A DNA stretch of 64,000 nt from Colwellia sp. RE-S-Sl-9. Its GTDB lineage: Bacteria > Pseudomonadota > Gammaproteobacteria > Enterobacterales > Alteromonadaceae. Positions 1 to 64,000 of this stretch are shown here, piece after piece. The DNA lies in assembly GCA_048296855.1 (NCBI GenBank), contig CP182631.1, one strand, 5' to 3'. How positions within the stretch are numbered: position 1 is the first letter of the stretch; every line of letters starts with the position of its first letter. The notes beneath the pieces are model-generated. The model saw nothing but the letters and a program-made list of their open reading frames with translations. It searched no databases and was not told the origin of the DNA. The position numbers and the translations under genes are program-made.

Positions 1-417
1 TAGTGCATCCGCATCATGAGTATTAATTAATATATCCGACAAAGATACCAATTCATCTAAAGCTACTTCAGATAAACGTCGTGGTATATGAGAAGAGTCT
101 CCATATTCCTCTGGGTGTAAGGGAGGAGACATTAATAACGATGGTGAAATTGCTGCAACAATCATATCAGCGTCATCATCCTCTTTTACCAAAAAATGTG
201 CATCTGCCGCCCGCGCTAAAAGCAAAGTACCTCGACCTAAAACAATCAATTCACCATTGATAAAATACTGTATCTGCCCAGTCAGACCAATAAAAATATT
301 TAATTCTGGAATACGTCTAGGGGCAGGATCAAATAATCGTCTAGTGCTACGTCGCCATATACGACCTCGCTCATCAGGTGCTAAGAGAGGAATTAATGGA
401 GGCGGATTATTAATCAA
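1..417 (-). CDS. hypothetical protein, N-terminal part (gene runs off window start)
   Basis: Open minus-strand frame from 477 down to position 1 with no stop. The only plausible start is TTG at 417-415, preceded by AAGGA 7 nt upstream. No family recognised from the translated sequence. Confidence 0.45.
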   Translation of the reverse strand, partial: MINNPPPLIPLLAPDERGRIWRRSTRRLFDPAPRRIPELNIFIGLTGQIQYFINGELIVLGRGTLLLARAADAHFLVKEDDDADMIVAAISPSLLMSPPLHPEEYGDSSHIPRRLSEVALDELVSLSDILINTHDADAL

Positions 418-553
418 CAGATATTCCTTATATAGAAAAACGCAATGATATACATGTAAAACGCAAATAATACGGGGTTATTCTCTGATATTGTACACTT
501 AAAAGCAATATAACCAATATAACTAAACAAAACCAAATTTAAGGAAAACTAAA

Positions 554-1321
554 ATGTCAGATATCGCCACTCAGTTTGCCGAAAATGGCTTTTACCATGC
601 TAAAGGTTTATTCAACGCAGCTGAAGTTAGTGTACTTGAGAAAGATTTTGAACAAATTGTTACACAACTAAATAACAGTAATGAAAACATCGACGCTACA
701 TGGAACGGAACAGAAACCAGACGTATAGCGTCTAAAAACGATACCATCTTGCATACTCATAATGTACAAAAGTATTCACGCAACTGGCTCGATGCATTCT
801 TACACTCAAAATTCTTACATGTCGCTGAGCAAATATTAGGAAATGATATTATATTGCATCACTCTAAGCTGTTTCAAAAACCATCTGAAAATGGTTCTCC
901 TTTCCCAATGCATCAAGACTGGTCATATTTCCCTACAGTCAAAGACACCATGATCGCAGGCATTATACATGTGAGCAATGCTACTGATGAGATGGGTTGC
1001 TTAAGAGTTTATCCTGGCTCCCATAAACTGGGAAGGATCGAAGGATCGAATGGCCGTCAGCCTAATAAGATTCTGGATCAATATCCTATTAAAAATGCTC
1101 AAGTGATTGAAGCCGAACCTGGTGACGTCGTTTTTTTCCACTACTTCACATTACATGGCTCCATGCCCAATCGCTCGAATAAAGTACGTAAAACTGTTCT
1201 TTGTCAACTTTATAATGGAGCTGATCATGTTGAACCAGAGAACAACCACCCCAACGAACGACTGGTGCTGCAAGGATGGAACCATCATATTTCTCGAGAT
1301 GAAGCAGGCTACAAACTGTAA
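554..1321 (+). CDS. phytanoyl-CoA dioxygenase (PhyH) family Fe(II)/2-oxoglutarate-dependent oxygenase
   Basis: 255-aa ORF with RBS AAGGAAA upstream. Carries the HQDW...HG motif pattern typical of PhyH-family dioxygenases (HxD...H facial triad). Confidence 0.7.
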   Translation: MSDIATQFAENGFYHAKGLFNAAEVSVLEKDFEQIVTQLNNSNENIDATWNGTETRRIASKNDTILHTHNVQKYSRNWLDAFLHSKFLHVAEQILGNDIILHHSKLFQKPSENGSPFPMHQDWSYFPTVKDTMIAGIIHVSNATDEMGCLRVYPGSHKLGRIEGSNGRQPNKILDQYPIKNAQVIEAEPGDVVFFHYFTLHGSMPNRSNKVRKTVLCQLYNGADHVEPENNHPNERLVLQGWNHHISRDEAGYKL

Positions 1322-1568
1322 AGCAACTTCATAAAAACTCTTTAATTTTTCGTTGAAGATAGTGCTATTTTAATCAAAATTACCAGAGCCAGTTGACCTT
1401 TACGGTATGTTTTTACAACCGCTAGTTTGGCCTTTATACCAAGCTAGCATTACCTTACAGGTTTGTTTAAACAAAATTCATACCCAAAAGTTCAAAAACC
1501 TCTAGCATCTAACTTATATTGATTGCGATAGGGTTATCTTCAACATTTAAGCTTTCAAGTGATTAATA

Positions 1569-2669
1569 ATGTCAACAATAAAAAATGCTATTACCCCTCC
1601 ACATAACCTTACATCTGAATCAATAATTAACCCACACGGTATGATAGTTGGTGAAGGCAAATTTAAATATCGAATAAACACCAATTGGGGAAAACTTGAT
1701 CCAGCAAAAATACCTGTGGAAAATTGTCACGACATCACCCTAGATTCAAAAGACCGAGTTATTATGGTGACTGATAATATTCAAAACAATTTTATTATTT
1801 ACAACAAAAATGGAGAGTTACTCGAGCATTTTGGTACCGAATTCCCTGGCGCGCATGCCATAAAAATTGTTCACGAAAATTCTGAAGATTTTATGTATAT
1901 TGTTGATAGCGGCTGGAAGTTAAATAGAAACTGGGATGGAGTAACAACTGGCAAGCCTGACTCCCCTTACAACAAAGTTATTGGCCAATCAGGCTTCATT
2001 GCCAAATTAAATATGCAAGGCGATATAATATTCACTATTGGTCACCCGCAAACTATTGGAATATATACACCAGACATGCCGTTTAAGCCAACTGATATAG
2101 CAATAGCCCCTAATGGGGACATATATATTACTGACGGATACGGCTCCGATTACCTTATACAATACGATAGTCAGGGGCGATATATTCACCATTGGGGTGG
2201 TCACGATAATACAGATACTCACTTAAACTTATCAAATACACATGGAATCAATATCGATTTACGAAATCCATTAGATCCCCACCTAGTGGTTAGCTCTAGA
2301 GCTGAACGAGCATTAAAATTATTTTCATTAAATGGTGAATATCGTAAAACTATTTCTGTACCAGGAGCATGGATTGGAGGTCCTGTTTTCAAAGGTGAAT
2401 ATTTTTATGCCCCCGTTTGTTGGTCTGATGTTGACGGTAAAAAAACTGATAATTCAGGGTTTATTTCTATTTTTGATAAAAATAATCAAGTAATAGCTAA
2501 TATTGGTGGTGAAAAGCCAATATATATAAACGGCGAACTACAGCCAATGAAAAGCACCAAGGATATATTTCATCATTGCCATGGAGTGTGTGTAGATGAT
2601 GATGGAAACTTATATGTTAGTCAGTGGAAGGCAAATCATACATATCCGATTAAACTAGAAAAAATATAA
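1569..2669 (+). CDS. NHL-repeat beta-propeller protein (peptidylglycine amidating lyase-like)
   Basis: 366-aa ORF with repeated 'ITDGYGSDYL / YVSQW' NHL-type blades. Confidence 0.55.
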   Translation: MSTIKNAITPPHNLTSESIINPHGMIVGEGKFKYRINTNWGKLDPAKIPVENCHDITLDSKDRVIMVTDNIQNNFIIYNKNGELLEHFGTEFPGAHAIKIVHENSEDFMYIVDSGWKLNRNWDGVTTGKPDSPYNKVIGQSGFIAKLNMQGDIIFTIGHPQTIGIYTPDMPFKPTDIAIAPNGDIYITDGYGSDYLIQYDSQGRYIHHWGGHDNTDTHLNLSNTHGINIDLRNPLDPHLVVSSRAERALKLFSLNGEYRKTISVPGAWIGGPVFKGEYFYAPVCWSDVDGKKTDNSGFISIFDKNNQVIANIGGEKPIYINGELQPMKSTKDIFHHCHGVCVDDDGNLYVSQWKANHTYPIKLEKI

Positions 2670-2680
2670 TTCATAATGAT

Positions 2681-2770
2681 TTAACCTGAACTCGCTTAAT
2701 AAATGCTTCTCTAGCAGCTATTTTTTATATTTCAATTTGTTAAGCATCTCTTAAACCGAGTTCAGGTTAA
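2681..2770. repeat. perfect 14-bp inverted repeat (TTAACCTGAACTCG ... CGAGTTCAGGTTAA) flanking a 62-bp spacer between convergent genes
   Basis: Arms read directly at 2681-2694 and 2757-2770. Either a long-stem bidirectional terminator or a MITE-like remnant. Confidence 0.5.
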
Positions 2771-2789
2771 TTAAATGCTGTTGATCTTT

Positions 2790-2852
2790 ACAATAAAAAA
2801 GTAAACAACATTTGGGGCAGTTATGATGATTTAACATAACGCTCCCAAATGT
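2790..2852 (-). terminator. putative intrinsic terminator of the glycerate kinase gene
   Basis: 9-bp stem ACATTTGGG/CCCAAATGT (2808-2816 / 2844-2852). On the minus strand it is followed by a T-rich run (plus-strand A-run 2791-2807). Confidence 0.4.
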
Positions 2853-2883
2853 GAGATTTATATTAACAGTAGATAACTAGAAA

Positions 2884-4164
2884 TTACTGCCTAGGCTCAA
2901 CCATAATAACTCTAAAGTCATTCACATTGGTATGTGTTGGGCCTGTAATAATTAAATCATTCAGCGCTTCAAAAAAATGAAAACTATCATTCTTCATTAA
3001 ATAATACTCAAGCGACAACCCTTTCTCTTGTGCTCGTTCTAACGTAGCTTCATCAATAAAAGCACCAGCAACATCTTTATTTCCGTCAACGCCGTCTGTA
3101 TCACACGCTAACGCTGATATTCCTTTAGCACCCTTTAATTCTTTAGCTAACGCAAGCATGTATTGTTGATTAGGTCCGCCATCCCCAGATTCTTTATCTA
3201 AAGTAACCGTAAGCTCTCCACCTGAAAAAAACAATGTGGGTTCATTCAACGTTTGCGCTTCTAAAGCGATTTTTGCATGTTCTGCGGCGACTTTATTCGC
3301 ATCACCCACTTCATCATAATTAAGAACTTTAATTTTCCATTTCGACAAATCAACACTCGCAATCGCTTTATCAATAGACTGTCGAGCATTAGCCATAATA
3401 GTAAAATTTTTAATAAGCTCTGGAGATATTGACTGATCAGAAATGCTTTCTTTAGCGGGTTCAGCAAGCAGCGCCTTTTCGACTGAAGCAATAGGCTCCC
3501 AATGGTATTTCCTTAATACACTAAGAGCTTGTTCACCTGTAGTAGAATCTTTGACCGTAGGACCCGAAGCTATAGTTGCAGGATCATCGCCTACTACGTC
3601 AGAAATAATTAAGGTATAAAACTCGCCTTTAATGGCTTGAGCTAGCTTGCCACCTTTTATTTGAGACAGTTGTTTGCGCACACAATTAATTTCGTCAATA
3701 GAAGCTCCAGAGCCTAATAAAAACTTATTTAATTGCATTTTTTCTGCAAAACTAACACCTTCAATAGGTAATGAAAGTAAAGCAGAACCTCCGCCTGAAA
3801 TTAAAAAAACGACTGGTACATCTTTAGGTACGCTCTGAGCTAAAGCTAAAATTTCTTTACCTGCGTTAATACTCCCTTCATCAGGAATAGGATGACCTGC
3901 CGTTAATATTTTAATACGACCAATACTTGAGTTATTGGTATAGCCATGGCGAGTAACAACCGTTCCATAACATTTTTCTCCAAAGAACTCGTGCATAGTA
4001 TTAGCCATATCCACAGCGGCTTTTCCTGCTCCTATTACACATAAACCGTTACTGGCATCTATATTTTCAAGATGTTTTGGCATACATACCGACGGTAGAC
4101 TTTCGTTTACTGCGATTTCAAATAAATTTTGTAAGAATTTTTTAGTTTTCATTGTATTACACAC
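2884..4164 (-). CDS. glycerate 2-kinase, MOFRL family (hydroxypyruvate reductase/glycerate kinase GckA/TtuD-like)
   Basis: 426 aa with the conserved MOFRL C-terminal block 'DTDGVDGNKDVAGAFID' and an N-terminal DUF4147-like region. The true start may be the second Met (4152). Confidence 0.8.
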   Translation of the reverse strand: MCNTMKTKKFLQNLFEIAVNESLPSVCMPKHLENIDASNGLCVIGAGKAAVDMANTMHEFFGEKCYGTVVTRHGYTNNSSIGRIKILTAGHPIPDEGSINAGKEILALAQSVPKDVPVVFLISGGGSALLSLPIEGVSFAEKMQLNKFLLGSGASIDEINCVRKQLSQIKGGKLAQAIKGEFYTLIISDVVGDDPATIASGPTVKDSTTGEQALSVLRKYHWEPIASVEKALLAEPAKESISDQSISPELIKNFTIMANARQSIDKAIASVDLSKWKIKVLNYDEVGDANKVAAEHAKIALEAQTLNEPTLFFSGGELTVTLDKESGDGGPNQQYMLALAKELKGAKGISALACDTDGVDGNKDVAGAFIDEATLERAQEKGLSLEYYLMKNDSFHFFEALNDLIITGPTHTNVNDFRVIMVEPRQ

Positions 4165-4206
4165 ATAAAATAAAAAACAAAGGACCTTTCGATCCTCTGT
4201 TAAAAG

Positions 4207-5787
4207 CTAACTAAATAACAGCGGGATTGATAAACAAATAGCGATCATCACAAAAAAGTAAGCCACTAAAATAACGATATCTTTTTTTGTTAAAATAGCA
4301 GGAGTATCAGCTAAAGAAGTTAATGATGGGTTATAAGCCATACGCTCTGTTTTATTAAAAAGTAAAATTCCATATGCAACAACACAAGTCACAATTAACC
4401 CAACCAAGTTCCACCAAAACCAAAACAATTCAGGCACGCATAACCAGAGGAAAATATTAAATGCTACCCCCGAAAGAAGTCCAATATTAATCTGTAAAGC
4501 ACATAAACGTTTATCAAAAACAGCCAATAAGAAAATGGCTAAAATAGGTCCATAAAAAACAGAGCCCACTTTATTTATAGCTTCAATCACGGTTGCGGCG
4601 ATATCACCTGCATACAGAGAAAGTGTTAAAGTAACCACTCCCCATATAATCGACGTATATTTCGCGTATTTCATATACGTTTCATCGTCAGGCTTCTTAC
4701 CAGAAATACGACAATAATCCTCTACCGTAACCGCTGATAATGAATTAATAGTTGAACTTAATGACGACATTGCCGCAGCTAAAATAGCCACAATTAAAAT
4801 ACCTATCATGCCATGAGGAAGATAGTTAATAATAAACACAGGCATCATCATATCGCTTTTATCTTGCGGTATTAACTCAGCAAAACTTGCATCAGTTAAA
4901 GCTAACGTACCAATAATTAAGCCTGAAAAACAATAAAGTAAAGTAACAGGAAAGCGTAAAAAGCCATTCGCCATCATCATTTTTTTAAGTTGGCTGGGAT
5001 CTTTTGCCGAAAGTGCACGTTGGGTTTGAGTTTGGTCACAACCGTAATAAGAGGCATACAAAACGATACCGCCGAATACCATAGGTAAAAAACCAAAGCC
5101 ATCACCTTCCACACCATAGGATGAGAAATTAATCGCCTGTAAACGAGATTGATCTACGTTTTCCAATAAACTACTAATACCACCGAGATGACTTAAGCCA
5201 AAATAGATACAAGCAACCGTACCTAATACGATAATAATCATTTGAATCGCATCACCATATACAACGGCTTTCATTCCACCCTGAAGTGAATATAACAGAG
5301 TGATAACACCTACCAATACAATAGACTGCCATAATGTTATGCCCATAGTAGCAATAAGAATAAGTGACACAGCATAAATCATGATACCGGTAGAAAAAGC
5401 ACGGCTAAATTGAAAAACAAAACTGATAACCAATCGGGAAGAACGCCCAAACCGTTGCTCTAGATAGTCGTAAATACTAACAACCCCCGAACGATACAAA
5501 ACGGGTAATACAGTAGATAAAACCAAAATCATAGCTAGTGGAACAGCTAATTCGTAAGACAACCACTGCATTCCACCACCTTCTCGAAGTCCAACAAACG
5601 CAGGTGCAGATACAAAACTAATCGCCGAAAGTTGTGTTGCCATTACTGACAACGTTAGAGGCTTCCAGCCTAGTGTTCTACCACCTAAGAAATAATCAGA
5701 TTTAGTTGATTGTCCCCTAAGTTTGAATCCCATATAAACAAGTAGGAAAAGATAAACAGCAATAATGCCATAATCAAGAATATTCAT
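4207..5787 (-). CDS. sodium:solute symporter (SSS) family transporter
   Basis: 526 aa, about 13 predicted TM helices, SSS-family signature regions. Confidence 0.8.
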   Translation of the reverse strand: MNILDYGIIAVYLFLLVYMGFKLRGQSTKSDYFLGGRTLGWKPLTLSVMATQLSAISFVSAPAFVGLREGGGMQWLSYELAVPLAMILVLSTVLPVLYRSGVVSIYDYLEQRFGRSSRLVISFVFQFSRAFSTGIMIYAVSLILIATMGITLWQSIVLVGVITLLYSLQGGMKAVVYGDAIQMIIIVLGTVACIYFGLSHLGGISSLLENVDQSRLQAINFSSYGVEGDGFGFLPMVFGGIVLYASYYGCDQTQTQRALSAKDPSQLKKMMMANGFLRFPVTLLYCFSGLIIGTLALTDASFAELIPQDKSDMMMPVFIINYLPHGMIGILIVAILAAAMSSLSSTINSLSAVTVEDYCRISGKKPDDETYMKYAKYTSIIWGVVTLTLSLYAGDIAATVIEAINKVGSVFYGPILAIFLLAVFDKRLCALQINIGLLSGVAFNIFLWLCVPELFWFWWNLVGLIVTCVVAYGILLFNKTERMAYNPSLTSLADTPAILTKKDIVILVAYFFVMIAICLSIPLLFS

Positions 5788-5901
5788 TGAAGTAACAGCC
5801 TTAGCCCAAATTTAGTGATTTAAGCAAGAATAAAATATAGTTATATGCTTTTACGCTGTGTAAATTACATCGGGTATTTTTTACATAACGTATAACTTTA
5901 T

Positions 5902-5938
5902 GAAAAAGGCAATACTTTTATTGGTATTGCCTTTTATT
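5902..5938. terminator. bidirectional intrinsic terminator downstream of the TonB-dependent receptor gene
   Basis: 10-bp perfect stem AAGGCAATAC / GTATTGCCTT with an 8-nt loop. It is flanked by an A-run upstream and a T-run downstream. Confidence 0.65.
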
Positions 5939-5956
5939 GGTATAACTTAATATTGA

Positions 5957-8437
5957 TTAAAAGTCATATCTTGCTGTAATACTAACTCTACGAGGTAACA
6001 CAGGACGGCCAACGAAGAATTCACCACCATTTACTTGACTATTACCTTGTCGTGGAGACCCTTCAGAAATACCTTCACTATCAAATAAATTCCAAACCCC
6101 TAAACCTAAACGGATTTGTTGTTCATTCATAAGCTCCCATGTATAACCTAATTCTAGTGTTGAAATAGTATGACTGTCTAATACAACACTATTACTGTCG
6201 TTAGCAAAAGCTTCGCCAAAATAGCTAAATGCTATACGAGCATCAACTGCGCCGTTATTATATGCAAAGCCAATATTACCTGATAAATCTGGCTGTCTAC
6301 TTGGTTCTTTACCGTCGTTATTTCCTTCTGCAAATTGAGCATCTTGATAAGTTAAGTTACCATCAATAATAAACTCATCAGAAATATTCCATCGAGCAAT
6401 AACTTCAACACCCGTTGTTTCAGTTGATAGCGTTGTTACTGTTTCAACAATCTCACCATTAAGGCCATTTTCAAACGTAACGCCACGTCGATTATCTAAA
6501 TTCGCCATAAATATTGATGCATCAATATATAAATCATCAGGAAAATACTTAATACCTAAAGTTGCTAAGGTAATATCTTCACCCTCGTAACTTTGCGGCT
6601 CACCATTTTCATTAAATTGAATACTTCTTAATTGCGGGAAGAAATACCCTTTTGAAGCATTACCATAAAGGTTAATGTCATCATCTAATTTATATAAAGC
6701 GGCTACTGAAAATGCAGCTTCTGTAGTACTAACTTCACCGTATAAAAACTGCCCATTACCAGTAGTATTAACTTGTAAATTTGGTGCTAAACTTGGGTCA
6801 TCATTTACAACAACACTTGTACTGCCTTCTGATTTTTGAGTTCCTTCAGAACGTTCAATCCTCATACCCACGTCAAACGCCCAATCATCATTTTCCATTT
6901 GATCGGTAATATATAATGCAGTACGGGTATTAGTAAGTTGCTTATTGGTATAACCAATTCCTGGCCCAACAACACCATTTTTAGAATATTGAACTACATT
7001 TCCTGCACCATCTGTAAATGATAGATCAACTAAACGAGCATTTTTACCATCACTAAAATCAGCTAAATAACTTGAAGTTATATTATAATCCATTTGTTCA
7101 GCATGAATAAAAAACGTACCTATATTTAACGTATGCTCAAACCCACCGCCTTCTAAAGTACCAGTAAGGTTAAATTCAGTACTGAAAAAACTACCATCAC
7201 GTTGGCGATCTAATAACCTATTACCAAATAATAACGTATCATTAGGTACAGCTTTGCCTGTTTCAGACCATGTATAGCTAGGTGTACCATATAAATCTGT
7301 TAAAGATTGTTTAGTACCATCACCATTCACATCAAAACCATGAGCTGCATTATCGGCATAACCTGCTAACGGCTCTGGAGAATTAGCAATACCATCACCA
7401 TCTAAAAAGAGGTTAAATTGATGGTCATAATCAGCTCCTTTTGCTTTAGCATTTAATGTCCAGCTATCATTTAAGTCTTTTTCAAACTCAATAGCAATTG
7501 AGCCACCAATTGTAGAAACACCATTTCTAATAGGTGATTCATAAGTACCATCTGCTGTTGGATAAGATAACTCAGCAGCAGAAACTGTTTGACCTACATA
7601 AACGGTACCACCATCATTACCTGTTAACCTTTCTCTGCTCTCTCCATCAAGAGGTAATGGTAAGAAAAACTGTACTTGATCATCGATCATTTGACCTGAT
7701 ATTTTGAAAAAACCATCATCAAATTCTTTAAGAATGTTACCGCGTAATTGATAACCTTTGGTAGGTAAGCCTGAATCTAATGGCCCTTCGTCGTATCTAT
7801 AATATCCAGACATAGCATAATATAGATTATCTTGGCTTGATAATGGTCCGCTAGTATAAAAATCGGTTCTTAAACGACCATCTTCTGCAATTTCTACTTG
7901 AACGGTACTTTCTGGATCATCTGATCCCGTTTTAGAAATATAGTTAATAATACCAACTACAGAGCCAGGTCCAAATAAGTTAGAGACACCACCGCCAACA
8001 AATTCAACACGTTCGATACCTATATCTGCACGATAATAAACATCTTGTGCTGAAGATGTTAGTCCAGACTGAAATGTTGGCATACCATCAAAATTTAAAG
8101 GTGTAAATTGAAATTGCCCGCCAGAAGGTAAGCCTCGAACAAAAGCGTTAGTTGCAACTTCACCACCACCGCCTTCAACTTTTATTCCCGGAACACTCAT
8201 TAGCATATCAGCTTGGCTACTAAAACCTTTACGAGCCATATCTTCATTACTAAACCATGTAGTTTTTGCTGGAGTATCAGCTTCAGTACGCTGTACGCTT
8301 GAACCTGTTACAAGAATAACTTCAGTATTTTCTGCTGCTTTTTTCTTGTCTGCAGACACTTCTTCTGCAGCCCACGTAAATGTAGATGATGTAGCTAAAG
8401 CAACCATAATAACTTTAGATAATATATTTAATTTCAT
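5957..8437 (-). CDS. TonB-dependent outer-membrane receptor
   Basis: 826 aa with a signal peptide, an N-terminal plug with a TonB-box-like segment, and a C-terminal beta-barrel ending in an aromatic residue (…RYDF). Confidence 0.9.
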   Translation of the reverse strand: MKLNILSKVIMVALATSSTFTWAAEEVSADKKKAAENTEVILVTGSSVQRTEADTPAKTTWFSNEDMARKGFSSQADMLMSVPGIKVEGGGGEVATNAFVRGLPSGGQFQFTPLNFDGMPTFQSGLTSSAQDVYYRADIGIERVEFVGGGVSNLFGPGSVVGIINYISKTGSDDPESTVQVEIAEDGRLRTDFYTSGPLSSQDNLYYAMSGYYRYDEGPLDSGLPTKGYQLRGNILKEFDDGFFKISGQMIDDQVQFFLPLPLDGESRERLTGNDGGTVYVGQTVSAAELSYPTADGTYESPIRNGVSTIGGSIAIEFEKDLNDSWTLNAKAKGADYDHQFNLFLDGDGIANSPEPLAGYADNAAHGFDVNGDGTKQSLTDLYGTPSYTWSETGKAVPNDTLLFGNRLLDRQRDGSFFSTEFNLTGTLEGGGFEHTLNIGTFFIHAEQMDYNITSSYLADFSDGKNARLVDLSFTDGAGNVVQYSKNGVVGPGIGYTNKQLTNTRTALYITDQMENDDWAFDVGMRIERSEGTQKSEGSTSVVVNDDPSLAPNLQVNTTGNGQFLYGEVSTTEAAFSVAALYKLDDDINLYGNASKGYFFPQLRSIQFNENGEPQSYEGEDITLATLGIKYFPDDLYIDASIFMANLDNRRGVTFENGLNGEIVETVTTLSTETTGVEVIARWNISDEFIIDGNLTYQDAQFAEGNNDGKEPSRQPDLSGNIGFAYNNGAVDARIAFSYFGEAFANDSNSVVLDSHTISTLELGYTWELMNEQQIRLGLGVWNLFDSEGISEGSPRQGNSQVNGGEFFVGRPVLPRRVSITARYDF

Positions 8438-8729
8438 TTCTTACTTCCCCGTATAACATGTTGATATTTAATTGTTTTAAAATTCATGTCCAGTTATTAA
8501 TAAACAAAATGTTTGCAGTTAACTCAATTTAATATAGTTCATTTCACGATAAATTCTATCTTAGATTTTAGTTAACCTATTTTTTGCTTGTTTACTAATT
8601 ACTCACTACAGTAAAACATATAGTTTTTTTCATTTCAACCCAAAATAGGTTTTATTTATCTTGATATCGAGTTCGATTTAATGATTTAATACCCATAACG
8701 AGTTATTTATATTTAGAGAGAGTATAAAA

Positions 8730-9998
8730 ATGACAGATAAAAATGCATTAATAGAGCAAGCAAAAAATATTTTAAAACGGAACGATGTAGACGGTTACAC
8801 AGTGCCTACACATGACTTATATCCCTTTCAGTGGAATTGGGATGCCGCTATTACCGCCTTAGGATGGATGAAATTTGATGAAAGCCGTGCATGGCTAGAA
8901 ATAGAAATGCTATTAAAAGGTCAATGGGATAATGGCATGGTGCCACATATTATTTTTCATAAGCCTGTAGATACCTATTTCCCAGGACCAGATGTTTGGG
9001 GGGTTAAAAATGAGATCCCAACAACGGCAATATCACAACCTCCTGTACTTGTTAGTATAGTTAAAATTATGGTTGAGCAAGCAACTGACAAAGCCCTAGC
9101 TGAAAGCAAGTTAGCTGAAATGTTACCTAAACTTATTGCCTATCATCAATGGTGGTACAACGACCGAGATCCCGAAAACACAGGCCTTGTTGTGAGCTAT
9201 CATCCATGGGAATCGGGTATGGATAACAGCCCAGCTTGGGATGAAAGTTTAGCTGCCGTACCTCCGGTAAACTATACCTATAAACGTAAAGATCTCGATC
9301 ATGTTGATTCAGACGAACGACCTCATGCAGAACAGTATGACCGCTACCTTTACCTTGTTGATTTTTTCAAAGAATCAAACTTTGACAGTGAAATCATTTA
9401 TAAAAATTGTCCATATAAAGTCAATGACTTAGGTATCATTACAATACTACACAAAGCCACTAAAGATCTTATTTCTCTTTGTAAAAAATCAAACTCAAAC
9501 GAGCAAGAAGTGACTTGGTTTAATGAGCAATTGGCATTAACAGAAAAAGGGATTAATACCCTTTGGAGCAATGAACATAACAGCTTCTTGAATAAAGATG
9601 TTATCACTCAAAAATTATCTCCTGTGTTAACCACCGGAACCATGCTCGTTATTTATGCTGAACTTGCTTCAACCGAACAAATGAATGTTCTGAAGCCTTT
9701 ATTAAATGACTGGTTAAACGAAACTAAATATTGTATGTCTTCAACCTATGCTAAATGTGAAGCGTTTGAGCCACAAAGATATTGGCGCGGTCCAGTATGG
9801 TTACATATTAACTGGATGATCGCATTAGGCGCTGACAGCTATGGCTTAACCGAAGAAAGCGCACAATTAAAAGCAGAATCAGAAGAGCTATTAGTAGAGT
9901 TTGGTTACTTCGAATATTTCAATAGTAAAACAGGTGTAGGCTGTGGCGGTGACGATTTTTCGTGGACTGCAGCAATCGCATTACATTGGTTTTTATAA
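8730..9998 (+). CDS. GH63-like (alpha/alpha)6 glycoside hydrolase, mannosylglycerate/glucosylglycerate hydrolase-type
   Basis: 422 aa, the size of the catalytic domain only. It carries a 'YHPWESGMDNSP' block typical of GH63/MGH/GgH enzymes and has a good RBS. Confidence 0.65.
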   Translation: MTDKNALIEQAKNILKRNDVDGYTVPTHDLYPFQWNWDAAITALGWMKFDESRAWLEIEMLLKGQWDNGMVPHIIFHKPVDTYFPGPDVWGVKNEIPTTAISQPPVLVSIVKIMVEQATDKALAESKLAEMLPKLIAYHQWWYNDRDPENTGLVVSYHPWESGMDNSPAWDESLAAVPPVNYTYKRKDLDHVDSDERPHAEQYDRYLYLVDFFKESNFDSEIIYKNCPYKVNDLGIITILHKATKDLISLCKKSNSNEQEVTWFNEQLALTEKGINTLWSNEHNSFLNKDVITQKLSPVLTTGTMLVIYAELASTEQMNVLKPLLNDWLNETKYCMSSTYAKCEAFEPQRYWRGPVWLHINWMIALGADSYGLTEESAQLKAESEELLVEFGYFEYFNSKTGVGCGGDDFSWTAAIALHWFL

Positions 9999-10019
9999 AG
10001 TATAAAGAGAGATAGACTA

Positions 10020-11012
10020 ATGAAATCAGTCATTTGTTTTGGTGAAGCCCTTATCGATTTTTTAAATACTAATCGATTTGAAGAAAAGCCTTTATGGTTA
10101 AATGAGTTTCGACAATACCCCGGCGGCGCGCCAGCAAATGTTGCTGTAGCCATAGCAAGGTTAGGTGGAACATCTTTATTTGCAGGACAAGTAGGTAAAG
10201 ACAGTTTCGGTGATTTTTTAGAGCAAGCACTTACTTGTTATCAAGTAGACACTCGATTAATGAGCCGTCACCCCACTGCAAAAACAGCACTTGCGTTTGT
10301 TACACTCGATGAAGAAGGTGATAGAAGTTTTACCTTTTTCAGAGAAGCTACAGCTGACTTATTGTTTAAACCTTCTCAAGTAGATGAAAACTGGTTTACT
10401 CACTCTTCTATCTTTCATTTTTGTAGTAATACGTTAACCAATGCAGATATTACCGAAACCACACAATTTGCAGTAACTATGGCGAAAACAAAAGGACTAA
10501 CCATTAGTTTCGATGTTAATTTACGCCATAATTTATGGCTAAATGAATCGGTAAACATTGAACGTGTTAATGCCTTAGCTGAACAGGCTCATGTATTAAA
10601 ATACTCAAAAGACGAATTAGATTTCCTCGCCCAAGGAAAGCAAAAAGCTTATATCAACAAATTAATCACCCAAGGTGTAATGCTGGTGCTTGTAACTGAT
10701 GGCCCTGATACCATTCATTACTATAGTAGTACTTGTGCTGGAACGGTTAATCCACCATGTGTAAATGCTGTAGATACTACCGCAGGTGGGGATGCCTTTA
10801 TTGGCGGCTTTTTATTTGGTTTAAACAAAATTAGCCAAACAAGCTCAACTAAACAACATCTAACTTCAGTAAACTCAATCATTCCTTTAATCAACTTTGC
10901 AGCAGCTTGTGGTGCGCATGCCGTTACTAAACCCGGCGCATTCCCAGCACTCCCAATATTTGATGATGTATCTTCAAGTTGGCAATTAAACTCATTCGAT
11001 AATAAATCGTAA
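10020..11012 (+). CDS. PfkB-family carbohydrate kinase (fructokinase-like)
   Basis: 330 aa with N-terminal GG motif and C-terminal 'DTTAGGDAFIGG' anion-hole motif of the ribokinase/PfkB family. Confidence 0.85.
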   Translation: MKSVICFGEALIDFLNTNRFEEKPLWLNEFRQYPGGAPANVAVAIARLGGTSLFAGQVGKDSFGDFLEQALTCYQVDTRLMSRHPTAKTALAFVTLDEEGDRSFTFFREATADLLFKPSQVDENWFTHSSIFHFCSNTLTNADITETTQFAVTMAKTKGLTISFDVNLRHNLWLNESVNIERVNALAEQAHVLKYSKDELDFLAQGKQKAYINKLITQGVMLVLVTDGPDTIHYYSSTCAGTVNPPCVNAVDTTAGGDAFIGGFLFGLNKISQTSSTKQHLTSVNSIIPLINFAAACGAHAVTKPGAFPALPIFDDVSSSWQLNSFDNKS

Positions 11013-11027
11013 ATAAAAAGGCCGAAT

Positions 11028-12203
11028 ATGAATTTTTATAGCTCTGAATTTTTAACACAACATAGCCAATCTATTCTTGATTTTTATGACAATAGTGTTG
11101 TTGATCAAACTGGCGGTTATTATCAAAATTTTTATGATAATGGCGAAGTTTTTAATGGGGGTTTTCGCCAATTAGTCAGTAGTACACGTATTATTGTTAA
11201 CTATGCTATGGCAGGAATAGCCTTTAATAAACCAGAATACTTTACGATTGCAAAGCATGGTCTTGATTACCTAGAACAAATACATTGGCAAGAAAAAAGC
11301 CAAACCTATGCATGGACTTTAGAAAATCATCAGCCTCTTGATATGACACAACAAGCCTATGGTTACGCATTTGTTTTATTAGCCTATGCCGCTGCTAAAA
11401 AAGCCAATATTATAACAACCGATGAGCCATTATTAAAAACTTATCAGTTATTAGAGCAACGCTTTTGGCAACCTGAATTTGGTTTATACGCCGATGAAAT
11501 TAACATGCATGGAGAGCTGAATGACTATCGTGGCCAAAATGCCAATATGCATTTATGTGAAGCTATGATTGCCGCTTATGAAGCAACCCATAATAATTTA
11601 TTTTTAGACAGAGCTTTTCTCATTGCTGAAAATATAGCTCAACGTCAAGCAAGTTATACCAATGGTTTAATTTGGGAGCATTATAAAACCGACTTTTCTC
11701 CTGATTGGGAATACAACAAAAATGATCCTAAAAACTTATATCGTCCTTGGGGATTTCAGCCAGGTCATCAAACCGAATGGACAAAGCTATTATTAATGCT
11801 TAACCGTCACAAACCGACTGCTTGGTTAGTTGACACAGCAAAAGTATTATTCGATAAAGCGATGGATGTTGCATGGGATGAAACTCACGGCGGACTTATT
11901 TACGGTTTTGATCCTCAAGGAAATTGGTGCGACGACGACAAATACTTTTGGGTACAAGCAGAAAGCTTTGCCGCTGCCGCCATGTTACATAAAGCAACAG
12001 GTGAAGAAATCTATTTAACTCATTACAATAAACTGTGGCAATATAGCTGGGATCACATGATCGATCATACCTATGGCGCATGGTTTAGAGTGTTAACGCG
12101 TGATAATAAAAAAATGTCTGATGAAAAAAGTAGCGCTGGTGCAAAATGCGACTACCACACGTTAGGCGCTTGTTTAGAAGTATTAAGAACAATAACACCC
12201 TAA
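11028..12203 (+). CDS. AGE-family (N-acylglucosamine 2-epimerase superfamily) sugar isomerase/epimerase, possibly mannose isomerase
   Basis: 391 aa with (alpha/alpha)6 AGE-family sequence features. The start is 16 nt after the PfkB stop, so the two genes are operonic. Confidence 0.65.
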   Translation: MNFYSSEFLTQHSQSILDFYDNSVVDQTGGYYQNFYDNGEVFNGGFRQLVSSTRIIVNYAMAGIAFNKPEYFTIAKHGLDYLEQIHWQEKSQTYAWTLENHQPLDMTQQAYGYAFVLLAYAAAKKANIITTDEPLLKTYQLLEQRFWQPEFGLYADEINMHGELNDYRGQNANMHLCEAMIAAYEATHNNLFLDRAFLIAENIAQRQASYTNGLIWEHYKTDFSPDWEYNKNDPKNLYRPWGFQPGHQTEWTKLLLMLNRHKPTAWLVDTAKVLFDKAMDVAWDETHGGLIYGFDPQGNWCDDDKYFWVQAESFAAAAMLHKATGEEIYLTHYNKLWQYSWDHMIDHTYGAWFRVLTRDNKKMSDEKSSAGAKCDYHTLGACLEVLRTITP

Positions 12204-12216
12204 TGTTAAAAATACT

Positions 12217-12277
12217 TGTTATCTCAATATGCGTGTTACCTAAAGCACGCATATTAATAATTCAGTAGATAACAATA
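12217..12277. promoter_or_regulatory. extended palindrome (TTGTTATC..AATATGCGTG-N10-CACGCATATT..GATAACAA), candidate operator or terminator
   Basis: Perfect 10-bp arms at 12226-12235 and 12246-12255, plus outer 8-bp arms at 12217-12224 and 12270-12277. No T-run follows. Lies between the AGE gene and the ROK regulator gene. Confidence 0.35.
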
Positions 12278-12374
12278 TCTGATTAAACAAAACAAACCAC
12301 CAAAGGTTTTAACTTATTCTAAAAAAGATGTTTTAATAACTGCCTGTTACATAATATAAATTTTGGTTACTTGA

Positions 12375-13532
12375 ATGCTAGCGTACAATGATAAAGGTTT
12401 ACTTAGGTCTGGCTTTACTCTAGGCAAAGGAGATAAGCTTTTTCAACATAATGAGCGTGCAATATTAAAGCACGTTTTTTGGAATAAAAATGTCACCCAA
12501 AGCCAAATAGCAGAAGTGACTAAAATACCACAACAAACCATGTCTCGTATGGTTAAATCTCTTATTGATCTAGGCGCATTAAATCAAACTGATACCATCA
12601 GCTCTTCATCTCGCGGTAAACCAGGTACGAACTTAGAACCTAATCCTAATTACGCATATACCTTTGGTCTTTCTATTTTATTAAATGCAATAGCCATTAC
12701 CGTGATGAACTTTAAAGGTGAAGTGGTAGGTACACAATTAATAGAAATGGAAGACATGAGTATAAAACACGTATTAAAAAACGTGAGTCTATTAATTGAT
12801 GAATTATCGTTAAAGTATGAAATTCCGTATGAACGCATATTAGGTATGGGCGTAGGAATATCAGGATTTTTTAGTTCTATGGATGGAAAAATGAACACTC
12901 ACCATGCATTAGAAGAATGGGCGCAAATTAACATAGCCAAAATAGTAGCAGATACTTTTAACCTACCTACATGGGTAGTGAACGATGGTACAGGCGCTGC
13001 TGCAGGAGAAGGTATTGTAGGAAAAGGCAAAGAATATAAAAACTTTGTTTACTTATTTATTTCTTCGGCTTTTGGTGGTGGGTTAATTAACAATCTCGAT
13101 ATACTAAAAGGCACATATGGTAATGCTGGAGAGATAGGTGACATGCTGCCTCCTAAACTCTATAGCCACCCTAACTTAGAACTATTTCGCCGTATTTTAC
13201 TTAAAAATGGCATTGAGATGCCGTCTATTTATAGCTTAAACGAAACTTACGATCCCCAATGGCCAGGTGTAGATGAATGGATATATAAAGTACAAGACTC
13301 GTTTGATCTAGTTGCAACCTGTAGCTCTGCCCTATTAGATACTCAAGCCATTATTATTGGTGGGCATATCCCGAAACAACTCGCTGAAAAAATAATTCCC
13401 CGCATTGATGTTTATGCTCAGTTTCGTCGCGGAGAAAAAAGACCGCAACCTAAAATTGTATGTGCCGAAGTTGTTACTAACCCTGTAGCTGTAGGTGCTG
13501 CAACACTCCCATTACGTGATTGGTGTTTTTAA
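12375..13532 (+). CDS. ROK-family transcriptional regulator (NagC/Mlc-like)
   Basis: 385 aa with an N-terminal wHTH (QSQIAEVTKIPQQTMSRMVKSL) followed by a ROK sugar-kinase-like domain. Confidence 0.8.
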   Translation: MLAYNDKGLLRSGFTLGKGDKLFQHNERAILKHVFWNKNVTQSQIAEVTKIPQQTMSRMVKSLIDLGALNQTDTISSSSRGKPGTNLEPNPNYAYTFGLSILLNAIAITVMNFKGEVVGTQLIEMEDMSIKHVLKNVSLLIDELSLKYEIPYERILGMGVGISGFFSSMDGKMNTHHALEEWAQINIAKIVADTFNLPTWVVNDGTGAAAGEGIVGKGKEYKNFVYLFISSAFGGGLINNLDILKGTYGNAGEIGDMLPPKLYSHPNLELFRRILLKNGIEMPSIYSLNETYDPQWPGVDEWIYKVQDSFDLVATCSSALLDTQAIIIGGHIPKQLAEKIIPRIDVYAQFRRGEKRPQPKIVCAEVVTNPVAVGAATLPLRDWCF

Positions 13533-13538
13533 GTTAAA

Positions 13539-13555
13539 CAACCCGCATTCGGGTT
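13539..13555. terminator. short hairpin between the convergent ROK and AraC genes
   Basis: AACCCG-catt-CGGGTT, overlapping the AraC stop codon. Weak. Confidence 0.25.
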
Positions 13556-14384
13556 AAATAAGATCAGTTTTCCTAAATAATCCTGGGGGCAAACCAATTG
13601 ATTTTTTGAAACGTTTTGAAAAATTAAAAACATCTTTGTAACCCACTTGTTCCGCTATTTGTTCAATTGACCACGTGGTATTTTTTAATAAATACTTTGC
13701 CCGCTCCATACGTAAAAAGATCAAATGCTGGATAGGACTCCTCGTAAAATGTTTTTGAAATAGTCGATATAAATGTGGCGATGAGTAATGAATAATCTTC
13801 CCCATATCTTCAACAGTCCAATTGAAATGAAGTTTTTTTTCAATATCTCGTATAAGTTGAGCAAGTTTTTGATGATCAGATGCACCTAAAGACTCTGCAC
13901 ATAAGGTTTCGTCTAAATAGTATTCAAGCTGTTTAACTGAAGGCTGTCGTAAAATACTGGAACGTTCGTAATAAATAAAACTTAATATATGAAAAATTTG
14001 CCTACCGCTTTCACACAATGCGACCGAAGGTCTATTCTCACATAACGTTCTCCAATGTAAGCAATCGTTTAAATCAAACCATACCATCGAAAAACTTTCA
14101 CACTGTAACTCTATTAAAAAAGGTTTATGAGCAGGAAGCGTAACTAAATGGCCTTTATCAATGGTTTGTTGACCTTTTTCAGTGTGTAGCTCTAATGAAC
14201 CATCAACAACATAAAAGATGGTATGGCACATAGGATCTGCCCTACCCACACAATACTTACCTGATAAAAATGAAACGCCACACAACTTAATTTCAAGCTT
14301 GTCTAACTCAGGCACTTTATTACACTCAACAAAGCGTTCATTGCATTCTGGGCCAATTTCTAATACATCTAACCATTCGGCCAT
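13554..14384 (-). CDS. AraC/XylS-family transcriptional regulator
   Basis: C-terminal AraC HTH (IEQIAEQVGYKDVFNFSKRFKK...) and an N-terminal cupin-like sensing domain. The start is placed at the Met preceded by AAGGAG; the track ORF extends 7 codons further, to 14405. Confidence 0.8.
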   Translation of the reverse strand: MAEWLDVLEIGPECNERFVECNKVPELDKLEIKLCGVSFLSGKYCVGRADPMCHTIFYVVDGSLELHTEKGQQTIDKGHLVTLPAHKPFLIELQCESFSMVWFDLNDCLHWRTLCENRPSVALCESGRQIFHILSFIYYERSSILRQPSVKQLEYYLDETLCAESLGASDHQKLAQLIRDIEKKLHFNWTVEDMGKIIHYSSPHLYRLFQKHFTRSPIQHLIFLRMERAKYLLKNTTWSIEQIAEQVGYKDVFNFSKRFKKSIGLPPGLFRKTDLI

Positions 14385-14542
14385 ACATGCTCCTTTTTCG
14401 AACAATGATAGTTTTGGATAAATATAAGATAGATTCCCCCATAAAACAATAATCCATTACATATTAAAATAGCATCAGTAGTTAGTTAACCCACTAACAA
14501 GTTTTTACTTAGTAAGATATATTTTTATTTGAGGAGTCACTT

Positions 14543-14839
14543 ATGACCAACATTGAAATCTTAGGATTTACATCAGCATTTTTAACAACATTTTCTTTTC
14601 TTCCTCAAGCAATACAAGTGATAAAAACACGTGATACTGCATCGTTGTCTTTAGCTATGTATAGTATTTTTACGGTAGGTGTTGGTTTTTGGTTAGTATA
14701 TGGAATAATTAAAGAAGACAGTGCCATGATAGTTGCTAACATGATCACTTTTATTTTATCTTCTATAATATTATCAATAAAAGTATATAACGATTTACAG
14801 GTTAAACGTCATACAGAGCCCTTGACTGAATCTATATAA
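14543..14839 (+). CDS. SemiSWEET (PQ-loop/MtN3-like) sugar transporter
   Basis: 98 aa with three TM helices and the conserved 'LPQ' motif in TM1. RBS GAGGAG upstream. Confidence 0.7.
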   Translation: MTNIEILGFTSAFLTTFSFLPQAIQVIKTRDTASLSLAMYSIFTVGVGFWLVYGIIKEDSAMIVANMITFILSSIILSIKVYNDLQVKRHTEPLTESI

Positions 14840-14844
14840 TGATC

Positions 14845-14890
14845 ACAGATTAAGGTAATAACCTTATGTTTATTACCTTAATTAACCCCT
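14845..14890. repeat. hairpin-terminator repeat element, family member D (TTAAGGTAATAA-N8-TTATTACCTTAA)
   Basis: 12-bp perfect stem at 14850-14861 / 14870-14881, followed by 'ATTAACC'. Same core as the elements at 25690, 42835 and 48345. Confidence 0.6.
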
Positions 14891-15255
14891 TCTAACCATA
14901 CTATTCATTTTCTATTCATCACGTACAAGTCACAAAACTAAAAAACTCCCCCACTAAATTTAAGTTATTCATTTTTTGTGCAAATTAAAAAATAGATACT
15001 ATAGTTTTTAATAATTAGGAATAAATAACCTAACGCGGTTTAAAATTTTTTAATAAATTGAAATACGTAATATTCTTTCAACTGATGATCTAACTTGATA
15101 ATTTTTCTTACTTCAAAAAAATTTCGCGTCCGTAGCGGGTCTATTGCAAATAAATTTAACGATGAAGTTAGCAAAATAGTTACTAGAAAACATTTATTAA
15201 ACCGAGCTGAGATTTAATAGTACTAACCTTCTACTATAGTTAATAAGGAATTTAC

Positions 15256-16962
15256 ATGACGATAAAGACTCGCCTAATGGCAATACTTATTGCCATTATC
15301 ATCTTACTACTTGGCGGCATTGCTGCGGAAAACATAGCAAGCCACAAAAATACAATTCAAACAAAAAGTAGTACAACTCGTTACCTTTCCTATCTACTTG
15401 CCGATGAGTTTCGTCAAACATCAATGGATCTTACGAGACTTTGCCGTACTTTCGTCGCAACCGGTAACAATGAATACTGGGAAGCTTACTGGGATATTGT
15501 TAAATGGCGAAATGGTGATATTGAAAGACCTGAATATGTGGATGTAAATTTATACCGAGGAAAAAAGAAAAAACAAAGTGACATCATGAAAGAATTAAAC
15601 TTTTCTCGTGCTGAATTCGCCTTACTAGACGAAGCAAGTAAAAATTCCAATGGATTAATAGAAACAGAAACACAAGCAATGGAATCAATAAAGGCAGGTA
15701 AAATTGTAACAGGCCCATTTAAAGCTTTACCTAACGAAACTGTTAACGATTTTGCATTACGTATCGTTTTTAACAAAGCCTATCATCAAGAAGTAAATAA
15801 TATAATGGCACCTGTCGATAAGTTTTTCTCTAATCTTGATCATCGAACTTCAACTGAATTGAAAAATTCTCAACAGGAAGCTGCTTTTTGGCTAAATATC
15901 AGCTTAAGCATTCGAATACTTATCGCGCTTCTAGTGATCGCATTAATGTTTTTTATCATTCAAACATTATTCAAGCCTCTAAAACACGCTACTTCTGCTA
16001 TGTTAAATATTGGCGAAGGTGATGGTGATTTAAGTAAACGTTTAGATGAAAGTGGTAAAGATGAACTATCTTCTTTGGCTCGTGGTTTCAATTTATTCGC
16101 TAACCATATTCAACAAGTTGTAATAGAACTACGCGACGCTATTAATGATATTTCAGCATCTTCCTCTCAATTAAGTTCTACGGTAACTCAAACTGACCAA
16201 GCAATTTCAGAGCAAAAAAATGGTATCGAAAAATTATTAAAATCTCTAGAAGACATATTACCTGCCGTTCAAGAAATTGCGACAAATGCCTCTCAAGGTG
16301 TTGAGTTAGCAAAAGAATCCAATCACGCTGCAGCAGAAGGATTAAAAGTTGTTGATCAGGCTATCAATAATATTAACTTGTTAGATACCGATATAGAGAA
16401 TGCCTCCGATGTAATAGACACATTAGCAACCGACACAGATAACATTGGCTCGGTATTAGATGTTATACGAGGCATTGCAGACCAAACTAATTTATTGGCA
16501 TTAAACGCCGCGATTGAAGCGGCAAGAGCTGGTGAACAAGGCCGAGGATTTGCCGTTGTCGCTGATGAAGTTCGTACCTTAGCCCAAAGAACCCAAGACT
16601 CTACATCTGAAATTCAATCAATGATTGAAAAGCTACAGGTAGGCGCTAAACAAGCCGTTGAAGTGATGTTAGAAAGTAAAAACCGCACCGCAGCCTGCGT
16701 CAGTAATACAAGAGATACTGGCGATTCACTAGGAAAAATAACAGAGTCTGTCGCATCTATAATGCATATCAATACGCAAATAGCTTCTGCTACTGAAAAG
16801 CAGAACAACACAATAGATGAAATAAAAAGTAATGTAGACAATATTAACCAACATATTGAACAAACAGCTCAAGGCTCAAGAGAAACCGCAAATAATAGTC
16901 AATATACGAGTCAATTATCTGGAAAAATCAAAATACTCGTTGATCAATTTAAAACGTCATAA
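15256..16962 (+). CDS. methyl-accepting chemotaxis protein
   Basis: 568 aa with an N-terminal TM helix, periplasmic sensor domain, second TM helix, HAMP domain and a highly conserved MCP signalling domain ([34 protein letters not shown]). Confidence 0.9.
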
Positions 16963-16983
16963 GCTACAAAACTTAAGCTTTGT

Positions 16984-17016
16984 CCATATCACTTCGAACT
17001 GTTTGAAGTGATATGG
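16984..17016 (+). terminator. hairpin downstream of the MCP gene
   Basis: 12-bp perfect stem CCATATCACTTC / GAAGTGATATGG with a 9-nt loop. No clear U-run. Confidence 0.4.
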
Positions 17017-17229
17017 AGTATCAATAAAGATTGAATCACCTAAAGCAACTTATAAAAATATCTCCACCCTATAATATTCAACGAAAATCAAAAAAACTTC
17101 CTTTCAAAAGTGGCAAAAATTTCAAATGTAACTAAGACTTAGAGTAATACGCATATCAATCACGAAGTGCTTAACAAAAAATTAAAAACAATGAAGTAAT
17201 AGCAGCTAAATTAAGGTCTGCAGATCTAT

Positions 17230-20115
17230 TTGATACAAAATAAAACTGCCAACTACAACGTACATGAACTTATTCCCCTAAAGATAAGTTTATTAGCAAA
17301 TAGCTATAACTCCTTCACGGTAGAATTAGAATTAGGAATGAAAAAGGTTAGTTATTTGAAATCACGCCAACAGTCTATTAAAAGCAACATTCAAAGCGTG
17401 GTGTTAAGAGCATTAATGCTCTGTTTACTATTAGTTTTTATTGCCGTTTTAACTGTTGAGTACCTCAATACAGACACCATCTTTCGCCAAAACATTAAAA
17501 ACATATCATCTTTAGTCGCCAAGTATAGCGCTCCTACTTTGATCTTTGATGATGAACAAGAAGCAAACAATACTTTAAAAATTTTAGAAATAGACGATAG
17601 AATAATAAAAGCTCAAATCAATAAAAAAAATGGACAAACATTAGCTGAAAAAACTTTTTTACCTAAAAAAAACTTACGTAGTGCCTATGTTGTAAACGTA
17701 GATATTATAGAAGACGAAGTAAAATTAGGCGTACTAACATTGTGGGTTGACTTATCTGCTCAGCAATTCAATCTCATCAAAATATTTTTTATTTTACTTT
17801 TATTAAGCTTATTAAGTTTATTTATTGCGTTTATTCTTAGTAAACAACTCCCCTCACCAATTACACTCGCTATTTCAAGTGTTGTTAATATTTTTAAAGA
17901 AATCCGAAAAACACAAAATTTCGGTCGACGAGTTGAAAGTTCCAATATATCGGAAATGAATACCATTATTGATGGTTTAAATGCCATGTTAGAACAACTT
18001 AATAGTAGAGATTATCAACTCCAACGACATAAAGAAAAATTAGAAATAGCGTTAAAAAGTAGTGGCGAAGGTATTTGGGAATTTGATCCTAGATTAAAAA
18101 TAATCACCAGCGATCACACAACTCAACTCATTATAAAAAATACTGAAAACAACACCTTTACCGATAAAAAATCAACACATTACGAACACCATTACATTAC
18201 ATGGTTAAAGCGTTTTTATCGAGAAGATAGAGCAGCCATTTACAACAATATTAAAAATTTACTGCAAGGAAGTATCAGCGGATTTAAAATTGAATGTCGA
18301 ATAAAGCTTACCGAAAACTCTTTTCATTGGGTTAATATTCATGGCTTATTATCTTATGATCAAACAGGTTATCCCGCGAGTATAATAGGTACTATTGTTG
18401 ATGTGCACGAACAAAGAAAAGCACTACAAGAAAGCCAACTACTCTCTGCTATATTTCAACAAACGCAAGATCCTGTTGTTGTTATAAATTCAAATTTTAT
18501 TATTCAAGCAGCTAATAATGCTTTTAGTAAACACACACATATTAAACCTCAAGGACAACACCTAGAGCAATTTTTCGATAAAAAATATCACGACAGATAC
18601 TTTTTTGATCGTATCAAAAATTCAATATTAAAAAAGCAGACTTGGGAAGGAGAGCTGCGCTTTCTAACAGCTAACAAGGAAGAACGACCTATATGGCTAT
18701 CTCTTGTTCCTGTCAGTAAAGGTGAAAATATCAATTATTTAGGAACTTTTTCAAAATTAACTCAACGTCAAAGTATAGAAGATGAATTACGCTATTTAGC
18801 CCACTACGACAGTTTAACCGACCTGCCTAATAGGCGTATGTTTAACGACCGCCTAAATCAATGTTTAAAAGCATCTAAACGAAACAAATATAATTTCGCC
18901 ATTGTTTTTATCGACGTAGATGACTTTAAAAATATTAATGATACTTTAGGTCATAAAGTGGGTGACGAAATATTAATTGCTTTCGCTAAAGCCTTAAAAA
19001 TTCCCTTACGAAATGTTGATACCGTGTCACGCCTAGGTGGAGACGAGTTCGTTGTTTTATTAGAACAATGCGGACTTAGAGAGCAAGTTGCAGCGGTAAC
19101 CGAACGACTATTAGATGAAATATCAAAACCACTTTTACTGCAAGGCCATAAACTTAACCCTACATCAAGTATTGGTGTCGCATACTATCCTGACGACGGA
19201 CGTACTGCTGAAGAGCTCATGATAAATGCTGATTTAGCCATGTATAGAGCTAAAAAAGATAAAAAGTTACCTTATCGTTTTTTCAAAAAAGAATGGGGAA
19301 AAATTGCAGAAAGACAATCAAAGCTCCGTTACGCCCTTGCAACAGCCATTGAGCACAATGAGCTATTTATTACATTACAGCCCAAGTTTGATCTGCAAAC
19401 ACTACAAATAGAATCTGCAGAAGCACTGCTGCGTTGGGTACACCCTGAATATGGTTTTATATCACCAGTAGAATTTATTCCGTTAGCTGAAGATAGTGGT
19501 TTTATTGAAGAGATTGGTAACTGGGTCTTACATCAAGTAGCGGCTATTTTAGAACGTTGGAAAGAAACAAATCTATCTCACATCAGTATTGCTGTTAATG
19601 TTTCAGCAGTTCAGTTTGATGAAGACAAGCTCCTTAAAGAATTAAAAATATTAATAAATTGTTATGATTTCCCTATCGACAAGTTAGAACTAGAATTAAC
19701 TGAATCTATCTTATTAAAATCTGAATCTAAAGCCACTGAAATACTTAATCAGATTAAAAATATGGGTTTTGTTATATCTATTGATGATTTTGGAACAGGT
19801 TATTCATCCCTTCAATATTTAAGTAAGTTCCCTGTGCAAGCACTGAAAATAGATCGTAGCTTTATAATTAATTTTGAAAATGATCCAAGAAATAACACCA
19901 TAGTTAAAGCCATTATAGCTATGGCTCAAGGGCTTGAAATGAAAGTAATCGCTGAAGGCGTAGAAAACCTGAACCAATTGCAGCTGTTGGCCAAAATGGG
20001 AGCCAATATCGGCCAAGGCTATTGGTGTTCAGAGCCTATAAAAATAGTTAAATTTGAAGTATTTGTTCAAGAATGGAGTATAAAAATACTCGATAAAAAT
20101 TTAAAGACTAATTAA
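17230..20115 (+). CDS. membrane sensor diguanylate cyclase/phosphodiesterase (PAS-PAS-GGDEF-EAL)
   Basis: GGDEF motif 'RLGGDEFVVLL' and EAL signatures 'EALLRW' and 'DDFGTGYSSL'. An N-terminal periplasmic loop sits between two TM helices. The start codon is uncertain (TTG at 17230 or ATG at 17338). Confidence 0.8.
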   Translation: MIQNKTANYNVHELIPLKISLLANSYNSFTVELELGMKKVSYLKSRQQSIKSNIQSVVLRALMLCLLLVFIAVLTVEYLNTDTIFRQNIKNISSLVAKYSAPTLIFDDEQEANNTLKILEIDDRIIKAQINKKNGQTLAEKTFLPKKNLRSAYVVNVDIIEDEVKLGVLTLWVDLSAQQFNLIKIFFILLLLSLLSLFIAFILSKQLPSPITLAISSVVNIFKEIRKTQNFGRRVESSNISEMNTIIDGLNAMLEQLNSRDYQLQRHKEKLEIALKSSGEGIWEFDPRLKIITSDHTTQLIIKNTENNTFTDKKSTHYEHHYITWLKRFYREDRAAIYNNIKNLLQGSISGFKIECRIKLTENSFHWVNIHGLLSYDQTGYPASIIGTIVDVHEQRKALQESQLLSAIFQQTQDPVVVINSNFIIQAANNAFSKHTHIKPQGQHLEQFFDKKYHDRYFFDRIKNSILKKQTWEGELRFLTANKEERPIWLSLVPVSKGENINYLGTFSKLTQRQSIEDELRYLAHYDSLTDLPNRRMFNDRLNQCLKASKRNKYNFAIVFIDVDDFKNINDTLGHKVGDEILIAFAKALKIPLRNVDTVSRLGGDEFVVLLEQCGLREQVAAVTERLLDEISKPLLLQGHKLNPTSSIGVAYYPDDGRTAEELMINADLAMYRAKKDKKLPYRFFKKEWGKIAERQSKLRYALATAIEHNELFITLQPKFDLQTLQIESAEALLRWVHPEYGFISPVEFIPLAEDSGFIEEIGNWVLHQVAAILERWKETNLSHISIAVNVSAVQFDEDKLLKELKILINCYDFPIDKLELELTESILLKSESKATEILNQIKNMGFVISIDDFGTGYSSLQYLSKFPVQALKIDRSFIINFENDPRNNTIVKAIIAMAQGLEMKVIAEGVENLNQLQLLAKMGANIGQGYWCSEPIKIVKFEVFVQEWSIKILDKNLKTN

Positions 20116-20179
20116 GGAATACAACCTTACCTGTGCATTTATTTTCCCTGTTCTAACAATTTTAATACCCGTTACCACA

Positions 20180-20208
20180 AATAATAGCTGTTTTAGCTAT
20201 TATTTTTT
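20180..20208 (+). terminator. intrinsic terminator after the GGDEF-EAL gene
   Basis: AATAATAGCT-gtttt-AGCTATTATT followed by TTTT. Confidence 0.6.
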
Positions 20209-20326
20209 AGCAACATTGTATGAGCAAAATCGTGATATATTTTATATTTAAAGTAACATATTTACAAATAAACAGGTGTTATAGTGAATATAGATTATTT
20301 GACAATAAAAAATAACAAGGTCTTAC

Positions 20327-22873
20327 ATGATCCCAAAAACACATAGAACGCTATCAACACTGTTCATATTGTTCTTATACAGTATATCTATGCTGGCTCA
20401 GGCAAAATCAATTGAAGACTTCAACTTCAATTGGAAGTTTACCCTAGAAAAACAACAAGCTGCCCACCAATACACTTTTGATGACAGCACATGGTTCCCC
20501 GTCAGATTACCACACGATTGGGCTGTTGCATTACCCTACACTAATGAAAATGCAGCAGCGAGTACAGGCTTTAAAGCAGGTGGAATTGGCTGGTATCGTA
20601 AAACATTCAACTTACCTAAATCAGACAAAAATAAAAAAATATGGGTTGAGTTTGATGGTATTTATAACAACTCGGCTATTTGGCTTAATGGTCACTATAT
20701 TGGTGGCAGACCTTATGGCTATTCCAGTTTTCAAGTAAATTTATCCCAATACGCCAACTACGGTGACAAAGCTAACGTTATCACTGTAAAAGTGGATCGT
20801 ACCGCATATGCAGATTCACGATGGTACACTGGGTCAGGTATATACAGAAATGTACGTCTAGTTAAAACCGAGCCTGTATATATACCACAGTGGGGTATGC
20901 AAGTTACAACCCCTGAGGTTTCCTCGAAAACAGCAAAAGTAAGCATAAATACCCAGATTATTGCCAATAAATATCAAGGCGAACATGCTAAATTAAAAAT
21001 TGAGTTATTCGACCAAAAAGGTAAAAAAGTTGCTCAAGATAAAGAGTCGTTTGATCTAAGTCATGAGAATAAAATCACTCAAACTCTTACAGTAAAAAAA
21101 CCTCAATTATGGTCGTTAGAAACACCTCATCTTTACACAGCGAAAGCTACTGTTTATGTTGATGGCGACAAAACAGAAGCAGATATAACTACCTTTGGTA
21201 TTAGAACCATCAAGTTTGATAGCAATAAAGGGTTTTTCTTAAATGGTGTTAACACAAAACTTAAAGGTGTTAACTTACATCACGATGCTGGTGCAGTAGG
21301 TGCGGCTGTTCATAAATCTATTTGGCGTTCTCGATTAGAAAAACTGAAAAGTATTGGTGTAAATGCTTTACGATTATCACATAACCCTCATAACCCAGGG
21401 TTACTTGAATTAGCTGATGAAATGGGATTTTTAGTGAACGCTGAAGCCTTTGATGATTGGGATAGAGCTAAAGAAAAAAGCAAAGTGCATGTTGGCGATA
21501 ATAAAGCGAAAGGAGATTCTGTAATATCATACAGCAAACATTTTAATGAATGGGCTGAACGTGATTTAAAAGATCTTGTTCGTCGAGATTTTAACCATCC
21601 GTCTATCATAATGTGGAGTATAGGAAACGAAGTAGAATGGACTTATCCTTATTATAGAAAATCAGCATCTTATGAAGAAGACGGTACAACATATTTTACA
21701 GACGCTGCTGACTTTAACCCTTCGCGTATAAAGAAAAAAATTAAGAAATACAACCCTGACAAAATTGACAATTTACCTATCATTGCAAAAATGCTGTCTG
21801 GTTTTGTTAAAGAAATAGATACAACCCGTCCAATTACCGCAGGACTAGTTCTTCCATCAGTTGGCTTTGCAACAGGTTATGCCGACGCTTTAGACTTAGT
21901 TGGCTTTAATTACCGCGCACCTTCTTATGAAGCGGCTCATAAAATGTATCCCAATAAAGTTATTTATGGATCTGAAAATTGGGGGACATTATCAGAATGG
22001 CTGAATGTAAAAGATAAAGATTATATGTCTGGTATTTTTATATGGACAGGTTTTGCTTACAAAGGTGAAGCTGGTCCCTTACCTAAAATGGGATTAGAAA
22101 TATCTCTGTTTGATTATGTAGGCAATAAAACACCCAGAGGACATTTTTTCGAAACTTTATGGGGTAATAAACCCAAAATATTTTTAGGTACTACATCGGC
22201 TAAAGAGTCTGAATTTTCTTATTCAAACGATAATGGATGGATATTTACAAAACGTAAAATACCTGAACATTTATGGCAAGGACTTCGTCGTTGGGAGTGG
22301 TTTGATATTTATGAAATGTGGAAGTACAAAACAAATGAAAACATTGTTGTACAAAGTTATACCAATACAGAATCAGCCGAATTATTTTTAAACGGAAAGT
22401 CTCTTGGCCGTAAACAACTTAAAGACTTTGATGATCAAATTATAAAATGGATGGTGCCCTATCAAGCAGGCGAGCTAAAAGTTGTTGGGTATAACAGCGG
22501 TAAAGCAGTAACTCAAAGTATTTTAAATACTCATGGTAAACTTGCTTCCATTGAACTTAATGCTGAAAAACAAAGCTTAACTGCAGATCAATACGATACA
22601 ACCTATATTCATGCTACTTTGTTAGATAAAAACGGCAACCTATTGTCTGATGCCGAAATTGACATAAAGTTTACAGTTGAAGGCAACGCTAAAATAGCAG
22701 CTGTAGATAACGGATGGGAAAATAATATTCAAGATGTATTAACTGATCATGTTATTACCCATAAAGGCAAAGCGGCACTATTGTTACAAGCACAAGATAA
22801 AGCAAGCCAAGTAAAAGTGTATGCAACAGCTAACGGCGTAAAATCTAAGCCTATTTTGATTAACCTAAACTAG
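20327..22873 (+). CDS. glycoside hydrolase family 2 protein (beta-galactosidase/beta-mannosidase-like), secreted
   Basis: 848 aa with a signal peptide, a GH2 sugar-binding N-terminal region and the TIM-barrel block 'WSIGNE' containing the acid/base Glu. Confidence 0.8.
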   Translation: MIPKTHRTLSTLFILFLYSISMLAQAKSIEDFNFNWKFTLEKQQAAHQYTFDDSTWFPVRLPHDWAVALPYTNENAAASTGFKAGGIGWYRKTFNLPKSDKNKKIWVEFDGIYNNSAIWLNGHYIGGRPYGYSSFQVNLSQYANYGDKANVITVKVDRTAYADSRWYTGSGIYRNVRLVKTEPVYIPQWGMQVTTPEVSSKTAKVSINTQIIANKYQGEHAKLKIELFDQKGKKVAQDKESFDLSHENKITQTLTVKKPQLWSLETPHLYTAKATVYVDGDKTEADITTFGIRTIKFDSNKGFFLNGVNTKLKGVNLHHDAGAVGAAVHKSIWRSRLEKLKSIGVNALRLSHNPHNPGLLELADEMGFLVNAEAFDDWDRAKEKSKVHVGDNKAKGDSVISYSKHFNEWAERDLKDLVRRDFNHPSIIMWSIGNEVEWTYPYYRKSASYEEDGTTYFTDAADFNPSRIKKKIKKYNPDKIDNLPIIAKMLSGFVKEIDTTRPITAGLVLPSVGFATGYADALDLVGFNYRAPSYEAAHKMYPNKVIYGSENWGTLSEWLNVKDKDYMSGIFIWTGFAYKGEAGPLPKMGLEISLFDYVGNKTPRGHFFETLWGNKPKIFLGTTSAKESEFSYSNDNGWIFTKRKIPEHLWQGLRRWEWFDIYEMWKYKTNENIVVQSYTNTESAELFLNGKSLGRKQLKDFDDQIIKWMVPYQAGELKVVGYNSGKAVTQSILNTHGKLASIELNAEKQSLTADQYDTTYIHATLLDKNGNLLSDAEIDIKFTVEGNAKIAAVDNGWENNIQDVLTDHVITHKGKAALLLQAQDKASQVKVYATANGVKSKPILINLN

Positions 22874-23069
22874 GCTTAATTAAGGTCTGTTGACCTTTCA
22901 TGTTTAAATTTTGTTCGGATTAAAGGCTTGTTAGTCGCGGCGCAAGGGAACTAGCATAATTGTTCTATGTAAATTCCTTGCAACAATGAACAAGAAGCAT
23001 TTAAACGACCTCATAGGACAGAAAAATCAACAAACCTTAATTTCCTTCAAGATAAAAGTAAAACGATAA

Positions 23070-23107
23070 AAAACCTACTTTAGCAGAGTTAAAGTAGGTT
23101 TTTTAAT
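23070..23107 (+). terminator. intrinsic terminator
   Basis: AACCTACTTTA-gcagagt-TAAAGTAGGTT followed by TTTTTT. Confidence 0.65.
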
Positions 23108-23236
23108 TACATACCTTAGGAAAGTATAAAGAATATTCGTTAAACCCTGTAAAATAATATAAACTCCTTCCCTTATTTTTAATCGCCTCTGTTTATGTAT
23201 CGAGTAAATTAGCGTTTACTTGCAAGGTTTACTGTT

Positions 23237-24400
23237 ATGCTTTTTCGTATTATCTTTATTTTTTATTGCCTTATCTTTATCCCTTTATCTTACGGGAAAG
23301 ATTTTACTGAAGTTAGAAAAAAGTTTTCAAAAACAGTCGCCAGCGAATTAAAAAAACATAACATTCCTGGTGCCGCCTATGTCATTATTCAAAACAATAA
23401 AGTCGTTGCGTTAGAAACCTTTGGTTATACAGATAAAAGTAAATCAAAAAAAATAAACGCCGATACAGTTTTTAGATTAGCATCAGTTTCAAAACCTTTT
23501 GCAGCAACAATTACCACCATGCTAGCGCAAGAAAAGCGCTTAAACTTATCAGATCCTATTACCCAATATATTCCTAACTTTGTACTTGCTAAAAAAAACG
23601 CATCTAAAAAAATTCAAATTAAACACCTATTAAGTCATTCAAGTGGTTTAATGCCTAACGCTTACGACAACTTATTACATGAAAACTGGAATATGCAAAA
23701 AATCATAGGCAGATTTGATCGCGTAAGCCCTATTTGCCAACCTGGAATATGCTACGGATATCAAAATATTGCCTACGGTTTTTTACAGTTTGCTATAGAA
23801 AATAGTCAACCTAAAAGCTACGCAACGCTATTACAAGAACGTATATTTACCCCTTTAAAAATGGATAATGCTTCAGTAGGTATTGATAACTTTTTAAACA
23901 ATAAAAATATAGCAAAACCACACGTACTTATTAGAAGTAAAAGAACCGGTAAAAAAGATAAAAACGGAAGATACATCAAGCAAAACGTATGGCATCCCGT
24001 AAAAGTACAACCTGACTATTACAAAGTTGCGCCAGCAGCCGGAGTTAACGCTAGCATCACAGATTTAGCTAAATGGTTAAATGCTAATATGGGTAATAAT
24101 CCTGATATTTTATCACCCAACTTACTTAACGAATTAACAACACCCAGAATAAAAACCAAAAAAGATTTAAGACGTAGATACTGGAAAGAAAGCCTTAAAG
24201 ATGCCTATTACGGCTATGGATGGCGTATTTACCAATTAGACAAAAGCTCCATAATTTACCATTCTGGCTGGGTACAAGGCTATCGCGCAGATATTGGCTA
24301 CTCGCCTGAACTTGGGATAGGTTTTGCTATGCTAATGAATGCAGAATCTAACTTAATCAATAAGTTGTCTCACGATTTTTGGAAAGCAGTTCAGCAGTAA
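23237..24400 (+). CDS. serine hydrolase, beta-lactamase (class C / PBP-like) family
   Basis: 387 aa with a signal peptide and the S-x-x-K motif 'SVSKPF'. Confidence 0.75.
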   Translation: MLFRIIFIFYCLIFIPLSYGKDFTEVRKKFSKTVASELKKHNIPGAAYVIIQNNKVVALETFGYTDKSKSKKINADTVFRLASVSKPFAATITTMLAQEKRLNLSDPITQYIPNFVLAKKNASKKIQIKHLLSHSSGLMPNAYDNLLHENWNMQKIIGRFDRVSPICQPGICYGYQNIAYGFLQFAIENSQPKSYATLLQERIFTPLKMDNASVGIDNFLNNKNIAKPHVLIRSKRTGKKDKNGRYIKQNVWHPVKVQPDYYKVAPAAGVNASITDLAKWLNANMGNNPDILSPNLLNELTTPRIKTKKDLRRRYWKESLKDAYYGYGWRIYQLDKSSIIYHSGWVQGYRADIGYSPELGIGFAMLMNAESNLINKLSHDFWKAVQQ

Positions 24401-24417
24401 AACAACGACCTTTTGAC

Positions 24418-25044
24418 TTAACTCGGCTCAACAACAGACATTAAAGCAAGGTTACGTCCTTCAAGATCTTCGAAAAACACCATCCACTCTTCAGATCCAT
24501 CATCATGTTTATGGATCATATGGGGTGCATTAACAAATTTAACTCCTAGCGTGGTTAATGTTTCGTATGAAAAATGTATATCAGAAACCCTGAGGTACAA
24601 AATTGATTCAACGGTATTAACGTCTTCACTCTCAGACAGCATTAATCGAACGCCCCCTAAATCAAAAAAAGCTAATTTTCCAAAGGTATACAAATGAGCT
24701 AGCCCTAAAACATCACGATACCAAGCCTCTGATTTTTTAATGTTTTTAACGGTTCTGGCCGTTTGCCCTAAAGCTAAAATACTATGTTGGTTATTCATAT
24801 TTTCTCCTTGGATTATCAGTAAACTCTCTTTAGGTACTCCCACCCAACACATTAAAGCTTTACGGTTTTTTAAACCTAATTTAGCTATTGCATTTGCAAC
24901 GTGATATTTCACTCCGTCTAAACTAATCTTTTCAAGATCAGCAATTTGCTGATTGGTTAAGCCATGGCGAACAGCATTAGCTGTTCGCCATTCAGCAAGA
25001 GTGAGAATATCTTTATGTGGCGGTCGACCGCGTAATTTTTTCAT
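24418..25044 (-). CDS. LuxR-type HTH domain fused to a VOC (glyoxalase/bleomycin-resistance/dioxygenase) domain
   Basis: The N-terminal residues ~10-70 match the LuxR/FixJ HTH (LTNQQIADLEKISLDGVKYHVANAIAKLGLKNRKAL). The C-terminal ~120 aa resemble a VOC beta-alpha-beta-beta-beta module. Confidence 0.6.
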   Translation of the reverse strand: MKKLRGRPPHKDILTLAEWRTANAVRHGLTNQQIADLEKISLDGVKYHVANAIAKLGLKNRKALMCWVGVPKESLLIIQGENMNNQHSILALGQTARTVKNIKKSEAWYRDVLGLAHLYTFGKLAFFDLGGVRLMLSESEDVNTVESILYLRVSDIHFSYETLTTLGVKFVNAPHMIHKHDDGSEEWMVFFEDLEGRNLALMSVVEPS

Positions 25045-25201
25045 ATGAATAGATTAGCTTATTAAAAGTTTATTTACCCTCCCCTTTTTTAACCTTTTTA
25101 TTCCTATAAATAACACAGAGTAATAACACTAACATTGACATATTCATATTATTGAAACAAACTCATTAGACCAGTTGTTTTTTATTTAGGAATAAAGATA
25201 A

Positions 25202-25687
25202 ATGTCGTATAAACCTTCCAAAAGTCTCATGCTAAAATTGTGGAAAATATTCGGTGGTTTCACTATAGGACGGTGGATTGTAGGTAAGGCTTTATGCTTT
25301 ACAGCTCCTTATTTTGGTACGATTAAACCTAAGTTAATTATTGTAAAACCGGGTCATGTAGAACTTACCATTAAAAAACGTAGGGCTGTTTATAATCATT
25401 TAAAATCAGTTCATGCCATTGCCATGTGTAATGCTGCTGAACTTTCTGCAGGTGTTTGTATAGACATATCTTTAAGCGATGATCTACGCTGGATACCTAT
25501 TGGTATGACGGTTCAATACTTGAAAATTGCCAAAACAGACTTACGCATAATTTGTAAAATAGATAGGTTTGATTGGGAGAAAGCCGAAGATGTCGTGCTA
25601 CCTGTTGATGTTTATGATACGGAACACAACAAGGTTTTTCATGCTGATATTACTATGCGAATTTCACCAAAACCATCACAACCATAA
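25202..25687 (+). CDS. hotdog-fold thioesterase-like protein (DUF4442/YiiD C-terminal-like)
   Basis: 161 aa. Weak similarity pattern to PaaI/YiiD-type hotdog domains. Confidence 0.45.
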   Translation: MSYKPSKSLMLKLWKIFGGFTIGRWIVGKALCFTAPYFGTIKPKLIIVKPGHVELTIKKRRAVYNHLKSVHAIAMCNAAELSAGVCIDISLSDDLRWIPIGMTVQYLKIAKTDLRIICKIDRFDWEKAEDVVLPVDVYDTEHNKVFHADITMRISPKPSQP

Positions 25688-25689
25688 AT

Positions 25690-25735
25690 GAAAAAGGTAA
25701 TAACATTCTCTGCTATTACCTTTTCATAATTAACC
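25690..25735. repeat. hairpin-terminator repeat element, family member C (AAGGTAATA-N11-TATTACCTT ... ATAATTAACC)
   Basis: Perfect 9-bp stem. Same GGTAATAAC core and ATTAACC tail as the element at 14845. Lies between convergent genes. Confidence 0.55.
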
Positions 25736-25751
25736 TATAGCCATAAAGGTT

Positions 25752-28700
25752 TTAATCAAAAATGGCTCCTCCTGTATTATGACTCTCTCTACTTGTTGCC
25801 AACTCTTTAGTAACTTTTTGAACCGTCATAAAATTAAGAGTTTTTAATGTCTCTATTATTTCTAAATCAACATTTTTATTGCTGTTAAGTACAGATAATA
25901 ACGGCGTTATAAACGATTCCATATGCTGCGTAAATAAAGACAAGGTTTGTGTTAATTCAGCGTTATCTGGCTTTTCAACATTTACTTGTAACTTTAAACT
26001 AGACAGTGTTTCGTTCAATGTGTCTAAACTACCAGACTGAGACTGTTGCAGTACTTGGCTAATTTGATTCAATCCCTTTTGCAATAATGATATTTGGCTC
26101 GCAATAGCAGCCATTGGATTGTCGTTATTACCTAAGTTTTGATGACGAACAAAATCATCTTTTATGATTTTCCAGCGCTCTGCTTGCTCACTAGTTTGGT
26201 TATTACGAAGTTCAGCTAATTTAAGTAGATTTTCTTCAGCACCTATTGTTAATGTTTGAGCTTCACCTCGGTAATGATCTGCAATCAGTTGTTCAACTTC
26301 TTCGTCAGTCATCACAGGTACAATTTTTTCTACCATTTTATTCATGTTTCGGTAGCTACCTTGTAACTTAAAGGGTGGCTCGGTTCTGTATTTGTCGTCT
26401 TGGGCAGCAGATGCAATATATTGTTCATTCGCTTTTAAAACGGTTTCTTGAACCTTGCGAATACGCTTAATAACCGCAACAATTTCATTCACTTCGGCTT
26501 GTGAATAACTATGTTTAAGATCCGTTGCAGCAACCGGTTCTCCATCTGCCATTTTAACTAAATTATACAAGTCATCCATATCGCGTGTAGCAAGTGGCGC
26601 AATGTAAGAGTTACTGGTTAAGCTATTTTCAATAAAACTTAAAGAAAACTCATGTTCACGACCACTTAGCGTATCACCCAAATTATAAATATCAGCACGG
26701 TTAGCTAACATGTCTGGAATACTAAATGCTTCGCCTGACTCGGTATACGGATTACCCGCCATAACAACTGCAAACTTTTTACCACGCATGTCGTAGGTTT
26801 TACTTTCGCCATTCCACACACCATCTACCCGTCTTGAACCATCACAAAGAGAAATAAATTTTTGTAAAAACTCAGGATTAGTATGTTGAATATCATCAAG
26901 GTACAACATAACGTTGTTACCCATTTCAAAGGCTAAGTTGATTTTTTCTACTTCATTCTTTGCCGTTGAGTTATTTGCCTGCGCGGGATCAAGCGATAAT
27001 TGGTCGTGTCCAATAGACGGACAGTTAATTTTAACAAAGGTCATACCCAGCTTACTGGCTACGTATTCGATTAATGTTGTTTTACCGTAACCCGGAGGAG
27101 AAATAAGTAATAATAACCCCATTAAATCTGAACGTTTGTTATTACCTGCAGCACCAATTTGTTTAGCTAAGTTAGTACCTATTATTGGAAAATACACATC
27201 GTTAATCAGTTTATTTCGTACAAAAGAAGATAACGCTCTAGGTTTGAACTCTTCAAGTTGTAGTCGTTTACGCTGTTTTTCTAATACCTGTTGTTTGGTT
27301 TGATGAAACTGCTTAAATGCAGGTACATGTTCATACGTAAATTTACGTAACTTTGTGATAAATTCTTGATAGTTAATTTTTAATTTTCGATCATTAATCT
27401 GTTTATGCTGACCCAATAAGCCTTCTACAATACAATAGGTTTTAGCCGCAGAAGTATAAAACTCACTGTGCTGCTCTAACGTCATCAACATAGAAGCTTC
27501 AATTAATACATCTAAATGAATGTCTAATTTTTGATGATGAGCAAAAGCTTGTAACCACGCTAAATGGAGTTGATATTTTTGTTCTAAAGTTGAACAGCCT
27601 GATAGCGCGCTTTCAATTTGCTGTTCTAAGCTCTTATGTTTAAGTTGTGATTTTAGTTGTTTAACTAGATCTACACTTTCTTCTTTTATAACAAACTTTT
27701 GTTCAGCTAAAGCAAGCTCTTGAATAAGATACGTTGCTGATAAGACCGTGTCGCCGTTTAACCAAGGTTGCTCTTTAATATAGGTAGTTAATACACTTGA
27801 CAATTCATCCGTTAGCTGTTGCCTAAGCTGATTATCGCCGAAGGTTTCTTCCATTAAGTGTAAGTTATGACAACGCTGTACTAAGTCTTTACGTTGGTTA
27901 TCTTCTAATTTTGTTGAAAAGAAAAACACAGCGAGTTTTCTCTCTAACGCGGGGTAAGCTAATAGGCCTATAGATTCTCGTAACGATAATAGCTGTGTTA
28001 AAATTAAAGCGGCATCGGCGTCATGTACACCTTTATCATAACCTTCTTGATAGCGTGGCTCTGCCGCTTTTCTAATAAACTCTACTAATTGATTATTTTT
28101 TACCGCGTCTTTTAAGTGATCAATTTGAGTTTTACCAGACAATTCAGCTTCAAATAATAAGCTAGCGGCTAAGTATTCACCTCGGTATACATCACCACAT
28201 TCAGAAATAAGTTCTTGCTGCCATAAATATTCAGTACCCGCAAATAGTTCAGCGTCTAGGTTTTCAAAATACTCACTGCCACTAATGTGTAATACCATTG
28301 CCTTGTCACGTGGCAATAAGGTTAGTTCTAGTTTTTGCTTATTAACCGAGAACTGATGTTCGCCTATTTTAACTAAGCTACCGTCGGCTGAATAAATATC
28401 GGTTTTATCTCTAAGAGCTCTTATGCCTTGTTCTTTAGCATTTTTTAGCTGAGCATCAATGTCATCAGCTCTAACATTGTCATCAAGTTCTCTTAATTGC
28501 TCTATCAGTTGTCTTAACTTAGACACCATAGGGTCGCCAGCAAAATAACTATTGAGCTTGTCTTGATCATTAAAACCTTGGCTACGACGAATAACACCTT
28601 CGATAATACGCTGTGCCGCTGTCATTAAATTAAGACAACGACGCTGCTGAGAATCCATAAGCTGTTGTTTATGTTGCTCGAAGTTATCGTAAATTTCGTC

Positions 28701-30944
28701 TCGTTTAGCGAGGATCTCAGTATAAAACTCCTCATAATCGCTAAATTGACTTTCTAAGTCTTCAAGCTGAATAAGTATTTGAGAGAGTTGTTGATCGCAA
28801 GATTGCGGTGTATCACTCGCATTTAAGCCACTGGTAACACTTTGGCTTAGTAGTTTAAATCTGGCACCAAATTCGGCTCTAGCCTCTTCACTGCCTACAC
28901 TTTTTGCGGCTAAATCTGCGTTCGCTTTAACACGATTAATTTGACTAAATACACCTGATATATCTTCGAGTATACGTGTGCGCTGCCTGCTGTCTTCAAT
29001 ATCTAAAGACAGCATGGTGCGATTAAGTAATTCTAAACCTTGAATAAGCTCTTCAATGGCTAAACGTATAGGTTTTAATGCGGTGATTGACTCACTATCT
29101 GTAATCGCTGCTTCTAATTCTGCGATGGTAGTTTGGTAAGGGGTAAGTGCATTATCTTGCTGTAAAAAATCAGCCGTTGCTTGGCTAAGTCCTTTAGTGA
29201 GTTCGTCTAAAGTAACTTCCATGGTGTTAATTTCATCTACGTCAACATAACGTAATTCTTTATGAGAAATTAACTCGCCTTTAAATTGTGCTAACTCAGA
29301 TAAATTATCAACAAATTGCTTAGCGTTATTAAAGCGATTTAATTGGAGATTTTTGGTTAACTCAGTAAGCTTATTTCGAGCTTCTGACATAACGGCATCA
29401 GAGCTTGCTTTAATGCTAACGACTTTTTCAAACTCATCTAATACGAGTTCTGAAGTCGTAACAACTTGTTTGATCAGATCATTTAGAGTCGATAAGCTTG
29501 TATCATTCAACCAATGATATTTATCAAAAAGCTGCTTAGATTCTTTAACTAAATCGTTAAAATGATGCTCGCTAGGCGCTTCAATAGAAATTAATTTAAC
29601 AACGCTATATAAATCAGACACGCCTCTAACAAGTTCAGGATTACCTATTTTGCCAAAAAAACTTGTGTCGGTAGGTTGGTTGCTCGCATATTCTTCGGTA
29701 CAAAATGGGGTTTGCCATATTTGCATAGCATGCACACGCGAAGGTTCAGATTCTGCACTAAAAACTACAGCCCTTCCATTATCGTACAAGCTTTGACCGT
29801 GACCATAAATAGGGTTTTGTAATGTTCTCGTGATCAGGTTATAGCCAAATAAAGCATACTGACCTGCATTAGGTTCATAAAATATATAAAGAAAATCTTC
29901 ACCGTTGGGTGATTTAACTACACGGTGCAGTTGAAGATCTTCAGCATTGTCTTCAAAACTCTTATGTTCTCCATTTTGCAGATAGTATCCACCAGGAAAA
30001 ATAATACCGTGATCTTCAGGTAATTGAATACACGCATGTGCGATTGCGTCTTGGCGTAATACAGTTTTGGTTTTGCAGTTAAAAATTAAATGTCGGGTTT
30101 GCTCTTCACGGTAGGGCTTTATTTTTAATAAAATAAGTTCGCCCACTTTAGCGTAGCGAATATCCGCATCGTCTAAAGATTGGTGTTCATCATCAACAGG
30201 CTCTGAATATATACCTTGCCCTGCTTCGGTATTATTTTCTACTTTAAGGGTAAGTGACCCGCCCATGGTTTCAACAAAAAGCATATCAAATAAATTAAAG
30301 TGCGGATGCTTACCTTGCTCTTGTTGTTCTCGTGATACTTTATGCCATTCAAAATCAAAATTTTCTGGCTGTTTTATATCTCTTTCACCACGGTTATCAA
30401 TGTAAGTGACTTTATAATCTGGGTCGATCCCCCAGCGAAAAACACGTATGTCATCAATACGCTCACCAATTTGAAATATTGCAAAAACTTTGCTGCCTTG
30501 ACGGTAAACATGAGATAAAAAGGTTTTTTTATAGTAGGTATATAGCTCATCAAAATCGCGAACAAATTCAGGATCATCAAGAAAGCTACCTTGTATTGGC
30601 AAGTCTACAATTTCAATCTCACCATTGTTATCTTGAAGTTGATGCAAACTAAATACATCAGAAATGGTGATATTACGTTGTAAACCTAAAAAAACGTTAT
30701 ACCCAAAAAGTAAGGTGTCTCCAATAGCCGCTATGTCTCTCGCAACACAATTATGCTCGGTTCTCACTCTTACACGAGCATCAACGTTCATATCAGTTGA
30801 GCCAAATGTTGAAATACGTTCATCATTTAACTGTTTTATTTGTGTATTAAGTTCACTACCTAAGGCGGATAGTCGGCGTTGTATTAGCTCGTATGAGCCA
30901 CCTTCTGCAACGGCTTGATTGGTGACACTTTCCTTATTTGTCAT
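25752..30944 (-). CDS. giant (1730-aa) protein with a C-terminal AAA+ ATPase module (AAA_5/MoxR-McrB-like); the N-terminal ~1200 aa have no recognisable domain
   Basis: Walker A 'LLLISPPGYGKTTLIEY', Walker B 'VMLYLDDIQH' and a sensor-like 'VVMAGNP' block. The frame is uninterrupted. It starts 65 bp downstream of the flotillin gene on the same strand. Confidence 0.75.
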   Translation of the reverse strand: MTNKESVTNQAVAEGGSYELIQRRLSALGSELNTQIKQLNDERISTFGSTDMNVDARVRVRTEHNCVARDIAAIGDTLLFGYNVFLGLQRNITISDVFSLHQLQDNNGEIEIVDLPIQGSFLDDPEFVRDFDELYTYYKKTFLSHVYRQGSKVFAIFQIGERIDDIRVFRWGIDPDYKVTYIDNRGERDIKQPENFDFEWHKVSREQQEQGKHPHFNLFDMLFVETMGGSLTLKVENNTEAGQGIYSEPVDDEHQSLDDADIRYAKVGELILLKIKPYREEQTRHLIFNCKTKTVLRQDAIAHACIQLPEDHGIIFPGGYYLQNGEHKSFEDNAEDLQLHRVVKSPNGEDFLYIFYEPNAGQYALFGYNLITRTLQNPIYGHGQSLYDNGRAVVFSAESEPSRVHAMQIWQTPFCTEEYASNQPTDTSFFGKIGNPELVRGVSDLYSVVKLISIEAPSEHHFNDLVKESKQLFDKYHWLNDTSLSTLNDLIKQVVTTSELVLDEFEKVVSIKASSDAVMSEARNKLTELTKNLQLNRFNNAKQFVDNLSELAQFKGELISHKELRYVDVDEINTMEVTLDELTKGLSQATADFLQQDNALTPYQTTIAELEAAITDSESITALKPIRLAIEELIQGLELLNRTMLSLDIEDSRQRTRILEDISGVFSQINRVKANADLAAKSVGSEEARAEFGARFKLLSQSVTSGLNASDTPQSCDQQLSQILIQLEDLESQFSDYEEFYTEILAKRDEIYDNFEQHKQQLMDSQQRRCLNLMTAAQRIIEGVIRRSQGFNDQDKLNSYFAGDPMVSKLRQLIEQLRELDDNVRADDIDAQLKNAKEQGIRALRDKTDIYSADGSLVKIGEHQFSVNKQKLELTLLPRDKAMVLHISGSEYFENLDAELFAGTEYLWQQELISECGDVYRGEYLAASLLFEAELSGKTQIDHLKDAVKNNQLVEFIRKAAEPRYQEGYDKGVHDADAALILTQLLSLRESIGLLAYPALERKLAVFFFSTKLEDNQRKDLVQRCHNLHLMEETFGDNQLRQQLTDELSSVLTTYIKEQPWLNGDTVLSATYLIQELALAEQKFVIKEESVDLVKQLKSQLKHKSLEQQIESALSGCSTLEQKYQLHLAWLQAFAHHQKLDIHLDVLIEASMLMTLEQHSEFYTSAAKTYCIVEGLLGQHKQINDRKLKINYQEFITKLRKFTYEHVPAFKQFHQTKQQVLEKQRKRLQLEEFKPRALSSFVRNKLINDVYFPIIGTNLAKQIGAAGNNKRSDLMGLLLLISPPGYGKTTLIEYVASKLGMTFVKINCPSIGHDQLSLDPAQANNSTAKNEVEKINLAFEMGNNVMLYLDDIQHTNPEFLQKFISLCDGSRRVDGVWNGESKTYDMRGKKFAVVMAGNPYTESGEAFSIPDMLANRADIYNLGDTLSGREHEFSLSFIENSLTSNSYIAPLATRDMDDLYNLVKMADGEPVAATDLKHSYSQAEVNEIVAVIKRIRKVQETVLKANEQYIASAAQDDKYRTEPPFKLQGSYRNMNKMVEKIVPVMTDEEVEQLIADHYRGEAQTLTIGAEENLLKLAELRNNQTSEQAERWKIIKDDFVRHQNLGNNDNPMAAIASQISLLQKGLNQISQVLQQSQSGSLDTLNETLSSLKLQVNVEKPDNAELTQTLSLFTQHMESFITPLLSVLNSNKNVDLEIIETLKTLNFMTVQKVTKELATSRESHNTGGAIFD

Positions 30945-31009
30945 TTAAGACTCCATGATGCTGTATGAAGCCTTTAATGGTAAAGGCTTCATCTATTTAC
31001 TGAAAAAAT

Positions 31010-32992
31010 TTACTTAACGTCTGAAGTATTTTGGCTACCTAAATTTAATAGCGCCGCCAAAGCACCTTTTTGTGTGTCATCAGCATTATTTAATGTTGAT
31101 AACAGTTTAGACATATTGAAATTTTTCATGGTTTCACTTGTTTGTGCAGCACCTGATAACACACCACTCAAATCGTCCATAATATTACGATCACCATTTA
31201 AATGATCTTTAAGTAAGGTTTTTACTGTATCGCTTTCATTGACTAAACCATCGATAGATTTACCAACAGTAATAGACTTCATAAATTGATGTAGGAACTC
31301 ACCGTCTCCTCCCATAATATTTATGTTAGCTTCGCTTAATGCTGTCGCTAAAACGCCTGCTTGTTTCTCAGCTAAATCTACGCTGTTGTCTAGTCTAGCT
31401 AAGGTAAGTTCTCGCTCTTGATTTAAGCGTAAACCAAAAGTTTCAAACTCACGTGCTTGTTCAGACATTGCGTTAAGCACTTCTTGCTTCTCACGTAAGC
31501 CAGCTGCTTCAGCAAATGCTTTTTCTTGAATACCTTTCGCCTCGGCGGTTAGTTTTAACTCAAGCGCTTTAGCTTCAGCTTCACCTTGTCTTTCATGTGC
31601 ATCGGCTTGTGCTAGCGTTATTTGTGCTTCTGCTAACCCTTGTGATGCAGCTTCAGCTTGGTGCCCTTCTGCTAATATTTTTTTAGACTCAGACTGCTTG
31701 CTGGCAGTTTTTAATTCAGCTTCAGCAATAGTTTGCATTTTTCTTGCGGTATGCTCTGCGGCTTGCTCTTGTGCTTTAGCTGATTCAATATCTTTCACTA
31801 AAGCTTCTTCGGCTTCACCTTTCGCTTTAATCACTTTTTCATCTTTCTGGCGATTAGCTTCAGACACTACACGTAAATCTTTAATACGCTCTTCTTCTTC
31901 TGCAACGCTTTTATCTACCATAATTCGTTCTCTTTGAACTTCGGCGATGTTTTTGCGCTCAACCTCTAACGCTTTTTCTTTATCAATGCGTAGCGTTTCC
32001 ACTTCTTTTTCACGGTCAATTGACTCAATTTGACGTGCTCGTGTTACTTTTTCTTCTTCGATTGCAACGGCTCTGAAGCGATTTTGTTCTGCAATATCAG
32101 CCTCACGTTGTTTATTTTCTTCGGCAACGGCAATTATTTGTTCAGTGCCGATTCTTGCTTGTTCAGACTTACAACGCTCTTCTTCAACAATTTTTGCAGT
32201 TTCGGCTTCTTCGCGCGCTTTTACTGAAGCTATTTCTCTAGTTTGTTTAGCTTGCGAATCAGCTAATTGTCGTTCTAACTCTAAGCTTTTTTCTTCTGCT
32301 TCAATATTTTGACGTTTAATACGAATTTCTTCTTGGCGTTTTAAGTCATTCGTTTGTACACTTTGTTGAGCCGTAAGCTCAGTTATACGTCGAATACCTT
32401 CTGAATCCATTATATTATTAGGGTCTAAATCACTAATTGATGTTTGCTCTAAAAAGTCGATTGCAACATCTTCAAGTACGTAACCAGATAAGTCTTGACC
32501 GATCACTTCTTTAATCTTGTCTCTAAACCTATCGCGCTGGGTAAATAGTTCGGTAAAGTTAAGTTGTTTACCTACGGTTTTAAGGGCTTCTGAAAACTTA
32601 GCTTCGAATAATTCTTGTAATGTTTCAGGGTAAGATGAACGTTCACAACCTACCTGTTTCGCAACTCGTAAAATGTCTTCTTTGGTTTCGTTTACTCGAA
32701 TATAAAACGTAATAATAATATCGGCGCGAATGTTGTCTTGACAGATCAAACCTGAGCGCCCTTTACGTTCAAGCATCATACGCTTGGTTGAAATATCCAT
32801 AATTTCTTTTTTATGAATAATAGGAATAACCAAGCCGCCTGTGGTGCTTATTTCAGGCTCTGCTCGCAATTTGTTAATAATTAACGCCTGCCCTTGTTCT
32901 ACTTTGTTATAAAACTTTGCGACCATGATTAACAATGAAAAGACGAAAAGAGCGCCAATTCCGATAGCTAAATAAAGTGGTTCCATTACCAT
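31010..32992 (-). CDS. yqiK: flotillin-like SPFH/band-7 protein (YqiK family) with a long E/A/K-rich coiled coil
   Basis: 660 aa with an N-terminal TM helix, an SPFH domain and an extended coiled coil (AEAEAKA.. repeats). Confidence 0.8.
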   Translation of the reverse strand: MVMEPLYLAIGIGALFVFSLLIMVAKFYNKVEQGQALIINKLRAEPEISTTGGLVIPIIHKKEIMDISTKRMMLERKGRSGLICQDNIRADIIITFYIRVNETKEDILRVAKQVGCERSSYPETLQELFEAKFSEALKTVGKQLNFTELFTQRDRFRDKIKEVIGQDLSGYVLEDVAIDFLEQTSISDLDPNNIMDSEGIRRITELTAQQSVQTNDLKRQEEIRIKRQNIEAEEKSLELERQLADSQAKQTREIASVKAREEAETAKIVEEERCKSEQARIGTEQIIAVAEENKQREADIAEQNRFRAVAIEEEKVTRARQIESIDREKEVETLRIDKEKALEVERKNIAEVQRERIMVDKSVAEEEERIKDLRVVSEANRQKDEKVIKAKGEAEEALVKDIESAKAQEQAAEHTARKMQTIAEAELKTASKQSESKKILAEGHQAEAASQGLAEAQITLAQADAHERQGEAEAKALELKLTAEAKGIQEKAFAEAAGLREKQEVLNAMSEQAREFETFGLRLNQERELTLARLDNSVDLAEKQAGVLATALSEANINIMGGDGEFLHQFMKSITVGKSIDGLVNESDTVKTLLKDHLNGDRNIMDDLSGVLSGAAQTSETMKNFNMSKLLSTLNNADDTQKGALAALLNLGSQNTSDVK

Positions 32993-33067
32993 GTGTTTTT
33001 CCTCTTATTTAAAACATAGCCACACTATTGGCGGCCAAATAGATTGTAATTTTGTAAAATGAATAAG

Positions 33068-33700
33068 TTAGTGAGAGTAAGGTGCAACAATATAAGTGTG
33101 GCTGTCTTTTAGGTACTCAATTACGAGTACTTCATCCCCCTTTTTTAGCGTGTGCTGCGGATCACAGCGTACATCAAAGAGTATTTCGGCCCCCTCGTTA
33201 AATAAACGTGCTTGGCCAAAGCTGTCGCTTACGGTACTTGTAGCTATAATGGCATTTTTACCAACTAGATGATGACTTGTCGTAGTTTCAACGCTTGTAA
33301 ACATGCCCTTTATAGGACGAAGAATGACCGCAGCAATGGGAAGTGATATTGCAAAAACAATAACATCAGTTATAGCCCCCATCACGTAATATAACCAACC
33401 GTCAGGTAACCAAGTAAGTAGGTATAATTGAAGATAAAAACTGATCAACCAACAAATAAGAACAATAATGCTGATCACAAGTGTAAAAGGCACGCCAGTT
33501 AAACCAAAAGTAAGCATTAAGCCGGTGAGTCCACCAATAGAAATTTCAGGATCCAGATCTATATCAAGTTCAGCATCACCTGAAAAGCCTAAATCGACAA
33601 GTCCCAACATACCTACAAGCCAATACACGACCACAACACCTAGTAGGGTTGAATATATAACAGTGGGGAATTGTGAAGCGACTTGAAGCAGTTGTTCCAT
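33068..33700 (-). CDS. yqiJ: NfeD-like inner-membrane protein (YqiJ family)
   Basis: 210 aa with several TM helices and a C-terminal OB-fold-like soluble segment. It lies immediately upstream of the flotillin gene, as in the E. coli yqiJK operon. Confidence 0.65.
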   Translation of the reverse strand: MEQLLQVASQFPTVIYSTLLGVVVVYWLVGMLGLVDLGFSGDAELDIDLDPEISIGGLTGLMLTFGLTGVPFTLVISIIVLICWLISFYLQLYLLTWLPDGWLYYVMGAITDVIVFAISLPIAAVILRPIKGMFTSVETTTSHHLVGKNAIIATSTVSDSFGQARLFNEGAEILFDVRCDPQHTLKKGDEVLVIEYLKDSHTYIVAPYSH

Positions 33701-33772
33701 ATTTCATCCTTAAAATAAATAACATAACGCTTATATGTTTTGTTATTTTGAAATTTGATTTTGTGTAGATTA

Positions 33773-33811
33773 ATCATACCCATTTGACATAATATGTCAA
33801 ATGGGTATGAT
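33773..33811. promoter_or_regulatory. perfect 39-bp palindrome encoding two interleaved mirror-image sigma70 promoters (TTGACA-N16-TATGAT on each strand)
   Basis: Plus strand: -35 TTGACA at 33784-33789 and -10 TATGAT at 33806-33811. Minus strand: -35 at 33800-33795 and -10 at 33778-33773. The only non-palindromic position is the centre base, 33792. Confidence 0.6.
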
Positions 33812-33980
33812 GACTAACATCTTTTATTGGGATAAATTATCATATAGCTTAGTTAAAATCATTTAATAAAATATTCATAGGTAAATTATTTGATTCATTT
33901 ATCTAGTGGCATGTATTAACCAATAATTATATGATTAGTCTAAACATTTCAACATAAAATAACGTTAATAAGGATTTTAA

Positions 33981-34406
33981 ATGAGAGGCGCAGGTGGTAC
34001 TTCAGGTGGATTAGGACACTTTTTTATTGGCCTAATTATGATGTGTGGTGGCTTTTATATGTTATTAAATGCAATCACTGTAACGTCAAGTTTTGGCATG
34101 GGCATGCGGTTATATGGCTTTTCAGCGGGTGGTGGAAGCTTTAATGTAACGAGCGGTATGATCATGATCCCTTTTATTTTTGGTGTGGGTTTAATTTTTT
34201 ATAACAGTAAAAATATTTTAGGTTGGGTGTTATCTGTAGGCTCGATAACCGCGTTAATTTTTGGTGTTATCTCTTCTATTCGTTTTTCTTTTAGAACCAT
34301 GAGCTCATTTGATCTTATCGTTATATTGGTTTTAGCTGTCGGCGGCTTAGGTTTGTTTTTACGTTCTTTAAAAACATTAGATCAAAAATATCCTGATCAA
34401 AAATAA
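33981..34406 (+). CDS. small integral membrane protein, hypothetical
   Basis: 141 aa, Gly-rich N-terminus, 3-4 TM helices. Divergent from yqiJ. Confidence 0.5.
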   Translation: MRGAGGTSGGLGHFFIGLIMMCGGFYMLLNAITVTSSFGMGMRLYGFSAGGGSFNVTSGMIMIPFIFGVGLIFYNSKNILGWVLSVGSITALIFGVISSIRFSFRTMSSFDLIVILVLAVGGLGLFLRSLKTLDQKYPDQK

Positions 34407-34746
34407 AACGATTAAATAAAGAGGAATTTTTCAAAATAACATAGGTATAAAAACAGGCCGTTGCCCCTAAGGTACACCATAGAATAGCGAATACCAGTTG
34501 ATCGATTTATTATTCAAAAGGTATTCGTGATTTTTTAGAATTGAAAGAATAACTACTTTATCCCTCCCCTATCTGGCGCTAAAAGCGAGAGTAAACTAAA
34601 AACTTACAATATAGTAACTTATATATTTTAAGTTACAATTTTTGCTTGTAATGTTTCATCTGCTATTTATATGCTATGTTAAAATCCTTGTCTTTAAAAT
34701 AAATTACATTTTATTTCAATCTGATTCTAACGAAGGACTAATAGCA

Positions 34747-35208
34747 ATGACGTTAAAACTTAATATTAATGGCGTTAAAAAAAACGTGGATGTTAGTGAT
34801 GACACTCCCTTATTATGGGTTATACGTGATGAACTCAAGCTTACGGGAACAAAATTTGGCTGCGGTGTAGCTCAGTGTGGAGCTTGTACTGTACACATTG
34901 ATGGGCAACCACAACGTTCATGTGTATTTCCAGCTAAATCCGCTGAAAATATGGAAATAACCACGATTGAGTCTGTATCAGGTAAAGAAGCTCAAGCGAT
35001 TCAAGCGGCATGGCAAGAGTTAGATGTTCCACAATGCGGTTATTGTCAATCAGGACAAATTATGAGTGCTGTTGGCGTATTAAAAAACACCCCTAAACCA
35101 ACAGACAACGATATTGACGCAGGCATGTCAGGTAACTTATGTCGTTGTGCTACTTATGTGCGCATTCGTAAGGCTATTCATTTAGCAGCTGAAAAATTAG
35201 AGGGATAA
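34747..35208 (+). CDS. (2Fe-2S)-binding small subunit of a molybdo-hydroxylase (IorA / aldehyde dehydrogenase small subunit type)
   Basis: 153 aa from the ATG at 34747, which follows an AAGGA RBS. Two [2Fe-2S] cysteine clusters (CGVAQCGACTV and CGYCQSG...CRC). Confidence 0.85.
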   Translation: MTLKLNINGVKKNVDVSDDTPLLWVIRDELKLTGTKFGCGVAQCGACTVHIDGQPQRSCVFPAKSAENMEITTIESVSGKEAQAIQAAWQELDVPQCGYCQSGQIMSAVGVLKNTPKPTDNDIDAGMSGNLCRCATYVRIRKAIHLAAEKLEG

Positions 35209-35211
35209 AAA

Positions 35212-37386
35212 ATGTCAGATTCTATTAAAGAAATATCTAAATCACGTCGTCGCTTTTTAAAAGGTAGTGCTGCCAGTCTAGTTATCAGCATGCATCTCCC
35301 TATGTTACTTTCCAATCGTGCTATAGCAAATATAAAAGAAACAAAATTGACTGCGAATGCATTCATTAAAATTTCAGAAGATAATACCGTTACCGTATTA
35401 ATAAAGCATATCGAAGTAGGACAAGGCGCATTTACAGGTTTAGCATCTTTAGCCGCAGATGAAATGGATGCTAGTTGGTCACAAATACGTGCTGAACATG
35501 CACCTGCTAATATAAAACTTTATGCTAACTTGTCTTTTGGAGTTCAAGGTACAGGTGGTTCAACTGGACTTGCCAATAGTTATATGACTATGCGTAAAGC
35601 TGGCGCAACAGCAAAGCAGTGGCTCATAAATGCAGCAGCCAAAAAATGGCAAGTTAATGCTAATGAAATATCCGTACAAAACGGTATTGTTAGCCACCCT
35701 TCTGGAAAACAAGCCAGCTTTGGTGATTTAGTCGCTATAGCAGCAACCCTTTCGGCTCCTACAGAAGAGCCTAAGTTAAAAAATGCCAACCAATTTACAT
35801 TCATTGGTAAAGAGTTACCTAGGTTAGATACCAAAGGAAAAACAACAGGTAGTAGCATATATGGTTTAGATATCCATAAACCTAATATGATAACGGCAGT
35901 TGTCGCTCATCCTCCAGCTTTTGGTGCAACAGTTGCTTCATTCGATGCAACTGAAGCAAAAAAAATTGAAGGCGTGAAAGATGTTAAGGCGATTCCATTT
36001 GGTATTGTGGTATATGCAAACAGTACCTACAACGCTATTAAAGGTCGTAGAGCCTTAAAAATAGAATGGGACTATAGCAAAGCTGAAACCCGTACGAGTA
36101 AAGAACTATTCAAAACATTTAGTACAACGGTATCTAAGCCAGGTATTCAAGTAACCAAAAAAGGTAACGCTGAAGCGGCAGTAACTCAGGCTGATAAAAA
36201 ACTTGAGATTGAACTATCTTTTCCTTATTTAGCTCATGCGGCAATGGAACCATTAAATGCGGTAATGCAATTTAAACGTGGAAAAGTTACGGCTTGGTTT
36301 GGTAGTCAAATCCCCACTTTAGATCAAGGCACTATTGCAAAAGTATTTGGTATAGAACCAAGTAAAGTTGATATTCAAACACAAATCACTGGTGGGAGCT
36401 TTGGCCGCCGTACTCAACCTGACGGAAGTTTTGCAGCAGAAGCGGCTTATGTAACAAAAATGGCTGACGAAGGTGTGCCCGTAAAATTAGTTTGGACAAG
36501 AGAAGACGACATTCAAGGTGGACATTACCGCGCGATGTCAGTACATAAGATGGCTGGTGCACTAGACGAAAAAGGTAAAATAATAGGATGGAAACATAGC
36601 ATTGCGGTTCAATCTATTAGAAAAAATAGTCCTTTTGAAGCACAAATTAAAAACGGTATAGATGAAAGCTCTGTTGAGGGAGCTGAACACATACCATACG
36701 CTTTACCCAACATAGATGTGCAACTGCACAACATGGAAACTGGCGTCCCCGTACTTTGGTGGCGTTCGGTAGGTCACTCCCACACGGGTTATGCCGTTGA
36801 AACAGCGATTGACTTATTATTAGATATGGCAGAAAAAGATCCTATCAAAGGTCGCCTTGAGTTGATGGAAGAAAACTCAAGAGAAGCACAAGTACTAAAA
36901 CATGTTGCTAACATGGCAGAAAAGTCAGGACCTGTACCTAAAGGACGAGCCAGAGGTGTTGCTGTAGTAGAGTCTTTTGGCAGTTATGTAGCTGAAATAG
37001 CTGAAATTTCAAAAGATAACAACGGCATGCCTAAAGTACATCACGTTTGGTGTGCGGTTGACTGCGGAATTGCCGTCAATCCCGATATTGTTAAAGCTCA
37101 AATGCAAGGTGGCATAGGTTTTGGTTTAGATGCTGCGCTTCATGGCGAAATAATTTTAGGTGAGAAAGGAAAAGTAGAACAAAGTAATTTCCATAATTAT
37201 ACAGCCTTACGAATAACAGAAATGCCAGAAATTGATATAGAGATATTACCATCAGACGCCGCACCTACAGGTGTTGGTGAACCAGGCACACCACCAATAG
37301 CACCAGCCGTATCTAATGCGTGGCGCCGTTTAACCGGACAATATGTTACTACACTTCCCTTCAGTAAAGGAACAAAGCTAACTTAG
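35212..37386 (+). CDS. molybdopterin-binding large subunit of an isoquinoline 1-oxidoreductase/aldehyde dehydrogenase (IorB-type) with Tat signal
   Basis: 724 aa with an N-terminal twin-arginine motif 'SRRRFLKG'. The start is 4 nt after the small-subunit stop. Confidence 0.85.
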   Translation: MSDSIKEISKSRRRFLKGSAASLVISMHLPMLLSNRAIANIKETKLTANAFIKISEDNTVTVLIKHIEVGQGAFTGLASLAADEMDASWSQIRAEHAPANIKLYANLSFGVQGTGGSTGLANSYMTMRKAGATAKQWLINAAAKKWQVNANEISVQNGIVSHPSGKQASFGDLVAIAATLSAPTEEPKLKNANQFTFIGKELPRLDTKGKTTGSSIYGLDIHKPNMITAVVAHPPAFGATVASFDATEAKKIEGVKDVKAIPFGIVVYANSTYNAIKGRRALKIEWDYSKAETRTSKELFKTFSTTVSKPGIQVTKKGNAEAAVTQADKKLEIELSFPYLAHAAMEPLNAVMQFKRGKVTAWFGSQIPTLDQGTIAKVFGIEPSKVDIQTQITGGSFGRRTQPDGSFAAEAAYVTKMADEGVPVKLVWTREDDIQGGHYRAMSVHKMAGALDEKGKIIGWKHSIAVQSIRKNSPFEAQIKNGIDESSVEGAEHIPYALPNIDVQLHNMETGVPVLWWRSVGHSHTGYAVETAIDLLLDMAEKDPIKGRLELMEENSREAQVLKHVANMAEKSGPVPKGRARGVAVVESFGSYVAEIAEISKDNNGMPKVHHVWCAVDCGIAVNPDIVKAQMQGGIGFGLDAALHGEIILGEKGKVEQSNFHNYTALRITEMPEIDIEILPSDAAPTGVGEPGTPPIAPAVSNAWRRLTGQYVTTLPFSKGTKLT

Positions 37387-37394
37387 CAACAAAT

Positions 37395-37430
37395 GGGATA
37401 GGCGCTTAATCTGCCGTCTATCCCTTTATT
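37395..37430 (+). terminator. intrinsic terminator after iorB
   Basis: GGGATAG-N16-CTATCCC followed by TTTATT. Confidence 0.5.
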
Positions 37431-37713
37431 AATATACCTTCACTTATCACGTCTCAAGCAATATGGTGTTTTTACATTTATACAGCTATAGTTTTAATTT
37501 AAAATTCACTTTTTATACGAAGAATAAATGGTCAAATACACAGCTTAATCGTTCCAGACTGAACCTAAGCACCTACGTCCTGTAGGCGAGGCATTTATTT
37601 TAATAAGGAGTGTTCTAATTTCTAAATAAATAACGATGCAATTGGTATTAAACATATGAAAATCATCTTTTAAGCAAGAATATACTATATTCTTAGAGGA
37701 ATAGTTTACTGTA

Positions 37714-38778
37714 ATGAAAAACTATGAATTAAAGCTTAATACAACTCGATGGGTGTTACTCGCAGTAACAATCGCCATGGGTTTATTTGCAATTTTAGAC
37801 CTATCTATTTTACCAACGCCCCTACACGATGAGTACATAACAAGCCGATTTTTGATTCAAGTTCCAACAATGATAGCCCTTCTGTTATCTTCATACTTTG
37901 ACCACTTTAAAAAGCACCGACATAAGCTTTATTTTGTTGTATTAACGACCCTTTCTCTATCGAATATTTGGTTTATAAAACAAGCATGGGTGATAGACAT
38001 GTTTAGTTTTCCTTATGATGGGCTACTCATTTATTCTGTGTTTGCCTTTTTTGTACTTCGGTTAGATTTTAAACTATCAATTTTATATGTACTGTTGTGC
38101 TTTTTAGCTTTGGCCAAACTATTAACTTTATATCCAATTTATGCTGACCTTAACTCAATTTACTTAGGTTTTTATTCTATTGTAAGTTTAATTTGTTTAG
38201 TGGGATTATATACCACTGAAAACTCTTTCAAGCGGGCTGAAGAACTAACAAATAAGCTTGAAGAGCAAAGTCAAACAGACCAACTATCAGGCTTACTTAA
38301 TCGAAGAGCTTATGAAAAAGAAGCATTAAAGTGTTTTACATCTGATGATAAGAATAAGCCAGTCTCTATATTTTTAATCGACATCGACGACTTTAAAAAA
38401 TTTAATGACAAGTTTGGACACCTCGAAGGTGATGTCATCATTAAAACGCAAGCAGATATATTAAAAGAAGTATTTAAAAGAGACCAGGATATTGTTGGTC
38501 GTTATGGCGGAGAAGAATTTATTGTTATAGCACCAAATACCCCTATTACTGAAGCTGAAAAAATGGCAGCTCAAGTAAATAATTTATGGCAAAAGTTTAA
38601 TCAGGAAAATGAAAAATATAGTGATCTTTCTTGTTCAATTGGCTTGGTTAACCTCAAAGATTTGTCAATTAATTGCGATTTAAAATCATTTATTTTACAA
38701 GCAGACAAAGCCCTTTATCTTGCAAAAAACAGTGGTAAAAATTGTTATAAATCGACTGATTATTCGATATCAGAATAA
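37714..38778 (+). CDS. membrane-anchored diguanylate cyclase (GGDEF)
   Basis: 354 aa with an N-terminal polytopic membrane domain (~6 TM helices) and a C-terminal GGDEF domain with active-site 'RYGGEEF'. Confidence 0.85.
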   Translation: MKNYELKLNTTRWVLLAVTIAMGLFAILDLSILPTPLHDEYITSRFLIQVPTMIALLLSSYFDHFKKHRHKLYFVVLTTLSLSNIWFIKQAWVIDMFSFPYDGLLIYSVFAFFVLRLDFKLSILYVLLCFLALAKLLTLYPIYADLNSIYLGFYSIVSLICLVGLYTTENSFKRAEELTNKLEEQSQTDQLSGLLNRRAYEKEALKCFTSDDKNKPVSIFLIDIDDFKKFNDKFGHLEGDVIIKTQADILKEVFKRDQDIVGRYGGEEFIVIAPNTPITEAEKMAAQVNNLWQKFNQENEKYSDLSCSIGLVNLKDLSINCDLKSFILQADKALYLAKNSGKNCYKSTDYSISE

Positions 38779-38814
38779 TGCTATATTTTTTCATTTCCTT
38801 ACACAACATCTATA

Positions 38815-38860
38815 CCGTTACCATTCAAGAGGCTATTTCAGAGCGCTTGAATGGTAACGG
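38815..38860 (+). terminator. strong hairpin after the GGDEF gene
   Basis: 15-bp perfect stem CCGTTACCATTCAAG / CTTGAATGGTAACGG with a 16-nt loop. Confidence 0.5.
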
Positions 38861-39244
38861 GTATATAACTATTATCGCATTTTAAGGCATAAATTGAGAC
38901 CATAAAATAAGACAATTACTCTTGATTTAGTTTTTATTCTAAAATTAGACTACAGTTAGTGATGGCTATAAAATTTAAATATTGTATAAAATAGCCAATA
39001 CCAGTGCAAAAACTGATATAAATAAAAAACGTTTAGTGATATTACTTTTTATTTGCTGAGTATAATTCGAAATTTAACAATCTTTGTTAGGATACAAAGT
39101 TATATAAAATGGATTTTTAAATAGTGCTCTTTTTAAATCCCTCTTATATTCCCCATAATTCTACAATATAAAACTTTTGTTTATATTTCTTATACTACCT
39201 TTTAAGTCATTGATAACTTAATGTAAGTTTATCAAAAACATGGA

Positions 39245-39736
39245 ATGGAATATAAAATGAATAAACAACCTGTCATTCACCCTATTAGTAAAAACTTTGA
39301 AAAACTAAACCAAGATATCTTTGAAACCATGTTCAAGTTATTTGAGCATATAGGTGTCTATTGGAAAAACATGGATAACTCGACCCCCTATCGATCAGAG
39401 CTCTATGTTTTTATGCAAAACCGAATAAATTTATACCCCATTTATCAAGAATATTATAAAACAGCTTACACCACGATTAATCAAATGATTTTAGAAGTAG
39501 GAGCTGAAAATTGTTACGAAATAATATTTACGGATCCTTACGCTAACCTCCCTCCTGTAGATTCAAATTTATCTATTGTTAGACAAAAAGTATCAAACGA
39601 ATTTATTGATTTTCAACTCTCTATTGGTGGATTTAAATCCTTTGGCGCTAAAAATTATCCTGGATATATTGGCGGAGCTTTTATCCCTGGAGAAGCAGTA
39701 CCTTACCGAACTATGGAGAATAACAATGAAATATGA
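39245..39736 (+). CDS. hypothetical small protein, first gene of a coupled three-gene operon
   Basis: 163 aa (or 159 aa from the second ATG at 39257, which has the better RBS). No signal peptide and no recognisable domain. Its stop overlaps the next gene's start. Confidence 0.55.
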   Translation: MEYKMNKQPVIHPISKNFEKLNQDIFETMFKLFEHIGVYWKNMDNSTPYRSELYVFMQNRINLYPIYQEYYKTAYTTINQMILEVGAENCYEIIFTDPYANLPPVDSNLSIVRQKVSNEFIDFQLSIGGFKSFGAKNYPGYIGGAFIPGEAVPYRTMENNNEI

Positions 39737-41339
39737 TCTAGTTATAATAGGCTCTGGGATCGCTGCTACAGCTCTTTCCCATAAGGTATTAGAAAAAAAT
39801 AAAAATGCATCTATTTTAATGTTAGAAGCTGGACAAAAAGTAAAAATGCAAGATGCAGCCCTTTGGCAAGATTACATTGTAAGCGGCAAACTACCCTACT
39901 CTAAATTTAATGATCAAGCATACCCAGAAAGAGATATACCAGGACAAAATCAAAATATTGGAGCAACCGTAGTTCCATTAGCGGGGTCAAGAGTAATGAC
40001 ATATGGAGGATCAACAATACATTGGGGTGGTTGGTCTTTCCGTTTAAAGCCTGAAGATTTTTTAATGAAAACCAATACCAACACAAGTATTGATTGGCCC
40101 ATTGATTACGAGACTCTAGAGCCTTATTACGGACAGGCTGAACACTATATTGGCGTTTCTGGAGATTCAAAGAACTTAAATCCACCACGCTCCACACCTT
40201 ATCCATTTCCTGCGTTTCCATTCACATTTGAAGACAGCAGCATAGCTTCAGCAATAAAATCTCTTAATATGGACTTTTCAAATGTACCTATTGCAAGACA
40301 CGGTATATTAAGTAGCTCAACGTTCAACGCACCTTGTAAAACAACCGGTACATGTAAATATTGTCCTTTTGGTGCTAGGTACGCTGCCACGAATTTTTTA
40401 AATCATATGAGTGATGAAAAAGATTACCCTAATTTAGAAATTCGAATTAACAGCATAGTTAATACCATTGATATGGATACTAAACAAAGAGCAAAAGGAG
40501 TGACTTATTTTGATAAAACAACTAAAAAAACTATGAGTGTATCCGCTAAAATAGTAATTGTGGCTGGTGGAGCTATCGAATCTCCTAAATTATTACAACG
40601 TTCAACATCTGACTTTTGGATAAATGGAATAGGTAATGATGAAGGAAATGTTGGTCGCTACTTTGTTACTCACCCTTACTTTATTTTTAGCGCCAATATC
40701 GCAGAAAATAAATCCCTTAAACAACCAGAAATGAACTTCCCTACACTTTGTAGTCGTCACTACGACAATGAATTTGAACAAAAAAAAGGAAAATTTATAT
40801 TAATACACCCACCTAGTTCACCTCAAATTGATATTGCCACTTTAATGAAAAACGGTAATACGCGAGAAGAAATTGAAGAAAGTATTAGAGGTTCAAACAC
40901 GGTTCAAATACACGGAATGGTGGAAATATTTAGCGAATATAAGAACAACATAACTAACTTACCAGGAGCCAAAAACCAAATAGGTCTACCTCAAACCATT
41001 GTAGATTATTCTCAATCGCCAGAATTTAACGATCGTATGACTTATATTCAATCCAAAGTTGAAGAGATTTTTAAAAAAATGGATGCAAAAATACAAGGAA
41101 AACCAACAATTTCATGGCGAGCGGATCATTCTGCATGTACTTGTAGAATGAGTGAAGACCCCAAAAAAGGTGTTACAGATAAAAACATGAAAATACATGG
41201 CGTTGATAATATATATGTTTGCTCAAATGCTGCATTTACCTCTACGGGTGCAATCAACCCCACATTAACATTAACCGCTTTATCTTTAAGGCTTGGCGAT
41301 CATATAAACACACAACTGGAGGCGTTAGATCATGAATGA
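39726..41339 (+). CDS. GMC-fold FAD-dependent oxidoreductase (choline dehydrogenase/glucose-methanol-choline family-like)
   Basis: 537 aa starting 'MKYDLVIIGSGIAAT' (Rossmann GxGxxG/A). The C-terminal GMC substrate-domain region contains His/Asn active-site-like residues. Start ATG at 39726 overlaps the upstream stop. Confidence 0.7.
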   Translation: MKYDLVIIGSGIAATALSHKVLEKNKNASILMLEAGQKVKMQDAALWQDYIVSGKLPYSKFNDQAYPERDIPGQNQNIGATVVPLAGSRVMTYGGSTIHWGGWSFRLKPEDFLMKTNTNTSIDWPIDYETLEPYYGQAEHYIGVSGDSKNLNPPRSTPYPFPAFPFTFEDSSIASAIKSLNMDFSNVPIARHGILSSSTFNAPCKTTGTCKYCPFGARYAATNFLNHMSDEKDYPNLEIRINSIVNTIDMDTKQRAKGVTYFDKTTKKTMSVSAKIVIVAGGAIESPKLLQRSTSDFWINGIGNDEGNVGRYFVTHPYFIFSANIAENKSLKQPEMNFPTLCSRHYDNEFEQKKGKFILIHPPSSPQIDIATLMKNGNTREEIEESIRGSNTVQIHGMVEIFSEYKNNITNLPGAKNQIGLPQTIVDYSQSPEFNDRMTYIQSKVEEIFKKMDAKIQGKPTISWRADHSACTCRMSEDPKKGVTDKNMKIHGVDNIYVCSNAAFTSTGAINPTLTLTALSLRLGDHINTQLEALDHE

Positions 41340-42807
41340 TTTACAACTTCGCAAACAAGAGTTAATTGATAATTTGCATAAAGCACTGGAATTAGAGTTA
41401 TCAACTATACCGCCTTATTTAACTGCACTTTTAAGTATTAAGCCAAATACTAATAAAAAGTCTGCCGCACTTATTCATAGTGTAGCCATGGAAGAAATGT
41501 TACATATGCTTCTCGTGTGTAACTTAATAGCGAGTATAGGTGGCAAAGTAACCTTTAATAAAAAAAACGTTCCCACTTACCCTCTTACATTAGAATTTAA
41601 GGGGGAAAAATTTAAAGACCGTGAATTTGAGATTAACTTAGAAAAATTCAGCGAATCGGCAATTGACACATTTTTAAAAATAGAAATGCCGACTGAATTT
41701 ATTGGTCGTAAAAAAAGTATGCTGCGTTCATCAGAAATGGAAATTCCGGGTATTACCATTGGTGCATTTTATGAACAGCTAAAGCACCAACTCAATGAAG
41801 CGTGTGATGTATTTTCTGAACCAGAAGTCTTTAGCGGAGATCCTGCCAATCAACTCGGTGAGAACTTTTATTGGAAAGGCGATGGCGAGCCAATTAAAGT
41901 AGTAGATTTAGCATCAGCCCATAAAGCAATAGACCTAATAATAACCCAAGGTGAAGGTTGCTCAGATTCAATTTTTGATTTAGACACTAAATACTTTAAT
42001 CAAAGAGCAGATATAGCACATTACTTTAAATTTAATGAAATAAAGCACCATAGATCATATCAAGAAACGGATACACCAACAGAGCCACCTACTGGTGAAG
42101 CCTTTGATGTTAATTATCACCAAGCTTATCCATTATTAAAAAACCCAACAACACAAAGTTATGAAAACAGCCCTGTACTATCAAGCTTAAACAAGCAATT
42201 TAATAGCAACTATTCAGTTATGCTGTATCAAATTGCTGAAGCGTTTAATGGCTCACCTAATGTGTTGTACACAGCAATAAATAATGGCATGAGAAGCTTA
42301 AGCCCTATTGCACTGCAAATGATGGAAATACCCGTTCCTAACCATGAAAACTACCGTGGCACCCCCTCCTTCGAATGGATAGAACCCGAATTTGATAAAA
42401 AGAGTCAGGTTCAAGAAATATCACTTATTTCAAAATGGCAATTATTAGATGGCTGCCCTCCTGAGTTATATCAAGAGCTAAACAACCTAGCTAATAAAGT
42501 AAAAGAAGAAGCTGGCACATTGATGTACTTAGTACATCTACAATCGGAAAAGCCGCTTAATCAGGAGAGTAAACCTATAATACCCGAGCCTTCAGAAATC
42601 CCCTTAACACAACAAACCGAAGTTATATTTATAGAAATATATAAAGATGCTCAAGCTTTTAGTGATCATGTAACAGGTGAAATTTTTAATACATTCAAAG
42701 ATAAATATTTTAAATATTTCAAGCCTGATCCAATAACAAAAGGCTGGCCATTAACCAAAACAGAATTTTTAACTCGTAGATCTGGTTTTATTAAAAACGG
42801 AATTTGA
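41332..42807 (+). CDS. ferritin-like (ExxH di-metal) domain protein, hypothetical oxygenase/oxidase partner
   Basis: 491 aa. The N-terminal helices 'ALELELSTIPPYLTAL' and 'AMEEMLHMLLV' (E...ExxH) resemble a ferritin-like four-helix-bundle di-iron site. The start overlaps the GMC gene stop by 8 bp. Confidence 0.55.
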   Translation: MNDLQLRKQELIDNLHKALELELSTIPPYLTALLSIKPNTNKKSAALIHSVAMEEMLHMLLVCNLIASIGGKVTFNKKNVPTYPLTLEFKGEKFKDREFEINLEKFSESAIDTFLKIEMPTEFIGRKKSMLRSSEMEIPGITIGAFYEQLKHQLNEACDVFSEPEVFSGDPANQLGENFYWKGDGEPIKVVDLASAHKAIDLIITQGEGCSDSIFDLDTKYFNQRADIAHYFKFNEIKHHRSYQETDTPTEPPTGEAFDVNYHQAYPLLKNPTTQSYENSPVLSSLNKQFNSNYSVMLYQIAEAFNGSPNVLYTAINNGMRSLSPIALQMMEIPVPNHENYRGTPSFEWIEPEFDKKSQVQEISLISKWQLLDGCPPELYQELNNLANKVKEEAGTLMYLVHLQSEKPLNQESKPIIPEPSEIPLTQQTEVIFIEIYKDAQAFSDHVTGEIFNTFKDKYFKYFKPDPITKGWPLTKTEFLTRRSGFIKNGI

Positions 42808-42834
42808 GCATTTCCAAAACACAATTTTAGAAAT

Positions 42835-42910
42835 AGCCTAAAATAATAGAAAAGGGTAATAACATCGCTGTTGTTACCCTTTTTAATATTCTTTACTTTT
42901 TGCAATCATT
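42835..42910. repeat. hairpin-terminator repeat element, family member A (AAAGGGTAATAACA-tcgc-TGTTGTTACCCTTTTT ...)
   Basis: About 75-80% identical over ~70 bp to the element at 48345-48420. Stem plus T-run. Lies between convergent genes. Confidence 0.65.
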
Positions 42911-43109
42911 AAAATACTAGCTATTTTCAGACATCGTATTAATGGTATATACACATTAAAACAAATTAAAATTACAACTTATCTTAGGCTATCTAATAAT
43001 AAATTCAGACTTATAAAAACCTGTGTTGTATTATTAGACGCCTTTATTAAAGAGAGTAAACTAACATTGTTTTTAATCATTAGATTACCCCGTTTAGACG
43101 GTATCTAGA

Positions 43110-43667
43110 TTACTTATTTTGACACTTTTGAACTAAATACTTTCTTAACAATATAAAAACACCTAAAGCAAATAATGCGATTGCAGGAGACTCAGGAACC
43201 TCCTGTGCGGCAATTGATTCACCTAAAAAGTTTTGCACATCTAAGTAATCTAAGCTGGTATTTATTGGCGAATTAGTATCCATCAACGCAGTAAAACTAG
43301 CAGTACCTAATTTGAATGAGGTACTTAACTCGTTTTGCCAGTCATCTAAAAACTCAACTTGTAACGTTAACGGTGAAAACCCAAAATCGTCAAAAGCATC
43401 GGTATAGGTACTATTATTGAAAACGTTATTATCAAAAATAAAACCATCAAAAGCTAAATCAGCGTCATTGAATGATAAATCGAATTCCAACCAATATGTT
43501 TCTGAATTTATTGAATTAACAAAAACATCCATCGTAACTATATCATCTTTGTTATATGTAACTTCATCAAAATCAACAATGATTAATGATGCCGTACTAG
43601 CCCATGAAACAAAGAGTGAAATCACGGCAAGGCTTTTTATTAAATTTAACATTATTGAACTCCACAA
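43110..43667 (-). CDS. secreted protein with C-terminal PEP-CTERM-like sorting signal
   Basis: 185 aa with a signal peptide and a C-terminal '...VPESPAIALFALGVFILLRK' (P-E-x-P + TM + basic) motif. Overlaps the upstream gene by 16 bp. Confidence 0.55.
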   Translation of the reverse strand: MWSSIMLNLIKSLAVISLFVSWASTASLIIVDFDEVTYNKDDIVTMDVFVNSINSETYWLEFDLSFNDADLAFDGFIFDNNVFNNSTYTDAFDDFGFSPLTLQVEFLDDWQNELSTSFKLGTASFTALMDTNSPINTSLDYLDVQNFLGESIAAQEVPESPAIALFALGVFILLRKYLVQKCQNK

Positions 43668-46144
43668 CGGCTATATGTACATAAGTTAACTAAGTAACGA
43701 CTGTCTTGACGATTAATCACACCATCATTATTTAAGTCATATACTTGATGTAAATTATGAGTGCCTCGTAATGCAGAGGTAAATGCTCTGACATCCATAG
43801 TATCAACATCTTGATCACCGTCTAAGTCACCTAAAACACCTATGTTCTTATCAAACGGTAAGTGATCAATCTCATCATTAACACCATCGTTATCATCATC
43901 TGAATCAATAAGGTCACCTAAATCATCATTATCAAAGTCGTTATCAATAGTTAATCTTGCAATGCCTTTATCGTATGTTTTGCCATCAGAAGCCGTGAAT
44001 TGTGCATATAAGAAATAAAAGTTTCCTTCAGGAAGCTCGCTGTTAGCTTTTGCTCCCGCCAACGGAATAGAGAGTGTTGAAGTCGCGGTTTGTTCTCCAA
44101 TAACGCTACCGTCAATTACCACTATATCGTTCACCAAACTCCAATCAGAACGAAGTTCGCGTAAAAATACTTTTAAACCGCCAACACCATCTGTAACAAG
44201 GTTACCAGTCCCCGCTTCAACATTAACTTTTACCTGCATAGGTTTAGTCGTTAAATGCGTTGTATTACGGTACTTTGCGTCATCATCAAATGAAAGAGAT
44301 GGTTCTACCGGTGTAGGTTCTGGCTCAACACTTACACAACCTTCACATAACAATTTAAAAGTACGTACGTAGTCATATGATGTAGTACGTTGCTCTTCTG
44401 TACCAGCTTTAACCATTCCACCATCTTCTGGCACTTCATTCCAGTCATAGGTTTCTATTGCCATTTGAATCCACATTTCCTGATCAAATGCAATGGGATG
44501 CACTATGCTGTAAACAAGCTGACCATCTAAGTAAAAGTCGATTTCATTCTGTGATTTCCAGTGAGCGCCATAGATATAATAACGTTCAGTTGTTTTCTTG
44601 CCAGCTGGCACCATTGTAGAATTTTGTCGTCTGTTTTCGTCATTACAACTTGTTTGACGATGAAACATATTTGAATGATAAATATGTTCCCAATCCATTG
44701 CCCAACTGTGAGTCAAACCTTCGTTAACTTTACCGATAGTTTCTTGGATATCAATCTCGAACATTGTCTTACAATCACTATTTTTACTCATTAACCAAAA
44801 CGTTGATGACATTTCTGTTTGGTTAGCTTTCATTTTGGCTTCGTAGTAATAAGATACACCGTCCTTAGGTGCGCTTGTTGGGAAAATAGAACGAATTATT
44901 GCGCCTTTATATTTAAAGTAGGCTTGTTTAAAGTTTCCATTTGCATCTTTATAAGGAGTATCTAACCATTGCGGACCACCTTCTAATTCATCAACGGTAA
45001 TTTTTAAGTTGCCGTCATTAACGCTAACCGTATCTGTAGTAAATAAACCTGGTGCTCTACCTGTCCATAACCAACCGTTTCCTACTGGCTCTACTTGCCA
45101 TTTATCAGCATTAATATTAGCACCTTCAAATTCGTCAGACATGTTATCGATTTTCAGCCAATTCATACCTGGAAAAGCCGGTGTTTGTACCCCTTGGAAA
45201 AACGGAACGTCAGTTATTGCACCAACACTAGCGTTTCTTGGCGCTGAATCTATTTCATCACTCGCACCATCATTATCGTCATCTGTATCAATTGAATCGA
45301 CAATACTGTCACCATCAAAATCACTATCGATATTAATATTTGCGATACTACTGTTATAAACATTTCCATTTGATGAACCAAATTCAGCAAATAAGAAATA
45401 GAAATTTCCGTCAGGAAGTTGATTGCTTGGTACTAAACCATTTAACGGAATCAGAATATTTGAAACGGCTGTTTGCTTACCAATTACACTATCATCGAAA
45501 ACTACAGTGTCTTTTACTAGCTGCCAATTAGATTTTAATTCGCGTAAATAAACTTTAAGACCACCTTTAGTATTATTTACAATATTGCCAGCACCCGCTT
45601 CAACATCAATAGTTACGTTAAGTGAACCTGTATTAGCATAAGTGCTAGTTTTTATATGATCACTTCCTTGAATAGTCAAAGAAGGAGCGACTTGTGCAGC
45701 TTCTATGTTTATACCGGCTACATTTACTGTGTAAGCATTTCCATCTGAAGAGAAAAACTTTACAAATAGGAAGTAAAAGTGCCCATCAGGAAGGTTTGCT
45801 GTTGCTGTTAATCCTTGTAAAGGGATCTCAACATTTGAAGTGCCACTCGTTTTGCCTATTGCTGATGCATCTGAAACAATTGTGTCTTTCACTACAGACC
45901 AATTTGAACGAAGTTCTCTTAAAAAATATTTAACTCCTCCTAATTGGTTCGTAACCGTGTTGTTATCACCAGCATGATAATTCACACTTACAGGTAAAAC
46001 GCTATTGGTTTGATATACGTTTTGCGTATATTGTGTTGCATTGTCAAAAGTTACCGAAGCTGCAGTTTGAGCATTACTCTCAAACGGGAGCCACGACAAA
46101 ACGACGGTCAAAAATATTCCGAACATTGTTATTGTTTTATTCAT
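43652..46144 (-). CDS. secreted multidomain GH16-family glycoside hydrolase with triplicated ~95-aa domain, TSP3-like Ca-binding repeats and dockerin-like C-terminus
   Basis: 830 aa with a signal peptide and the GH16 catalytic motif 'EIDIQE' (E-x-D-x-x-E). A homologous module (…GGLKV[YF]LRELKSNW…LPDGNFYFLFA…) occurs three times. There are two acidic D-x-D-x-D repeats and C-terminal 'DLDGDQDVD ... DLNNDGVINRQD' dockerin-type loops. Confidence 0.7.
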   Translation of the reverse strand: MNKTITMFGIFLTVVLSWLPFESNAQTAASVTFDNATQYTQNVYQTNSVLPVSVNYHAGDNNTVTNQLGGVKYFLRELRSNWSVVKDTIVSDASAIGKTSGTSNVEIPLQGLTATANLPDGHFYFLFVKFFSSDGNAYTVNVAGINIEAAQVAPSLTIQGSDHIKTSTYANTGSLNVTIDVEAGAGNIVNNTKGGLKVYLRELKSNWQLVKDTVVFDDSVIGKQTAVSNILIPLNGLVPSNQLPDGNFYFLFAEFGSSNGNVYNSSIANINIDSDFDGDSIVDSIDTDDDNDGASDEIDSAPRNASVGAITDVPFFQGVQTPAFPGMNWLKIDNMSDEFEGANINADKWQVEPVGNGWLWTGRAPGLFTTDTVSVNDGNLKITVDELEGGPQWLDTPYKDANGNFKQAYFKYKGAIIRSIFPTSAPKDGVSYYYEAKMKANQTEMSSTFWLMSKNSDCKTMFEIDIQETIGKVNEGLTHSWAMDWEHIYHSNMFHRQTSCNDENRRQNSTMVPAGKKTTERYYIYGAHWKSQNEIDFYLDGQLVYSIVHPIAFDQEMWIQMAIETYDWNEVPEDGGMVKAGTEEQRTTSYDYVRTFKLLCEGCVSVEPEPTPVEPSLSFDDDAKYRNTTHLTTKPMQVKVNVEAGTGNLVTDGVGGLKVFLRELRSDWSLVNDIVVIDGSVIGEQTATSTLSIPLAGAKANSELPEGNFYFLYAQFTASDGKTYDKGIARLTIDNDFDNDDLGDLIDSDDDNDGVNDEIDHLPFDKNIGVLGDLDGDQDVDTMDVRAFTSALRGTHNLHQVYDLNNDGVINRQDSRYLVNLCTYSRCGVQ

Positions 46145-46864
46145 TATATTTACCCTATTAATTGATCACTAAATAAACCTAAATTAAGGTATTTATTAGA
46201 AATCAAATATTGATTTTTTAATCTAGTGTTCTTGTTACTTAGTTTGTTATAAAAATTTGTAACATTAGCCACTGCATAGAAACGTAATAAAAATATAATA
46301 TTTTTCTTTAGTCATAACCATGGAACTCATTAATTGAAAGCTCCAAAATAGACCAAAGATAAAATCCCCGATTTATCAGCGTTACCTTCATAAATTCCTC
46401 GACTTTACTTCCCTATAGGAGTTAATAGTTAAGGATAATTACTCTTAAATACTATATTTTTAGGTTTCTTTAAATCAATTCATTTACTTACTTTTAACAT
46501 GTAAGCCAATGTTTTAACTTACGTTTACTAACAGTAAAGTTTGGTAATGGAAGGTAAGGACTCTTTGGCTTACGTAATTTAACGTTAAACACGTAGAAAC
46601 AGTTTTAAAATGAATAAATAAGTAACTCTTACTATAAAAAAACACTGAGCAAACATTCATATGTCAGTTTAGCTCGAATTAAAAGAACCCTTTAAGATTA
46701 ATAGGTTTCAAAGGTTCTGAATATTTTGTTAAATTTGTTGTGTTTTTTAACAGAATTGTTTTTAACAGATGCTAAAAGGCCAGTGATTTCTAAAAAAAAC
46801 ACTGCATAATTAAGTGAAGCCTATCTTATTGAATCTAAGCGACATCACGTTAAGAGATGATCAG

Positions 46865-48187
46865 CTAATCATTATTATTCCAGATTGCATTTGCATCTAC
46901 TTTATCAATACTCAAAATTTTGGAATTTAGGTGTGAATGATTAAAACTAGCGACTTCAAAAAGTATTTCGAAATTAGTTAAAGATTTATCTGATACATTT
47001 GCTGAATCAACATCTAAATTAAGAGAAGATAAATTTTTTGGATTTGTTATGAATTGGGAAACAGACATAATAGCAGCATCAGTAAATCCAGATATTATGT
47101 ACAATACATTACCTGTCGCTCCCTGATATTTCGAAAAAAGACCATAATCAGTATAGCCTGAATAAAATGGTGGAATTAATTTATAGTTTTTACCTGTTTT
47201 CTTATTTATAAAATTAAACTGTGCGCTTAAATCGTAATTTGACCCCTGATAAAAGCCATATAACTGGTCAAAATCTACAAATTTACCTATATACACAATG
47301 TTATAATTATTGATCTCTTCAGCAGATAAATCTGATGACATTTTTACTTTATAAAGCTCCTTGTTTTGAATAATAGGTACTATGTCAGCCAACGCAATTA
47401 CTGCACCTTTTGGTGCAAATTTTTTATTGGGTAGGTTCTGAAAATTTAATTCAGGTTTTTCCTTAAGAAATGTCATTAACTCAGTTGTACCATTCACAAA
47501 ATGATTTCTCATTAAGCTTTCTATTTTTTTAGGTGAGTTATCTACAACCTTATAGAAAAATGAATCACCAATAACAATAAGCGTTTTTTTGTTATTTTCG
47601 TTTAAGTCTTTCCATATAGGGTGATTTTGTATAACCATTTCAGGATCATTATTTAGATAATCGTTATTAATAATCACGAATATATTCAATAATAGGGATA
47701 ATGAAAAAATAACACCTAACGTCCAAATTAATGGTGAACTATTTAATTGATACTTTGGCTGAGGAATATTTAATAGAGAGTTTTCGACAACATCTATGTT
47801 CGCTAAGTCAGCTGATTGTGATTCAGTTTTAAAAAAGGTTAATTCATACTTCCCATGAGGTATGGTTAGTTGAAAGCGTTCATTTTCACCTTCATTTACA
47901 TAATATCTTTCTAATTTTTTTCTTAAGTTTGAAATGTAAACTCTGACTGAAGCGTCGTCGGAAGGATTATATTCATCCCCTTTATTAAATACTGCTTTAG
48001 CAATCATCACTTCGCTAGGCGGCGAAGACGTTTCTGATTCTGCTGCTATTTGCGCTACCGTATTGTCTACAAGGTAATTAAGTAATGCTATATATTTGTC
48101 TGAACGACCGAAAGACTGGCTATCCTTTATCCGTTCTAGCTGAACAAGTAACTCTTCCTTTTGAGGAAAGAACTTTTTTTGCTTCAT
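46865..48187 (-). CDS. ToxR/CadC-like membrane-anchored transcriptional regulator (N-terminal OmpR/PhoB-type winged helix, single TM, periplasmic domain)
   Basis: 440 aa. Winged-helix signature 'YIALLNYLVDN...VRVYISNLRKKLE', a hydrophobic TM helix around residue 150, and a large C-terminal domain. Confidence 0.5.
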   Translation of the reverse strand: MKQKKFFPQKEELLVQLERIKDSQSFGRSDKYIALLNYLVDNTVAQIAAESETSSPPSEVMIAKAVFNKGDEYNPSDDASVRVYISNLRKKLERYYVNEGENERFQLTIPHGKYELTFFKTESQSADLANIDVVENSLLNIPQPKYQLNSSPLIWTLGVIFSLSLLLNIFVIINNDYLNNDPEMVIQNHPIWKDLNENNKKTLIVIGDSFFYKVVDNSPKKIESLMRNHFVNGTTELMTFLKEKPELNFQNLPNKKFAPKGAVIALADIVPIIQNKELYKVKMSSDLSAEEINNYNIVYIGKFVDFDQLYGFYQGSNYDLSAQFNFINKKTGKNYKLIPPFYSGYTDYGLFSKYQGATGNVLYIISGFTDAAIMSVSQFITNPKNLSSLNLDVDSANVSDKSLTNFEILFEVASFNHSHLNSKILSIDKVDANAIWNNND

Positions 48188-48344
48188 TAATCACCCCTTA
48201 TTTTGTATATAAATTAACAATATCATATTCAATAGAAATAAGTCACTGCATGTTTATTTAGCAGAAGGGCGAACTTCAAGTTAAGTTAAAACTGTTCTAA
48301 ATTTTTAGTGAAAAATACTGGAGAAATATAGGAATTGAAGTTAA

Positions 48345-48420
48345 AAATCTAAAGTAAAAAAGGATAATAACATCACTATTATTATCCTTTTTTTTATCAT
48401 TCTTTTTTCACAATCAGTAC
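48345..48420. repeat. hairpin-terminator repeat element, family member B (AAAAAGGATAATAA-catcacta-TTATTATCCTTTTTTTT); bidirectional terminator of the isc operon
   Basis: 10-bp perfect stem at 48361-48370 / 48379-48388, an A-run upstream and an 8-T run downstream. The flanking ~30 bp are also similar to the element at 42835. Confidence 0.7.
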
Positions 48421-48424
48421 AATA

Positions 48425-48763
48425 TTAGTGGTTTTCAGACACCATATTTACCGTGTATTTTGGAATTTCAACAACAAGATCAATATCACCAACAATGGCT
48501 TGGCAACCTAAACGAGAATCAGGTTCTAAACCCCATGCTCTATCTAGCATGTCTTCTTCAAGCTCGTCGCTTTCTGCAATAGAGTCGAAACCTTCACGAA
48601 TAATAATATGACATGTTGTACATGCACATACTTTTTCACAAGCGTGTTCAATACCTATGTCGTTTTTTAGCGCAACATTCAGTACACTTTCGCCTGGTTC
48701 TGCATCTAATACAGCACCGTCTGGGCAAAGTTCTTCGTTAGGTAAAAATATAATTTTTGGCAT
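48425..48763 (-). CDS. fdx: ISC-system [2Fe-2S] ferredoxin
   Basis: 112 aa with an adrenodoxin-type Cys pattern (C...CACTTCH...C). Last gene of the isc operon. Confidence 0.9.
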   Translation of the reverse strand: MPKIIFLPNEELCPDGAVLDAEPGESVLNVALKNDIGIEHACEKVCACTTCHIIIREGFDSIAESDELEEDMLDRAWGLEPDSRLGCQAIVGDIDLVVEIPKYTVNMVSENH

Positions 48764-48767
48764 GTTA

Positions 48768-50642
48768 CTAAACCTCGTCTACTGAATGGCCTGCTAATGC
48801 TGTTTTGATGGATGAATCCATGCGTCTTTCAGCGAAAATAGCAGTACTTTCGTTTAATTTGTCGATAGCCGATTCAATATCATCAGCTACATCTGATTGT
48901 ATAATTTTATTTAATGCTGTAATAGCTTCGTTAATAACATTCGCTTCATCTTCGCTTAATAAGTTGCCATCTGCAGCTAAGGCCGATTGAACAGACTCTA
49001 TTACGCGCGCTGCTTCAACTTGTTGCTCTTTTACCATACGTGCTTCTATGTCTTGTTTAGCATTGCTCATAGAAGCTTTTAGCATAGAAGCAATTTGATG
49101 CTCTTCTAATCCGAATGAAGGTTTAACTTCGATACGTGATTCTACGCCCGTAGATTTCTCCATAGCTGACACTTCGAGTAAACCGTCGGCATCAACTTTA
49201 AAGGTTACACGAATATGCGCCGCGCCAGCAGTCATTGCTGGAATACCACGTAATTCAAAGCGCGCTAATGATCTACAGTCTTCAACTAATTCACGTTCAC
49301 CTTGTAAAACATGAACAGCCATAGCCGTTTGTCCGTCTTTAAAAGTGGTAAATTCTTGTGCTTTGGCTACAGGAATTGTGGTGTTTCGTGGAATAACTTT
49401 TTCAACCAAACCGCCCATGGTTTCTAAACCAAGCGATAGTGGAATTACGTCAAGTAATAACATGTCGCTATCAGGTTTATTACCCGCAAGTATATCCGCT
49501 TGAATTGCAGCGCCTACGGCAACAACTTTGTCAGGGTCGATTGAAGTAAGAGGCGTTTTCTTGAAGTATTTTTCTACTTCTTCACGCACTAGCGGTACTC
49601 TTGTAGAACCACCAACCATAACCACTTCTAGTACTTCTTCTGTTGTTATATCAGCATCTTTCAATGTACGTTTACAAGCTCGTAGTGTTTTATTTACTAG
49701 GCTTGAAATTAAGCTATTAAAAGTTTCTTTGGTTAAAATACCTTGCCATTTTTCACCGTTCTCTAATACTAAGTTGATCTCGGTTGAGTCATTTTGGCTT
49801 AATTGTTCTTTAGCATTACAGGCTTGTTGAGAAAGCTGACGCTCTAATTTACGTGATAAAGGTCGTGTAAGCTGTGCTTGTTCAATAAGGTGATCAACAA
49901 GTGTTACGTCGAAATCATCGCCACCTAACGCGGCATCGCCACCTGTAGATAAAACTTCAAATACGCCTTTATTTAAACGTAATACTGAAATATCAAAGGT
50001 TCCACCGCCTAAGTCGTAAACAGCAATAACGCCTTGTTGCTTACCTTCATGTTTAGTATCTAACCCATAAGCAACAGCCGCCGCAGTTGGTTCGTTTAAT
50101 AAACGTAATACATTAACATTAGCTAACTTGGCTGCATCTTTAGTGCTTTGGCGTTGTGCATCATCAAAATGAGCAGGTACGGTAATAACGACACCTTTAA
50201 GCTCTCCACCTAATGCATTTTCAGCACGGGCAACTAAGGTTTTAAGAATTTCAGCTGACGCTTGAACCGGATTTATCGGCCCGCGACGTGTGTTAATTTC
50301 AGGATGGTTTTCGTCACCACAAAAATCGTAAGGTAAAGATGGATATTTAGATTGAATATCACTCAACGAACGACCAATTAAACGTTTTGCAGAAACAATA
50401 GTATTTTCAGGATCGTTAACAGAAAACGCTTTTGCTGCGTTCCCTACTAAAATATTGTCGGCTTGGTAGCTAACAATTGACGGTAGAATGTCTATACCCT
50501 GTTCGTCTTGTAGAGTTTCAGCTAAGCCACTTTTTACGCTAGCCACAAGTGAGTTTGTTGTACCCAAATCAATACCTGCTGCTAGATTATGTTCATGGGG
50601 TACTGTACTTTGTCCAGGTTCTGCAATTTGTAATAAAGCCAT
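48768..50642 (-). CDS. hscA: Fe-S cluster assembly chaperone HscA (Hsp70-type)
   Basis: 624 aa with Hsp70 ATPase motifs ([16 protein letters not shown]). Located between hscB and fdx. Confidence 0.95.
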
Positions 50643-50656
50643 AGGGGATCTTTTAA

Positions 50657-51184
50657 TTAATCATCTAATAGAGAGTCTTCGAGACGATCTAACTCTATAT
50701 GAAGTTTTTGATAAAATTTAAGTTTGCGTAAATTGTCACACGCTAGCGTATTCGATTCTGGTGAGTTTTCATTTAACTGAGCTTGCATCATTTTAAAGAG
50801 CTGTTCGTATTCAGTGTCTAATGTTTCAGTTGCACTAAATATTTCAGCTTCTATGTCATCGGATCCTTTGATCTCAGATAACATTTCGCGTAATTCCATT
50901 TGATGCATTAAAAAAGCGGTATCACCAAATGATGCTTGTTCATTTGGCATTTCAGTTCCGCGCTGCGTTAATATATAAGTCGCTCGAGTAAGCGGATTTT
51001 TTAATGTTTGATATGCATCATTGATCATTGACGACTTTTGAACAGCAAGTAATTGCTCTTGTGAAGATGCACTAGCAAAACGGTCTGGATGAACCGTTTT
51101 TTGTAATGATTGATATACTTCAGCTAATTTTGTTGTATCGAGATCAAAGTGGTCTTCTAAACCAAATAATTGAAAGTAATTCAC
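50657..51184 (-). CDS. hscB: Fe-S cluster co-chaperone HscB (J-domain)
   Basis: The J-domain HPD motif ('VHPDRF') is present. The only plausible start is GTG at 51184 (giving MNYFQLFGL..., 176 aa). The track ORF extends further 5' with no ATG. Confidence 0.85.
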
Positions 51185-51210
51185 TATAAATCCAGTATTA
51201 ATACAATAAA

Positions 51211-51534
51211 TTAAACGTTGAAGCTTTCGCCACAACCACACTCACCTTTTGCATTAGGATTGGTGAACTTGAAACCTTCGTTTAGTCCTTCTTTAATGAA
51301 ATCTAGCTCGATACCACTTAAGTAAACTAAGCTTTTAGCATCAATAATGATATTCACACCATTAATGCTAAAGAGTTCATCGTCTTCGTTAAGGTCGTCT
51401 ACAAACTCAAGTACATATGCTAAGCCAGAACAACCTGTAGTTTTTATACCTAAACGTAAGCCAAGACCTTTGCCTCGGTTAACCATGAACGATTTTACTC
51501 GTTCAGTGGCTGCAGGAGTCATTGTAACACTCAT
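51211..51534 (-). CDS. iscA: iron-sulfur cluster insertion protein IscA
   Basis: 107 aa with the conserved C-terminal 'CGCGESF'. Confidence 0.95.
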
Positions 51535-51551
51535 ACTAATAACCTCTTTTA

Positions 51552-51932
51552 CTAAACTTTTTTACTGCGGTAATCTGCAATCGCTGCTTTGATAGCGTCT
51601 TCAGCTAAAATTGAACAGTGAATTTTTACTGGCGGTAATGCTAATTCTTCAGCAATAGCTGTGTTTTTGATTTCGCCAGCTTCGTCGATAGACTTGCCTT
51701 TAACCCATTCAGTTACTAATGAGCTTGAAGCAATAGCAGAACCACAACCGTATGTTTTGAATTTTGCATCTTCAATAATACCGTCTGCAGAAATTTTAAG
51801 TTGTAACTTCATTACGTCACCACATGCTGGTGCGCCAACCATACCGGTTGCTACATTTGGATCATTTTTATCCATTGAGCCAACGTTACGTGGGTTTTCA
51901 TAATGATCGATTACTTTTTCGCTATAAGCCAT
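51552..51932 (-). CDS. iscU: Fe-S cluster scaffold IscU
   Basis: 126 aa with conserved Cys residues and the LPPVK motif. Confidence 0.95.
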
Positions 51933-52032
51933 GATATTTCTCCTAAGTTGTTTAAGTGACTTATTATTCGCCTCTTACAGGCATGAAAATAAATAATAAG
52001 TCTGTAAACAATACTTGTTTAATAGGTGCTAA

Positions 52033-53247
52033 CTAGTGAGCAGCCCATTCGATTGAATCTAAATCAATACCATCTTGGAACATTTCCCAAAGTGGTGACA
52101 TGTCACGTAAGTGACCAATAGATTGTTGAATGATGTTAATTGCGTGGTCAATTTCTTCTTCGGTAGTAAAACGACCAAAGCTGAAACGAATTGAACTATG
52201 CGCCATTTCATCATTTAAACCTAAAGCACGTAATACGTACGAAGGCTCTAAACTTGCTGATGTACATGCTGAACCTGAAGATACGGCTAAGTCTTTAAGT
52301 GCCATAATTAATGATTCGCCTTCAACAAAGTTGAAGCTTACATTTAAATTACCAGGGTAGCGTTTGTCTGCATCACCATTAATGAAAACTTGTTCCATTG
52401 AGCTAATACCAGCCCAAAGACGATCTCTCATTTTCGTTACGTGAATACGGTCTTGCTCTAATTCTTCTTTAGCAATTCTAAATGCTTCGCCCATTCCCAC
52501 AATTTGATGAGTAGCTAAAGTACCAGAACGCATACCACGTTCATGACCACCGCCGTGTGTTTGAGCTTCTAAACGAACACGTGGTTTACGGCTAACATAC
52601 AATGCGCCAATACCTTTAGGCCCGTATATTTTATGTGCTGAGAATGACATAAGGTCAACTTTCAGGTTTTCCATATCGATAGCAATTTTACCTGCACTTT
52701 GTGCGGCATCAACATGGAAAATAATCTTTTTAGCACGACACATTTCGCCAATTTCAGCGATGTCTTGAATTACACCAATTTCGTTGTTTACATGCATGAT
52801 GCTTACAACAATAGTGTCTTCACGAATCGCGTCATTTAGCTTATTTAAATCAATTAAACCGTTTGATTCAGGATCTAAATAAGTAACTTCAAAACCTTGG
52901 CGTTCTAATTCTCTACATGTATCTAAAACAGCTTTGTGCTCAGTTTTACATGTAATGATGTGCTTACCTTTTTTCGAATAAAAGTTAGCTGCACCTTTAA
53001 TCGCTAGGTTGTTTGATTCTGTCGCGCCTGATGTAAATACAATTTCACGAGGATCGGCGTTAATTAAATCAGCAATTTGGTTACGAGCAATGTCTACTGC
53101 TTCTTCAGCCTGCCAACCAAACTTGTGTGAACGAGACGCAGGGTTACCGTAAAAACCATCAGTAGTCATATACTGCATCATTTTTTCAGCAACACGCTTA
53201 TCTACAGGTGTTGTTGCTGAATAATCAAAATAAATAGGAAGCTTCAT
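52033..53247 (-). CDS. iscS: cysteine desulfurase IscS
   Basis: 404 aa. PLP-lysine region '[14 protein letters not shown]' and active-site Cys loop 'SSGSACTS'. Confidence 0.95.
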
Positions 53248-53283
53248 AAGCTAACTCTCTCCAACTTTGTAGATCGGCAAATA

Positions 53284-53796
53284 TTATTGCAAATCAGGTA
53301 AAATGCTTTGGGTTGTAATTAAAATATTATTTGAATGAGTGCTTTCACGCTTTTGTTTATGCATGTCGTCTTGGCGTTGTGAAACCATTTTAACGTTTCT
53401 TTCCTCAACGAGCTCTGAAAGCGAAATATTCTGTAAAAAATCTTCTATGCGTACGCTTAAATCTTCCCATAATGAATGGGTTAAACATTGGTTACCACCT
53501 TGGCAGTTACCTTGTCCGGAACATTTAGTTGCATTAATGCTTTCATCAACCGCAAAAATAACGTCTGCTACAGCAATTTGAGCTGAACATCTACCTAAGC
53601 GATAACCACCACCAGGACCTCGCACGCTATTAACCAAACCATGTTTACGTAAACGCGAGAATAGCTGTTCTAAATACGACAATGAAATACCTTGTCGTTC
53701 AGATATGTCAGCTAATGATACAGGACCTGAAATGGCATGAATGGCAACATCAAGCATTGCGGTAACCGCATAACGCCCTTTTGAAGTCAGTTTCAT
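53284..53796 (-). CDS. iscR: Rrf2-family Fe-S transcriptional regulator IscR
   Basis: Start ATG at 53796 ([11 protein letters not shown]...) is preceded by AGGAGA. The three Cys of the IscR cluster ligand region are present. The track ORF extends 18 codons further upstream. Confidence 0.9.
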
Positions 53797-53854
53797 TATG
53801 TTCTCCTGTATTTTTGCTGCGCATTTTACATAACCATGTAAAATAATCAACTAT

Positions 53855-53879
53855 ATAACCAAGTAATTTAGTCAAGTAT
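53855..53879 (-). promoter_or_regulatory. putative IscR type-1 box (proximal)
   Basis: The minus-strand sequence ATACTTGACTAAATTACTTGGTTAT resembles the E. coli type-1 consensus ATASYYGACTRWWWYAGTCRRSTAT. Upstream of iscR. Confidence 0.4.
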
Positions 53880-53909
53880 TTTACGCGAGATAAAAATAGA
53901 GTCAACATA

Positions 53910-53934
53910 AATACCTGAGTATTTTACTCAAGTA
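53910..53934 (-). promoter_or_regulatory. putative IscR type-1 box (distal)
   Basis: Near-palindromic ATACCTGAGTATTTTACTCAAGTAT (half-sites TGAGT/ACTCA) upstream of iscR. Confidence 0.4.
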
Positions 53935-53980
53935 TTTATGTTTAGCATAATGGCTTACCCCAAATTAGGGTTAACTAATA

Positions 53981-54790
53981 TTATATTTCAGGATCGAAGG
54001 CAGTAACGATAGATTCTCTACGTTTTGCAGCTTCTTTTTCGTCTTCAACAAATTCACCAACACGTAATTCAGGTAACGATTGCTGACAAACATTACCCCC
54101 GAGTTGATTCACTTCTTTACATAAATCTTCTACTTTGGTGTCCATTAAATGCATGTGATCTAATAAACGTCCTATCGCTTTCGCGACAGGATCTGGATTA
54201 TCGCCAGAGACAGCATAAGCATCGAAGCCAAATTTTTGCGCTGTTTTTTCTCGTTCAGACATTTCTGCTTCAGACTTCTTAATATTAACAATGCGGGCTG
54301 GTATACCAACCGCGGTTGCATTATCGGGTAAGTCTTTTACAACAACAGAGTTAGAGCCCACTTTGCCACCATGACCAATAGTAATAGGCCCTAAAACTTT
54401 AGCTCCAGCTCCAATAACAACGTTATTACCTAGTGTAGGGTGGCGCTTACCTGCATTCCAACTTGTACCACCTAAGGTAACACCGTGATATAACGTACAA
54501 TCTTCACCAATTTCGGCGGTTTCACCAATCACAACACCCATACCATGATCAATAAAGAAACGTCTACCTAATGTTGCGCCCGGATGAATTTCAACACCCG
54601 TTAGCCAACGAGAAAAAGTTGATAATAAGCGAGCTATAAGTTTCCAATCAGCTTTCCATAACTTATGACTTACCCTATGTATCCATATCGCATGCATGCC
54701 AGGGTAATTAGTTAAAACTTCAAACGAATTACGCGCTGCGGGATCTCTATCAAAGACGCTTTTAATGTCTTCTCTAATACGGCTAAACAT
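53981..54790 (-). CDS. cysE: serine O-acetyltransferase
   Basis: 269 aa with the hexapeptide-repeat left-handed beta-helix region and a SAT N-terminal domain. Confidence 0.9.
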
Positions 54791-54823
54791 ATTTTATCCT
54801 TTACTCTTAATGCTTTTTATCAA

Positions 54824-55603
54824 TTAGGCTTTATTTTTTGCTGCGCGTTCTACTGACGCTAACATACCGCGTAACATTTTAACTTCTTTGTTATCGGGTC
54901 TTGCACGATTTAATAAGCGTCTTAATTTTGTCATCACTAAACCTGGATGGCTTGGCACAATAAATCCTGTTGCTTTTAAAGCATCCTCGAAATGTTGATA
55001 TAAACGTTCAGTTTCTTCTAATACTGGGTACTCTTCATCTTCTTCAACATTTGTTGCTTTAACTAAAACATTATTATGCTTTTGGTTTTCAAGCGCTAAA
55101 TAGCTCATACGAACTTCATAACTTAGTGTTTGAACCGCCATAGCTAAGTTCAATGAGCTGTATTCAGGATTTGCAGGTATCTGTACATGAAAGTGACACA
55201 GTTGTAGTTCATCGTTTGTTAAACCACTACTTTCACGACCAAAGACAAGAGCTACAGGAAAGTTATGTGCTTCTTCAATCAGCTTTTCACCACAACCTCT
55301 TGGTTCTAACATTGGCCATGGTAATGTTCTTGAACGCGCACTTGTACCTACAACTAAACCACAGTCAGTAATAGCTTCTTCTAGTGTGCTAACCACTTTA
55401 GCATTGGCTAAAACATCTGATGCACCTGCAGATAAAGCTTGAGCTTGACCATTTGGCATCTCAATCGGGTCAACTAAAACGAGTTGACTTAACCCCATTG
55501 TTTTCATTGCTCGAGCGGCAGAACCAATATTTCGACAATCTGACGTGTTCACTAAAACAATACGTACGTTATCTAACAAACTTCCTAAAGAAGGATCTAA
55601 CAT
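54824..55603 (-). CDS. trmJ: tRNA (cytidine/uridine-2'-O)-methyltransferase TrmJ (SPOUT)
   Basis: 259 aa SpoU-type methyltransferase. Conserved position upstream of iscR. Confidence 0.85.
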
Positions 55604-55989
55604 TATTTTTTACTCTCAAAATTTGGGGTAATTTATATAAAATTAAAGACCGTGATTTATTCTTTTTAACTTCACAAATGATAGATAGTGAAAATCTGAA
55701 TATAAATTATCTATCTAGACGTCTAAAACTATAAAATAATTTTATCACAGAACCTTTCACTTGTACTGAGAAAAATCATCTTGTTTCATCCCTTTGATTA
55801 GCGCAAAACAATCTGATTTATGTCGTTAAATTATAATTAACACGGTATTGCTCAACATAAAATTCCGCGCCAGTGAATTTTGGTCGCCATCTAGTATTTA
55901 TTTTGCTATACTTCGCGCCGCTTGATTTTCGCTCTGCGTTCAAGTTTCTCGTTCTTTTAAAATGCTGTTTATAAAATAAGGTAGTTGTT

Positions 55990-56793
55990 ATGCATCCTAT
56001 GCTTAATATCGCTATACGTGCGTCTCGTGTGGCTGGAAAAGTAGTTGTTCGTGCTTTTGAACAAGTTGATAAAATTGAAGTTCAATCTAAAGGCACAAAT
56101 GATTTTGTGACTAACATTGATGTAAGCGCTGAAGAAGCTATTATTGAAACGATTCGTAAGTCTTACCCTGATCACACAATTATTGGTGAAGAAAGCGGTA
56201 TATTAAAAGGTAAAGACGATGACTACCAATGGATTATTGACCCGCTTGATGGCACAGCTAATTTTATAAAAGGCATTCCTCACTTTGCAGTTTCTATCGC
56301 ATTAAAAGTAAAAGGTAAGTTAGACCAAGCAGTAATATACGATCCTATTCGTGGAGAGTTATTTACAGCAAGCCGCGGTAAAGGCGCACAACTAAACAAC
56401 TTTAAAATTAGAGTTAAAGCAAATAAAGAACTAGGCGGCACTGTACTAGCGACTGGTTTCCCGTTTAAATGTAAGCAACACACAGATGCTTACTTAAATA
56501 TTTTTAAATCATTATTTATGAAAACAGCAGACATACGTCGTGCAGGCTCTCCAGCACTCGATTTAGCTTATGTAGCTGCTGGCCGTATTGATGGTTTTTT
56601 CGAAATTGGTTTAAAACCATGGAATTCAGCTGCTGGTGAATTATTAGTGATTGAAGCCGGCGGATTAGTAACAGACTTTACGGGTGGTCATAATCACACA
56701 TCGTCAGGCAATATTGTTGCTGCTAGCCCAAGATTAGCAAAAGAAATTTTACAAGACATGCGTCCTCAATTAGGTGAAGCATTAAATAAATAA
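55990..56793 (+). CDS. suhB: inositol monophosphatase family protein SuhB
   Basis: 267 aa with IMPase motifs ('IIDPLDGTANF', 'WDSAAG'-like). Divergent from trmJ, as in enterobacteria. Confidence 0.9.
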   Translation: MHPMLNIAIRASRVAGKVVVRAFEQVDKIEVQSKGTNDFVTNIDVSAEEAIIETIRKSYPDHTIIGEESGILKGKDDDYQWIIDPLDGTANFIKGIPHFAVSIALKVKGKLDQAVIYDPIRGELFTASRGKGAQLNNFKIRVKANKELGGTVLATGFPFKCKQHTDAYLNIFKSLFMKTADIRRAGSPALDLAYVAAGRIDGFFEIGLKPWNSAAGELLVIEAGGLVTDFTGGHNHTSSGNIVAASPRLAKEILQDMRPQLGEALNK

Positions 56794-56834
56794 TTTACCT
56801 TATTGATTAAAGAACGAGTAAAAAGACACAAAAA

Positions 56835-56870
56835 AAGGCTAAAGAAGATATTCTTCTTTAGCCTTTTTTC
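56835..56870. terminator. bidirectional intrinsic terminator (suhB / TPR gene)
   Basis: 13-bp perfect stem AAGGCTAAAGAAG / CTTCTTTAGCCTT with a 5-nt loop. Flanked by an A-run and a T-run. Confidence 0.75.
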
Positions 56871-56939
56871 TGTTTAAATTTAAGTGCTATACCGAGTTGT
56901 TCAATATGTTATTTAAATTGATATGAGTGATATTTATTT

Positions 56940-58247
56940 TTACTCATTTAACATCGCTAATTGCATTTCTGCACTTTGCTCACGCTTAACGTATTGATAC
57001 CATTGTTCCGCTGTTTTTGCCGACTCTTTTAACTTTTGGGCATCAGCAAATGCAGTTAAAGACGCATCAAACTTCTTTAAGTTAAAGTTAGACATGCCAA
57101 TCACTAAATGCATGTTCCCTAAACGATCGACCCCACCACGTTTAATGGCTTTTTTAGCTGACGCTATTGCAAGATCCCACTTTTCTAAATTCAAGTACGA
57201 TTGTGCTAAGAAAGCGTCAAACTTACCTGTTTCTGCAATTTCAGAAGCTTTAACTAATACAGGAATAGCTTTTTCGTCATTTTTAGCAGAAATATAAGAT
57301 TGAGCCAGCATATCTAAATACTTTTCTTCTGCTGCTACTTGTCCTTTATCTATAGCAGTAGAAAGTAGTTTAGCGGCTTTATATGGTACGCCATGAAAAC
57401 GATACAATTGCACTAAAGTAATAATATCTTGTGATGAAGTAACGTAACCGGCTTGATATGCACTTTCCATAACCGCAAGTTGTTTTTCTTCTTCACCTAT
57501 TTCACCGTACATACCACTTAACTGTATCCAATATTTAGGTTTATCGTGAAAACGCACTAAATCTTCAATCACCTTTACAACATTTTCAGGTTGCTTAAGT
57601 TCATAGTAATTTGCACGTTGTAAAATAAACCAGTTTTCTTTAGGCACTTCGTCTTTAGAAAGAGAAAGTTCAACGGCTTCATTTACATATTTTAGTGAAT
57701 TTTTGTAATCTTTATTTTGGTAATAGATTTGTGCAAATAATACTTGTTGTGTACTGGTTAACGGCTTAGCGTTAATTTTTTTCCACTGTCCTAAATACTT
57801 TAACGATTGATTATAATCTTGTTGCTGCATAGATAATTGCGCTAAAGAATATAAAGTTGATGTACGTAAAGTAAGAGGAATCGCTTCTTCAGCGATAACT
57901 TTTTCAAAGCTTTCAATAGCTAAAGGTAAGTTGTCACTACCGTAATACATAAAACCATAAAAGTTCCATAACATGGCTTGCTCGTAGCTATTTAAACTAC
58001 TAATGCGATCTTTTACTTCGTCGAGAACTTCTAGCCCTTCTTTCTTGTTGCCTTCATCAGCCAGCTTTTGTGCACGAGCTAATTGCGAATAAACACGATT
58101 ACGCATGGCGGGGACTTTAACAGTTTCAGTACTTTGCGCTTTTTCTTCTGCCTGCGCTACCGCTCCACCAAGTTCATTGGGTATGAAACTCGCCGTACTA
58201 AAAAGTACTGCTGCTGAAATTAAAGATAATGATAATTTTTTAATCAT
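56940..58247 (-). CDS. periplasmic TPR-repeat protein of the TonB2 cluster (TtpD-like)
   Basis: 435 aa with a signal peptide and multiple TPR-like helical repeats. Immediately downstream of tonB. Confidence 0.65.
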   Translation of the reverse strand: MIKKLSLSLISAAVLFSTASFIPNELGGAVAQAEEKAQSTETVKVPAMRNRVYSQLARAQKLADEGNKKEGLEVLDEVKDRISSLNSYEQAMLWNFYGFMYYGSDNLPLAIESFEKVIAEEAIPLTLRTSTLYSLAQLSMQQQDYNQSLKYLGQWKKINAKPLTSTQQVLFAQIYYQNKDYKNSLKYVNEAVELSLSKDEVPKENWFILQRANYYELKQPENVVKVIEDLVRFHDKPKYWIQLSGMYGEIGEEEKQLAVMESAYQAGYVTSSQDIITLVQLYRFHGVPYKAAKLLSTAIDKGQVAAEEKYLDMLAQSYISAKNDEKAIPVLVKASEIAETGKFDAFLAQSYLNLEKWDLAIASAKKAIKRGGVDRLGNMHLVIGMSNFNLKKFDASLTAFADAQKLKESAKTAEQWYQYVKREQSAEMQLAMLNE

Positions 58248-58255
58248 AATGTCTC

Positions 58256-58876
58256 CTAACCGTCTATTTGGAACGATATTTTATTTTGTACGCCAGCGAC
58301 TTCCATAGCGACACCGTCAACAACGCGCGGCTTGTATTTAAATTTAAGTGCTGCGTCCATTGCTGCTTGGTCAAAAATGCTTTCTGGGTTTGATTCAACC
58401 ACTTTAGCGTCTCGCACTGAGCCATTTTTAGTTACAACAAACTCTACAATTACGTAACCTTCAATACCTCTTGATTGTGCTCTTCGTGGATAAATAGGCG
58501 CCACTTTAACAATAGGTAAATAATCTCCATCACCTGTATCTAAACTTAACCCACCGCCTAAAGCCGTATCCGCTTGTACATTGGCTGCAAAACTTGTACT
58601 TACTGCATCGGCATTAGGGTTAGCTTGTTGCATTTGTGGTTGCTCCATTGGTGGTGGAGGCGTTTTAGGTTTAGCCGGCTTTTGTGGTTTACGTTCTTTC
58701 TTAGTTACGTCTTGCTCTTTCTTTAATCGAATAAAGTCTAGTACGTTACCTCTTGGTGCTTCGGTTAATGCATTGTTACCGCCAGAAATAAGCGCCTGCA
58801 TTCCCCACAGTAAAGCAAAGGTAACAACAACAGCGAAAGATAAGCCAAATAAATAACGGCCACTTTTATTCATCAT
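58256..58876 (-). CDS. tonB: energy transducer TonB
   Basis: 206 aa with an N-terminal TM helix, a Pro-rich spacer (PKPKTPPPP) and a C-terminal TonB domain. Confidence 0.85.
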   Translation of the reverse strand: MMNKSGRYLFGLSFAVVVTFALLWGMQALISGGNNALTEAPRGNVLDFIRLKKEQDVTKKERKPQKPAKPKTPPPPMEQPQMQQANPNADAVSTSFAANVQADTALGGGLSLDTGDGDYLPIVKVAPIYPRRAQSRGIEGYVIVEFVVTKNGSVRDAKVVESNPESIFDQAAMDAALKFKYKPRVVDGVAMEVAGVQNKISFQIDG

Positions 58877-58878
58877 GG

Positions 58879-59292
58879 TTAGGCCTCTTGCGCCGCAATT
58901 GAAACATCGTAAACACCAGCTGCACGAGCTGAATCCATTACTTTTATTAATACGTCTGTTGTTGCTTTTTTATCGGCTTGAATAACCACCGTACCTTGTG
59001 GATTTTCAGCTTTTAAACGTTCTATGTTGGCTTGTACAGCACGAACATCTACACGACGTTTATTGATCCAAATTTCACCTTTGTCACTGATGGCAACTAA
59101 TATATTTGCTCGTTCTTTTTTAACGGCGGTTGCTGCTTCAGGTCGGTTTACTTCAATGCCGGCTTCTTTTACAAATGAAGCGGTTACAATGAAGAAAATT
59201 AATAGAATAAAAACAACATCTAGCATAGGCGTCATGTTAATTTCTTCTGCTTCTTCTTGCTCTTGCAATACTTGTGATAATTGAGAACGCAT
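58879..59292 (-). CDS. exbD: biopolymer transporter ExbD/TolR
   Basis: 137 aa with a single N-terminal TM helix and an ExbD fold. Confidence 0.85.
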   Translation of the reverse strand: MRSQLSQVLQEQEEAEEINMTPMLDVVFILLIFFIVTASFVKEAGIEVNRPEAATAVKKERANILVAISDKGEIWINKRRVDVRAVQANIERLKAENPQGTVVIQADKKATTDVLIKVMDSARAAGVYDVSIAAQEA

Positions 59293-59407
59293 CTTTTTAC
59301 CTTACTGTAAACTTTTTATGTAAATCTCCTTGAGATCATTACCAAGGAGTATTCATTATTTCCTACGGCTTGAATTAATTCAGCCAAGTAGAGTTAAAAT
59401 TTTTAAA

Positions 59408-59935
59408 TTAATGAGCCAATGGCAAACTATCTTCAAGCTGTTGAGTTCTGCGTTTGATCTTGCGTTGTAACCAAGTAACAACAAAAACACCCGATAATGA
59501 ACCCACCATGCCAGCCATTGTTGGAATAGTTGCTCTTGAAACACCTGACGCCATAGAGCGTGCATTACCACTACCCGAAATAGCCATAACATCAAATACT
59601 TCAATCATGCCAGTTACTGTTCCTAATAATCCTAATAACGGACATAAAACCACTAAACTTTGAATAAGCGCGACATTTTGCTTTAGCATTTCAGTCACTC
59701 TTGAAACATTGGCTATTTTAATTTGTTCAGCACTCCATGAGCTTTTATCTGTTCTTTTTTCCCAACGTTGAACTATGTCGGCTTTTACGTATTTATAGCT
59801 ACGTAAAAAGAAATACATGCGTTCAAATATTAAGAGCCACATCAAACAAATAACAAAAGCGATAACGGTGAGCACTTGCCCACCTGTATCAAGAAACTCA
59901 CGAATGCTATTCATCATTTCGATGAATAAAATCAT
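59408..59935 (-). CDS. exbB: MotA/TolQ/ExbB proton-channel protein
   Basis: 175 aa with three TM helices and a conserved ExbB C-terminal region. Confidence 0.85.
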   Translation of the reverse strand: MILFIEMMNSIREFLDTGGQVLTVIAFVICLMWLLIFERMYFFLRSYKYVKADIVQRWEKRTDKSSWSAEQIKIANVSRVTEMLKQNVALIQSLVVLCPLLGLLGTVTGMIEVFDVMAISGSGNARSMASGVSRATIPTMAGMVGSLSGVFVVTWLQRKIKRRTQQLEDSLPLAH

Positions 59936-59938
59936 GAT

Positions 59939-61324
59939 TTACGCTCCTTTACCTGTATTTTCATCTTCAAAACGCTCAGCAAGAATACCAGCACTTTGAT
60001 GTTGTAAAATATTAATAATGCCACGGCTACGCGTGTTTAAGATGGTAGAAATAAATACCATTGGAATAGCAACAACCAAACCTAATACCGTGGTAACAAG
60101 TGCTTGCGAAATACCGCCAGCCATAAGTTTAGGGTCGCCTGTACCAAATAACGTGATTGCTTGGAAGGTGTTGATCATACCCACAACTGTACCCAGTAAG
60201 CCGATAAGTGGCGCAACAACGGAAATAATTTTAATAAAAGTTAAGCGTGTAGTAAGTACCGGAACTTCTTGCAGTATACGTTCAGAAAGCTTGAGCTCTA
60301 ACGTTTCAGCATCTGAACTCTTGTTTTCGTCTTTAACTAACATAACGCGACCAAGTGGGTTGTTTTTAGACGCTGTAGTGTTTTTAAGTTGGCTGTTAAC
60401 TTTACCACCAATAATGGTTAATGAGATAAAACGCTCTACACCAATGAGTAAACCAATTAAGCCTATCGCTAAAATCACATAACCCACTGAACCACCTTGG
60501 TCTACGCGCTCTTGAAGGTTCGGAGCTTGTACAAGTAAACCTAAAATTGAACCACCTGTTGGGTCTAAAGCAAAAGGTACAACGCCTGATGTATTAGATG
60601 TTAATTCTGCTGCGCTTGCTAAATACCGATCTGAAGGTTGTCTCATTAATTCAACAACACTACCTGTTTCGTCTACATATTCTAAGTATTTGCCATCAGA
60701 AATTAAGTTAAAACCGCCCACTCGAACAACATCTGTTTTTAATTTTTCGCCGTTTGCTGTAACCACTTCACGACTAAATTTATGTACTTTACCGCTTTGC
60801 GTCATTTCACGTTGTAGTTCAAACCACAGGCGTTCAATTTCTTCGATTGAGGCTAATTTTGAAGAAGATCCCATGCTTTGAGCAAAATCATCTAAAAACA
60901 CGCCACGGTCTGCTATTTGAGCCGAAATTACAGAGGTTTGAAATTTACTTCTTGTATCACCAGCAACTTGCTGAAGTACACCAAACAGCTCTTTTAATTC
61001 ACCCATGCGTTTCGTTAACGCTTCTGATTTATTTGCTAATTCAATTTCGTTATCTTGAAATGTTGCTTCTAATTCAGCACTTACCTTGACTTCATTATCA
61101 CGTATATTTTTAGCTTGTTTAAGTAAGTTTTCTTGCTCTGACTTTTTAGCATTAAACTCAGCCTCACGTGCTGTATTTTGTTTGGTTTGAGCAATTTTAC
61201 CTTGTTCAAGTTGCTTTAATAATTCATCTAATGATGAAGCATCCTGAGCACTTGCGCTTGTTGTTATACTTGTAACTGATAGAGCTAATACAACCAGTGA
61301 AAAAAGTTGGCTTAATTTTTTCAT
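59939..61324 (-). CDS. MotA/TolQ/ExbB-family protein with large N-terminal periplasmic extension (TtpC-like)
   Basis: 461 aa with a signal peptide and a periplasmic coiled-coil domain. The C-terminal ~200 aa is homologous to ExbB (…LIGLLGTVVGMINTF…). Confidence 0.75.
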   Translation of the reverse strand: MKKLSQLFSLVVLALSVTSITTSASAQDASSLDELLKQLEQGKIAQTKQNTAREAEFNAKKSEQENLLKQAKNIRDNEVKVSAELEATFQDNEIELANKSEALTKRMGELKELFGVLQQVAGDTRSKFQTSVISAQIADRGVFLDDFAQSMGSSSKLASIEEIERLWFELQREMTQSGKVHKFSREVVTANGEKLKTDVVRVGGFNLISDGKYLEYVDETGSVVELMRQPSDRYLASAAELTSNTSGVVPFALDPTGGSILGLLVQAPNLQERVDQGGSVGYVILAIGLIGLLIGVERFISLTIIGGKVNSQLKNTTASKNNPLGRVMLVKDENKSSDAETLELKLSERILQEVPVLTTRLTFIKIISVVAPLIGLLGTVVGMINTFQAITLFGTGDPKLMAGGISQALVTTVLGLVVAIPMVFISTILNTRSRGIINILQHQSAGILAERFEDENTGKGA

Positions 61325-61346
61325 TTTATAATTCCTATTACCGTAC

Positions 61347-62135
61347 TTATTCGGCTGAGTTTTGCGCTACTGGCACAATGATTAAATCTGGGGCAAGCTG
61401 TTTACGTGCAATGCGTAAACCCTTATTGATGTTTGAACGATATTCTGCAGGAAGATCATCCCAAGACTTAGTCTCGTTATTCCATAAACCTAATTTTTGA
61501 CCATCACGTGTTTGATACACTAAACTCACACGACCAATACGTAAAAAGTCTACGTCACGTTCGCTGCCATCAATTGTTAATAAACCGTTGTAAGCTTCAA
61601 TAGTACGACCATATTCAACTTCAACTTGGTAAGCTTCTAATACACGACGAAATTTTTCAGATACTGAAACGTCAGCGCGTTCCATCATTTTCTTTAAACC
61701 TTCAATTCGTTCGCTACGCTCAGTCGGTAAAAACTGAACATCTAAACCAACAAAAGCTTCTAATGTATCTATCATACGTGCCATAAGTGGTGAGATTTGA
61801 CGTTCGATAATACTCACTTGTTCCATTGAAACTGCTAGCTGAGTTAATTCTTTTAGCTGATTATCAATTTGAGTATTCATTTGTTGGTTGTAAACGCGTA
61901 AACCATCAACTTCTTTATTCACGGTTTTAAATTGTTGAAGTTTGGTTTGAATTTGTTCGCTAATATTATCTACACGACGTTGTGATTTATTTGCAGACTG
62001 GTTGATTTTTTTGCCAGCATCTACCACTTGTGATAAGGGTTCATCGTCAGCTGGAGCGGCATTTACAAGTGTAGGTAGGCTTAGTGCACTTGCACTTAAA
62101 AGCAAACTTGCTTTAGCCAAAGTAGACAATTTCAT
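61347..62135 (-). CDS. DUF3450-type periplasmic protein (TtpB-like), first gene of the TonB2 cluster
   Basis: 262 aa with a signal peptide and a coiled-coil region. Confidence 0.6.
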   Translation of the reverse strand: MKLSTLAKASLLLSASALSLPTLVNAAPADDEPLSQVVDAGKKINQSANKSQRRVDNISEQIQTKLQQFKTVNKEVDGLRVYNQQMNTQIDNQLKELTQLAVSMEQVSIIERQISPLMARMIDTLEAFVGLDVQFLPTERSERIEGLKKMMERADVSVSEKFRRVLEAYQVEVEYGRTIEAYNGLLTIDGSERDVDFLRIGRVSLVYQTRDGQKLGLWNNETKSWDDLPAEYRSNINKGLRIARKQLAPDLIIVPVAQNSAE

Positions 62136-62448
62136 ATTAAAACCTTTTGTTGAAATTCAATAGTGTTAAACGCTTTTAGCAAAACGCCTATTCAATATAC
62201 TGCTATAATTGGGCACATTTTAAAGGCCAAATATGACAACTTGGTTTCACGAATATTGCATATTTGTTACATGACAGTTAGGTGACATTTTTTTTACAGG
62301 AAAGGTTTTATTAACAAAGCGTTAATCGTTATAAGGTTATATTTAAAGATTTGAGATAGTGTTCATCATCACTTTCCCCTAAAATGCGGTAACGTAAATC
62401 AGTAATAAATTAGATCACCCAACATGAGTTACCTTTAAACCTACTGTT

Positions 62449-63099
62449 ATGAATAAACTGTCAAAAATATTCGTTTTAGGATTACCTCGAACAGGTACAA
62501 CGAGCATTTGTTCTACTCTACTCTCTCTTAACTATTGCGTAGCTCATACTGCTTATACTCAAACAACGTTCGATAAAGCTAACGCGATAGCAGACACTCC
62601 TATTTTTAATGACTACAAAGCTTTACATCAACATTACCCTAACAGTAAGTTTATTTATTTAACGCGCGATGCCCAAAAGTGGCTCCCTTCAATAAAACAG
62701 CTTTTATTACGTATGTATAACAATGTAGTACGAGATGATGGTGGGTTTAACCCCATAATTAAGCGTTGTTATACTGAAATATTTTCCCCTTTTACCTTAG
62801 ATAATATTAATAACGATGATTTCTTATTAACTTGCTACAACACGCATAAAGCCGCAGTTACTCAGTATTTTGAACAACAAGGCCACCCTGTGCTATTTAT
62901 TGATATATCTAAACAAGGTGATTATCAAAAGCTATTAACGTTTTTGAATAAAGAGGATAACGATCCTAATACTTCAAACTCAGATTTTCCTGTACTTAAT
63001 CAGGGCGGGAAAGTCACTGCATGGAAAGATTTAAAACATCCGCTTAAAGTTGATTCAACTAAAAATGGCCGTTGCTCTACCCTAAACCATATTCAATAA
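62449..63099 (+). CDS. sulfotransferase-family protein
   Basis: 216 aa with the N-terminal P-loop-like PAPS-binding motif 'GLPRTGTTS'. Confidence 0.5.
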   Translation: MNKLSKIFVLGLPRTGTTSICSTLLSLNYCVAHTAYTQTTFDKANAIADTPIFNDYKALHQHYPNSKFIYLTRDAQKWLPSIKQLLLRMYNNVVRDDGGFNPIIKRCYTEIFSPFTLDNINNDDFLLTCYNTHKAAVTQYFEQQGHPVLFIDISKQGDYQKLLTFLNKEDNDPNTSNSDFPVLNQGGKVTAWKDLKHPLKVDSTKNGRCSTLNHIQ

Positions 63100-63121
63100 A
63101 TATTAAGGACTTATACACACC

Positions 63122-63859
63122 ATGATCATTACCCATAGCCAACACGATATTGCTACCCCAACAGGTGATATGCGCACTTATATTTATCAGCCTGAAGAAC
63201 AAGGTAACTATCCTTGTGTTATTTTCTATTCAGAAATATTTCAACAAACAGCCCCTATAGCACGTAGCGCAGCTATTATGGCAAGCCATGGTTTTATTGT
63301 ATTAGTGCCTGAGGTTTTTCATGAACTAAACCCTATTGGTACTGTATTAGGGTACGATGATGCAGGTAAAGACAAAGGCAATGAAGATAAGTGGGCAAAA
63401 CTTTTAGAGCATCACGACTCAGACACTCAAGCATTAGTAAACTTCGCTCAAACACTTGATAATTTTTCAGGCAAGGTTGGTGCAATGGGCGTGTGTATTG
63501 GTGGTCATTTAGCTTATAGGGCGGCATTAAATAACAATATTTTAGCGGCGGCGTGTTTATATCCTACCGACATTCATTCAAACACATTACCTTGTAATAA
63601 AGGTAACGACTCATTAACGAGAACACCCGATATTAAAGGTGAACTATTAATGATTTTTGGTAAACAAGATCCTCATGTACCAGATGAAGGACGAATGAAA
63701 ATTCATCAACATTTATTAACAAGTAAAAACACATTTACTTGGCATGAGTTTAACGCACAACATGCGTTTATGCGTGACGAAGGTGAACGTTACGATGCTG
63801 CTTTAGCCATAAAAGTTTACTTAATGGCTGTCGAGTTATTTAAACGAAAACTCACTTAA
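63122..63859 (+). CDS. dienelactone hydrolase family alpha/beta hydrolase
   Basis: 245 aa with the nucleophile elbow 'GVCIGG' (Cys nucleophile typical of DLH). Confidence 0.7.
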   Translation: MIITHSQHDIATPTGDMRTYIYQPEEQGNYPCVIFYSEIFQQTAPIARSAAIMASHGFIVLVPEVFHELNPIGTVLGYDDAGKDKGNEDKWAKLLEHHDSDTQALVNFAQTLDNFSGKVGAMGVCIGGHLAYRAALNNNILAAACLYPTDIHSNTLPCNKGNDSLTRTPDIKGELLMIFGKQDPHVPDEGRMKIHQHLLTSKNTFTWHEFNAQHAFMRDEGERYDAALAIKVYLMAVELFKRKLT

Positions 63860-63896
63860 ATCATTCATAATTTGTCATAAAAAGCGTACATAAAAA

Positions 63897-63932
63897 AACC
63901 CGACATTACTTTGTAATATCGGGTTTTAAATT
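63897..63932 (+). terminator. intrinsic terminator after the dienelactone hydrolase gene
   Basis: ACCCGACATTAC-ttt-GTAATATCGGGT followed by TTTT. Confidence 0.6.
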
Positions 63933-64000
63933 TTTAAGGTTTACTTAATTAATAACGAAAGCGTTATTAATTACTGACCTTTAACTTCAGATAAACCGTT

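Follow-up and report, generated by a model that had tools for sequence, protein, structure and literature searches.

The locus lies within a 64,000-nucleotide stretch of Colwellia sp. RE-S-Sl-9 DNA, referred to here as the window. All nine open reading frames that the sequence-only reading had placed there, with the families claimed for them, were present according to ORF checks and Pfam and NCBIfam profile matches on the window ORFs:

2884-4164, minus strand: DUF4147+MOFRL glycerate 2-kinase-like protein, 426 aa
4207-5787, minus strand: SSS/SLC5 Na+/solute symporter (SSS), 526 aa
5957-8437, minus strand: TonB-dependent receptor (TBDR), Plug + barrel, 826 aa
8730-9998, plus strand: MGH1-like GH63 protein, 422 aa (PF22422, 290 bits)
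10020-11012, plus strand: PfkB protein, 330 aa, beginning 21 nt after GH63
11028-12203, plus strand: AGE family protein, 391 aa (PF07221, 340 bits), beginning 15 nt after PfkB
12375-13532, plus strand: wHTH+ROK regulator, 385 aa
13554-14405, minus strand: AraC
14543-14839, plus strand: SemiSWEET

The core consists of glycerate kinase (GlyK), SSS and TBDR genes divergent from GH63–(PfkB)–AGE, together with the ROK regulator gene. We scanned 80 genomic loci, each encoding a homologue of the GH63 protein, for co-occurrence. Within 7 kb of the GH63 gene, homologues of the TBDR were found in 20 of the 80 loci, of the ROK protein in 16/80, of the SSS in 14/80 and of the MOFRL kinase in 10/80; an AGE homologue lay within about 10 kb in 13/80. 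The full set (kinase–SSS–TBDR, divergent GH63–AGE, and ROK) showed the same gene order and strand pattern in at least six genera, and the syntenic core was found in Colwellia, Paraglaciecola, Alteromonas, Aestuariibacter and a Kangiellaceae MAG. This grouping, observed directly as gene content and synteny, is not due to chance. The end of the operon varies, with PGI in Colwellia sp. MB02u-9 and GH29/GH2 in Paraglaciecola hydrolytica. In this window, a GH2 gene is found at a distance of 7 kb from the cassette.

Recurrence of the AraC and SemiSWEET genes and of an adjacent MCP gene was limited to the sister species Pseudocolwellia agarivorans (locus L001), and we therefore take 2884-13532 as the conserved unit. 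Outside that species the cassette is conserved without these three genes, and their membership of the locus is unsupported. The remainder of the span first proposed (2884-14839) was dropped with them, as were the suggested parts of SemiSWEET in uptake and of AraC in regulation; ROK, which accompanies the cassette across genera, was retained as regulator. The name of P. agarivorans, the nearest species, marks it as agarolytic.

Mannosylglycerate (MG) and glucosylglycerate (GG) are small osmolytes of the sugar-acid type that occur in red algae and cyanobacteria. A link to glycerate recurs across proteobacterial GH63 loci, in Novosphingobium (ROK<>TBDR-GlyK-GH63-MFS-ROK-kinase), in a Caulobacterales MAG (TBDR<>GH63-LacI-GlyK-MFS) and in Pseudomonadales MAGs, where a tartronate-semialdehyde-reductase-like gene adjoins the ROK gene. 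We count this recurrence in favour of a glycosylglycerate substrate.

The closest characterised enzyme to the GH63 protein was Thermus thermophilus TTHA0978 (Tt8MgH; E 3e-110, 42% identity); GgH of Mycolicibacterium hassiacum (MhGgH) matched with E 2e-55 and 33% identity. Compared with the active-site residue list for MhGgH (PMC6608630), 18 of 19 catalytic and substrate-contact positions were identical. Both catalytic residues (D165 and E395), all five direct glycerate contacts (Y31, W35, Y83, R197, Y351) and the carboxylate-pairing arginine were kept, and the sole difference, Q434 to F410, matches Thermus F408. No signal peptide was found at the N-terminus. This directly observed residue conservation, together with the identity to Thermus MgH, bears out the earlier proposal of a glycosylglycerate hydrolase, and we predict the protein to be a cytoplasmic mannosylglycerate/glucosylglycerate hydrolase.

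Seventeen of the 19 active-site positions were invariant in all 80 proteobacterial homologues, whatever the gene context; positions 73 and 84 alone varied, and their variation was not tied to context. MgH-type enzymes cleave MG and GG alike (PMC6608630; PMC5381378). Because the active site is uniform in every gene context, the hydrolase does not tell MG from GG, and the choice of "mannosyl" over "glucosyl" comes only from the linked isomerase and kinase.

Drift of GH63 specificity towards another glycoside, such as mannosylglucosylglycerate, glucosylglycerol, or an alpha-mannoside or alpha-glucoside of algal glycans, would accommodate the scores of the four enzymes, all below NCBIfam equivalog cut-offs (323/550, 213/600, 226/450 and 224/550). 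In the P. hydrolytica study the GH63 was viewed as potentially representing a novel activity, and GH29 and GH2 genes adjoin the cassette in that species; here a GH2 gene lies 7 kb off. We nevertheless consider such a target quite unlikely given the retention of the five glycerate contacts and the arginine, and given the glycerate kinase in the conserved core. MhGgH, moreover, did not hydrolyse glucosylglycerol or glucosylglycolate (PMC6608630), and its aglycone subsite is therefore discriminating.

The AGE protein was 53% identical (E 2e-129) to PDB 5x32, a characterised enzyme named as the Marinomonas mediterranea D-mannose isomerase (PMC7762179), and 51% identical to 3gt5, compared with E 2e-43 at best for YihS-type isomerases and 1e-17 or worse for true GlcNAc or cellobiose 2-epimerases. 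It is predicted to be a D-mannose isomerase of the Marme_2490 type. AGE homologues directly follow GH63 or GH63-PfkB in ten loci (L001-L005, L007, L009, L083, L084, L085), follow the TBDR in L025, L027 and L037, and occur at another position within the 10-kb flank in L006, L010 and L045. The PfkB protein (PF00294, 188 bits), whose gene has the same position in L001, L002, L083 and L085, is a predicted fructokinase: its best NCBIfam match was fructokinase PRK09434 (226 bits, below the 450 cut-off) and its best solved relatives were the fructokinases 3ljs (9e-68) and 5ey7 (1.5e-44). For the glycerate kinase (PF13660, 241 bits; PF05161, 124 bits), the best solved relatives were PH0495 (E 5e-70) and Thermotoga maritima TM1585 "glycerate kinase" (E 6e-68), and the score against NCBIfam archaeal glycerate 2-kinase equivalogs was 224 bits, below the 550 cut-off. 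Its homologues adjoin the SSS gene in L001, L002, L004, L005, L007, L009, L077, L083 and L085, and the predicted reaction is D-glycerate to 2-phosphoglycerate.

The mannose isomerase/fructokinase branch favours MG over GG as the substrate. Alternatively, the true substrate could be GG from picocyanobacteria or other bacteria, with the isomerase and fructokinase in a side role or serving another source of mannose. GG is hydrolysed as well as MG by MgH-type GH63 enzymes (PMC6608630; PMC5381378) and is a major solute of Prochlorococcus (PMC11631117), the active site is alike in AGE-linked and AGE-less contexts, and Woeseiaceae-type TBDR/SSS/ROK loci carry a GH13_18 sucrose-phosphorylase-like gene in place of AGE and GlyK. 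This swap may point to glucosyl substrates being handled by the same TBDR/SSS/ROK chassis; outside the Woeseiaceae-type relatives no GH13_18-like gene was seen together with GH63, and this window has none. Against a GG-only locus, neither isomerase nor fructokinase is needed for glucose, yet an AGE gene comes after GH63 or GH63-PfkB in ten loci of the lineage, with gaps of only 15-21 nt in the window. In P. hydrolytica, moreover, the cassette is placed within a PUL-like gene cluster for red-algal polysaccharides, in a section that the authors of that study term agarolytic. We count this red-algal context, including the name of the nearest species, towards an MG/GG regulon, and judge exclusive use of GG to be unlikely, if the most serious of the alternatives. 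The MG and GG readings are not exclusive, since the locus could use both substrates.

The TBDR (Plug, 49 bits; barrel, 82 bits) has a signal peptide, MKLNILSKVIMVALATSSTFTWA/AEE, and a TonB-box-like EVILVTG; it is not SusC-like and is without a SusD partner. Its homologues, 41-82% identical, adjoin GH63 in the 20 TBDR-bearing loci of the 80, and it is predicted to mediate high-affinity uptake of the glycoside across the outer membrane. The SSS matched PF00474 with 142 bits and TIGR00813 with 223 bits, above its cut-off of 184. Its best solved relatives were anion carriers, namely SMCT1 (1e-44), NIS, SMVT and the sialic-acid transporter SiaT (2e-35), with SGLT1 (6e-31) and vSGLT (1e-29) scoring behind them. 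SSS homologues, 53-94% identical, lie beside the TBDR in all 14 SSS-bearing loci of the scan and in L081-L085. We predict that the SSS imports intact glycosylglycerate across the inner membrane. Because the GH63 protein has no signal peptide, and the TBDR has both a signal peptide and a TonB box, hydrolysis must come after import.

In fold, catalytic Asp/Glu and substrate-binding residues the GH63 protein is like MgH of T. thermophilus and Rubrobacter radiotolerans and GgH of M. hassiacum. The substrate of these enzymes is an osmolyte that the cell makes itself, and neither PMC6608630 nor PMC5381378 reports a role linked to uptake, whereas here the enzyme belongs to a predicted import-and-catabolism regulon. 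That every characterised MgH/GgH acts on a self-made solute (PMC6608630; PMC5381378) would be in keeping with a recycling role for GH63 here too, on a compatible solute made by the cell as in Thermus and Mycobacterium, the transporters being unrelated or used for re-uptake. We regard this as very improbable here: the TBDR and SSS genes are divergent from the hydrolase operon, tightly linked to it and share its conserved dual operator, the isomerase and catabolic kinases indicate use as a carbon source, and no glycosylglycerate synthase-like gene was found among those ORFs of the window that were scanned and gave a Pfam match.

The regulatory features of the locus were as follows:

8637-8651, strand not assigned: operator-like palindrome, box 1, AACCCAAAATAGGTT
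8690-8704, strand not assigned: second operator-like palindrome (box 2), TACCCATAACGAGTT
4176-4201, minus strand: terminator-like hairpin, 11-pair stem then TTTTATTTTA (consensus scan)
5904-5935, minus strand: perfect 12-bp hairpin, AAAAGGCAATAC/GTATTGCCTTTT, 100% complementary, 8-nt loop, then TTTTT

The two palindromic boxes (AACCCAnAATGGGTT) are spaced by 53 bp within the divergent promoter region, and box 2 falls between the -35 and -10 of a GH63 promoter predicted by consensus scan (8686-8713, TTAATA-16-TATATT). The 15-mer class of box 1 occurs about 90-137 nt before the GH63 start in L001-L005, L007, L009 and L077, eight loci between which the surrounding intergenic DNA is otherwise unalignable, and the start-to-start spacing of 52-53 bp is repeated in seven other loci, across the genera that share the syntenic core. 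A PWM trained without the window sequence ranked box 2 first and box 1 third in the 64-kb window, each score taken singly falling inside the shuffled-sequence range; the weight of this directly observed footprint comes only from pairing, position and conservation. No such box was found before the SSS or glycerate kinase genes. The ROK protein has MarR_2/HTH_24 at residues 25-69 and ROK at 104-259, with NagC and Mlc as its nearest NCBIfam models. Its homologues, 42-97% identical, occur together with the TBDR in 16 loci; the gene follows AGE here and in L001 and lies beyond the glycerate kinase in other genera. We predict that it represses through boxes 1 and 2, which are probable ROK-regulator sites. 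The hairpin at 5904-5935, 22 nt past the TBDR stop codon between TBDR and SSS, resembles a terminator of the intrinsic type or an attenuator, and that at 4176-4201, inside the 42-bp SSS/glycerate kinase gap with its T-run, may be an attenuator or mRNA stabiliser. Co-transcription of the TBDR, SSS and glycerate kinase genes is not guaranteed, because hairpins follow the first two.

Exogenous mannosylglycerate is reportedly used as a carbon source by E. coli MngR/MngA/MngB, as described by Sampaio et al. in 2004, a use shared, by prediction, with the locus here. The Mng system combines an MG-phosphorylating PTS permease, a GntR regulator and a GH38 hydrolase for the 6-phosphorylated product, and yields mannose-6-P or fructose-6-P and glycerate; it is not known to include a TBDR, SSS, GH63 or isomerase. 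None of its defining parts (PTS, GH38, GntR) was found at the locus by Pfam/NCBIfam profile matches. Glycosylglycerate is also broken down by GH13_18 glucosylglycerate phosphorylase operons (Franceus 2017, as cited in PMC11631117), and in Prochlorococcus such a phosphorylase is linked to a transporter gene, according to PMC11631117; these use phosphorolysis and another enzyme family, as opposed to the GH63 hydrolysis predicted here. The Xanthomonas campestris sux CUT locus comprises the TBDR SuxA, the inner-membrane transporter SuxC, the amylosucrase SuxB and the repressor SuxR (PMC1790865). Its logic of TBDR scavenging, intact import and cytoplasmic cleavage, experimentally established there, is alike to that predicted here, and it is derepressed only after glycoside entry; it differs in sucrose, GH13, MFS and LacI (PMC1790865). 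Colwellia and Pseudoalteromonas were recorded earlier as CUT-locus-rich (PMC1790865).

The claim of a new PUL-like system was too strong. SusD-less "digeneaside PULs" with the arrangement LacI::TBDR::GH63::SSS::glycerate kinase were predicted earlier in 11 North Sea Flavobacteriia, among them Cellulophaga, Maribacter and Zobellia isolates, in the supplement of Kappelmann 2019 (PMC6298971), which cites Barbeyron 2016 (the Zobellia galactanivorans genome) for digeneaside conversion; PMC8072126 likewise credits digeneaside degradation genes to Barbeyron 2016. As far as that supplement describes them, these PULs share with the locus four gene families (non-SusC TBDR without SusD, GH63 mannosylglycerate hydrolase, SSS and glycerate kinase), one regulator and the proposed substrate, both being genomic predictions. 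They differ in phylum, in having LacI rather than ROK with dual operators, and in that mannose isomerase and fructokinase (and PGI in Colwellia), in the operon here, are unlisted in Cellulophaga PULs 44 and 55. The independent digeneaside assignment of the same four-family core counts in favour of the present reading. No growth, expression or transport study of any cassette member was found in the literature.

The pathway logic first proposed, with TBDR/SSS uptake, GH63, glycerate kinase, and AGE plus PfkB, was consistent with every sequence test run, and the cross-genus synteny and conserved dual operator strengthen it. We infer the substrate, transport, induction and repression as follows. 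A plain TBDR without SusD would take the ~270-Da anionic glycoside across the outer membrane, and the SLC5-type Na+ symporter would carry it intact into the cytoplasm, where GH63 would release hexose and D-glycerate. The MOFRL kinase would convert glycerate to 2-phosphoglycerate, and the Marme_2490-type isomerase would convert mannose to fructose, from which PfkB would form fructose-6-phosphate; in Colwellia the operon also carries a PGI gene. The ROK protein would repress the divergent TBDR and GH63 promoters via two boxes five helical turns apart, and would presumably be released by the imported glycoside. The locus is a gammaproteobacterial variant of the predicted flavobacterial digeneaside PUL, and we think it reasonably probable that it would act as a regulon under ROK control that scavenges exogenous alpha-glycosyl-D-glycerates by TonB-dependent uptake and catabolises them, with MG (digeneaside) most likely the main substrate and GG a probable second.

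The open reading frames named in the sequence-only reading were exactly those that we found, and Pfam and NCBIfam models assigned each of them to a family:

2884-4164, minus strand, protein with DUF4147 and MOFRL domains
4207-5787, minus strand, Na+/solute symporter (SSS)
5957-8437, minus strand, TonB-dependent receptor (TBDR; Plug and TonB-dependent barrel)
8730-9998, plus strand, MGH1-like GH63 protein of 422 aa
10020-11012, plus strand, PfkB protein
11028-12203, plus strand, AGE-family protein
12375-13532, plus strand, winged-HTH and ROK protein
13554-14405, minus strand, AraC-family regulator
14543-14839, plus strand, SemiSWEET (NF037968, 104 bits against a cut-off of 80)

GC content was uniform across the composition profile (0.33-0.39), so nothing points to a foreign island, and the closest genome is that of the sister species Pseudocolwellia agarivorans QM50, whose GH63 protein shares 93% amino-acid identity. 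The proposal that these genes encode catabolism of mannosylglycerate (MG, digeneaside) or glucosylglycerate (GG) stands as a well-supported bioinformatic prediction, once the AraC regulator, the SemiSWEET and the claim of novelty are set aside.

The GH63 protein is a single domain within the size range of MG and GG hydrolases (MgH and GgH, ~420-450 aa), and its residues 31-413 cover the MGH1-like profile PF22422 end to end (positions 1-356 of 356, 290 bits). YgjK (~760-780 aa) aligns only over a C-terminal stretch, residues 343-415, which agrees with the earlier view that the enzyme is MgH/GgH-sized and not of the ~780-aa YgjK type. The best solved relative was Thermus thermophilus TTHA0978 (E 3e-110, 42% identity), a structurally characterised mannosylglycerate hydrolase, followed by the GgH of Mycolicibacterium hassiacum (MhGgH; E 2e-55, 33% identity). 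Of the 19 MhGgH residues reported to act in catalysis or to contact ligand (PMC6608630), 18 were identical in the protein. The catalytic pair D165/E395 aligned with D182/E419 of MhGgH and D165/E393 of the Thermus enzyme, and the glycerate (+1) subsite residues Y31, W35, Y83, R197 and Y351 were identical to MhGgH Tyr36, Trp40, Tyr88, Arg216 and Tyr375, all five of which hold the glycerate moiety directly through polar contacts (PMC6608630). The sole difference was the replacement of MhGgH Gln434 by F410, a residue shared with the Thermus enzyme. This +1 subsite is discriminating, since MhGgH hydrolyses neither glucosylglycerol nor glucosylglycolate (PMC6608630). Because no signal peptide was found at the N-terminus, hydrolysis is predicted to be cytoplasmic.

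The enzymes that would process the released sugar and glycerate could be placed similarly. The AGE protein was 53% identical (E 2e-129) to PDB 5x32, the D-mannose isomerase of Marinomonas mediterranea (PMC7762179), and showed full-length similarity to this Marme_2490-type isomerase rather than to epimerases, GlcNAc and cellobiose 2-epimerases matching at E 1e-17 or worse. The nearest solved relatives of the PfkB protein were fructokinases (e.g. 3ljs, E 9e-68), and those of the MOFRL protein, which has the two-domain DUF4147+MOFRL architecture, were the glycerate kinases PH0495 and TM1585. A sulfoquinovose (YihS/YihV-type) reading of the AGE and PfkB pair was rejected, as YihS-type isomerases matched the AGE protein only at E 2e-43, a sulfofructose kinase matched the PfkB protein only at 3e-09, and no aldolase or reductase was found. 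All four enzymes scored under their NCBIfam equivalog cut-offs, so that strict equivalog membership is not established: 323/550 bits for the hydrolase against the glucosylglycerate hydrolase model NF047898, 213/600 for the AGE protein against the Pseudomonas-type mannose isomerase model NF051846, 226/450 for the PfkB protein, and 224/550 for the MOFRL protein against archaeal glycerate 2-kinase equivalogs. By name NF047898 is a GgH model, and the window protein is nearer to the Thermus MgH type.

The TBDR carries a signal peptide and a TonB-box-like EVILVTG motif and matched siderophore-type models weakly. A Pfam/NCBIfam scan of the ORFs found no SusD-like partner for it at the locus. The best solved relatives of the SSS protein were the anion-carrying SLC5 members SMCT1, NIS, SMVT and the sialic-acid transporter SiaT, with the neutral-sugar SGLTs ranking lower, a pattern that would fit a carboxylated glycoside as cargo. 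Elsewhere in the window, a TonB2-type energy-transduction cluster (56940-62135, minus strand) encodes a DUF3450 protein, a 461-aa protein of the MotA/ExbB family, a trio of small ORFs that are likely ExbB, ExbD and TonB, and a TPR protein, and may be what energises the TBDR.

We compared gene neighbourhoods at the best 80 genomic loci encoding GH63 homologues. The arrangement in which glycerate kinase, SSS and TBDR genes diverge from GH63 and AGE genes, together with ROK, recurs with unchanged gene order in a Kangiellaceae MAG, two species each of Paraglaciecola and Alteromonas, Colwellia sp. MB02u-9, Paraglaciecola hydrolytica and, lacking AGE, Aestuariibacter. In Pseudocolwellia, the Kangiellaceae MAG, Colwellia and P. 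hydrolytica, GH63 and AGE are separated by a PfkB gene. Colwellia sp. MB02u-9 also has a phosphoglucose isomerase (PGI) gene directly after AGE (13475-15133 of that locus), consistent with channelling of fructose-6-P to glucose-6-P. More distant variants were ROK divergent from TBDR-glycerate kinase-GH63-MFS-ROK-type hexokinase in Novosphingobium, TBDR divergent from GH63-LacI-glycerate kinase-MFS in a Caulobacterales MAG, ROK-TBDR-SSS divergent from GH63 with a tartronate-semialdehyde-reductase-like gene in Pseudomonadales MAGs, and GH63-TBDR-AGE in Rubrivivax and Burkholderiales MAGs. In many Alpha- and Betaproteobacteria, GH63 is accompanied by LacI and ABC-transporter genes, and among the best 80 loci LacI stood beside GH63 only in loci of this type and in one Caulobacterales locus. 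Woeseiaceae-type loci (L008, L010, L081 and L082), to which the 417-aa homologues that we looked up belong, have the order ROK-TBDR-GH13_18 (sucrose-phosphorylase-like)-SSS-GH63, lack AGE and glycerate kinase, and may use the same uptake chassis for glucosyl heterosides. In L081 and L082, both metagenome contigs, a Fer2 and molybdopterin oxidoreductase pair comes next in order. None of the named entries among the best 80 genome loci and best 120 proteins was flavobacterial.

This comparison places the conserved unit at 2884-13532. The AraC regulator and the SemiSWEET, which had been counted as parts of the locus, are not supported as members of the system, nor is the methyl-accepting chemotaxis gene (MCP) downstream, because all three recur only in the sister species. 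The AraC and SemiSWEET genes are divergently paired, and the pair, present only in the window and P. agarivorans, looks like a separate small unit inserted beside the cassette; a search for sequences identical to the SemiSWEET protein returned none. Immediately downstream lie the MCP (15256-16962, plus strand), a CHASE8-PAS-GGDEF-EAL protein (17230-20115, plus strand) and a GH2 glycosidase (20327-22873, plus strand), the first two conserved only with P. agarivorans (~81% identity). On the other flank are a PhyH-family dioxygenase (554-1321, plus strand) and an NHL-repeat protein (1569-2669, plus strand). The same PhyH/NHL flank is present in P. hydrolytica (872-2960 of its locus; NHL protein 67% identical, PhyH split), which also has a GH2 gene on the cassette's other side, and these shared flanks may be what is left of a more extensive red-algal utilisation region common to both. 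Further along, a three-gene cluster (25752-33700, minus strand) encodes a 1730-aa protein (DUF3686 'ATPase involved in DNA repair', DUF7902 and AAA) and, upstream on the same strand, 660-aa and 210-aa proteins with no Pfam match; PADLOC matched none of the three.

The 292-bp intergenic region between the divergent TBDR and GH63 genes contains two 15-bp palindromes:

8637-8651, box 1, AACCCAAAATAGGTT
8690-8704, box 2, TACCCATAACGAGTT

The pair recurs in seven other loci, where it stands out as the sole conserved sequence in intergenic DNA that does not align elsewhere; there the boxes precede GH63 by ~105 and ~52 nt, with a start-to-start distance of 52-53 bp. Related boxes, single or paired, precede GH63 in Pseudomonadales MAGs, lie in the ROK-TBDR gap in Novosphingobium and precede the TBDR in a Woeseiaceae genome. 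A weight matrix trained on other genera only ranked box 2 first and box 1 third in the 64-kb window; the single scores fall inside the shuffle range, and it is pairing, position and conservation that count. The predicted GH63 promoter (8686-8713) encloses box 2. The ROK protein has an N-terminal winged HTH fused to the ROK domain, the NagC/Mlc-type architecture, and we read the boxes as putative operators of this co-conserved regulator, paired palindromes being consistent with a ROK repressor of the NagC/Mlc type. The motif itself is presumably unlike the NagC/Mlc boxes. No convincing box was found upstream of the SSS, glycerate kinase, ROK or SemiSWEET genes. Strong hairpins follow the TBDR (5904-5935) and SSS (4176-4201) genes, and the minus-strand genes may therefore be attenuated or separately transcribed. 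All eight aligned intergenic regions also share an A-rich box (consensus TAAAACACACAAAA) ~20 nt upstream of box 1 (~8611-8625), which could be a promoter element or the site of a second factor. The second-best matrix site in the window, CACCCAACATGAGTT (62416-62430, 15.2 bits), is a lone site 19 nt ahead of a sulfotransferase-like ORF (62449-63099) and is probably due to chance.

The locus had been proposed as a new PUL-like system. Its core idea is, however, an already published genomic prediction: 'digeneaside PULs' of the form LacI::TBDR::GH63::SSS::glycerate kinase were described in 11 North Sea Flavobacteriia by Kappelmann et al. 2019 (PMC6298971, supplement), who report that they lack SusD and that their TBDR is not SusC-like, and who cite Barbeyron 2016 on Zobellia galactanivorans for digeneaside conversion (PMC6298971). 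The trait was reused in a Maribacter study. All four components of the flavobacterial core (PUL 44 and PUL 55 gene lists), the SusD-less TBDR, GH63, SSS and glycerate kinase, are encoded here within 2884-9998. The window version differs in phylum, in its linked regulator, a ROK protein with a dual operator instead of LacI, and in its mannose isomerase/fructokinase(/PGI) branch. The adjacent SusC/SusD-like pair of a canonical Bacteroidota PUL is absent from the window locus, whose host is a gammaproteobacterium. The clustering of TBDR, SSS, GH63 and ROK corresponds to the definition of a TBDR-linked carbohydrate utilisation (CUT) locus, namely a TBDR, an inner-membrane transporter, a carbohydrate-degrading enzyme and a regulator (Blanvillain 2007, PMC1790865). 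In the Xanthomonas sux CUT locus a small glycoside is scavenged by the TBDR, imported intact and cleaved in the cytoplasm, and the imported glycoside releases the repressor (PMC1790865); by analogy, sux would serve as the mechanistic template. The contrast drawn earlier with the enteric route holds, as the locus has nothing in common with the E. coli Mng system, none of whose families (PTS EIIABC MngA, GH38 MngB, GntR MngR) occurs in window positions 1-25000. Full-text literature searches found no paper describing the cassette in Gammaproteobacteria or a TBDR that takes up MG or GG, nor an experimental test of any version of the locus. The locus fills in a known picture and is not a new kind of system.

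Assignment to MG or GG by active-site residues failed. MgH-type enzymes hydrolyse the two about equally (PMC6608630, PMC5381378), and 17 of the 19 active-site positions, F410 included, were invariant in all of the 80 best proteobacterial homologues, the two variable ones bearing no relation to gene context; the hydrolase therefore cannot separate the substrates. We favour MG as a physiological substrate in this lineage, alone or alongside others, because the mannose isomerase and fructokinase genes are tightly linked (gaps of 15-21 nt), because the Colwellia operon is extended with PGI, and because the P. hydrolytica cassette sits in that part of a red-algal PUL-like cluster which the authors of the P. 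hydrolytica study term agarolytic, and whose unexplained GH63 they marked as a possible new activity. MG is stored by red algae of the Ceramiales. Use of GG is hinted at by the GH13_18-bearing relatives.

In red algae and marine cyanobacteria, glycosylglycerates are abundant as osmolytes. Consumption of these compounds by heterotrophs is, to our knowledge, hardly known, and outside the E. coli PTS route the literature searched held only genomic predictions. We tentatively propose, while leaning slightly against it as a whole, that the ROK/TBDR/SSS/GH63/glycerate kinase regulon is the main marine heterotroph sink for red-algal digeneaside and picocyanobacterial GG, with LacI/ABC, MFS and GH13_18 variants across Proteobacteria and Flavobacteriia; that the TBDR in the outer and the SLC5-type symporter in the inner membrane would be the first transporters specific for glycosylglycerates apart from the enteric PTS; and that ROK is a glycosylglycerate-sensing repressor acting via two looped operators. 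If the catabolic prediction for the locus holds, the transporters, regulator and operator for glycosylglycerate flux in widespread Alteromonadales would be named, surveys of metagenomes and transcriptomes would gain marker genes, and the 'orphan' GH63 of the P. hydrolytica red-algal utilisation cluster, noted there without interpretation, would be explained.

Follow-up and report, generated by a model that had tools for sequence, protein, structure and literature searches.

The 64-kb stretch of Colwellia DNA that was analysed (hereafter the window) was found to contain a three-gene operon which is probably the core of a widespread membrane-stress module, one that would use ATP to remodel a flotillin assembly or its clients, such as PspA. 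The operon consists of three minus-strand ORFs at 33068-33700 (210 aa), 31010-32992 (660 aa) and 25752-30944 (1730 aa), encoding a YqiJ-like membrane protein, a flotillin and a giant AAA+ ATPase, respectively. The intergenic gaps are 75 bp (yqiJ-like/flotillin) and 65 bp (flotillin/giant), so that the ORFs match exactly the three co-directional genes with 65-75 bp gaps described in an earlier note on this DNA. A Shine-Dalgarno-like motif is present 5' of the start codon in all three genes, and the trio is flanked by a promoter-bearing palindrome on one side and a terminator hairpin on the other. The features of the locus are listed below.

33773..33816, no strand assigned: perfect palindrome, core TTGACATATTATGTCAA, with TTGACA-16-TATGAT (11/12 match) on both strands
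33068..33700, minus strand: gene 1, YqiJ/DUF1449-type (short NfeD-like) inner-membrane protein of 210 aa (ORF, hydropathy, family HMM)
33017..33037, minus strand: small hairpin whose tail contains Ts, within the 75-bp yqiJ-like/flotillin gap
31010..32992, minus strand: gene 2, YqiK-type flotillin of 660 aa (BLASTP, family HMM, hydropathy, composition)
30965..30992, no strand assigned: palindromic hairpin with a 12-bp stem, in the 65-bp flotillin/giant gap
25752..30944, minus strand: gene 3, giant DUF3686/DUF7902-family AAA+ ATPase, soluble, 1730 aa (Pfam, homologues)
29514..30854, minus strand: N-terminal beta-propeller of the giant protein (DUF3686, residues 31-477; Pfam PF12458, AlphaFold, Foldseek)
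28401..29660, minus strand: long antiparallel helical-bundle/coiled-coil region (residues 429-848), including DUF7902
27465..28184, minus strand: helical domain (residues 921-1160), pLDDT about 90, with a small beta unit before it at residues 858-895 (model)
26145..27125, minus strand: AAA+ module (residues 1274-1600; Pfam AAA, AAA_5 and AAA_22, model me72cad53e16c, Foldseek, motif conservation)
25755..26144, minus strand: poorly conserved, length-variable helical C-terminal tail (residues 1601-1730; conservation, pLDDT)
25691..25725, minus strand: hairpin with a 15-bp stem followed by a T-run, 27 nt past the stop codon of the giant gene

The strongest evidence that the three genes belong together comes from their neighbourhood in other genomes. 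The earlier note had asked for such a check, and the giant gene was found to co-occur with yqiJ-like and flotillin genes in all 76 related loci with upstream DNA (46-85% identity), always in the order yqiJ-like, flotillin, giant and on one strand. This arrangement is far beyond chance. The loci span Gammaproteobacteria, Myxococcota and Longimicrobium (Gemmatimonadota), and the same order was seen in six of seven relatives at 28-31% identity; a giant relative without a flotillin neighbour was found at one locus (L084), which is Bacteroidota-like by look. Such strict conservation of order across distant taxa, down to 28% identity, supports the trio as a functional unit. The pairwise-identity matrix of the giant protein correlates with those of the flotillin (0.94) and the YqiJ-like protein (0.90), pointing to co-inheritance of the three genes.

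Co-transcription and co-regulation have been demonstrated in Pseudomonas aeruginosa PA14, where RT-PCR products were obtained across every junction from bacA to PA14_16200, bacABCDEF being co-transcribed, and where all five downstream proteins are up 6-13-fold in a bacA mutant (PMC10948618). By synteny, bacC, bacD and bacE appear to be the counterparts of the trio. The giant protein would correspond to BacE (PA14_16190 / PA3728), on the basis of gene numbering and of synteny in Pseudomonas paraeruginosa L032, whose giant protein shares 48% identity with that of Colwellia. The view of the trio as a single operonic unit, already put forward in the earlier note, is upheld by the conserved order and, through this syntenic assignment of bacE, by the RT-PCR product across the flotillin-ATPase junction (PMC10948618).

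The product of gene 1 has three to four hydrophobic segments between residues 11 and 133 and a soluble, beta-rich (OB-like) C-terminal domain at about residues 140-210. The NfeD/YqiJ-like identity originally proposed for it was retained, as a family HMM made from the window sequence and 72 homologues matched Escherichia coli YqiJ over nearly the full length (29.6 bits, E 2e-11; HMM 18-197 against YqiJ residues 13-194), although pairwise BLASTP against YqiJ gave just E 0.1. Homologues carry NCBI names such as 'DUF1449 / YqiJ family / OB-fold-containing', and a search of Pfam (including NfeD and DUF1449) and NCBIfam with this protein returned no match at E<=10.

The flotillin is laid out as a membrane anchor (residues 1-29), an SPFH domain (about residues 30-190), a coiled coil (about residues 200-520) and a C-terminal tail. 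It was matched to E. coli YqiK by BLASTP (E 7e-41, 28% identity over 453 aa, SPFH domain included), with residues 2-440 aligning to YqiK residues 8-435, and its family HMM scored 188 bits against YqiK. Residues 200-520 consist of 62% E/A/K/Q/R, in agreement with the YqiK-type flotillin with a long E/A/K coiled coil recognised before. Pfam Band_7 (PF01145) did not match the Colwellia flotillin even at E=10; since the protein matches YqiK directly, this reflects divergence rather than exclusion from the family. Its homologues are named flotillin, SPFH or YqiK, a minority having a precomputed PF01145 match, and a PDB sequence search with the flotillin gave no match. Both the N-terminal hydrophobic anchor and a YqiJ-like (NfeD-type) gene 75 bp upstream are present.

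The giant protein has the architecture of the DUF3686/DUF7902 family, namely PF12458, PF25472 and a C-terminal AAA+ module in 1600-2000 aa. DUF3686 (PF12458) occupies residues 31-477 (E 7e-192; 638 bits against a cut-off of 25; profile 1-448 of 448) and DUF7902 (PF25472) residues 598-678 (E 3e-21; 75.9 bits against a cut-off of 26). The earlier statement that the N-terminal ~1200 aa match nothing does not hold in view of these two domains and of a family that forms about 1285 clusters when grouped at 50% identity, with lengths from 1567 to 2042 aa and full-length collinear matches down to 28% identity. Solved-structure relatives were sought by sequence, with the single sequence and with the family profile, and nothing was found beyond local P-loop matches. 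In the AlphaFold model m5fe96f320d43 the propeller strands lie at residues 53-411, preceded by a conserved helix at residues 16-47; it is probably a propeller of six to seven blades, and its Foldseek matches included the propellers of DCAF1, CyRPA, LGI1 and the clathrin terminal domain. A structural search with the helical domain at residues 921-1160 identified no specific relative. Conservation drops past about residue 1600, where pLDDT is also low.

The C-terminal P-loop domain was detected by Pfam AAA (37.2 bits against 21.2), AAA_5 (31.8 against a cut-off of 22) and also AAA_22. All three motifs quoted in the earlier note are present, LISPPGYGKTT at residues 1280-1290, LYLDDIQH at 1347-1354 and VVMAGNP at 1393-1399, providing Walker A (GYGKTT), Walker B (LDDIQH) and, after a beta-hairpin, sensor 1 (N1398). 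A conserved arginine follows at R1416 (NRAD), and the lid region contributes two more (R1520 and R1532). Almost all aligned family members (about 160-167 of 172) keep Walker A, sensor 1 and the candidate arginines, which suggests that the ATPase is under selection. The model of the module (me72cad53e16c) has a core pLDDT of 70-83 and a mean of 58, a low overall confidence; the two hairpin strands (segment residues 223-228 and 231-236), which come just ahead of the sensor-1 strand (242-247), have a confidence of only 60-73. A hairpin between helix 3 and the sensor-1 strand, together with the AAA_5 profile and the Foldseek results, fits the AAA_5/MoxR-like side of AAA+ to which the domain had been assigned at the outset.

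The top 50 PDB matches of this model in Foldseek comprised RuvB, NorQ/CbbQ, ClpA/ClpB/Skd3, ClpX, MCM and RFC. Neither Vps4, p97 nor FtsH was among them, and a classical-clade identity was rejected on this ground; sequence matches of the giant protein to Rix7, NVL and VCP-like ATPases were restricted to the P-loop. The model thus places the module in the beta-hairpin-bearing superclade, not in the classical one. A more precise clade call was dropped because the Foldseek scores were weak and similar for RuvB, NorQ/CbbQ, ClpB and MCM (E about 1e-4) and the C-terminal model has the low mean pLDDT given above.

Expression of the operon is likely to start from the palindrome at 33773..33816, which contains a likely sigma-70 promoter (minus strand, 33800->33773, about 72 nt 5' of the ATG) and is likely also an operator for a putative dimeric regulator. 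The palindrome core is kept 5' of the yqiJ-like genes of Colwellia L001, L002 and L005 and of Psychrobium L004, while the outer arms, both present in L001 and L002, differ in sequence with their complementarity maintained. For the Colwellia operon, a promoter of the sigma-54 type such as has been proposed for P. aeruginosa bacA was rejected; no -24/-12 site was found upstream of it, and matches across the window were at chance expectation. The hairpin at 33017..33037 may be an attenuating or processing element, and the predicted one at 30965..30992 might lower ATPase expression compared with that of the flotillin. The hairpin at 25691..25725 is likely the operon terminator, common to the convergent DUF4442 gene. 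No structured RNAs or tRNAs were detected within the window.

It is proposed that the flotillin would be held in the inner membrane by its N-terminal hydrophobic segment, and that its SPFH domain and coiled coil would oligomerise into a cytoplasm-facing cage or patch. The multi-pass YqiJ-like partner would dock on the flotillin via its C-terminal OB-like domain, and the soluble giant ATPase would be recruited via its N-terminal beta-propeller and helical scaffold. Its AAA+ module would then use the energy of ATP to build, reshape or take apart the flotillin assembly or its clients, which in the long form of the module may include PspA polymers; in Colwellia, PspA would need to be encoded elsewhere. 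The topology is compatible with such a mechanism, as hydropathy indicates no transmembrane segment in the giant protein and a single N-terminal anchor in the flotillin. Gene identity, strict gene order and co-inheritance are read from the genomes; we infer all contacts between the proteins, their oligomeric state, the substrate and what physiologically triggers the system. The searched literature contained no direct interaction, localisation or ATPase data for any member of the giant family, and a search on DUF3686, PF12458, DUF7902, and flotillin with 'DNA repair ATPase' gave no relevant match.

The same functional reading was reached independently, by prediction, by Ravi et al. (2024 mSystems; bioRxiv 2020; PMC11237479), and the idea of membrane remodelling or quality control raised in the earlier note agrees with published predictions. 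The membrane-stress reading is also supported by the accessory genes of the trio elsewhere, since PspA, PLD and rhomboid genes join it at many of the loci (counts below). In P. aeruginosa, the PspA-like PA3731 is induced by osmotic shock (PMC2587700). Deletion of the P. aeruginosa flotillin (PaFlo3) has been reported to lower biofilm by only about 20%, with no stress phenotype (PMC13086221). According to a 2025 review, bacteria seem to lack a Vps4-like ATPase (PMC7619361). As the giant family is very widespread and nearly always follows a flotillin gene, it is an obvious candidate for such a role in the turnover of flotillin assemblies and PspA polymers. A more specific proposal, offered tentatively, is that the BacE-like giant may be a dedicated ATP-driven remodeller of flotillin (SPFH) cages and/or PspA (ESCRT-III) polymers, a non-homologous counterpart of Vps4 with a coat-like N-terminal half of propeller and helical repeats.

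The weight of PspA in this picture could be greater. The giant ATPase might chiefly remodel polymers of PspA (bacterial ESCRT-III) as a functional analogue of Vps4, with flotillin and the YqiJ-like protein as a mere platform and the Colwellia PspA encoded elsewhere. DUF2170 and PspA_IM30 genes lie directly upstream of the trio in 47 of the 76 loci, and PspA is nearby at the distant loci L082 and L088, in one distant case convergent and downstream. The apparent lack of a bacterial Vps4 would suit this reading too, as would the suggestion of Ravi et al. that abbreviated operons work with PspA encoded elsewhere (PMC11237479). However, the invariant partner is flotillin, and 29 of the 76 loci, Colwellia included, have no adjacent PspA. 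The AAA+ domain stands structurally with RuvB, MoxR, ClpB-D2 and MCM rather than with the classical Vps4 clade, and no MIT-like domain was found in the giant protein by Pfam or structure searches. PspA as the principal target is considered rather unlikely. Other accessory genes at the trio loci are PLD (25/76), rhomboid (29/76) and Zn-ribbon (20/76), and the longer form of the module, as in P. aeruginosa bacABCDEF, adds YjfI/DUF2170 and PspA, sometimes with a PLD hydrolase, rhomboid or Zn-ribbon gene. None of these accessories (PspA, DUF2170, PLD, rhomboid, Zn-ribbon) was found in the window, and tblastn of 47 PspA-like and 46 DUF2170-like neighbour proteins against it gave no match.

It is also conceivable, if improbable, that the giant protein is mainly a nucleotide-switched structural coat or scaffold resembling eukaryotic membrane-coat proteins, shaping flotillin microdomains and not acting as an unfoldase. 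The best whole-model Foldseek matches were coat proteins built of a propeller and an alpha-solenoid, namely IFT-A subunits, a yeast coat nucleoporin complex and clathrin heavy chain, and more than 1100 of its residues are non-ATPase scaffold. Walker B is DD and not the usual DE in 164 of 165 aligned family members, which fits slow hydrolysis, so that the ATPase may work as a slow switch and not as a processive motor.

The earlier suggestion of a defence device fared poorly. An anti-phage or abortive-infection system in which the McrB/MoxR-like ATPase would act as sensor or effector might be read from the patchy distribution, which in Pseudomonas looks like horizontal transfer (PMC13086221), from identities that are similar across phyla, and from HipA, RNA ligase or TelA genes adjoining some distant loci. 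Nevertheless, the only match in PADLOC-DB v2 was mad8 on the giant P-loop region (E 0.0063, 14 bits, insignificant), neither the flotillin nor the YqiJ-like protein having any, and PHROGs matches were generic (ATPase and clamp-loader). The core trio has no nuclease, protease or toxin domain, it is surrounded in Colwellia by metabolic and signalling genes without a defence island or a GC anomaly, and it is well conserved among Colwellia relatives, the flotillin being about 92% identical. A defence function was rejected, as PADLOC and PHROGs gave nothing meaningful and the locus is outside any defence island, and is regarded as very improbable.

Least credible of all is a role in DNA repair, taken from the Pfam and NCBI labels of the family ('ATPase involved in DNA repair', 'DNA repair ATPase') and from sub-threshold P-loop matches to RuvB; it was rejected because these reach no family cut-off (RuvB NCBIfam 20.5 bits against 282, in the P-loop region only), no SMC, RecN, SbcC, AAA_23, nuclease or DNA-binding domain was found in the giant protein, its invariant partners are membrane proteins, and the searched literature contained no link between DUF3686 and DNA repair. 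The label appears to be an old automatic annotation, of a kind that long coiled-coil proteins often receive, and is probably misleading. The preferred reading, an ATP-driven remodeller working with flotillin, makes the giant family relevant to the way in which bacteria dynamically build and dismantle their flotillin assemblies and PspA polymers. The Colwellia locus itself adds little conceptually, since the flotillin-ATPase association has already been published; as a minimal trio with no PspA, PLD or rhomboid gene and with a simple sigma-70-type promoter, it could suit reconstitution.

Among known systems, the MoxR family (NorQ, CbbQ, RavA; AAA_5) resembles the giant ATPase in the motif pattern AGNP...IPDMLANR, and NorQ and CbbQ were among its best Foldseek matches. 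The family differs in its canonical Walker B (hhhhDE, where the giant protein has DD), in lacking the N-terminal scaffold of about 1250 residues, and in its VWA partner, no VWA gene having been found in the window or among the conserved neighbours of related loci.

HflK/C-FtsH is an SPFH cage enclosing an AAA+ protease at the inner membrane, with HflK/C facing the periplasm and FtsH being a membrane-anchored, classical-clade AAA+ protein with a protease domain. The Colwellia system would share with it the concept of an AAA+ machine paired to an SPFH assembly at the inner membrane. Unlike FtsH, the giant protein is a soluble one without a protease domain, and it falls among the beta-hairpin-bearing AAA+ clades.

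In the E. coli yqiJK and Bacillus subtilis yuaF-floT pairs, as at the Colwellia locus, the gene for a YqiJ-type membrane protein precedes that for a YqiK-type flotillin. In contrast to the Colwellia trio there is no ATPase downstream of E. coli yqiK, and canonical yqiJK is indeed the two-gene unit that it had been taken for. The Colwellia flotillin is about 100 aa longer than that of the canonical pair and too divergent for Pfam Band_7.

The bac operon (PA3732-PA3727 / PA14_16140-16200) has the same order of BacC (PA3730), BacD/PaFlo3 (PA3729) and BacE (PA3728), and at the P. paraeruginosa locus the YqiJ-like protein (~213 aa), the flotillin (~688 aa) and the giant protein (~1746 aa) likewise follow one another as in Colwellia. 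The bac operon has in addition DUF2170 (BacA) and PspA (BacB) upstream and PLD (BacF) downstream, all three of which are absent from the Colwellia locus, and a sigma-54 site has been proposed for it, whereas the Colwellia palindrome is of sigma-70 type.

The closest description is that of the CesT/Tir-PspA and flotillin neighbourhood by Ravi et al. (PMC11237479), a purely computational one which gives no function for the ATPase and does not mention the rhomboid accessory in its main text. It brings together a band-7/flotillin protein, YqiJ/YuaF and an AAA+ ATPase, described as novel, whose architecture includes a coiled coil and a beta-propeller, a component list identical to that found here, and it includes an abbreviated operon without PspA in which flotillin, YqiJ/YuaF and the AAA+ ATPase stand alone (PMC11237479). 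The earlier view that this was not a described system is thereby overturned, since both the exact combination and its abbreviated form have been published. All components of the abbreviated operon are present in Colwellia, and as no CesT/Tir (DUF2170)-PspA dyad adjoins the trio, the locus corresponds to that published form.

The three-gene operon described in the earlier note was confirmed as observed. Its ORFs are co-directional on the minus strand, with gaps of 75 bp (YqiJ-like/flotillin) and 65 bp (flotillin/giant ATPase), and a Shine-Dalgarno-like motif was found 5' of each of the three start codons. The operon and its flanking elements are:

33981-34406, plus strand: 141-aa ORF with about four hydrophobic segments, divergent from the palindrome
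33773-33816, both strands: perfect palindrome upstream of the trio, core TTGACATATTATGTCAA, TTGACA-16-TATGAT on each strand
33068-33700, minus strand: YqiJ-like gene, 210 aa (ORF)
33017-33037: hairpin in the first gap, 7-bp stem
31010-32992, minus strand: flotillin gene, 660 aa (ORF)
30965-30992: hairpin in the second gap, 12-bp stem
25752-30944, minus strand: giant ATPase gene, 1730 aa (ORF)
25725-25691: hairpin with 15-bp stem and T-run, 27 nt past the giant-gene stop codon

The G+C content of the operon equals that of the remaining sequence (window average ~0.36); markedly lower values occur at 46001-48000 (0.29) and 38001-40000 (0.31). The predicted gap hairpins could tune the flotillin:ATPase expression ratio or act as RNA processing sites. 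The palindrome core TTGACATATTATGTCAA is predicted to form near-consensus sigma-70 promoters on both strands. It is kept 5' of the operon in Colwellia (fetched loci L001 at ~7136, L002 at ~7157, and L005) and Psychrobium (L004, 5' of the yqiJ-like gene) relatives, while the outer arms differ in sequence in L001 and L002 with complementarity kept (ACCCATTTGACATA in the window, ACGCCTTTGACATA in L002). The palindrome is probably an operator for a dimeric regulator, and this candidate conserved operator/promoter of the Colwellia/Psychrobium group is new from the present analysis. The 141-aa protein had no Pfam or PHROG match. In two Colwellia MAGs (L001, 5962-6387; L002, 5990-6409) its homologues are divergent and 5' of the operon, with a Zn-ribbon gene between; in a Paraglaciecola MAG (L059, 15109-15516) a homologue directly follows the giant gene, in the same orientation. 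The protein may be a lineage-specific accessory.

The giant protein had been thought unrecognisable outside its ATPase domain, which was wrong, as PF12458 (DUF3686, 'ATPase involved in DNA repair') was found on residues 31-477 (E 7e-192) and PF25472 (DUF7902) on residues 598-678. The Pfam families AAA, AAA_5 and AAA_22 matched residues 1276-1401, and hydropathy indicated no transmembrane segment. An identical 1730-aa protein is recorded for Colwellia sp. RE-S-Sl-9, and more than 5000 homologues were scored, mostly labelled 'DNA repair ATPase'. When 1.84 billion cluster representatives were searched exhaustively, 1285 clusters matched (412 at E<1e-30), the matches being full-length and collinear down to 28% identity. 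No solved structure of any family member was found by sequence or profile search, and no paper on the biochemistry or structure of the giant ATPase turned up in the literature. In the AlphaFold model, residues 1-1200 (mean pLDDT 77) comprise:

16-47: conserved helix
53-411: beta-propeller
429-848: long antiparallel helices, ~420 residues
858-895: small beta unit
921-1160: confident helical domain

Residues 1150-1730 were modelled poorly overall (mean pLDDT 58), with the AAA+ core at 70-83. In the model this core carries a beta-hairpin between helix 3 and the sensor-1 strand, and its best PDB matches were RuvB, NorQ/CbbQ (MoxR family), ClpA/ClpB/Skd3 and MCM; none of the classical-clade proteins Vps4, p97 and FtsH was among these best structural matches. 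Judged by the model, the AAA+ domain falls outside the classical clade, an assignment new from the present analysis. Motif conservation was counted in the aligned members (~160-167 of 172). Walker A (GxGKTT) is invariant, and the sensor-1 N-P, R1416 (in NRAD), R1520 and R1532 are near-invariant. Walker B reads hDDIQH in 164 of 165 members (residues 1350-1354, window ~26883-26897), with an aspartate in place of the usual catalytic glutamate (DD, not DE) and invariant Q1353 and H1354. This suggests that the family may have unusual hydrolysis chemistry or switch-like behaviour. The constancy of DD at this site is likewise new from the present analysis.

The 660-aa protein had no Pfam, NCBIfam, PADLOC or PDB sequence match, even at E=10. 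However, it aligned with Escherichia coli YqiK over 453 aa including the SPFH domain (E 7e-41, 28% identity), a family HMM scored 188 bits on YqiK, and its homologues bear the names flotillin, SPFH and YqiK. It has a single N-terminal hydrophobic anchor, with E/A/K/Q/R making up 62% of residues 200-520, and by sequence it is a divergent YqiK-type flotillin. In L035 (Saccharospirillaceae) two flotillin-like ORFs lie 5' of the giant gene (6990-7646, 218 aa; 7721-9790, ~690 aa), possibly as a result of duplication, fragmentation or a frameshift. In the 210-aa protein, three to four hydrophobic segments are followed by a soluble domain at the C-terminus. Its pairwise comparison with E. coli YqiJ was insignificant (E 0.1), but an HMM of 72 homologues plus the window sequence matched YqiJ nearly full length (29.6 bits, E 2e-11), and NCBI labels its homologues DUF1449, YqiJ family or OB-fold-containing.

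When one genome per species was scanned, 571 confirmed relatives emerged; we fetched the 80 best loci (46-85% identity), which span Colwellia, Pseudoalteromonas, Pseudomonas, Cellvibrio, Lysobacter, methanotrophs, Myxococcota and Longimicrobium. In each of the 76 loci with upstream DNA, ORF and phmmer analysis placed a flotillin-like gene directly 5' of the giant gene; 72 have a YqiJ-like gene 5' of the flotillin, and the other four are truncated by contig ends. Every one of these genes is on the same strand. The pair is also immediately 5' (HMM-verified) in six of seven representatives at 28-31% identity, although one of these six contigs stops short of the YqiJ-like gene. The linkage has an exception: the seventh (L084, GCA_031454105.1, 7001-11830; 28% identity) is solitary, with no flotillin or YqiJ-like neighbour; its genome appears Bacteroidota-like, as a TonB/CarboxypepD_reg-type receptor is nearby. 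Near-universal linkage of the trio, even at 28% identity, is a new result, and there is strong support for the proposed functional unit. Matrices of pairwise identity for the three proteins have correlations of 0.90-0.94; as the comparison covers the linked genes only, it shows co-inheritance and nothing beyond. As had been stated, the canonical yqiJK is a two-gene unit, with no such ATPase downstream in E. coli.

Accessory genes, their labels confirmed by Pfam, were found in the 76 loci as follows:

DUF2170 (YjfI) and PspA_IM30, upstream: 47/76
Rhomboid, after the giant ATPase: 29/76
PLD (HKD) hydrolase: 25/76
TFIIB-type Zn-ribbon protein (182 aa), variable positions: 20/76

None of these genes occurs within the window. 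The rhomboid-family membrane protease gene is short (PF01694, E 7e-18; L015-L074, e.g., L017 15278-15829) and lies 5' of the trio in the distant locus L085; the Zn-ribbon gene stands between flotillin and giant gene in L066 and L074. Rhomboid and Zn-ribbon accessories at many loci are new from the present analysis, the former not being mentioned in the main text of Ravi et al. (2024; PMC11237479). In two distant, unrelated loci TelA (toxic-anion resistance, PF05816) lies within a few kb 3' of the giant gene (L089 12502-13608; L090 14176-15303), and in L090 genes for HipA, RNA ligase and R2K also adjoin the trio.

Alongside the demonstrated linkage, domain identities and (in Pseudomonas) co-transcription, the best-supported reading is flotillin remodelling in four steps, whose interactions and substrate we infer, in part from what is known of SPFH cages and AAA+ remodellers. 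The flotillin would form a cytoplasm-facing oligomeric assembly at the inner membrane, partnered there by the YqiJ-like membrane protein; the giant ATPase, a soluble protein, would dock via its propeller and helical scaffold, and the AAA+ module would remodel the flotillin assembly or clients such as PspA. Of four rivals weighed, a PspA-specific Vps4 analogue is plausible, though PspA does not accompany the trio at every locus. The DD Walker B, together with weak coat-like fold matches, would suggest a nucleotide-switched coat or scaffold. For a DNA-repair ATPase the database label is the sole argument, and nothing supports the anti-phage defence device proposed earlier.

The system had also been taken as undescribed, which is incorrect. 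Ravi et al. (mSystems 2024; bioRxiv 2020; PMC11237479) reported operons of four components, namely CesT/Tir (DUF2170) and PspA, a band-7/flotillin protein, a novel AAA+ ATPase having both a coiled coil and a beta-propeller, and a 3TM YqiJ/YuaF protein, sometimes joined by a PLD hydrolase. The Colwellia trio has the arrangement of an abbreviated form, lacking PspA, already described there. By our inference their ATPase belongs to DUF3686, since the components they list correspond one for one to those of the fetched loci. In Pseudomonas aeruginosa PA14 the same six genes are bacABCDEF, with RT-PCR products across all the junctions (that of flotillin PA14_16180 with PA14_16190 among them), a proposed sigma-54 promoter, and a 6-13-fold increase of all five downstream proteins in a bacA mutant (PMC10948618). 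PA3729 (76 kDa) and PA3730 (23 kDa) agree in size with the flotillin and YqiJ-like proteins of L032 (P. paraeruginosa), and the PspA-like PA3731 is induced by osmotic shock (PMC2587700). Deletion of the flotillin only (PaFlo3) lowered biofilm by only ~20% (PMC13086221), and PA3728 is listed, as an 'ATPase', with recurrent mutations in isolates from cystic fibrosis (PMC8190622). The family would be more rewarding as an experimental target than the Colwellia locus is as a discovery, the latter being a minimal three-gene form of a system described computationally and partly studied in Pseudomonas.

Follow-up and report, generated by a model that had tools for sequence, protein, structure and literature searches.

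The perfect palindrome at 33773-33811 of the window (the whole 64-kb stretch of DNA analysed here) is, with a probability that we put at roughly 60%, the promoter-operator of a yqiJ-like operon, in which a palindrome has been extended into a mirror copy of the promoter and homogenised by template switching. The locus and its surroundings comprise the following features.

33773-33811, no strand: perfect palindrome of 39 bp, with 19-nt arms and the centre A at 33792
33785-33799, no strand: core TGACATA-W-TATGTCA (TGACATAWTATGTCA), arranged 7-1-7 and overlapping both -35 hexamers, candidate operator
33773-33800, minus strand: P1, putative promoter of the yqiJ-like operon, with -35 TTGACA at 33800-33795, a 16-bp spacer and -10 TATGAT at 33778-33773
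33784-33811, plus strand: P1', putative mirror promoter, with -35 TTGACA at 33784-33789, a 16-bp spacer and -10 TATGAT at 33806-33811
33834-33844, minus strand: conserved block TATGNTAATTT (window version TATGATAATTT), -10-like, about 33 nt upstream of the P1 -35
33906-33935, plus strand: proximal promoter-like block of the divergent operon, GTGGCA-18-TATGAT (GTGACA-18-TATGAT in most relatives)
33981-34406, plus strand: divergent gene for a 141-aa membrane protein, faced by P1'
33068-33700, minus strand: yqiJ/DUF1449-like membrane-protein gene, first of its operon, with ribosome-binding site AAGGAT at 33711-33706
31010-32992, minus strand: gene for a 660-aa protein with transmembrane and coiled-coil segments, downstream in the yqiJ-like operon
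25752-30944, minus strand: gene for a 1730-aa DUF3686/DUF7902/AAA ATPase, downstream in the yqiJ-like operon
53904-53942, upstream of iscR: IscR operator, a near-perfect palindrome with 18-nt arms and a 3-nt centre

The arms of the palindrome (ATCATACCCATTTGACATA-A-TATGTCAAATGGGTATGAT) are 100% complementary around a single centre base, and it is the longest among the inverted repeats of the 64-kb window. Base composition predicts about 1e-6 perfect palindromes per 64 kb with arms of at least 19 nt, which bears out the chance rarity asserted in an earlier sequence-only reading of this DNA. The perfect palindrome described in that reading is confirmed (19+1+19) and occurs a single time in the window. 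The string typed in that reading covered the inner 37 nt, whereas its coordinates correctly spanned 39 nt, because the flanking A/T pair is complementary as well. No further copies of the palindrome were detected in the 64-kb window with up to 3 mismatches allowed, and the 12-nt half-site is not enriched there (8 matches with up to 2 mismatches versus 8.3 expected).

A promoter scan returned TTGACA-16-TATGAT on both strands with 11/12 matches each, and each -35 sits within the spacer of the opposite promoter, in agreement with the two interleaved, mirror-image and near-consensus promoters described previously. The P1 start is predicted near 33766 on the minus strand, about 65 nt before the ATG at 33700, and the P1' start near 33818 on the plus strand, about 163 nt before the 141-aa gene. 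P1 probably functions as a promoter, and P1' may be active as well, to judge from its sequence identity with P1.

The flanking genes are those listed in the sequence-only reading, namely the yqiJ-like gene and the genes for the 660-aa protein and the 1730-aa ATPase on the minus strand and the 141-aa membrane-protein gene on the plus strand, and the order yqiJ-like gene, 660-aa gene and giant ATPase gene recurs in loci L019, L072 and L073. The yqiJ/DUF1449-like family name is taken from the names given to homologs, with Pfam yielding no match for the window protein; more broadly, sequence searches of Pfam, NCBIfam and PDB found no match for the 660-aa, 210-aa and 141-aa proteins. The label 'flotillin' given earlier to the 660-aa protein is therefore without Pfam or PDB sequence support. 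The architecture of this protein looks flotillin-like, in that a long Glu/Ala-rich coil comes after a transmembrane helix. PADLOC assigned none of the five cluster proteins to a defence system. Exact matches to the window YqiJ-like and 141-aa proteins were not found in public assemblies, and homologs were used instead for the comparison. In most relatives, the 141-aa gene is preceded by a gene encoding a 182-aa Zn-ribbon protein (PF13453), which is missing in the window. The proximal promoter-like block of the divergent operon is conserved among relatives, and the TATGNTAATTT block is nearly invariant in an alignment of 20 loci and could represent a second upstream promoter or a factor site.

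The comparison covers 18 loci from genomes, 51 loci from metagenomes and 4 further contigs, with 57 distinct orthologous sequences from Colwelliaceae. The -35 of P1 is TTGACA in all 57 and its -10 reads TATNNT in 55/57, with the spacer fixed at 16 bp without indels, while spacer positions at offsets 8-12 from the centre and the left flank vary freely among relatives. This conservation of hexamers and spacing alongside drifting neighbouring positions is the behaviour of a sigma70-type promoter and backs the assignment of the minus-strand promoter to the yqiJ-like operon. P1', which had been proposed on equal terms, is not a conserved feature: it was found only in the 22 sequences with a long palindrome, is missing from most of the 35 others, and about 60% of relatives lack it (mean mirror score 7.5/12 versus 10.6/12, 57 sequences). 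The plus-strand copy does face the small membrane-protein gene as proposed, but this gene has its own, nearer conserved promoter-like block.

The central core is essentially invariant, occurring once per locus with no more than 2 mismatches in 66/72 sources (56 distinct 61-mers) and always upstream of yqiJ wherever found, and its centre base is A or T only throughout the 57 distinct sequences. No second copy was found in the window or the loci compared (about 0.5 Mb). As a short inverted repeat that is conserved in sequence and not in symmetry alone, the core most likely serves a dimeric regulator as its operator, with binding suggested by this conservation. The dimeric-repressor operator of the sequence-only reading thus finds a good candidate in the central 15-17 bp, to which operator-like behaviour, as far as the alignment indicates, is confined; the outer arms vary while staying complementary, and for them the claim is not supported.

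No regulator gene is conserved beside the cluster in the neighbourhoods of the window, L072 and L073. Pfam searches with the neighbouring small ORFs of the window identified a GerE-glyoxalase fusion, an AraC-type protein and IscR, none of which is kept beside the cluster in L072 or L073. The 182-aa Zn-ribbon protein cannot be an essential regulator either, because the loci that lack its gene (the window, L019/L020, L007 and L010) all keep the core. To our knowledge, none of the LexA, Fur/Zur, FNR/CRP, NrdR, ArgR, RutR, NikR and NsrR/IscR boxes, nor that of CopY/BlaI, matches the core half-site and spacing, and a string search of the searchable literature for the core motif returned only irrelevant plant papers.

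The long palindrome, comprising the full mirror promoter, is present in 22/57 distinct sequences, corresponding to about 40% of related Colwelliaceae. Its perfect arms measure 29, 28, 28, 27, 26, 24 (seven sequences), 23 (three sequences), 21 and 19 nt (three sequences), and 3 further long-class sequences each contain exactly one internal mismatch (T:G, A:A and A:C, with no strand preference). Intermediate arms of 15, 14 and 11 nt also occur, partial palindromes are present in L008, L021, L023, L028 and L046, and about 32 sequences contain the core only. Outgroups likewise carry the core only, and the related outgroup L016 and L066 has a different palindrome at the same location. All six isolate genomes in the set (6/6) have the short or intermediate form, among them Colwellia hornerae ACAM 607 (L004) with the short and C. 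psychrerythraea ND2E (L008) with an intermediate form, the long form being restricted to metagenome-derived assemblies and the window. An assembly artefact was considered and rejected, since identical palindromes recur in independent assemblies (L019/L020, L033/L034, L002/L025, L003/L029 and L013/L055), in contig interiors and with conserved flanks. Long and short states are interspersed in a YqiJ tree, and arm boundaries differ between close relatives; the tree is based on a 210-aa protein and weak, and it leaves uncertain how many times the long form was independently gained or lost.

Long-class arms differ between relatives yet stay exact reverse complements. Between the window and its closest relative L019/L020 (YqiJ 93% identical), CA has changed to TG in one arm and TG to CA in the other; the 280 aligned intergenic nt contain 21 substitutions, of which these arm changes make up 4. 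Across the 22 long-palindrome sequences, 96.4% of the cells are paired, compared with 84% in shuffles and 27-48% in slid controls, and two-sided changes occur at 9/24 pairs (62 cells), including CG<>GC and UA<>AU swaps. G:U makes up 2/21 of the non-Watson-Crick cells, no more than expected by chance. The two-sided compensation and the lack of a G:T bias indicate that the symmetry is kept at the level of DNA and not of RNA. Loci L056, L013 and L057 form a stepwise series of arm changes. Neither promoter function nor base-specific protein binding explains outer arms that vary freely and remain complementary. The mismatches of the long class are found only at offsets 10, 11, 20 and 21, which are functionally neutral for the promoter, and the mirrored -10 is free of them. 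With 7 mismatches (about P = 0.05), this is a hint that the mirror copy is under some selection, and a purely neutral drive may fall short.

We propose that a sigma70-type P1 on the minus strand would drive yqiJ together with the genes for the 660-aa protein and the giant ATPase, and that the 7-1-7 repeat TGACATAWTATGTCA, centred at 33792 and containing the -35 and the first part of the spacer, would be the operator bound by a dimeric regulator encoded elsewhere, with half-site centres about one helical turn apart and the bound dimer blocking sigma region 4. This short palindrome would have grown outward in the lineage of the window and in about 40% of related Colwelliaceae, where the DNA upstream of the -35 now repeats, as an exact reverse complement, the spacer, the -10 and in some cases the first transcribed bases, with arms of 19-29 nt. 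The extension would necessarily have given the plus strand a promoter identical to P1, namely P1', which faces the divergent operon, and because the central operator covers both -35 hexamers, one dimer would shut both promoters. The arms would change together mainly via intrastrand template switching at the quasi-palindrome during replication, which would either copy a new mutation to the other arm or revert it, while selection on P1 would filter the surviving arm variants.

Template switching as the homogenising process is suggested by the pattern of variation, which combines Watson-Crick-only symmetry, variable arm ends, a shorter seed and complement flips at the centre; the centre base flips between A and T only, which copying through the centre would predict. 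The same covariation would also arise from selection for a hairpin or cruciform. Template switching is known to make and repair perfect stems (PMC8794818), quasi-palindromes are mutation hotspots in E. coli through this process (PMC7202029), and inverted repeats expand by template switching at promoter and factor-binding sites in yeast (PMC13100816).

Alternatively, the palindrome may be a purpose-built toggle, in which selection keeps two mutually exclusive mirror promoters and the yqiJ and divergent operons alternate or are balanced. The core elements are identical on both strands with each -35 in the opposite spacer, the long class has no mismatch in the mirrored -35 or -10, and the predicted starts lie about 52 bp apart, so that by geometry the two polymerase footprints overlap. 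Mutual exclusion, as suggested in the sequence-only reading, would follow from this geometry. At E. coli bidirectional promoters, opposed polymerases have been shown to compete if one direction is strongly activated, although basal activity of these promoters is usually too low for competition (PMC12825309). Most relatives, however, have the same two operons without a mirror promoter, and the divergent operon keeps its own conserved promoter (33906-33935 in the window). The ratio of intact to degenerate proximal promoters is about 13 to 5-6 in the long class and 19 to 6 in the short class; an apparent link between the mirror promoter and decay of the proximal promoter disappeared without post-hoc choice of the ingroup, and the association is not significant. 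Furthermore, the arms are perfectly complementary within the spacer and past the -10 as well, for which selection on promoter elements cannot account. We therefore regard the toggle as an unlikely explanation of the palindrome.

Under a second alternative, the palindrome would be maintained by cruciform extrusion under negative supercoiling between the divergent operons, which would fold the -35 and the -10 of each promoter into hairpin arms and act as an off-switch that senses supercoiling or transcription. Such a role would fit the strictly Watson-Crick symmetry, which runs through functionally neutral positions for up to 29 nt per arm, the position between divergent operons, the AT-rich centre (ATAWTAT) with its one unpaired base, which favours extrusion, and the stability of a single strand as a DNA hairpin (-18.4 kcal/mol, z = -7.3 versus shuffles). 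Horwitz and Loeb reportedly engineered an E. coli promoter controlled by cruciform extrusion in 1988. Arms of 19 nt are, on the other hand, short to be extruded at physiological superhelicity, the more so in cold-adapted organisms, in which extrusion is slow. In addition, the long palindrome is missing from about 60% of relatives, which regulate the same operon without it, arm length varies, and the long form has decayed repeatedly, with L008, L021, L023, L028 and L046 retaining parts of it. E. coli promoter regions are described as enriched in inverted repeats with cruciform-forming potential (PMC6060812), which lends the idea some plausibility. The data do not separate such selection from mutational drive, and on balance we consider maintenance by extrusion decidedly unlikely. 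Should selection act beyond the copying bias, a cruciform that swallows both promoters might provide a protein-independent, torsion-sensing feedback switch atop the operator, one that would have evolved and been lost repeatedly within one bacterial family, a combined proposition that we hold to be improbable.

It is very unlikely that a large or multimeric regulator contacts all of the 39-59 bp and co-diversifies with its operator between strains. The variable symmetric offsets 9-12 between conserved blocks resemble specificity positions, the related outgroup (L016 and L066) with its different palindrome at the same site could be read likewise, and the window contains another long operator palindrome in the IscR site at 53904-53942. 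Nevertheless, L013, L056 and L057, and similarly the window and L019, differ at offsets 9-12 in a region that is otherwise nearly identical, and a long operator would therefore require implausibly fast co-evolution of the protein. The arm ends moreover range from 19 to 29 nt, and most relatives carry the 15-bp core only.

A function at the RNA level appears more doubtful still. The palindrome would be transcribed from an upstream promoter, for example the TATGNTAATTT block at 33834-33844, and would form a stem-loop in the yqiJ 5'-UTR that serves as a stabiliser of the yqiJ mRNA or as an RNase III site. The -10-like block about 33 nt upstream of the P1 -35 is present in nearly all loci and the stem would be a perfect duplex of 18-28 bp, but an RNA stem would need neither the invariant TTGACA nor the conserved TATNNT at a fixed distance of 16 bp, G:U is not enriched among the exceptions (2/21 non-Watson-Crick cells), the internal mismatches are T:G, A:A and A:C with no strand preference, no U-tract follows the stem, and the stem is missing in about 60% of relatives. 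A search of Rfam identified no family match, the sole match being to a plant microRNA precursor model at 26 bits versus a gathering score of 100.

A REP/MITE-like dispersed repeat or bidirectional terminator, as a perfect hairpin-forming intergenic sequence might suggest, has a negligible probability, given that the 64-kb window and each of about 70 loci contain a single copy, always orthologous, upstream of yqiJ and between divergent gene starts, which within this sequence speaks against the repeat element considered in the sequence-only reading, and that the AT-rich stem has no adjacent T-run and no gene end nearby and left a terminator scan silent.

The E. coli bioA and bioBFCD promoters are controlled by the 40-bp operator bioO, an imperfect repeat bound by BirA. 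The present locus resembles this system in its divergent overlapping sigma70 promoters with a palindrome of about 40 bp centred between them and covering elements of both, where one dimeric repressor can silence both directions. It differs in that the mirror promoters are exact, only the central 15-17 bp are conserved, the regulator is putative and the arrangement is confined to part of the clade. The IscR operator of the window is comparable as a long near-perfect palindrome in a promoter region that serves a dimeric regulator, but there the regulator family (Rrf2) is encoded adjacently, the centre is 3 nt and no -35 or -10 is mirrored. With the cruciform promoter attributed to Horwitz and Loeb, the locus shares a perfect palindrome with an AT-rich centre that spans promoter elements; here, the palindrome is natural and chromosomal, extrusion is putative and the arms are short (19 nt in the window).

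In the bidirectional promoters described by Warman and Grainger, symmetry of the -10 permits polymerase to bind either way, with a shared -10 and divergent starts 18 (or 10 or 23) bp apart (PMC12825309; bioRxiv 10.1101/2020.01.31.928960), and the two binding events are likewise expected to exclude each other. Membership in this class was rejected, as the -10s at 33773-33778 and 33806-33811 are not shared and the common part is the -35 and spacer. The axis here lies between the -35s. The -10 hexamers are offset by 33 bp, which leaves 27 bp between them, and about 52 bp separate the predicted starts; perfect symmetry extends over 39-59 bp, compared with approximate symmetry over about 10 bp. The locus also resembles inverted repeats that are homogenised and expanded by template switching, with complementary changes in the arms, compensations at adjacent nucleotides, variable ends, flips of the centre and a seed of the dimeric-factor type within a promoter. 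Unlike in the known cases, the putative process is traced here through the pattern of about 57 natural variants of one locus. Our literature search found no report of template switching that duplicates a full -35, spacer and -10 in mirror image at a bacterial promoter.

If this reading is right, the locus bears on the origin of bidirectional promoters, on the contributions of mutational drive and function to the 'excess' of perfect inverted repeats in promoter regions, and on compensatory change without RNA structure. It also offers matched natural alleles with the core only, with partly decayed arms and with perfect arms of 19-29 nt, which are suited to single-promoter tests of competition, shared repression and extrusion. 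If extension and homogenisation by template switching is correct, the locus would constitute a natural time series of about 57 variants in which an operator palindrome grows into a mirror copy of its promoter, and would clearly illustrate, in bacteria, how the two arms of a regulatory palindrome can evolve together at the level of DNA. In these Colwelliaceae, a new divergent promoter would then have been born in one or a few mutational steps, pre-wired to an existing regulator.

A palindrome at 33773-33811 of the window, ATCATACCCATTTGACATA-A-TATGTCAAATGGGTATGAT, consists of two perfectly complementary 19-nt arms separated by one centre base. It is the longest inverted repeat of the 64-kb window, with a chance expectation of about 1e-6 from base composition. 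No second copy was found in the window, even at 3 mismatches, and its half-site is not enriched there. A consensus scan identified TTGACA-16-TATGAT with 11/12 matches on both strands, the -35 of either promoter being located within the spacer of the opposite one. In its symmetry, rarity by chance and promoter content, the palindrome with two mirror promoters is thus as the sequence-only reading had described it. The surrounding genes are:

33068-33700, minus strand: DUF1449/YqiJ-like membrane-protein gene
31010-32992, minus strand: gene for a 660-aa protein
minus strand, after the 660-aa gene: 1730-aa DUF3686/DUF7902/AAA ATPase gene
33981-34406, plus strand: 141-aa membrane-protein gene

By its homologs, the window belongs to the Colwelliaceae, close to Colwellia, Litorilituus and Thalassotalea. 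The 660-aa protein, called a flotillin in the sequence-only reading, has no sequence match in Pfam (searched to E = 10), NCBIfam, PADLOC or PDB and combines a transmembrane helix at its N-terminus with an SPFH-like stretch and a long coiled coil rich in Glu, Ala and Lys. It is always paired with YqiJ and the 1730-aa DUF3686 AAA ATPase, and may represent a very divergent flotillin. On the plus strand, an unrelated Fe-S/molybdopterin oxidoreductase is encoded beyond the 141-aa gene. In most relatives (orthologous loci or contigs, numbered L001-L073), the divergent unit encodes a 182-aa protein whose N-terminus forms a Zn ribbon (PF13453) and, after it, a 140-aa membrane protein, the Zn-ribbon gene lying between the palindrome and the 140-aa gene (L001:3170-3718 and equivalents, compared with 33812-33980 in the window). 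The window, L019/L020, L007 and L010 lack this gene and keep the intergenic regulatory blocks, so its deletion was clean. No transcription-factor gene conserved beside the cluster was found. Two genes past the end of the giant ATPase gene, the window encodes an unusual fusion of a LuxR/GerE-type helix-turn-helix and a glyoxalase/bleomycin-resistance domain (24418-25044, minus strand). This fusion has no conserved counterpart at the same place in L072; in L073 the position is occupied by a glyoxalase-domain gene cut by the locus end.

Orthologous upstream regions from 18 genomes, 51 metagenome contigs and 4 further contigs yielded 57 distinct sequences around the palindrome site. Throughout these, the minus-strand promoter facing the yqiJ-like operon (P1) is conserved, with TTGACA in 57/57, a 16-bp spacer without indels, a TATNNT -10 in 55/57 (mostly TATGGT or TATAGT) and a conserved downstream ribosome-binding site, TTTAAGGATRAA; P1 is probably the promoter of this operon. 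A 15-bp core at the palindrome centre (33785-33799), TGACATAWTATGTCA, is essentially invariant and, at up to 2 mismatches, occurs once each in 66 of 72 sources scanned. This core is a 7-1-7 inverted repeat holding five -35 bases and ten spacer bases, and the P1 spacer outside it (offsets 8-12 from the centre base, 33792) is variable. As the core is essentially invariant, its TATGTCA half is not needed by P1 and this half lacks a usable -10 on the opposite strand in short-palindrome species, the simplest reading of these sequences is a candidate operator of a homodimeric regulator, which would compete with sigma for the -35. In the more distant, Thalassomonas-like relatives L016 and L066, other palindromes occupy the equivalent promoter position (GGCTGACATAATATCAGCC; CAGACATAATGTCAG; L016 at about 3880-3900, L066 upstream of yqiJ), which suggests that the operator, and perhaps also the regulator, diverged in these outgroups. 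No palindrome was found at the P1 position in L068 and L069.

Long arms were identified in 22 sequences including the window, with perfect arm lengths of 29, 28, 28, 27, 26, 24 (seven sequences), 23 (three), 21 and 19 (three), and three more containing exactly one internal mismatch. Three sequences have intermediate palindromes (arms of 15, 14 and 11), and about 32 carry the core alone. The palindrome outside the core is lineage-specific, and the plus-strand mirror promoter is limited to the long class (mean match 10.6/12 vs 7.5/12 in the others). L008, L021 and L046 are partly decayed, retaining inner and/or outer complementarity without the mirrored -10. Arm ends differ even among close relatives, and long and short states are interspersed on trees of YqiJ, or of YqiJ together with the 660-aa protein, which are poorly resolved.

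The long arms vary among relatives at offsets 8-12, inside the -10 (TATRGT, TATGAT, TATGCT, TATGTT) and past it; despite this variation, the two arms are exact reverse complements. In the relative closest to the window, L019/L020 (YqiJ 93% identical), ...ACCTGTTTGACATA.TATGTCAAACAGGT... replaces the window's ...ACCCATTTGACATA.TATGTCAAATGGGT..., two adjacent and exactly complementary changes per arm among a total of 21 substitutions in 280 aligned intergenic positions. L056, L013 and L057 form a series from CC/GG via TC/GG, with a T:G mismatch, to TA/TA, the rest being identical. In the 22 long sequences taken together, pairing holds in 96.4% of cells, compared with 84% in shuffles and 27-48% with a slid partner. 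Two-sided changes affect 9 of 24 pairs, over 62 cells, with CG<>GC and UA<>AU swaps among them. The centre base in yqiJ orientation is A in 15 and T in 42 of the 57 sequences, never G or C, and flips several times across the tree; such a complement flip is the outcome that copying across the palindrome centre would give. Long-class mismatches are limited to offsets 10, 11, 20 and 21 and never affect the mirrored -10, a weak sign (about P = 0.05) that the mirror copy, too, is under some selection.

That freely varying positions stay perfectly complementary follows neither from promoter function nor from base-specific protein binding; a copying process or selection for a nucleic-acid structure can account for it. 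We favour replication template switching at quasi-palindromes as the probable source of the matching arms, as it would account for the variable arm ends and growth from a conserved seed, the double compensations at adjacent positions and the centre flips, and the small fraction of single-mismatch intermediates (3/22); selection on P1 would determine which variants survive. In E. coli, template switching at quasi-palindromes is well established as a source of mutations (PMC7202029); it creates and repairs perfect stems in single events (PMC8794818) and is reported from yeast to expand inverted repeats located at promoters and factor-binding sites (PMC13100816). In the long form, a dimeric regulator on the core would occlude both -35 hexamers. 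The mirror promoter is predicted to be active, since its -35, spacer and -10 (with longer arms also the discriminator) are identical to those of P1, and with predicted starts about 52 bp apart two polymerases could presumably not sit on both promoters together.

The sequence-only reading had the plus-strand promoter pointing at the small membrane-protein gene. This gene does not depend on it, as it has its own conserved GTGACA-18-TATGAT block (GTGGCA-18-TATGAT in the window, 33906-33935), which is placed some 105 nt away from the centre of the palindrome, some 50 nt ahead of the divergent gene, and is kept in most long and short loci; a transcript starting at the mirror promoter would have a leader of about 163 nt at its 5' end. 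The long-class L013/L056 group and L006 have lost this proximal block, and no other good candidate exists in them; losses also occur in some short-class lineages. Counted fairly over both classes, there is no significant association between mirror promoter and block loss. Directly upstream of the proximal -35 (about 33850-33905) are conserved hexamer repeats, AAATCA in two direct copies (in most relatives AAATCAATTAAATCA) together with TGATTT in inverted orientation, which resemble an activator site or an UP-like element.

Among the alternatives to template switching, a cruciform kept by selection as a supercoiling switch would also explain complementarity as such, and we consider it improbable. 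A long co-evolving operator is disfavoured, base-specific binding leaving the varying complementary positions unexplained. Likewise disfavoured is an RNA hairpin transcribed from an upstream promoter: only 2 of 21 non-Watson-Crick cells are G:U, no more than by chance, and the three internal mismatches of the long class are T:G, A:A and A:C, so the constraint is on DNA complementarity and not RNA pairing. The purpose-built toggle of the sequence-only reading is disfavoured too. That reading is partly supported, in that the predicted promoter and candidate operator are present; the plus-strand promoter arose recently, as a by-product or add-on specific to certain lineages. The repeat element raised there as a check (REP/MITE) is rejected by a single copy per locus, in the window and related loci, at a constant orthologous position; a terminator by an AT-rich sequence, a location between gene starts and the lack of a T-run; a known RNA by a sole Rfam match far below threshold; and an assembly artefact by identical palindromes in contig interiors of independent assemblies and by homologous flanks just beyond the arms of long and short forms.

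An almost invariant block, TATGNTAATTT (33834-33844, minus strand; likewise in L001-L020), is located about 33 nt upstream of the P1 -35 and kept even with a different divergent neighbour gene. Its sequence is -10-like (TGn plus TAATTT, or TATGNT), and it may serve as a second promoter, the transcript of which would contain the palindrome. Other palindromes in the window include a near-perfect one at 53904-53942, AACATAAATACCTGAGTA-TTT-TACTCAAGTATTTATGTT (18-nt arms, 3-nt centre), directly upstream of an Rrf2-family gene (53284-53850, minus strand). The Rrf2 ORF alone was scanned, and by size the ORFs past it fit iscS, iscU, iscA, hscB, hscA and fdx; the palindrome looks like an IscR autoregulatory operator. 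A 35-bp palindrome at 16983-17017, TCCATATCACTTCGAAC-T-GTTTGAAGTGATATGGA, has a 1-nt centre and 17-nt arms that are 94% complementary and is flanked by the end of ORF 15256-16962 and the start of ORF 17230-20115; lacking a T-run, it should be an operator or else an RNA stem. Perfect A-run/stem/T-run palindromes at 56831-56869 and 23067-23105 (AAAAAAGGCTAAAGAAGA...TCTTCTTTAGCCTTTTTT; TAAAAAACCTACTTTA...TAAAGTAGGTTTTTTA) look like bidirectional intrinsic terminators between genes.

Functionally, the arrangement resembles the E. coli bio operator, in which divergent overlapping promoters share one palindromic operator; in contrast, the symmetry in the window is perfect. It differs from the bidirectional promoters that Warman and Grainger define by -10 symmetry, with a shared -10 and starts 18, 10 or 23 bp apart (PMC12825309). 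Evolutionarily, the palindrome fits template-switch homogenisation and expansion of inverted repeats. In the literature, we found no description of such expansion for a bacterial promoter and no precedent for a whole promoter duplicated in mirror image by template switching. The chief value of these loci is an unusually clear natural series of concerted evolution in a promoter palindrome.

Follow-up and report, generated by a model that had tools for sequence, protein, structure and literature searches.

Related enzyme systems

FAD/Fe-S dehydrogenases of the 'direct electron transfer' (DET) type serve in glucose and fructose biosensors. A second background to the locus described here is the ferritin-like domain PF12902, which sits within the violacein, rebeccamycin and staurosporine synthases. 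To our knowledge the characterised proteins containing this domain (VioB, RebD and StaD) are all haem-dependent coupling enzymes, and no terminal oxidase is among them. Its sole solved member, 3hl1 (CC_0557 of Caulobacter), is a structure of unknown function, and the only open-access paper citing it is a violacein review.

The closest described complexes are those of fructose dehydrogenase (FDH; 7w2j) and of the Burkholderia FAD-glucose dehydrogenase (BcGDH; 6a2u/8hdd). In BcGDH His105 carries the covalent link to FAD and the ligands of the 3Fe-4S cluster are Cys212/218/222 (PMC6719666). AceDH (GmcA/GmcB) of Methylacidiphilum fumariolicum SolV is a two-gene enzyme made of a small subunit and a GMC protein with covalent FAD. 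Its Fe-S cluster, placed between the alpha and beta subunits some 11 A away from the flavin, relays electrons to an external partner, and the conserved C-terminus of the small subunit helps to form the cluster site (bioRxiv 10.64898/2026.06.11.731722). A likeness in working principle only is offered by rubrerythrin types including an [FeFe] hydrogenase-rubrerythrin chimera: there a dehydrogenase module is reported to deliver electrons, by way of Fe-S centres, to a di-iron site of the ferritin-like kind that reduces H2O2/O2 (PMC11926857).

Gene arrangement

The locus lies in a stretch of 64,000 nucleotides from contig CP182631.1 (assembly GCA_048296855.1) of Colwellia sp. RE-S-Sl-9, hereafter the window. 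A first-pass annotation, made from the sequence alone, had described it as an uncharacterised, translationally coupled three-gene unit. We found no description of the trio in the open-access papers searched, and the three overlapping ORFs (NCBI XPF95914-16), with a terminator at their end, proved real, so that the coupled unit is borne out:

39245-39736, plus strand: ORF1, small subunit, 163 aa, or 159 aa from the NCBI start at 39257; XPF95914.1
39726-41339, plus strand: ORF2, GMC-family FAD dehydrogenase catalytic subunit, ATG at 39726, 537 aa; XPF95915.1
41332-42807, plus strand: ORF3, ferritin-like PF12902 protein with a probable ABM-fold domain at its C-terminus, 491 aa; XPF95916.1

Reading the junctions base by base, we placed the ORF2 ATG at 39726 and the ORF1 stop codon TGA at 39734-36, an overlap of 11 nt and not the 4-nt ATGA originally reported. 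The 8-nt overlap between ORF2 and ORF3 (ORF3 ATG at 41332, ORF2 stop TGA at 41337-39) agrees with the 8 bp noted before at 41332-41339. GGAG is found at 39716-19 before the ORF2 start and GGAGG at 41318-22 before the ORF3 start.

The GMC catalytic subunit

The middle gene had been called a GMC flavoprotein, and both GMC domains were indeed matched in ORF2 (PF00732 and PF05199, E 6e-17 and 2e-10, Pfam). The best solved relatives, 7w2j_A, 6a2u_B and 8hdd_A, align at E about 1e-46 over residues 2-531, that is over the full length. Judged by its sequence, ORF2 is related along its whole length to the FDH and BcGDH catalytic subunits. Residues at the cofactor sites are as follows:

40020-40022, plus strand: ORF2 His99, aligned with BcGDH His105, to which FAD is covalently attached
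40335-40364, plus strand: ORF2 Cys204-x5-Cys210-x2-Cys213-Pro, predicted 3Fe-4S loop, aligned with CCGNNNCMPICP of FDH and BcGDH
41127-41129, plus strand: ORF2 His468, aligned with FDH His1147, the conserved GMC active-site histidine (PDB 8k6j is an entry for the FDH H1147A mutant)

In this loop the second and third Cys stand one residue closer together than in the solved enzymes. No tier-1 GMC sequence spanning the region departs from the motif, which is also found in the GMC proteins that accompany Tat-type relatives of ORF1.

The small subunit

ORF1 is helical, and its C-terminal tail is highly conserved. Searches of Pfam, NCBIfam and PDB sequences gave no match, and to this extent the earlier statement that it lacks recognisable features holds; it does not hold for the family, which has members with Tat signals beside the same GMC subtype. 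A profile search yielded 255 representatives, of which the distant ones measure ~195-200 aa and carry twin-arginine (RR) signals. Relatives of this type directly precede GMC genes that share the same C-x-TTGT-C-x-Y-CP motif in loci L089 and L093 and on the P0263 contig, and in L092 one is located 3 kb upstream of such a gene. Inspection of the ORF1 sequence revealed neither an RR motif nor a hydrophobic leader and thus no signal peptide. Since its family has Tat-signal members in front of the same GMC subtype, we regard ORF1 as a signal-less small subunit of the 'hitch-hiker' type. A ferritin-like gene is present in none of the four Tat-bearing contexts and in every Tat-less one: Tat signal and ferritin-like partner exclude each other.

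39590-39724, plus strand: conserved C-terminal tail of ORF1, VSNEF..L..GGFK.FGAKNYPGYIGG....PYR, the most conserved part of the family

The tail columns are invariant in alignment A1, and the motif is common to the Tat-bearing relatives. In a stand-alone model of ORF1 the tail is partly disordered, with pLDDT <50 at residues 125-142 of the 159-aa form. By analogy with BcGDH, in which the C-terminal loop of the gamma subunit covers the cluster (PMC6719666), the tail is the candidate element for meeting the GMC subunit close to its Fe-S cluster.

We also tried PF12318 (FAD-SLDH small subunit) as a family for ORF1 and rejected it. None of 23 family members gave a Pfam match even with E allowed to reach 10, and comparison with the PF12318-like 'c2' proteins, which match PF12318 weakly themselves (E 2e-4), gave an hhalign probability of 1%. 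The ORF1 homology search returned no Methylacidiphilum or Methylocella entry.

Compared with FDH and BcGDH, the trio thus shares a homologous GMC subunit with the FAD histidine and with three cysteines aligned to the 3Fe-4S ligands, a small-subunit gene directly upstream and a third gene after the GMC gene, which we propose to encode an electron-accepting metalloprotein here as well. It differs in that their small subunit carries a Tat signal, which ORF1 lacks, and in that their multi-haem cytochrome c subunit is replaced by a PF12902 protein. The first-pass annotation had held the trio to be unlike the known three-subunit GMC dehydrogenases; the nearest relatives of ORF2 are, however, precisely their catalytic subunits. 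GMC homology and the Tat-bearing small-subunit family therefore lead us to consider the trio a derived, signal-less and cytochrome-free form of FDH/BcGDH-type complexes. AceDH is more distinct: it is periplasmic with a Tat signal on GmcB, has a four-Cys CxxCxxCxxxC motif with a [Cu-4Fe-4S] cluster where ORF2 has C-x5-C-x2-C-P, reduces a soluble cytochrome c and is without a ferritin-like partner (bioRxiv 10.64898/2026.06.11.731722). The C-terminus of its beta subunit provides a Cu-ligating Met; in the ORF1 tail an Ile stands where some Tat-type relatives have Met.

The ferritin-like protein

ORF3 had been read as a ferritin-like protein with E...ExxH ligands, and a comparison with PF12902 had been proposed. 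The match is clear (E 8e-56, 189.8 bits with a cut-off of 22.3, profile positions 1-220 of 221), and ORF3 has the fold of 3hl1. Over helices A and B, ORF3 aligns with the E...ExxH pattern of bacterioferritin 1nf4; the correspondence applies to the first half-site, the second half being no canonical ExxH.

41395-42021, plus strand: candidate di-metal ligands of ORF3, Glu22, Glu54/Glu55, His58, Glu118, Glu208 and His230

These residues and Met56 are invariant across alignment A2 (21 homologues), and Glu/His ligands of the ORF3 type were found in 88-90 of 90 ferritin-like sequences from the loci. The pattern suggests that the four-helix bundle holds a carboxylate/histidine di-metal centre, probably di-iron.

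A relation to VioB/RebD-type N-termini had also been raised. There is a weak link to VioB, 45.2 bits on TIGR04492, far below the cut-off of 1250 and confined to profile positions 669-853. With 491 aa against about 1000 aa, ORF3 was also rejected as a synthase of the VioB/RebD/StaD kind.

At least 579 genomic copies of PF12902 were found in one scan. Eight copies with no GMC gene beside them carry two CDGSH [2Fe-2S] domains and one Fer4_19 domain as fusion partners, a combination that occurs in 0/63 GMC-adjacent copies; 18 of 89 copies lack both a neighbouring GMC gene and an Fe-S fusion. From the fusions of the GMC-less copies we conclude that the PF12902 domain is habitually wired to Fe-S electron carriers. 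The fusion proteins, whose domain is about 35% identical to ORF3, are uncharacterised and differ in having the Fe-S carriers fused to the domain instead of supplied by a GMC protein; the combination has been listed among domain combinations (PMC5859297).

A separate domain that had been missed before occupies the C-terminal third of ORF3:

42409-42771, plus strand: probable ABM/Dabb-fold domain of ORF3, roughly residues 360-480

This domain is fused to the ferritin-like protein in the Colwellia-type clade only and elsewhere encoded by a separate adjacent gene; fused or adjacent, it occurs in several lineages but in a minority of loci. The ABM fold is typical of cofactor-free oxygenases and quinol monooxygenases, and its presence suggests chemistry on a small molecule.

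Conservation of the trio across bacteria

For the loci we abbreviate the small subunit as S, the GMC protein as G and the ferritin-like protein as F. The order S-G-F on the same strand was found in all tier-1 loci with upstream DNA present, and where gene coordinates were called, in five tier-1 loci, the junctions lie between an overlap of 4 nt and a gap of 15 nt. The trio is spread over at least seven phyla, its lineages being Gamma-, Beta- and Alphaproteobacteria, Bacteroidota, Ignavibacteria, Acidobacteriota, Verrucomicrobiota and Gemmatimonadota. Distance matrices of F and G are correlated (r = 0.82, and 0.81 and 0.85 inside the two tiers; Mantel p = 0.001): the GMC proteins and their ferritin-like partners co-diverged. 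The first-pass annotation had considered that missing synteny elsewhere would suggest a chance juxtaposition. Synteny is conserved, and therefore this check does not count against the trio. Identical order and strand with tight junctions, together with the co-divergence, leave a chance meeting of three unrelated genes with practically no probability.

A second, divergent GMC subfamily also adjoins PF12902 genes. It carries the canonical motif C-x5-C-x3-CP and has its own signal-less small subunit with a weak PF12318 match (E 2e-4). In tier-2 loci the pair is located among genes of sugar catabolism, which include GH15 and two xylose-isomerase-like TIM barrels. Within roughly 5-6 kb flanking F no conserved CxxCH (cytochrome c) gene was detected in any locus. 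In three lineages the gene directly upstream, on the same strand, encodes a peroxidase (KatG or a DyP fusion), which is consistent with O2 or H2O2 chemistry. The neighbours of the tier-1 trio differ in every genome, with no conserved extra genes for a second substrate, and no pointer was found to the secondary-metabolite or redox-toxin role guessed at earlier.

Proposed mechanism and alternative explanations

We infer that the three proteins form a complex. ORF2 would oxidise the hydroxyl group of an alcohol, sugar or hydroxy-ketone, these being the candidate substrates, and pass two electrons to the covalent FAD, from which they would leave singly through the surface 3Fe-4S cluster (Cys204/210/213). 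ORF1 would be the small subunit whose tail probably packs on and shields the cluster. ORF3 would take the place of the multi-haem cytochrome c subunit, with its di-metal centre accepting the electrons and most likely handing them to O2 or H2O2 to form water; its C-terminal ABM domain would be an accessory module. Such a complex would be a self-contained substrate:oxygen (or peroxide) oxidoreductase independent of membrane and cytochrome. We give an even chance to this reading, in which the operon encodes a cytoplasmic, soluble, cytochrome-free relative of DET-type FAD dehydrogenases whose Fe-S cluster feeds the ORF3 centre, most likely for the reduction of O2 or H2O2.

The same complex and electron path could also serve a di-iron oxygenase or oxidase in which ORF3 acts on an organic substrate, possibly the product of the GMC subunit. 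The GMC and small subunits would then be its dedicated reductase, and alcohol oxidation would therefore drive a hydroxylation, desaturation or coupling. All evidence for the link from Fe-S cluster to F applies equally here, and the ABM-fold domain fused to or beside F in several lineages and the sharing of PF12902 with VioB, an oxidative coupling enzyme, point in this direction. We nevertheless consider it rather unlikely, as the tier-1 trio is without conserved genes making or using a second substrate and the ABM domain is restricted to a minority of loci. Tight operon linkage is equally typical of enzymes acting in sequence, and the tier-2 pair among sugar-catabolic genes with their xylose-isomerase-like TIM barrels and GH15 would suit a VioA/VioB-style arrangement without electron transfer, in which the GMC protein uses another acceptor and the ferritin-like enzyme converts its reactive carbonyl product. 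This arrangement appears improbable: it leaves unexplained that both F-paired GMC subfamilies are of the Fe-S-bearing type, that F is missing in precisely those contexts whose small subunit bears a Tat signal and that F copies lacking a GMC neighbour are joined to CDGSH and Fer4_19 domains, and it leaves a cytoplasmic Fe-S GMC protein without an identifiable acceptor.

Very improbable in our judgement is a protective ORF3 resembling ferritin/Dps or pseudocatalase, which would sequester iron or clear H2O2 made by an ordinary GMC oxidase and take no electrons from the GMC protein. F is a 350-aa single-chain protein nearest to 3hl1 and not a 150-aa cage subunit, and the Fe-S fusions of its relatives indicate an electron-fed centre. 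Moreover the Fe-S cluster of the GMC protein is the mark of a dehydrogenase that, like BcGDH and AceDH, delivers its electrons to a partner.

Implications

With electron transfer from the Fe-S cluster to ORF3 as the preferred reading, a testable function is gained for PF12902, a family of at least 579 copies with no assigned activity. Going further, PF12902 might represent a new class of Fe-S-fed di-iron terminal oxidase/peroxidase, which together with a 3Fe-4S GMC protein and a signal-less hitch-hiker would make up a soluble, membrane-independent 'water-forming' alcohol/sugar oxidase (FAD to 3Fe-4S to di-iron to O2/H2O2), an undescribed architecture spread by horizontal transfer over many phyla. 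This wider claim is possible though somewhat doubtful; if true, it would suggest a role for the ferritin-like domain in VioB, RebD and StaD. The trio would add a new branch to the biosensor enzyme family, apparently cytoplasmic, soluble and independent of cytochrome and membrane. Expression of such a complex might prove simpler, and its oxidation of the substrate could be linked to O2 with no release of H2O2. The ORF1 family would be a third class of small subunits, and its Tat-bearing and Tat-less forms would offer a natural experiment in which a periplasmic hitch-hiker complex has become cytoplasmic.

Flanking sequences and base composition

The trio is flanked by two AT-rich spacers:

38779-39244, plus strand: upstream non-coding spacer, 466 nt, 25.8% GC, presumably carrying the promoter
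42849-42894, plus strand: intrinsic terminator, a 16-pair hairpin with T-run starting 42 nt past the ORF3 stop codon

The hairpin with its T-run was located at 42849-42884. The downstream spacer measures 302 nt with 26.5% GC, the window mean being 35.8% GC. An 'island-like' context had been suggested earlier, for which base composition gives no support: the trio has 34.9% GC against 35.8 +/- 1.7% for 3.5-kb windows. Promoter-like hexamers are no commoner in the upstream spacer than in shuffled sequence, and no Rfam element was detected in it. The spacer also holds an inverted repeat at 38815-38860, with which the GGDEF gene upstream is probably terminated.

Organization of the operon

The three genes of Colwellia sp. 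RE-S-Sl-9 lie on the plus strand and overlap at both junctions:

39245-39736, plus strand: ORF1, small protein S, 163 aa (XPF95914.1, annotated as hypothetical protein)
39726-41339, plus strand: ORF2, GMC flavoprotein G, 537 aa (XPF95915.1, annotated as GMC oxidoreductase)
41332-42807, plus strand: ORF3, ferritin-like protein F, 491 aa (XPF95916.1, annotated as ferritin-like domain-containing protein)

NCBI lists ORF1 in a 159-aa form with its start at 39257. Base-by-base reading did not bear out the ATGA that the first-pass annotation had placed at the ORF1/ORF2 junction: the overlap is 11 nt (ORF1 TGA at 39734-39736, ORF2 ATG at 39726). The same reading confirmed the 8-nt overlap of ORF2 and ORF3 (TGA at 41337-41339, ATG at 41332). 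GGAG is located 7 nt 5' of the ORF2 ATG and GGAGG 5' of the ORF3 ATG, and a 16-pair hairpin with a trailing T-run lies 42 nt past the ORF3 stop.

The trio is flanked by spacers of 466 nt at 25.8% GC and 302 nt at 26.5% GC. Its own GC content (34.9%) is indistinguishable from that of the window (35.8 +/- 1.7% in 3.5-kb windows), and a genomic island, suggested earlier from this context, was therefore rejected on composition. A search of Rfam for a riboswitch or leader upstream returned chance-level matches only, all under gathering scores (Histone3, E 0.006, on the minus strand within the ORF1 coding region, and mir-451, E 0.88), and promoter-like hexamers upstream were no more frequent than in shuffled sequence.

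Upstream of the trio, 35212-37386 (plus strand) encodes a molybdopterin-binding subunit of the aldehyde-oxidase/isoquinoline-oxidoreductase type with a Tat-like SRRRFLKG leader, and 37714-38778 (plus strand) a membrane GGDEF diguanylate cyclase. The inverted repeat at 38815-38860 (perfect over 15 nt, loop of 16 nt, no T-run), 37 nt past the stop of the GGDEF gene, is probably a terminator or a protein-binding site. On the minus strand, 43110-43667 encodes a protein of 185 aa that ends in a PEP-CTERM-like anchor, and 43652-46144 a secreted protein of 830 aa that contains three internal repeats and Asp-rich dockerin-like or calcium-binding motifs; neither matched Pfam at E up to 0.01.

ORF2 falls within an Fe-S GMC lineage

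ORF2 matches the Pfam domains GMC_oxred_N and GMC_oxred_C. Among solved structures it comes closest, at E about 1e-46 over the whole length, to the catalytic subunits of Gluconobacter fructose dehydrogenase (FDH) and Burkholderia cepacia FAD-glucose dehydrogenase (BcGDH). In residue-level alignments His99 of ORF2 falls on BcGDH His105, the covalent FAD attachment site (PMC6719666), and the loop PC204KTTGTC210KYC213PFGARY falls on CCGNNNCMPICPIGAMY of FDH/BcGDH. Cys212, Cys218 and Cys222 of BcGDH ligate a surface 3Fe-4S cluster, which relays electrons from FAD to the cytochrome subunit, while Cys213 forms a dispensable disulfide with the small subunit (PMC6719666). ORF2 keeps all three ligand cysteines, with the spacing before the last one shorter by one residue, and has lysine at the disulfide position. 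The active-site histidine is retained as His468. The N-terminus opens directly with the Rossmann motif and lacks a signal peptide.

We place ORF2 in the FDH/BcGDH lineage, with which it has fold, Cys loop and FAD histidine in common. The trio, however, includes neither a Tat-bearing small subunit nor a cytochrome c subunit. With three defining FDH/BcGDH features present and two missing, it is therefore a variant and not a member. Its nearest two-subunit analogue, the acetol dehydrogenase GmcA/GmcB (AceDH) of Methylacidiphilum fumariolicum SolV (2026 preprint, bioRxiv 10.64898/2026.06.11.731722), differs from it in cluster motif, location and acceptor.

The ferritin-like protein

Judged by its Pfam match, ORF3 is a clear member of PF12902 ('Ferritin-like'), which covers residues 15-238 (E 8e-56). 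Its sole solved sequence relative is 3hl1, Caulobacter CC_0557, to which no function is assigned. Glu22, Glu54/55, His58, Glu118, Glu208 and His230 do not vary across 21 aligned sequences (alignment A2), and the candidate Glu/His ligands are kept in 88-90 of 90 F sequences from genomic loci. The first half-site (E...E-M-x-H) aligned with the ferroxidase-centre helices of bacterioferritin. ORF3 is not a VioB.

Within the E-M-x-H ligand motif, Met56 (window 41497-41499) is also invariant in the 21-sequence alignment, at a position which we take to be that of the haem-ligating Met52 of bacterioferritin. Since the PF12902-containing enzymes VioB, RebD and StaD are also haem proteins, F might hold a haem at a dimer interface besides two metal ions.

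Residues about 360-480 of ORF3 form a separate domain of the dimeric alpha+beta-barrel (ABM/Dabb) fold that matches LsrG, YgiN, Rv0793, PA3566 and SnoaB and scores slightly below the Pfam cut-off by sequence. Only six F homologues carry it as a fusion, and HMM searches located stand-alone ABM-like ORFs adjoining G/F genes at six loci (L010, L019, L023, L027, L031, L044); the domain is therefore a recurrent optional fourth component.

Two tiers of genomic loci

A scan with one genome per species gave at least 579 homologues of F, and 80 of the loci were retrieved. Together with six others, 86 loci were analyzed by ORF calling and HMM searches, and these fall into two tiers. In tier 1, where F shares about 41% identity or more with that of the window, all loci with upstream DNA show the order S-G-F, and G is orthologous to ORF2 (E 1e-169 to 1e-233). 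This tier comprises Zobellella, Chitinimonas, Pseudomonas amygdali, Paraburkholderia, Bradyrhizobium, Agaribacter, Cyclobacteriaceae, Ignavibacteria, Acidobacteriota, Chthoniobacteraceae, Longimicrobium and Thermoanaerobaculia; the trio is also found in Magnetofaba and several metagenome contigs. Five loci have called gene coordinates, and in these, successive genes of the trio overlap by up to 4 nt or are separated by up to 15 nt. Since the neighbours of the trio vary in every locus, we regard it as an autonomous unit.

GGDEF genes adjoin the trio in several further tier-1 loci. Peroxidase genes lie directly 5' of S on the same strand in L001/L002:5599-7863, L003:3894-7394, L004:2923-6423 and L014:1298-4846, encoding KatG in Agaribacter marinus and, in two further lineages, an unusual fusion protein of 1166 aa (Dyp_perox_C plus PFL-like).

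In tier 2 (F 33-41% identical), F follows a GMC of another subfamily, which matches ORF2 at E 1e-17 to 1e-33 and bears the canonical C-x5-C-x3-CP loop. In at least 25 of these loci a 150-165-aa protein is encoded before G or after F. Its weak match to PF12318 (FAD-sorbitol dehydrogenase small subunit) begins only at profile position 39, indicating a small subunit without the signal part. Tier-2 loci are embedded in genes of sugar catabolism, which encode two xylose-isomerase-like TIM barrels, GH15 and large GH-like proteins.

Distances of F and G correlate strongly: r is 0.82 for both tiers together, and 0.81 and 0.85 for each tier taken alone (Mantel p = 0.001). No conserved CxxCH (cytochrome c) gene was found near any locus examined.

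In Pseudoalteromonas luteoviolacea (L076:3188-10653) GH15, a 3Fe-4S-type GMC, PF12902, a signal-less PF12318-like small subunit and two TIM barrels are clustered, the latter xylose-isomerase-like and one of them IolE-like at its N-terminus. The layout is repeated in Vibrio bivalvicida (L034) and partly in L042, L058, L061, L073, L080 and L081; some clusters of this type add a TPP enzyme and a protein that on inspection of the sequence only is metallo-beta-lactamase-like. They look like a cytoplasmic glycoside/cyclitol oxidation pathway of the 3-keto type.

PF12902 copies joined to Fe-S domains

We classed 89 F copies by neighbour or fusion. The gene lies directly 3' of a GMC gene in 63; in eight, F continues at its C-terminus as a fusion with two CDGSH [2Fe-2S] domains and one Fer4_19 4Fe-4S domain, and none of these eight adjoins a GMC. 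The remaining 18, of a 345-aa actinobacterial type or on truncated contigs, have neither. GMC adjacency and Fe-S fusion are mutually exclusive, and PF12902 is therefore regularly given an Fe-S carrier, either in cis or via the GMC. The combination of PF12902, CDGSH and Fer4_19 is listed in a survey of CDGSH proteins, with its function unassigned there (PMC5859297).

The small subunit

Searches of Pfam, NCBIfam and PDB sequences with ORF1 as a single sequence, as a 23-member profile and with each member singly gave no match. ORF1 is modelled as a bundle of helices. Conservation peaks in the C-terminal tail, VSNEF..L..GGFK.FGAKNYPGYIGG....PYR, a good part of which is disordered in the stand-alone model.

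An exhaustive profile search extended the S family to 255 representatives, whose remoter members are about 195-200 aa long with N-terminal twin-arginine signals (such as KRRDFI, DRRKII and ERRRFL). Their context was readable in four cases. In three (L089, L093 and the P0263 contig) the Tat-type S lies directly 5' of a GMC gene that shares the C-x-TTGT-C-x-Y-CP loop, followed on the P0263 contig by a gene pair of PF12318 small subunit and GMC; in Dyella (L092) a GMC gene is found 3 kb downstream. The F gene is absent from all four and present in every Tat-less context. Because Tat-bearing relatives precede GMC genes with the same loop, we assign S to the small subunits of Fe-S GMC enzymes. On sequence grounds it is a third, so far un-modelled class of Fe-S GMC dehydrogenase small subunit, of which the window's copy is the signal-less form.

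Homology of the S family to the PF12318-like small subunits of tier 2 was not supported (hhalign probability 1%), and neither was the likeness in a 'GAK..PG[YF].G' motif as a sign of it. A homology search toward AceDH GmcB and the Methylocella acetol dehydrogenase returned nothing but unnamed proteins and hypothetical proteins (Dyella, Halioxenophilus). Elsewhere (P0162, P0204, P0231) the S domain follows a phosphoesterase in one fusion protein (671 aa) and a SnoaL-like domain in another (339 aa); P0204 (504 aa, metagenome) looks like a collapsed chimera of S, GMC C-terminus and F.

Proposed electron path

In the most likely reading, the three genes specify a cytoplasmic form of the heterotrimeric FAD dehydrogenase complexes that works without a cytochrome. 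A substrate hydroxyl would be oxidized at the covalently bound FAD of ORF2 and electrons would leave through the 3Fe-4S cluster, which ORF1 would cap by analogy to the gamma subunit of BcGDH and to GmcB of AceDH. The predicted di-metal centre of ORF3 would serve as the electron sink. As final acceptor we favour O2 or H2O2, following a rubrerythrin-like logic, because the trio stands on its own in unrelated surroundings, its vicinity holds no conserved gene for another acceptor, and three lineages have a peroxidase gene (KatG or the DyP-PFL-like fusion) directly upstream. In the main alternative, at which the ABM domain hints, ORF3 would spend the electrons on oxygenating an organic substrate. 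It is less likely that G and F are purely sequential enzymes like VioA and VioB, since this would leave the Fe-S features and the PF12902 fusions unexplained.

Full-text searches of the open-access literature found no description of a GMC-PF12902 system. A dehydrogenase complex of the proposed kind gives the orphan PF12902 metalloprotein family a testable role and points to a soluble branch of enzymes important for bioelectrochemistry.

Variant modules

Tandem G-F-G-F modules with one small-subunit gene at one end occur in actinobacterial and related metagenome-assembled genomes (L030:4959-11044, L038:3414-9472, L039:about 5000-11023, L063:2031-8044). In Acidobacteriota and Thermoanaerobaculia a second GMC with the tier-2-type C-x5-C-x3-CP loop flanks S-G-F (L016:2449-4488, L018:2071-4110, L019:5823-8272, L022:8085-10319) and may share the single F subunit; the second GMC of L019 comes with a PF12318-like small subunit of its own and two ABM-like domains in tandem. 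Decay of the module is apparently under way in Agaribacter flavus (L020:5657-6983), where S is a stop-to-stop fragment of ~90 aa and G is reduced to ~356 aa next to an intact F. In a Chthoniobacteraceae MAG (L017:6971-10351) F is part of a 1127-aa ORF, joined to Endonuclease_1 and calcineurin-like phosphoesterase domains, which is either an odd fusion or an assembly/frame artefact.

DUF952 (PF06108) may be an additional component. Its genes (L001/L002:11332-11949, L020:8064-8678, L021:3796-4536) lie directly 3' of F in Agaribacter and an Alteromonadaceae MAG. In the F-less periplasmic version (L089:8285-9224) DUF952 is present directly 3' of the GMC gene in two copies, the second with a Tat-like MERRKFML leader.
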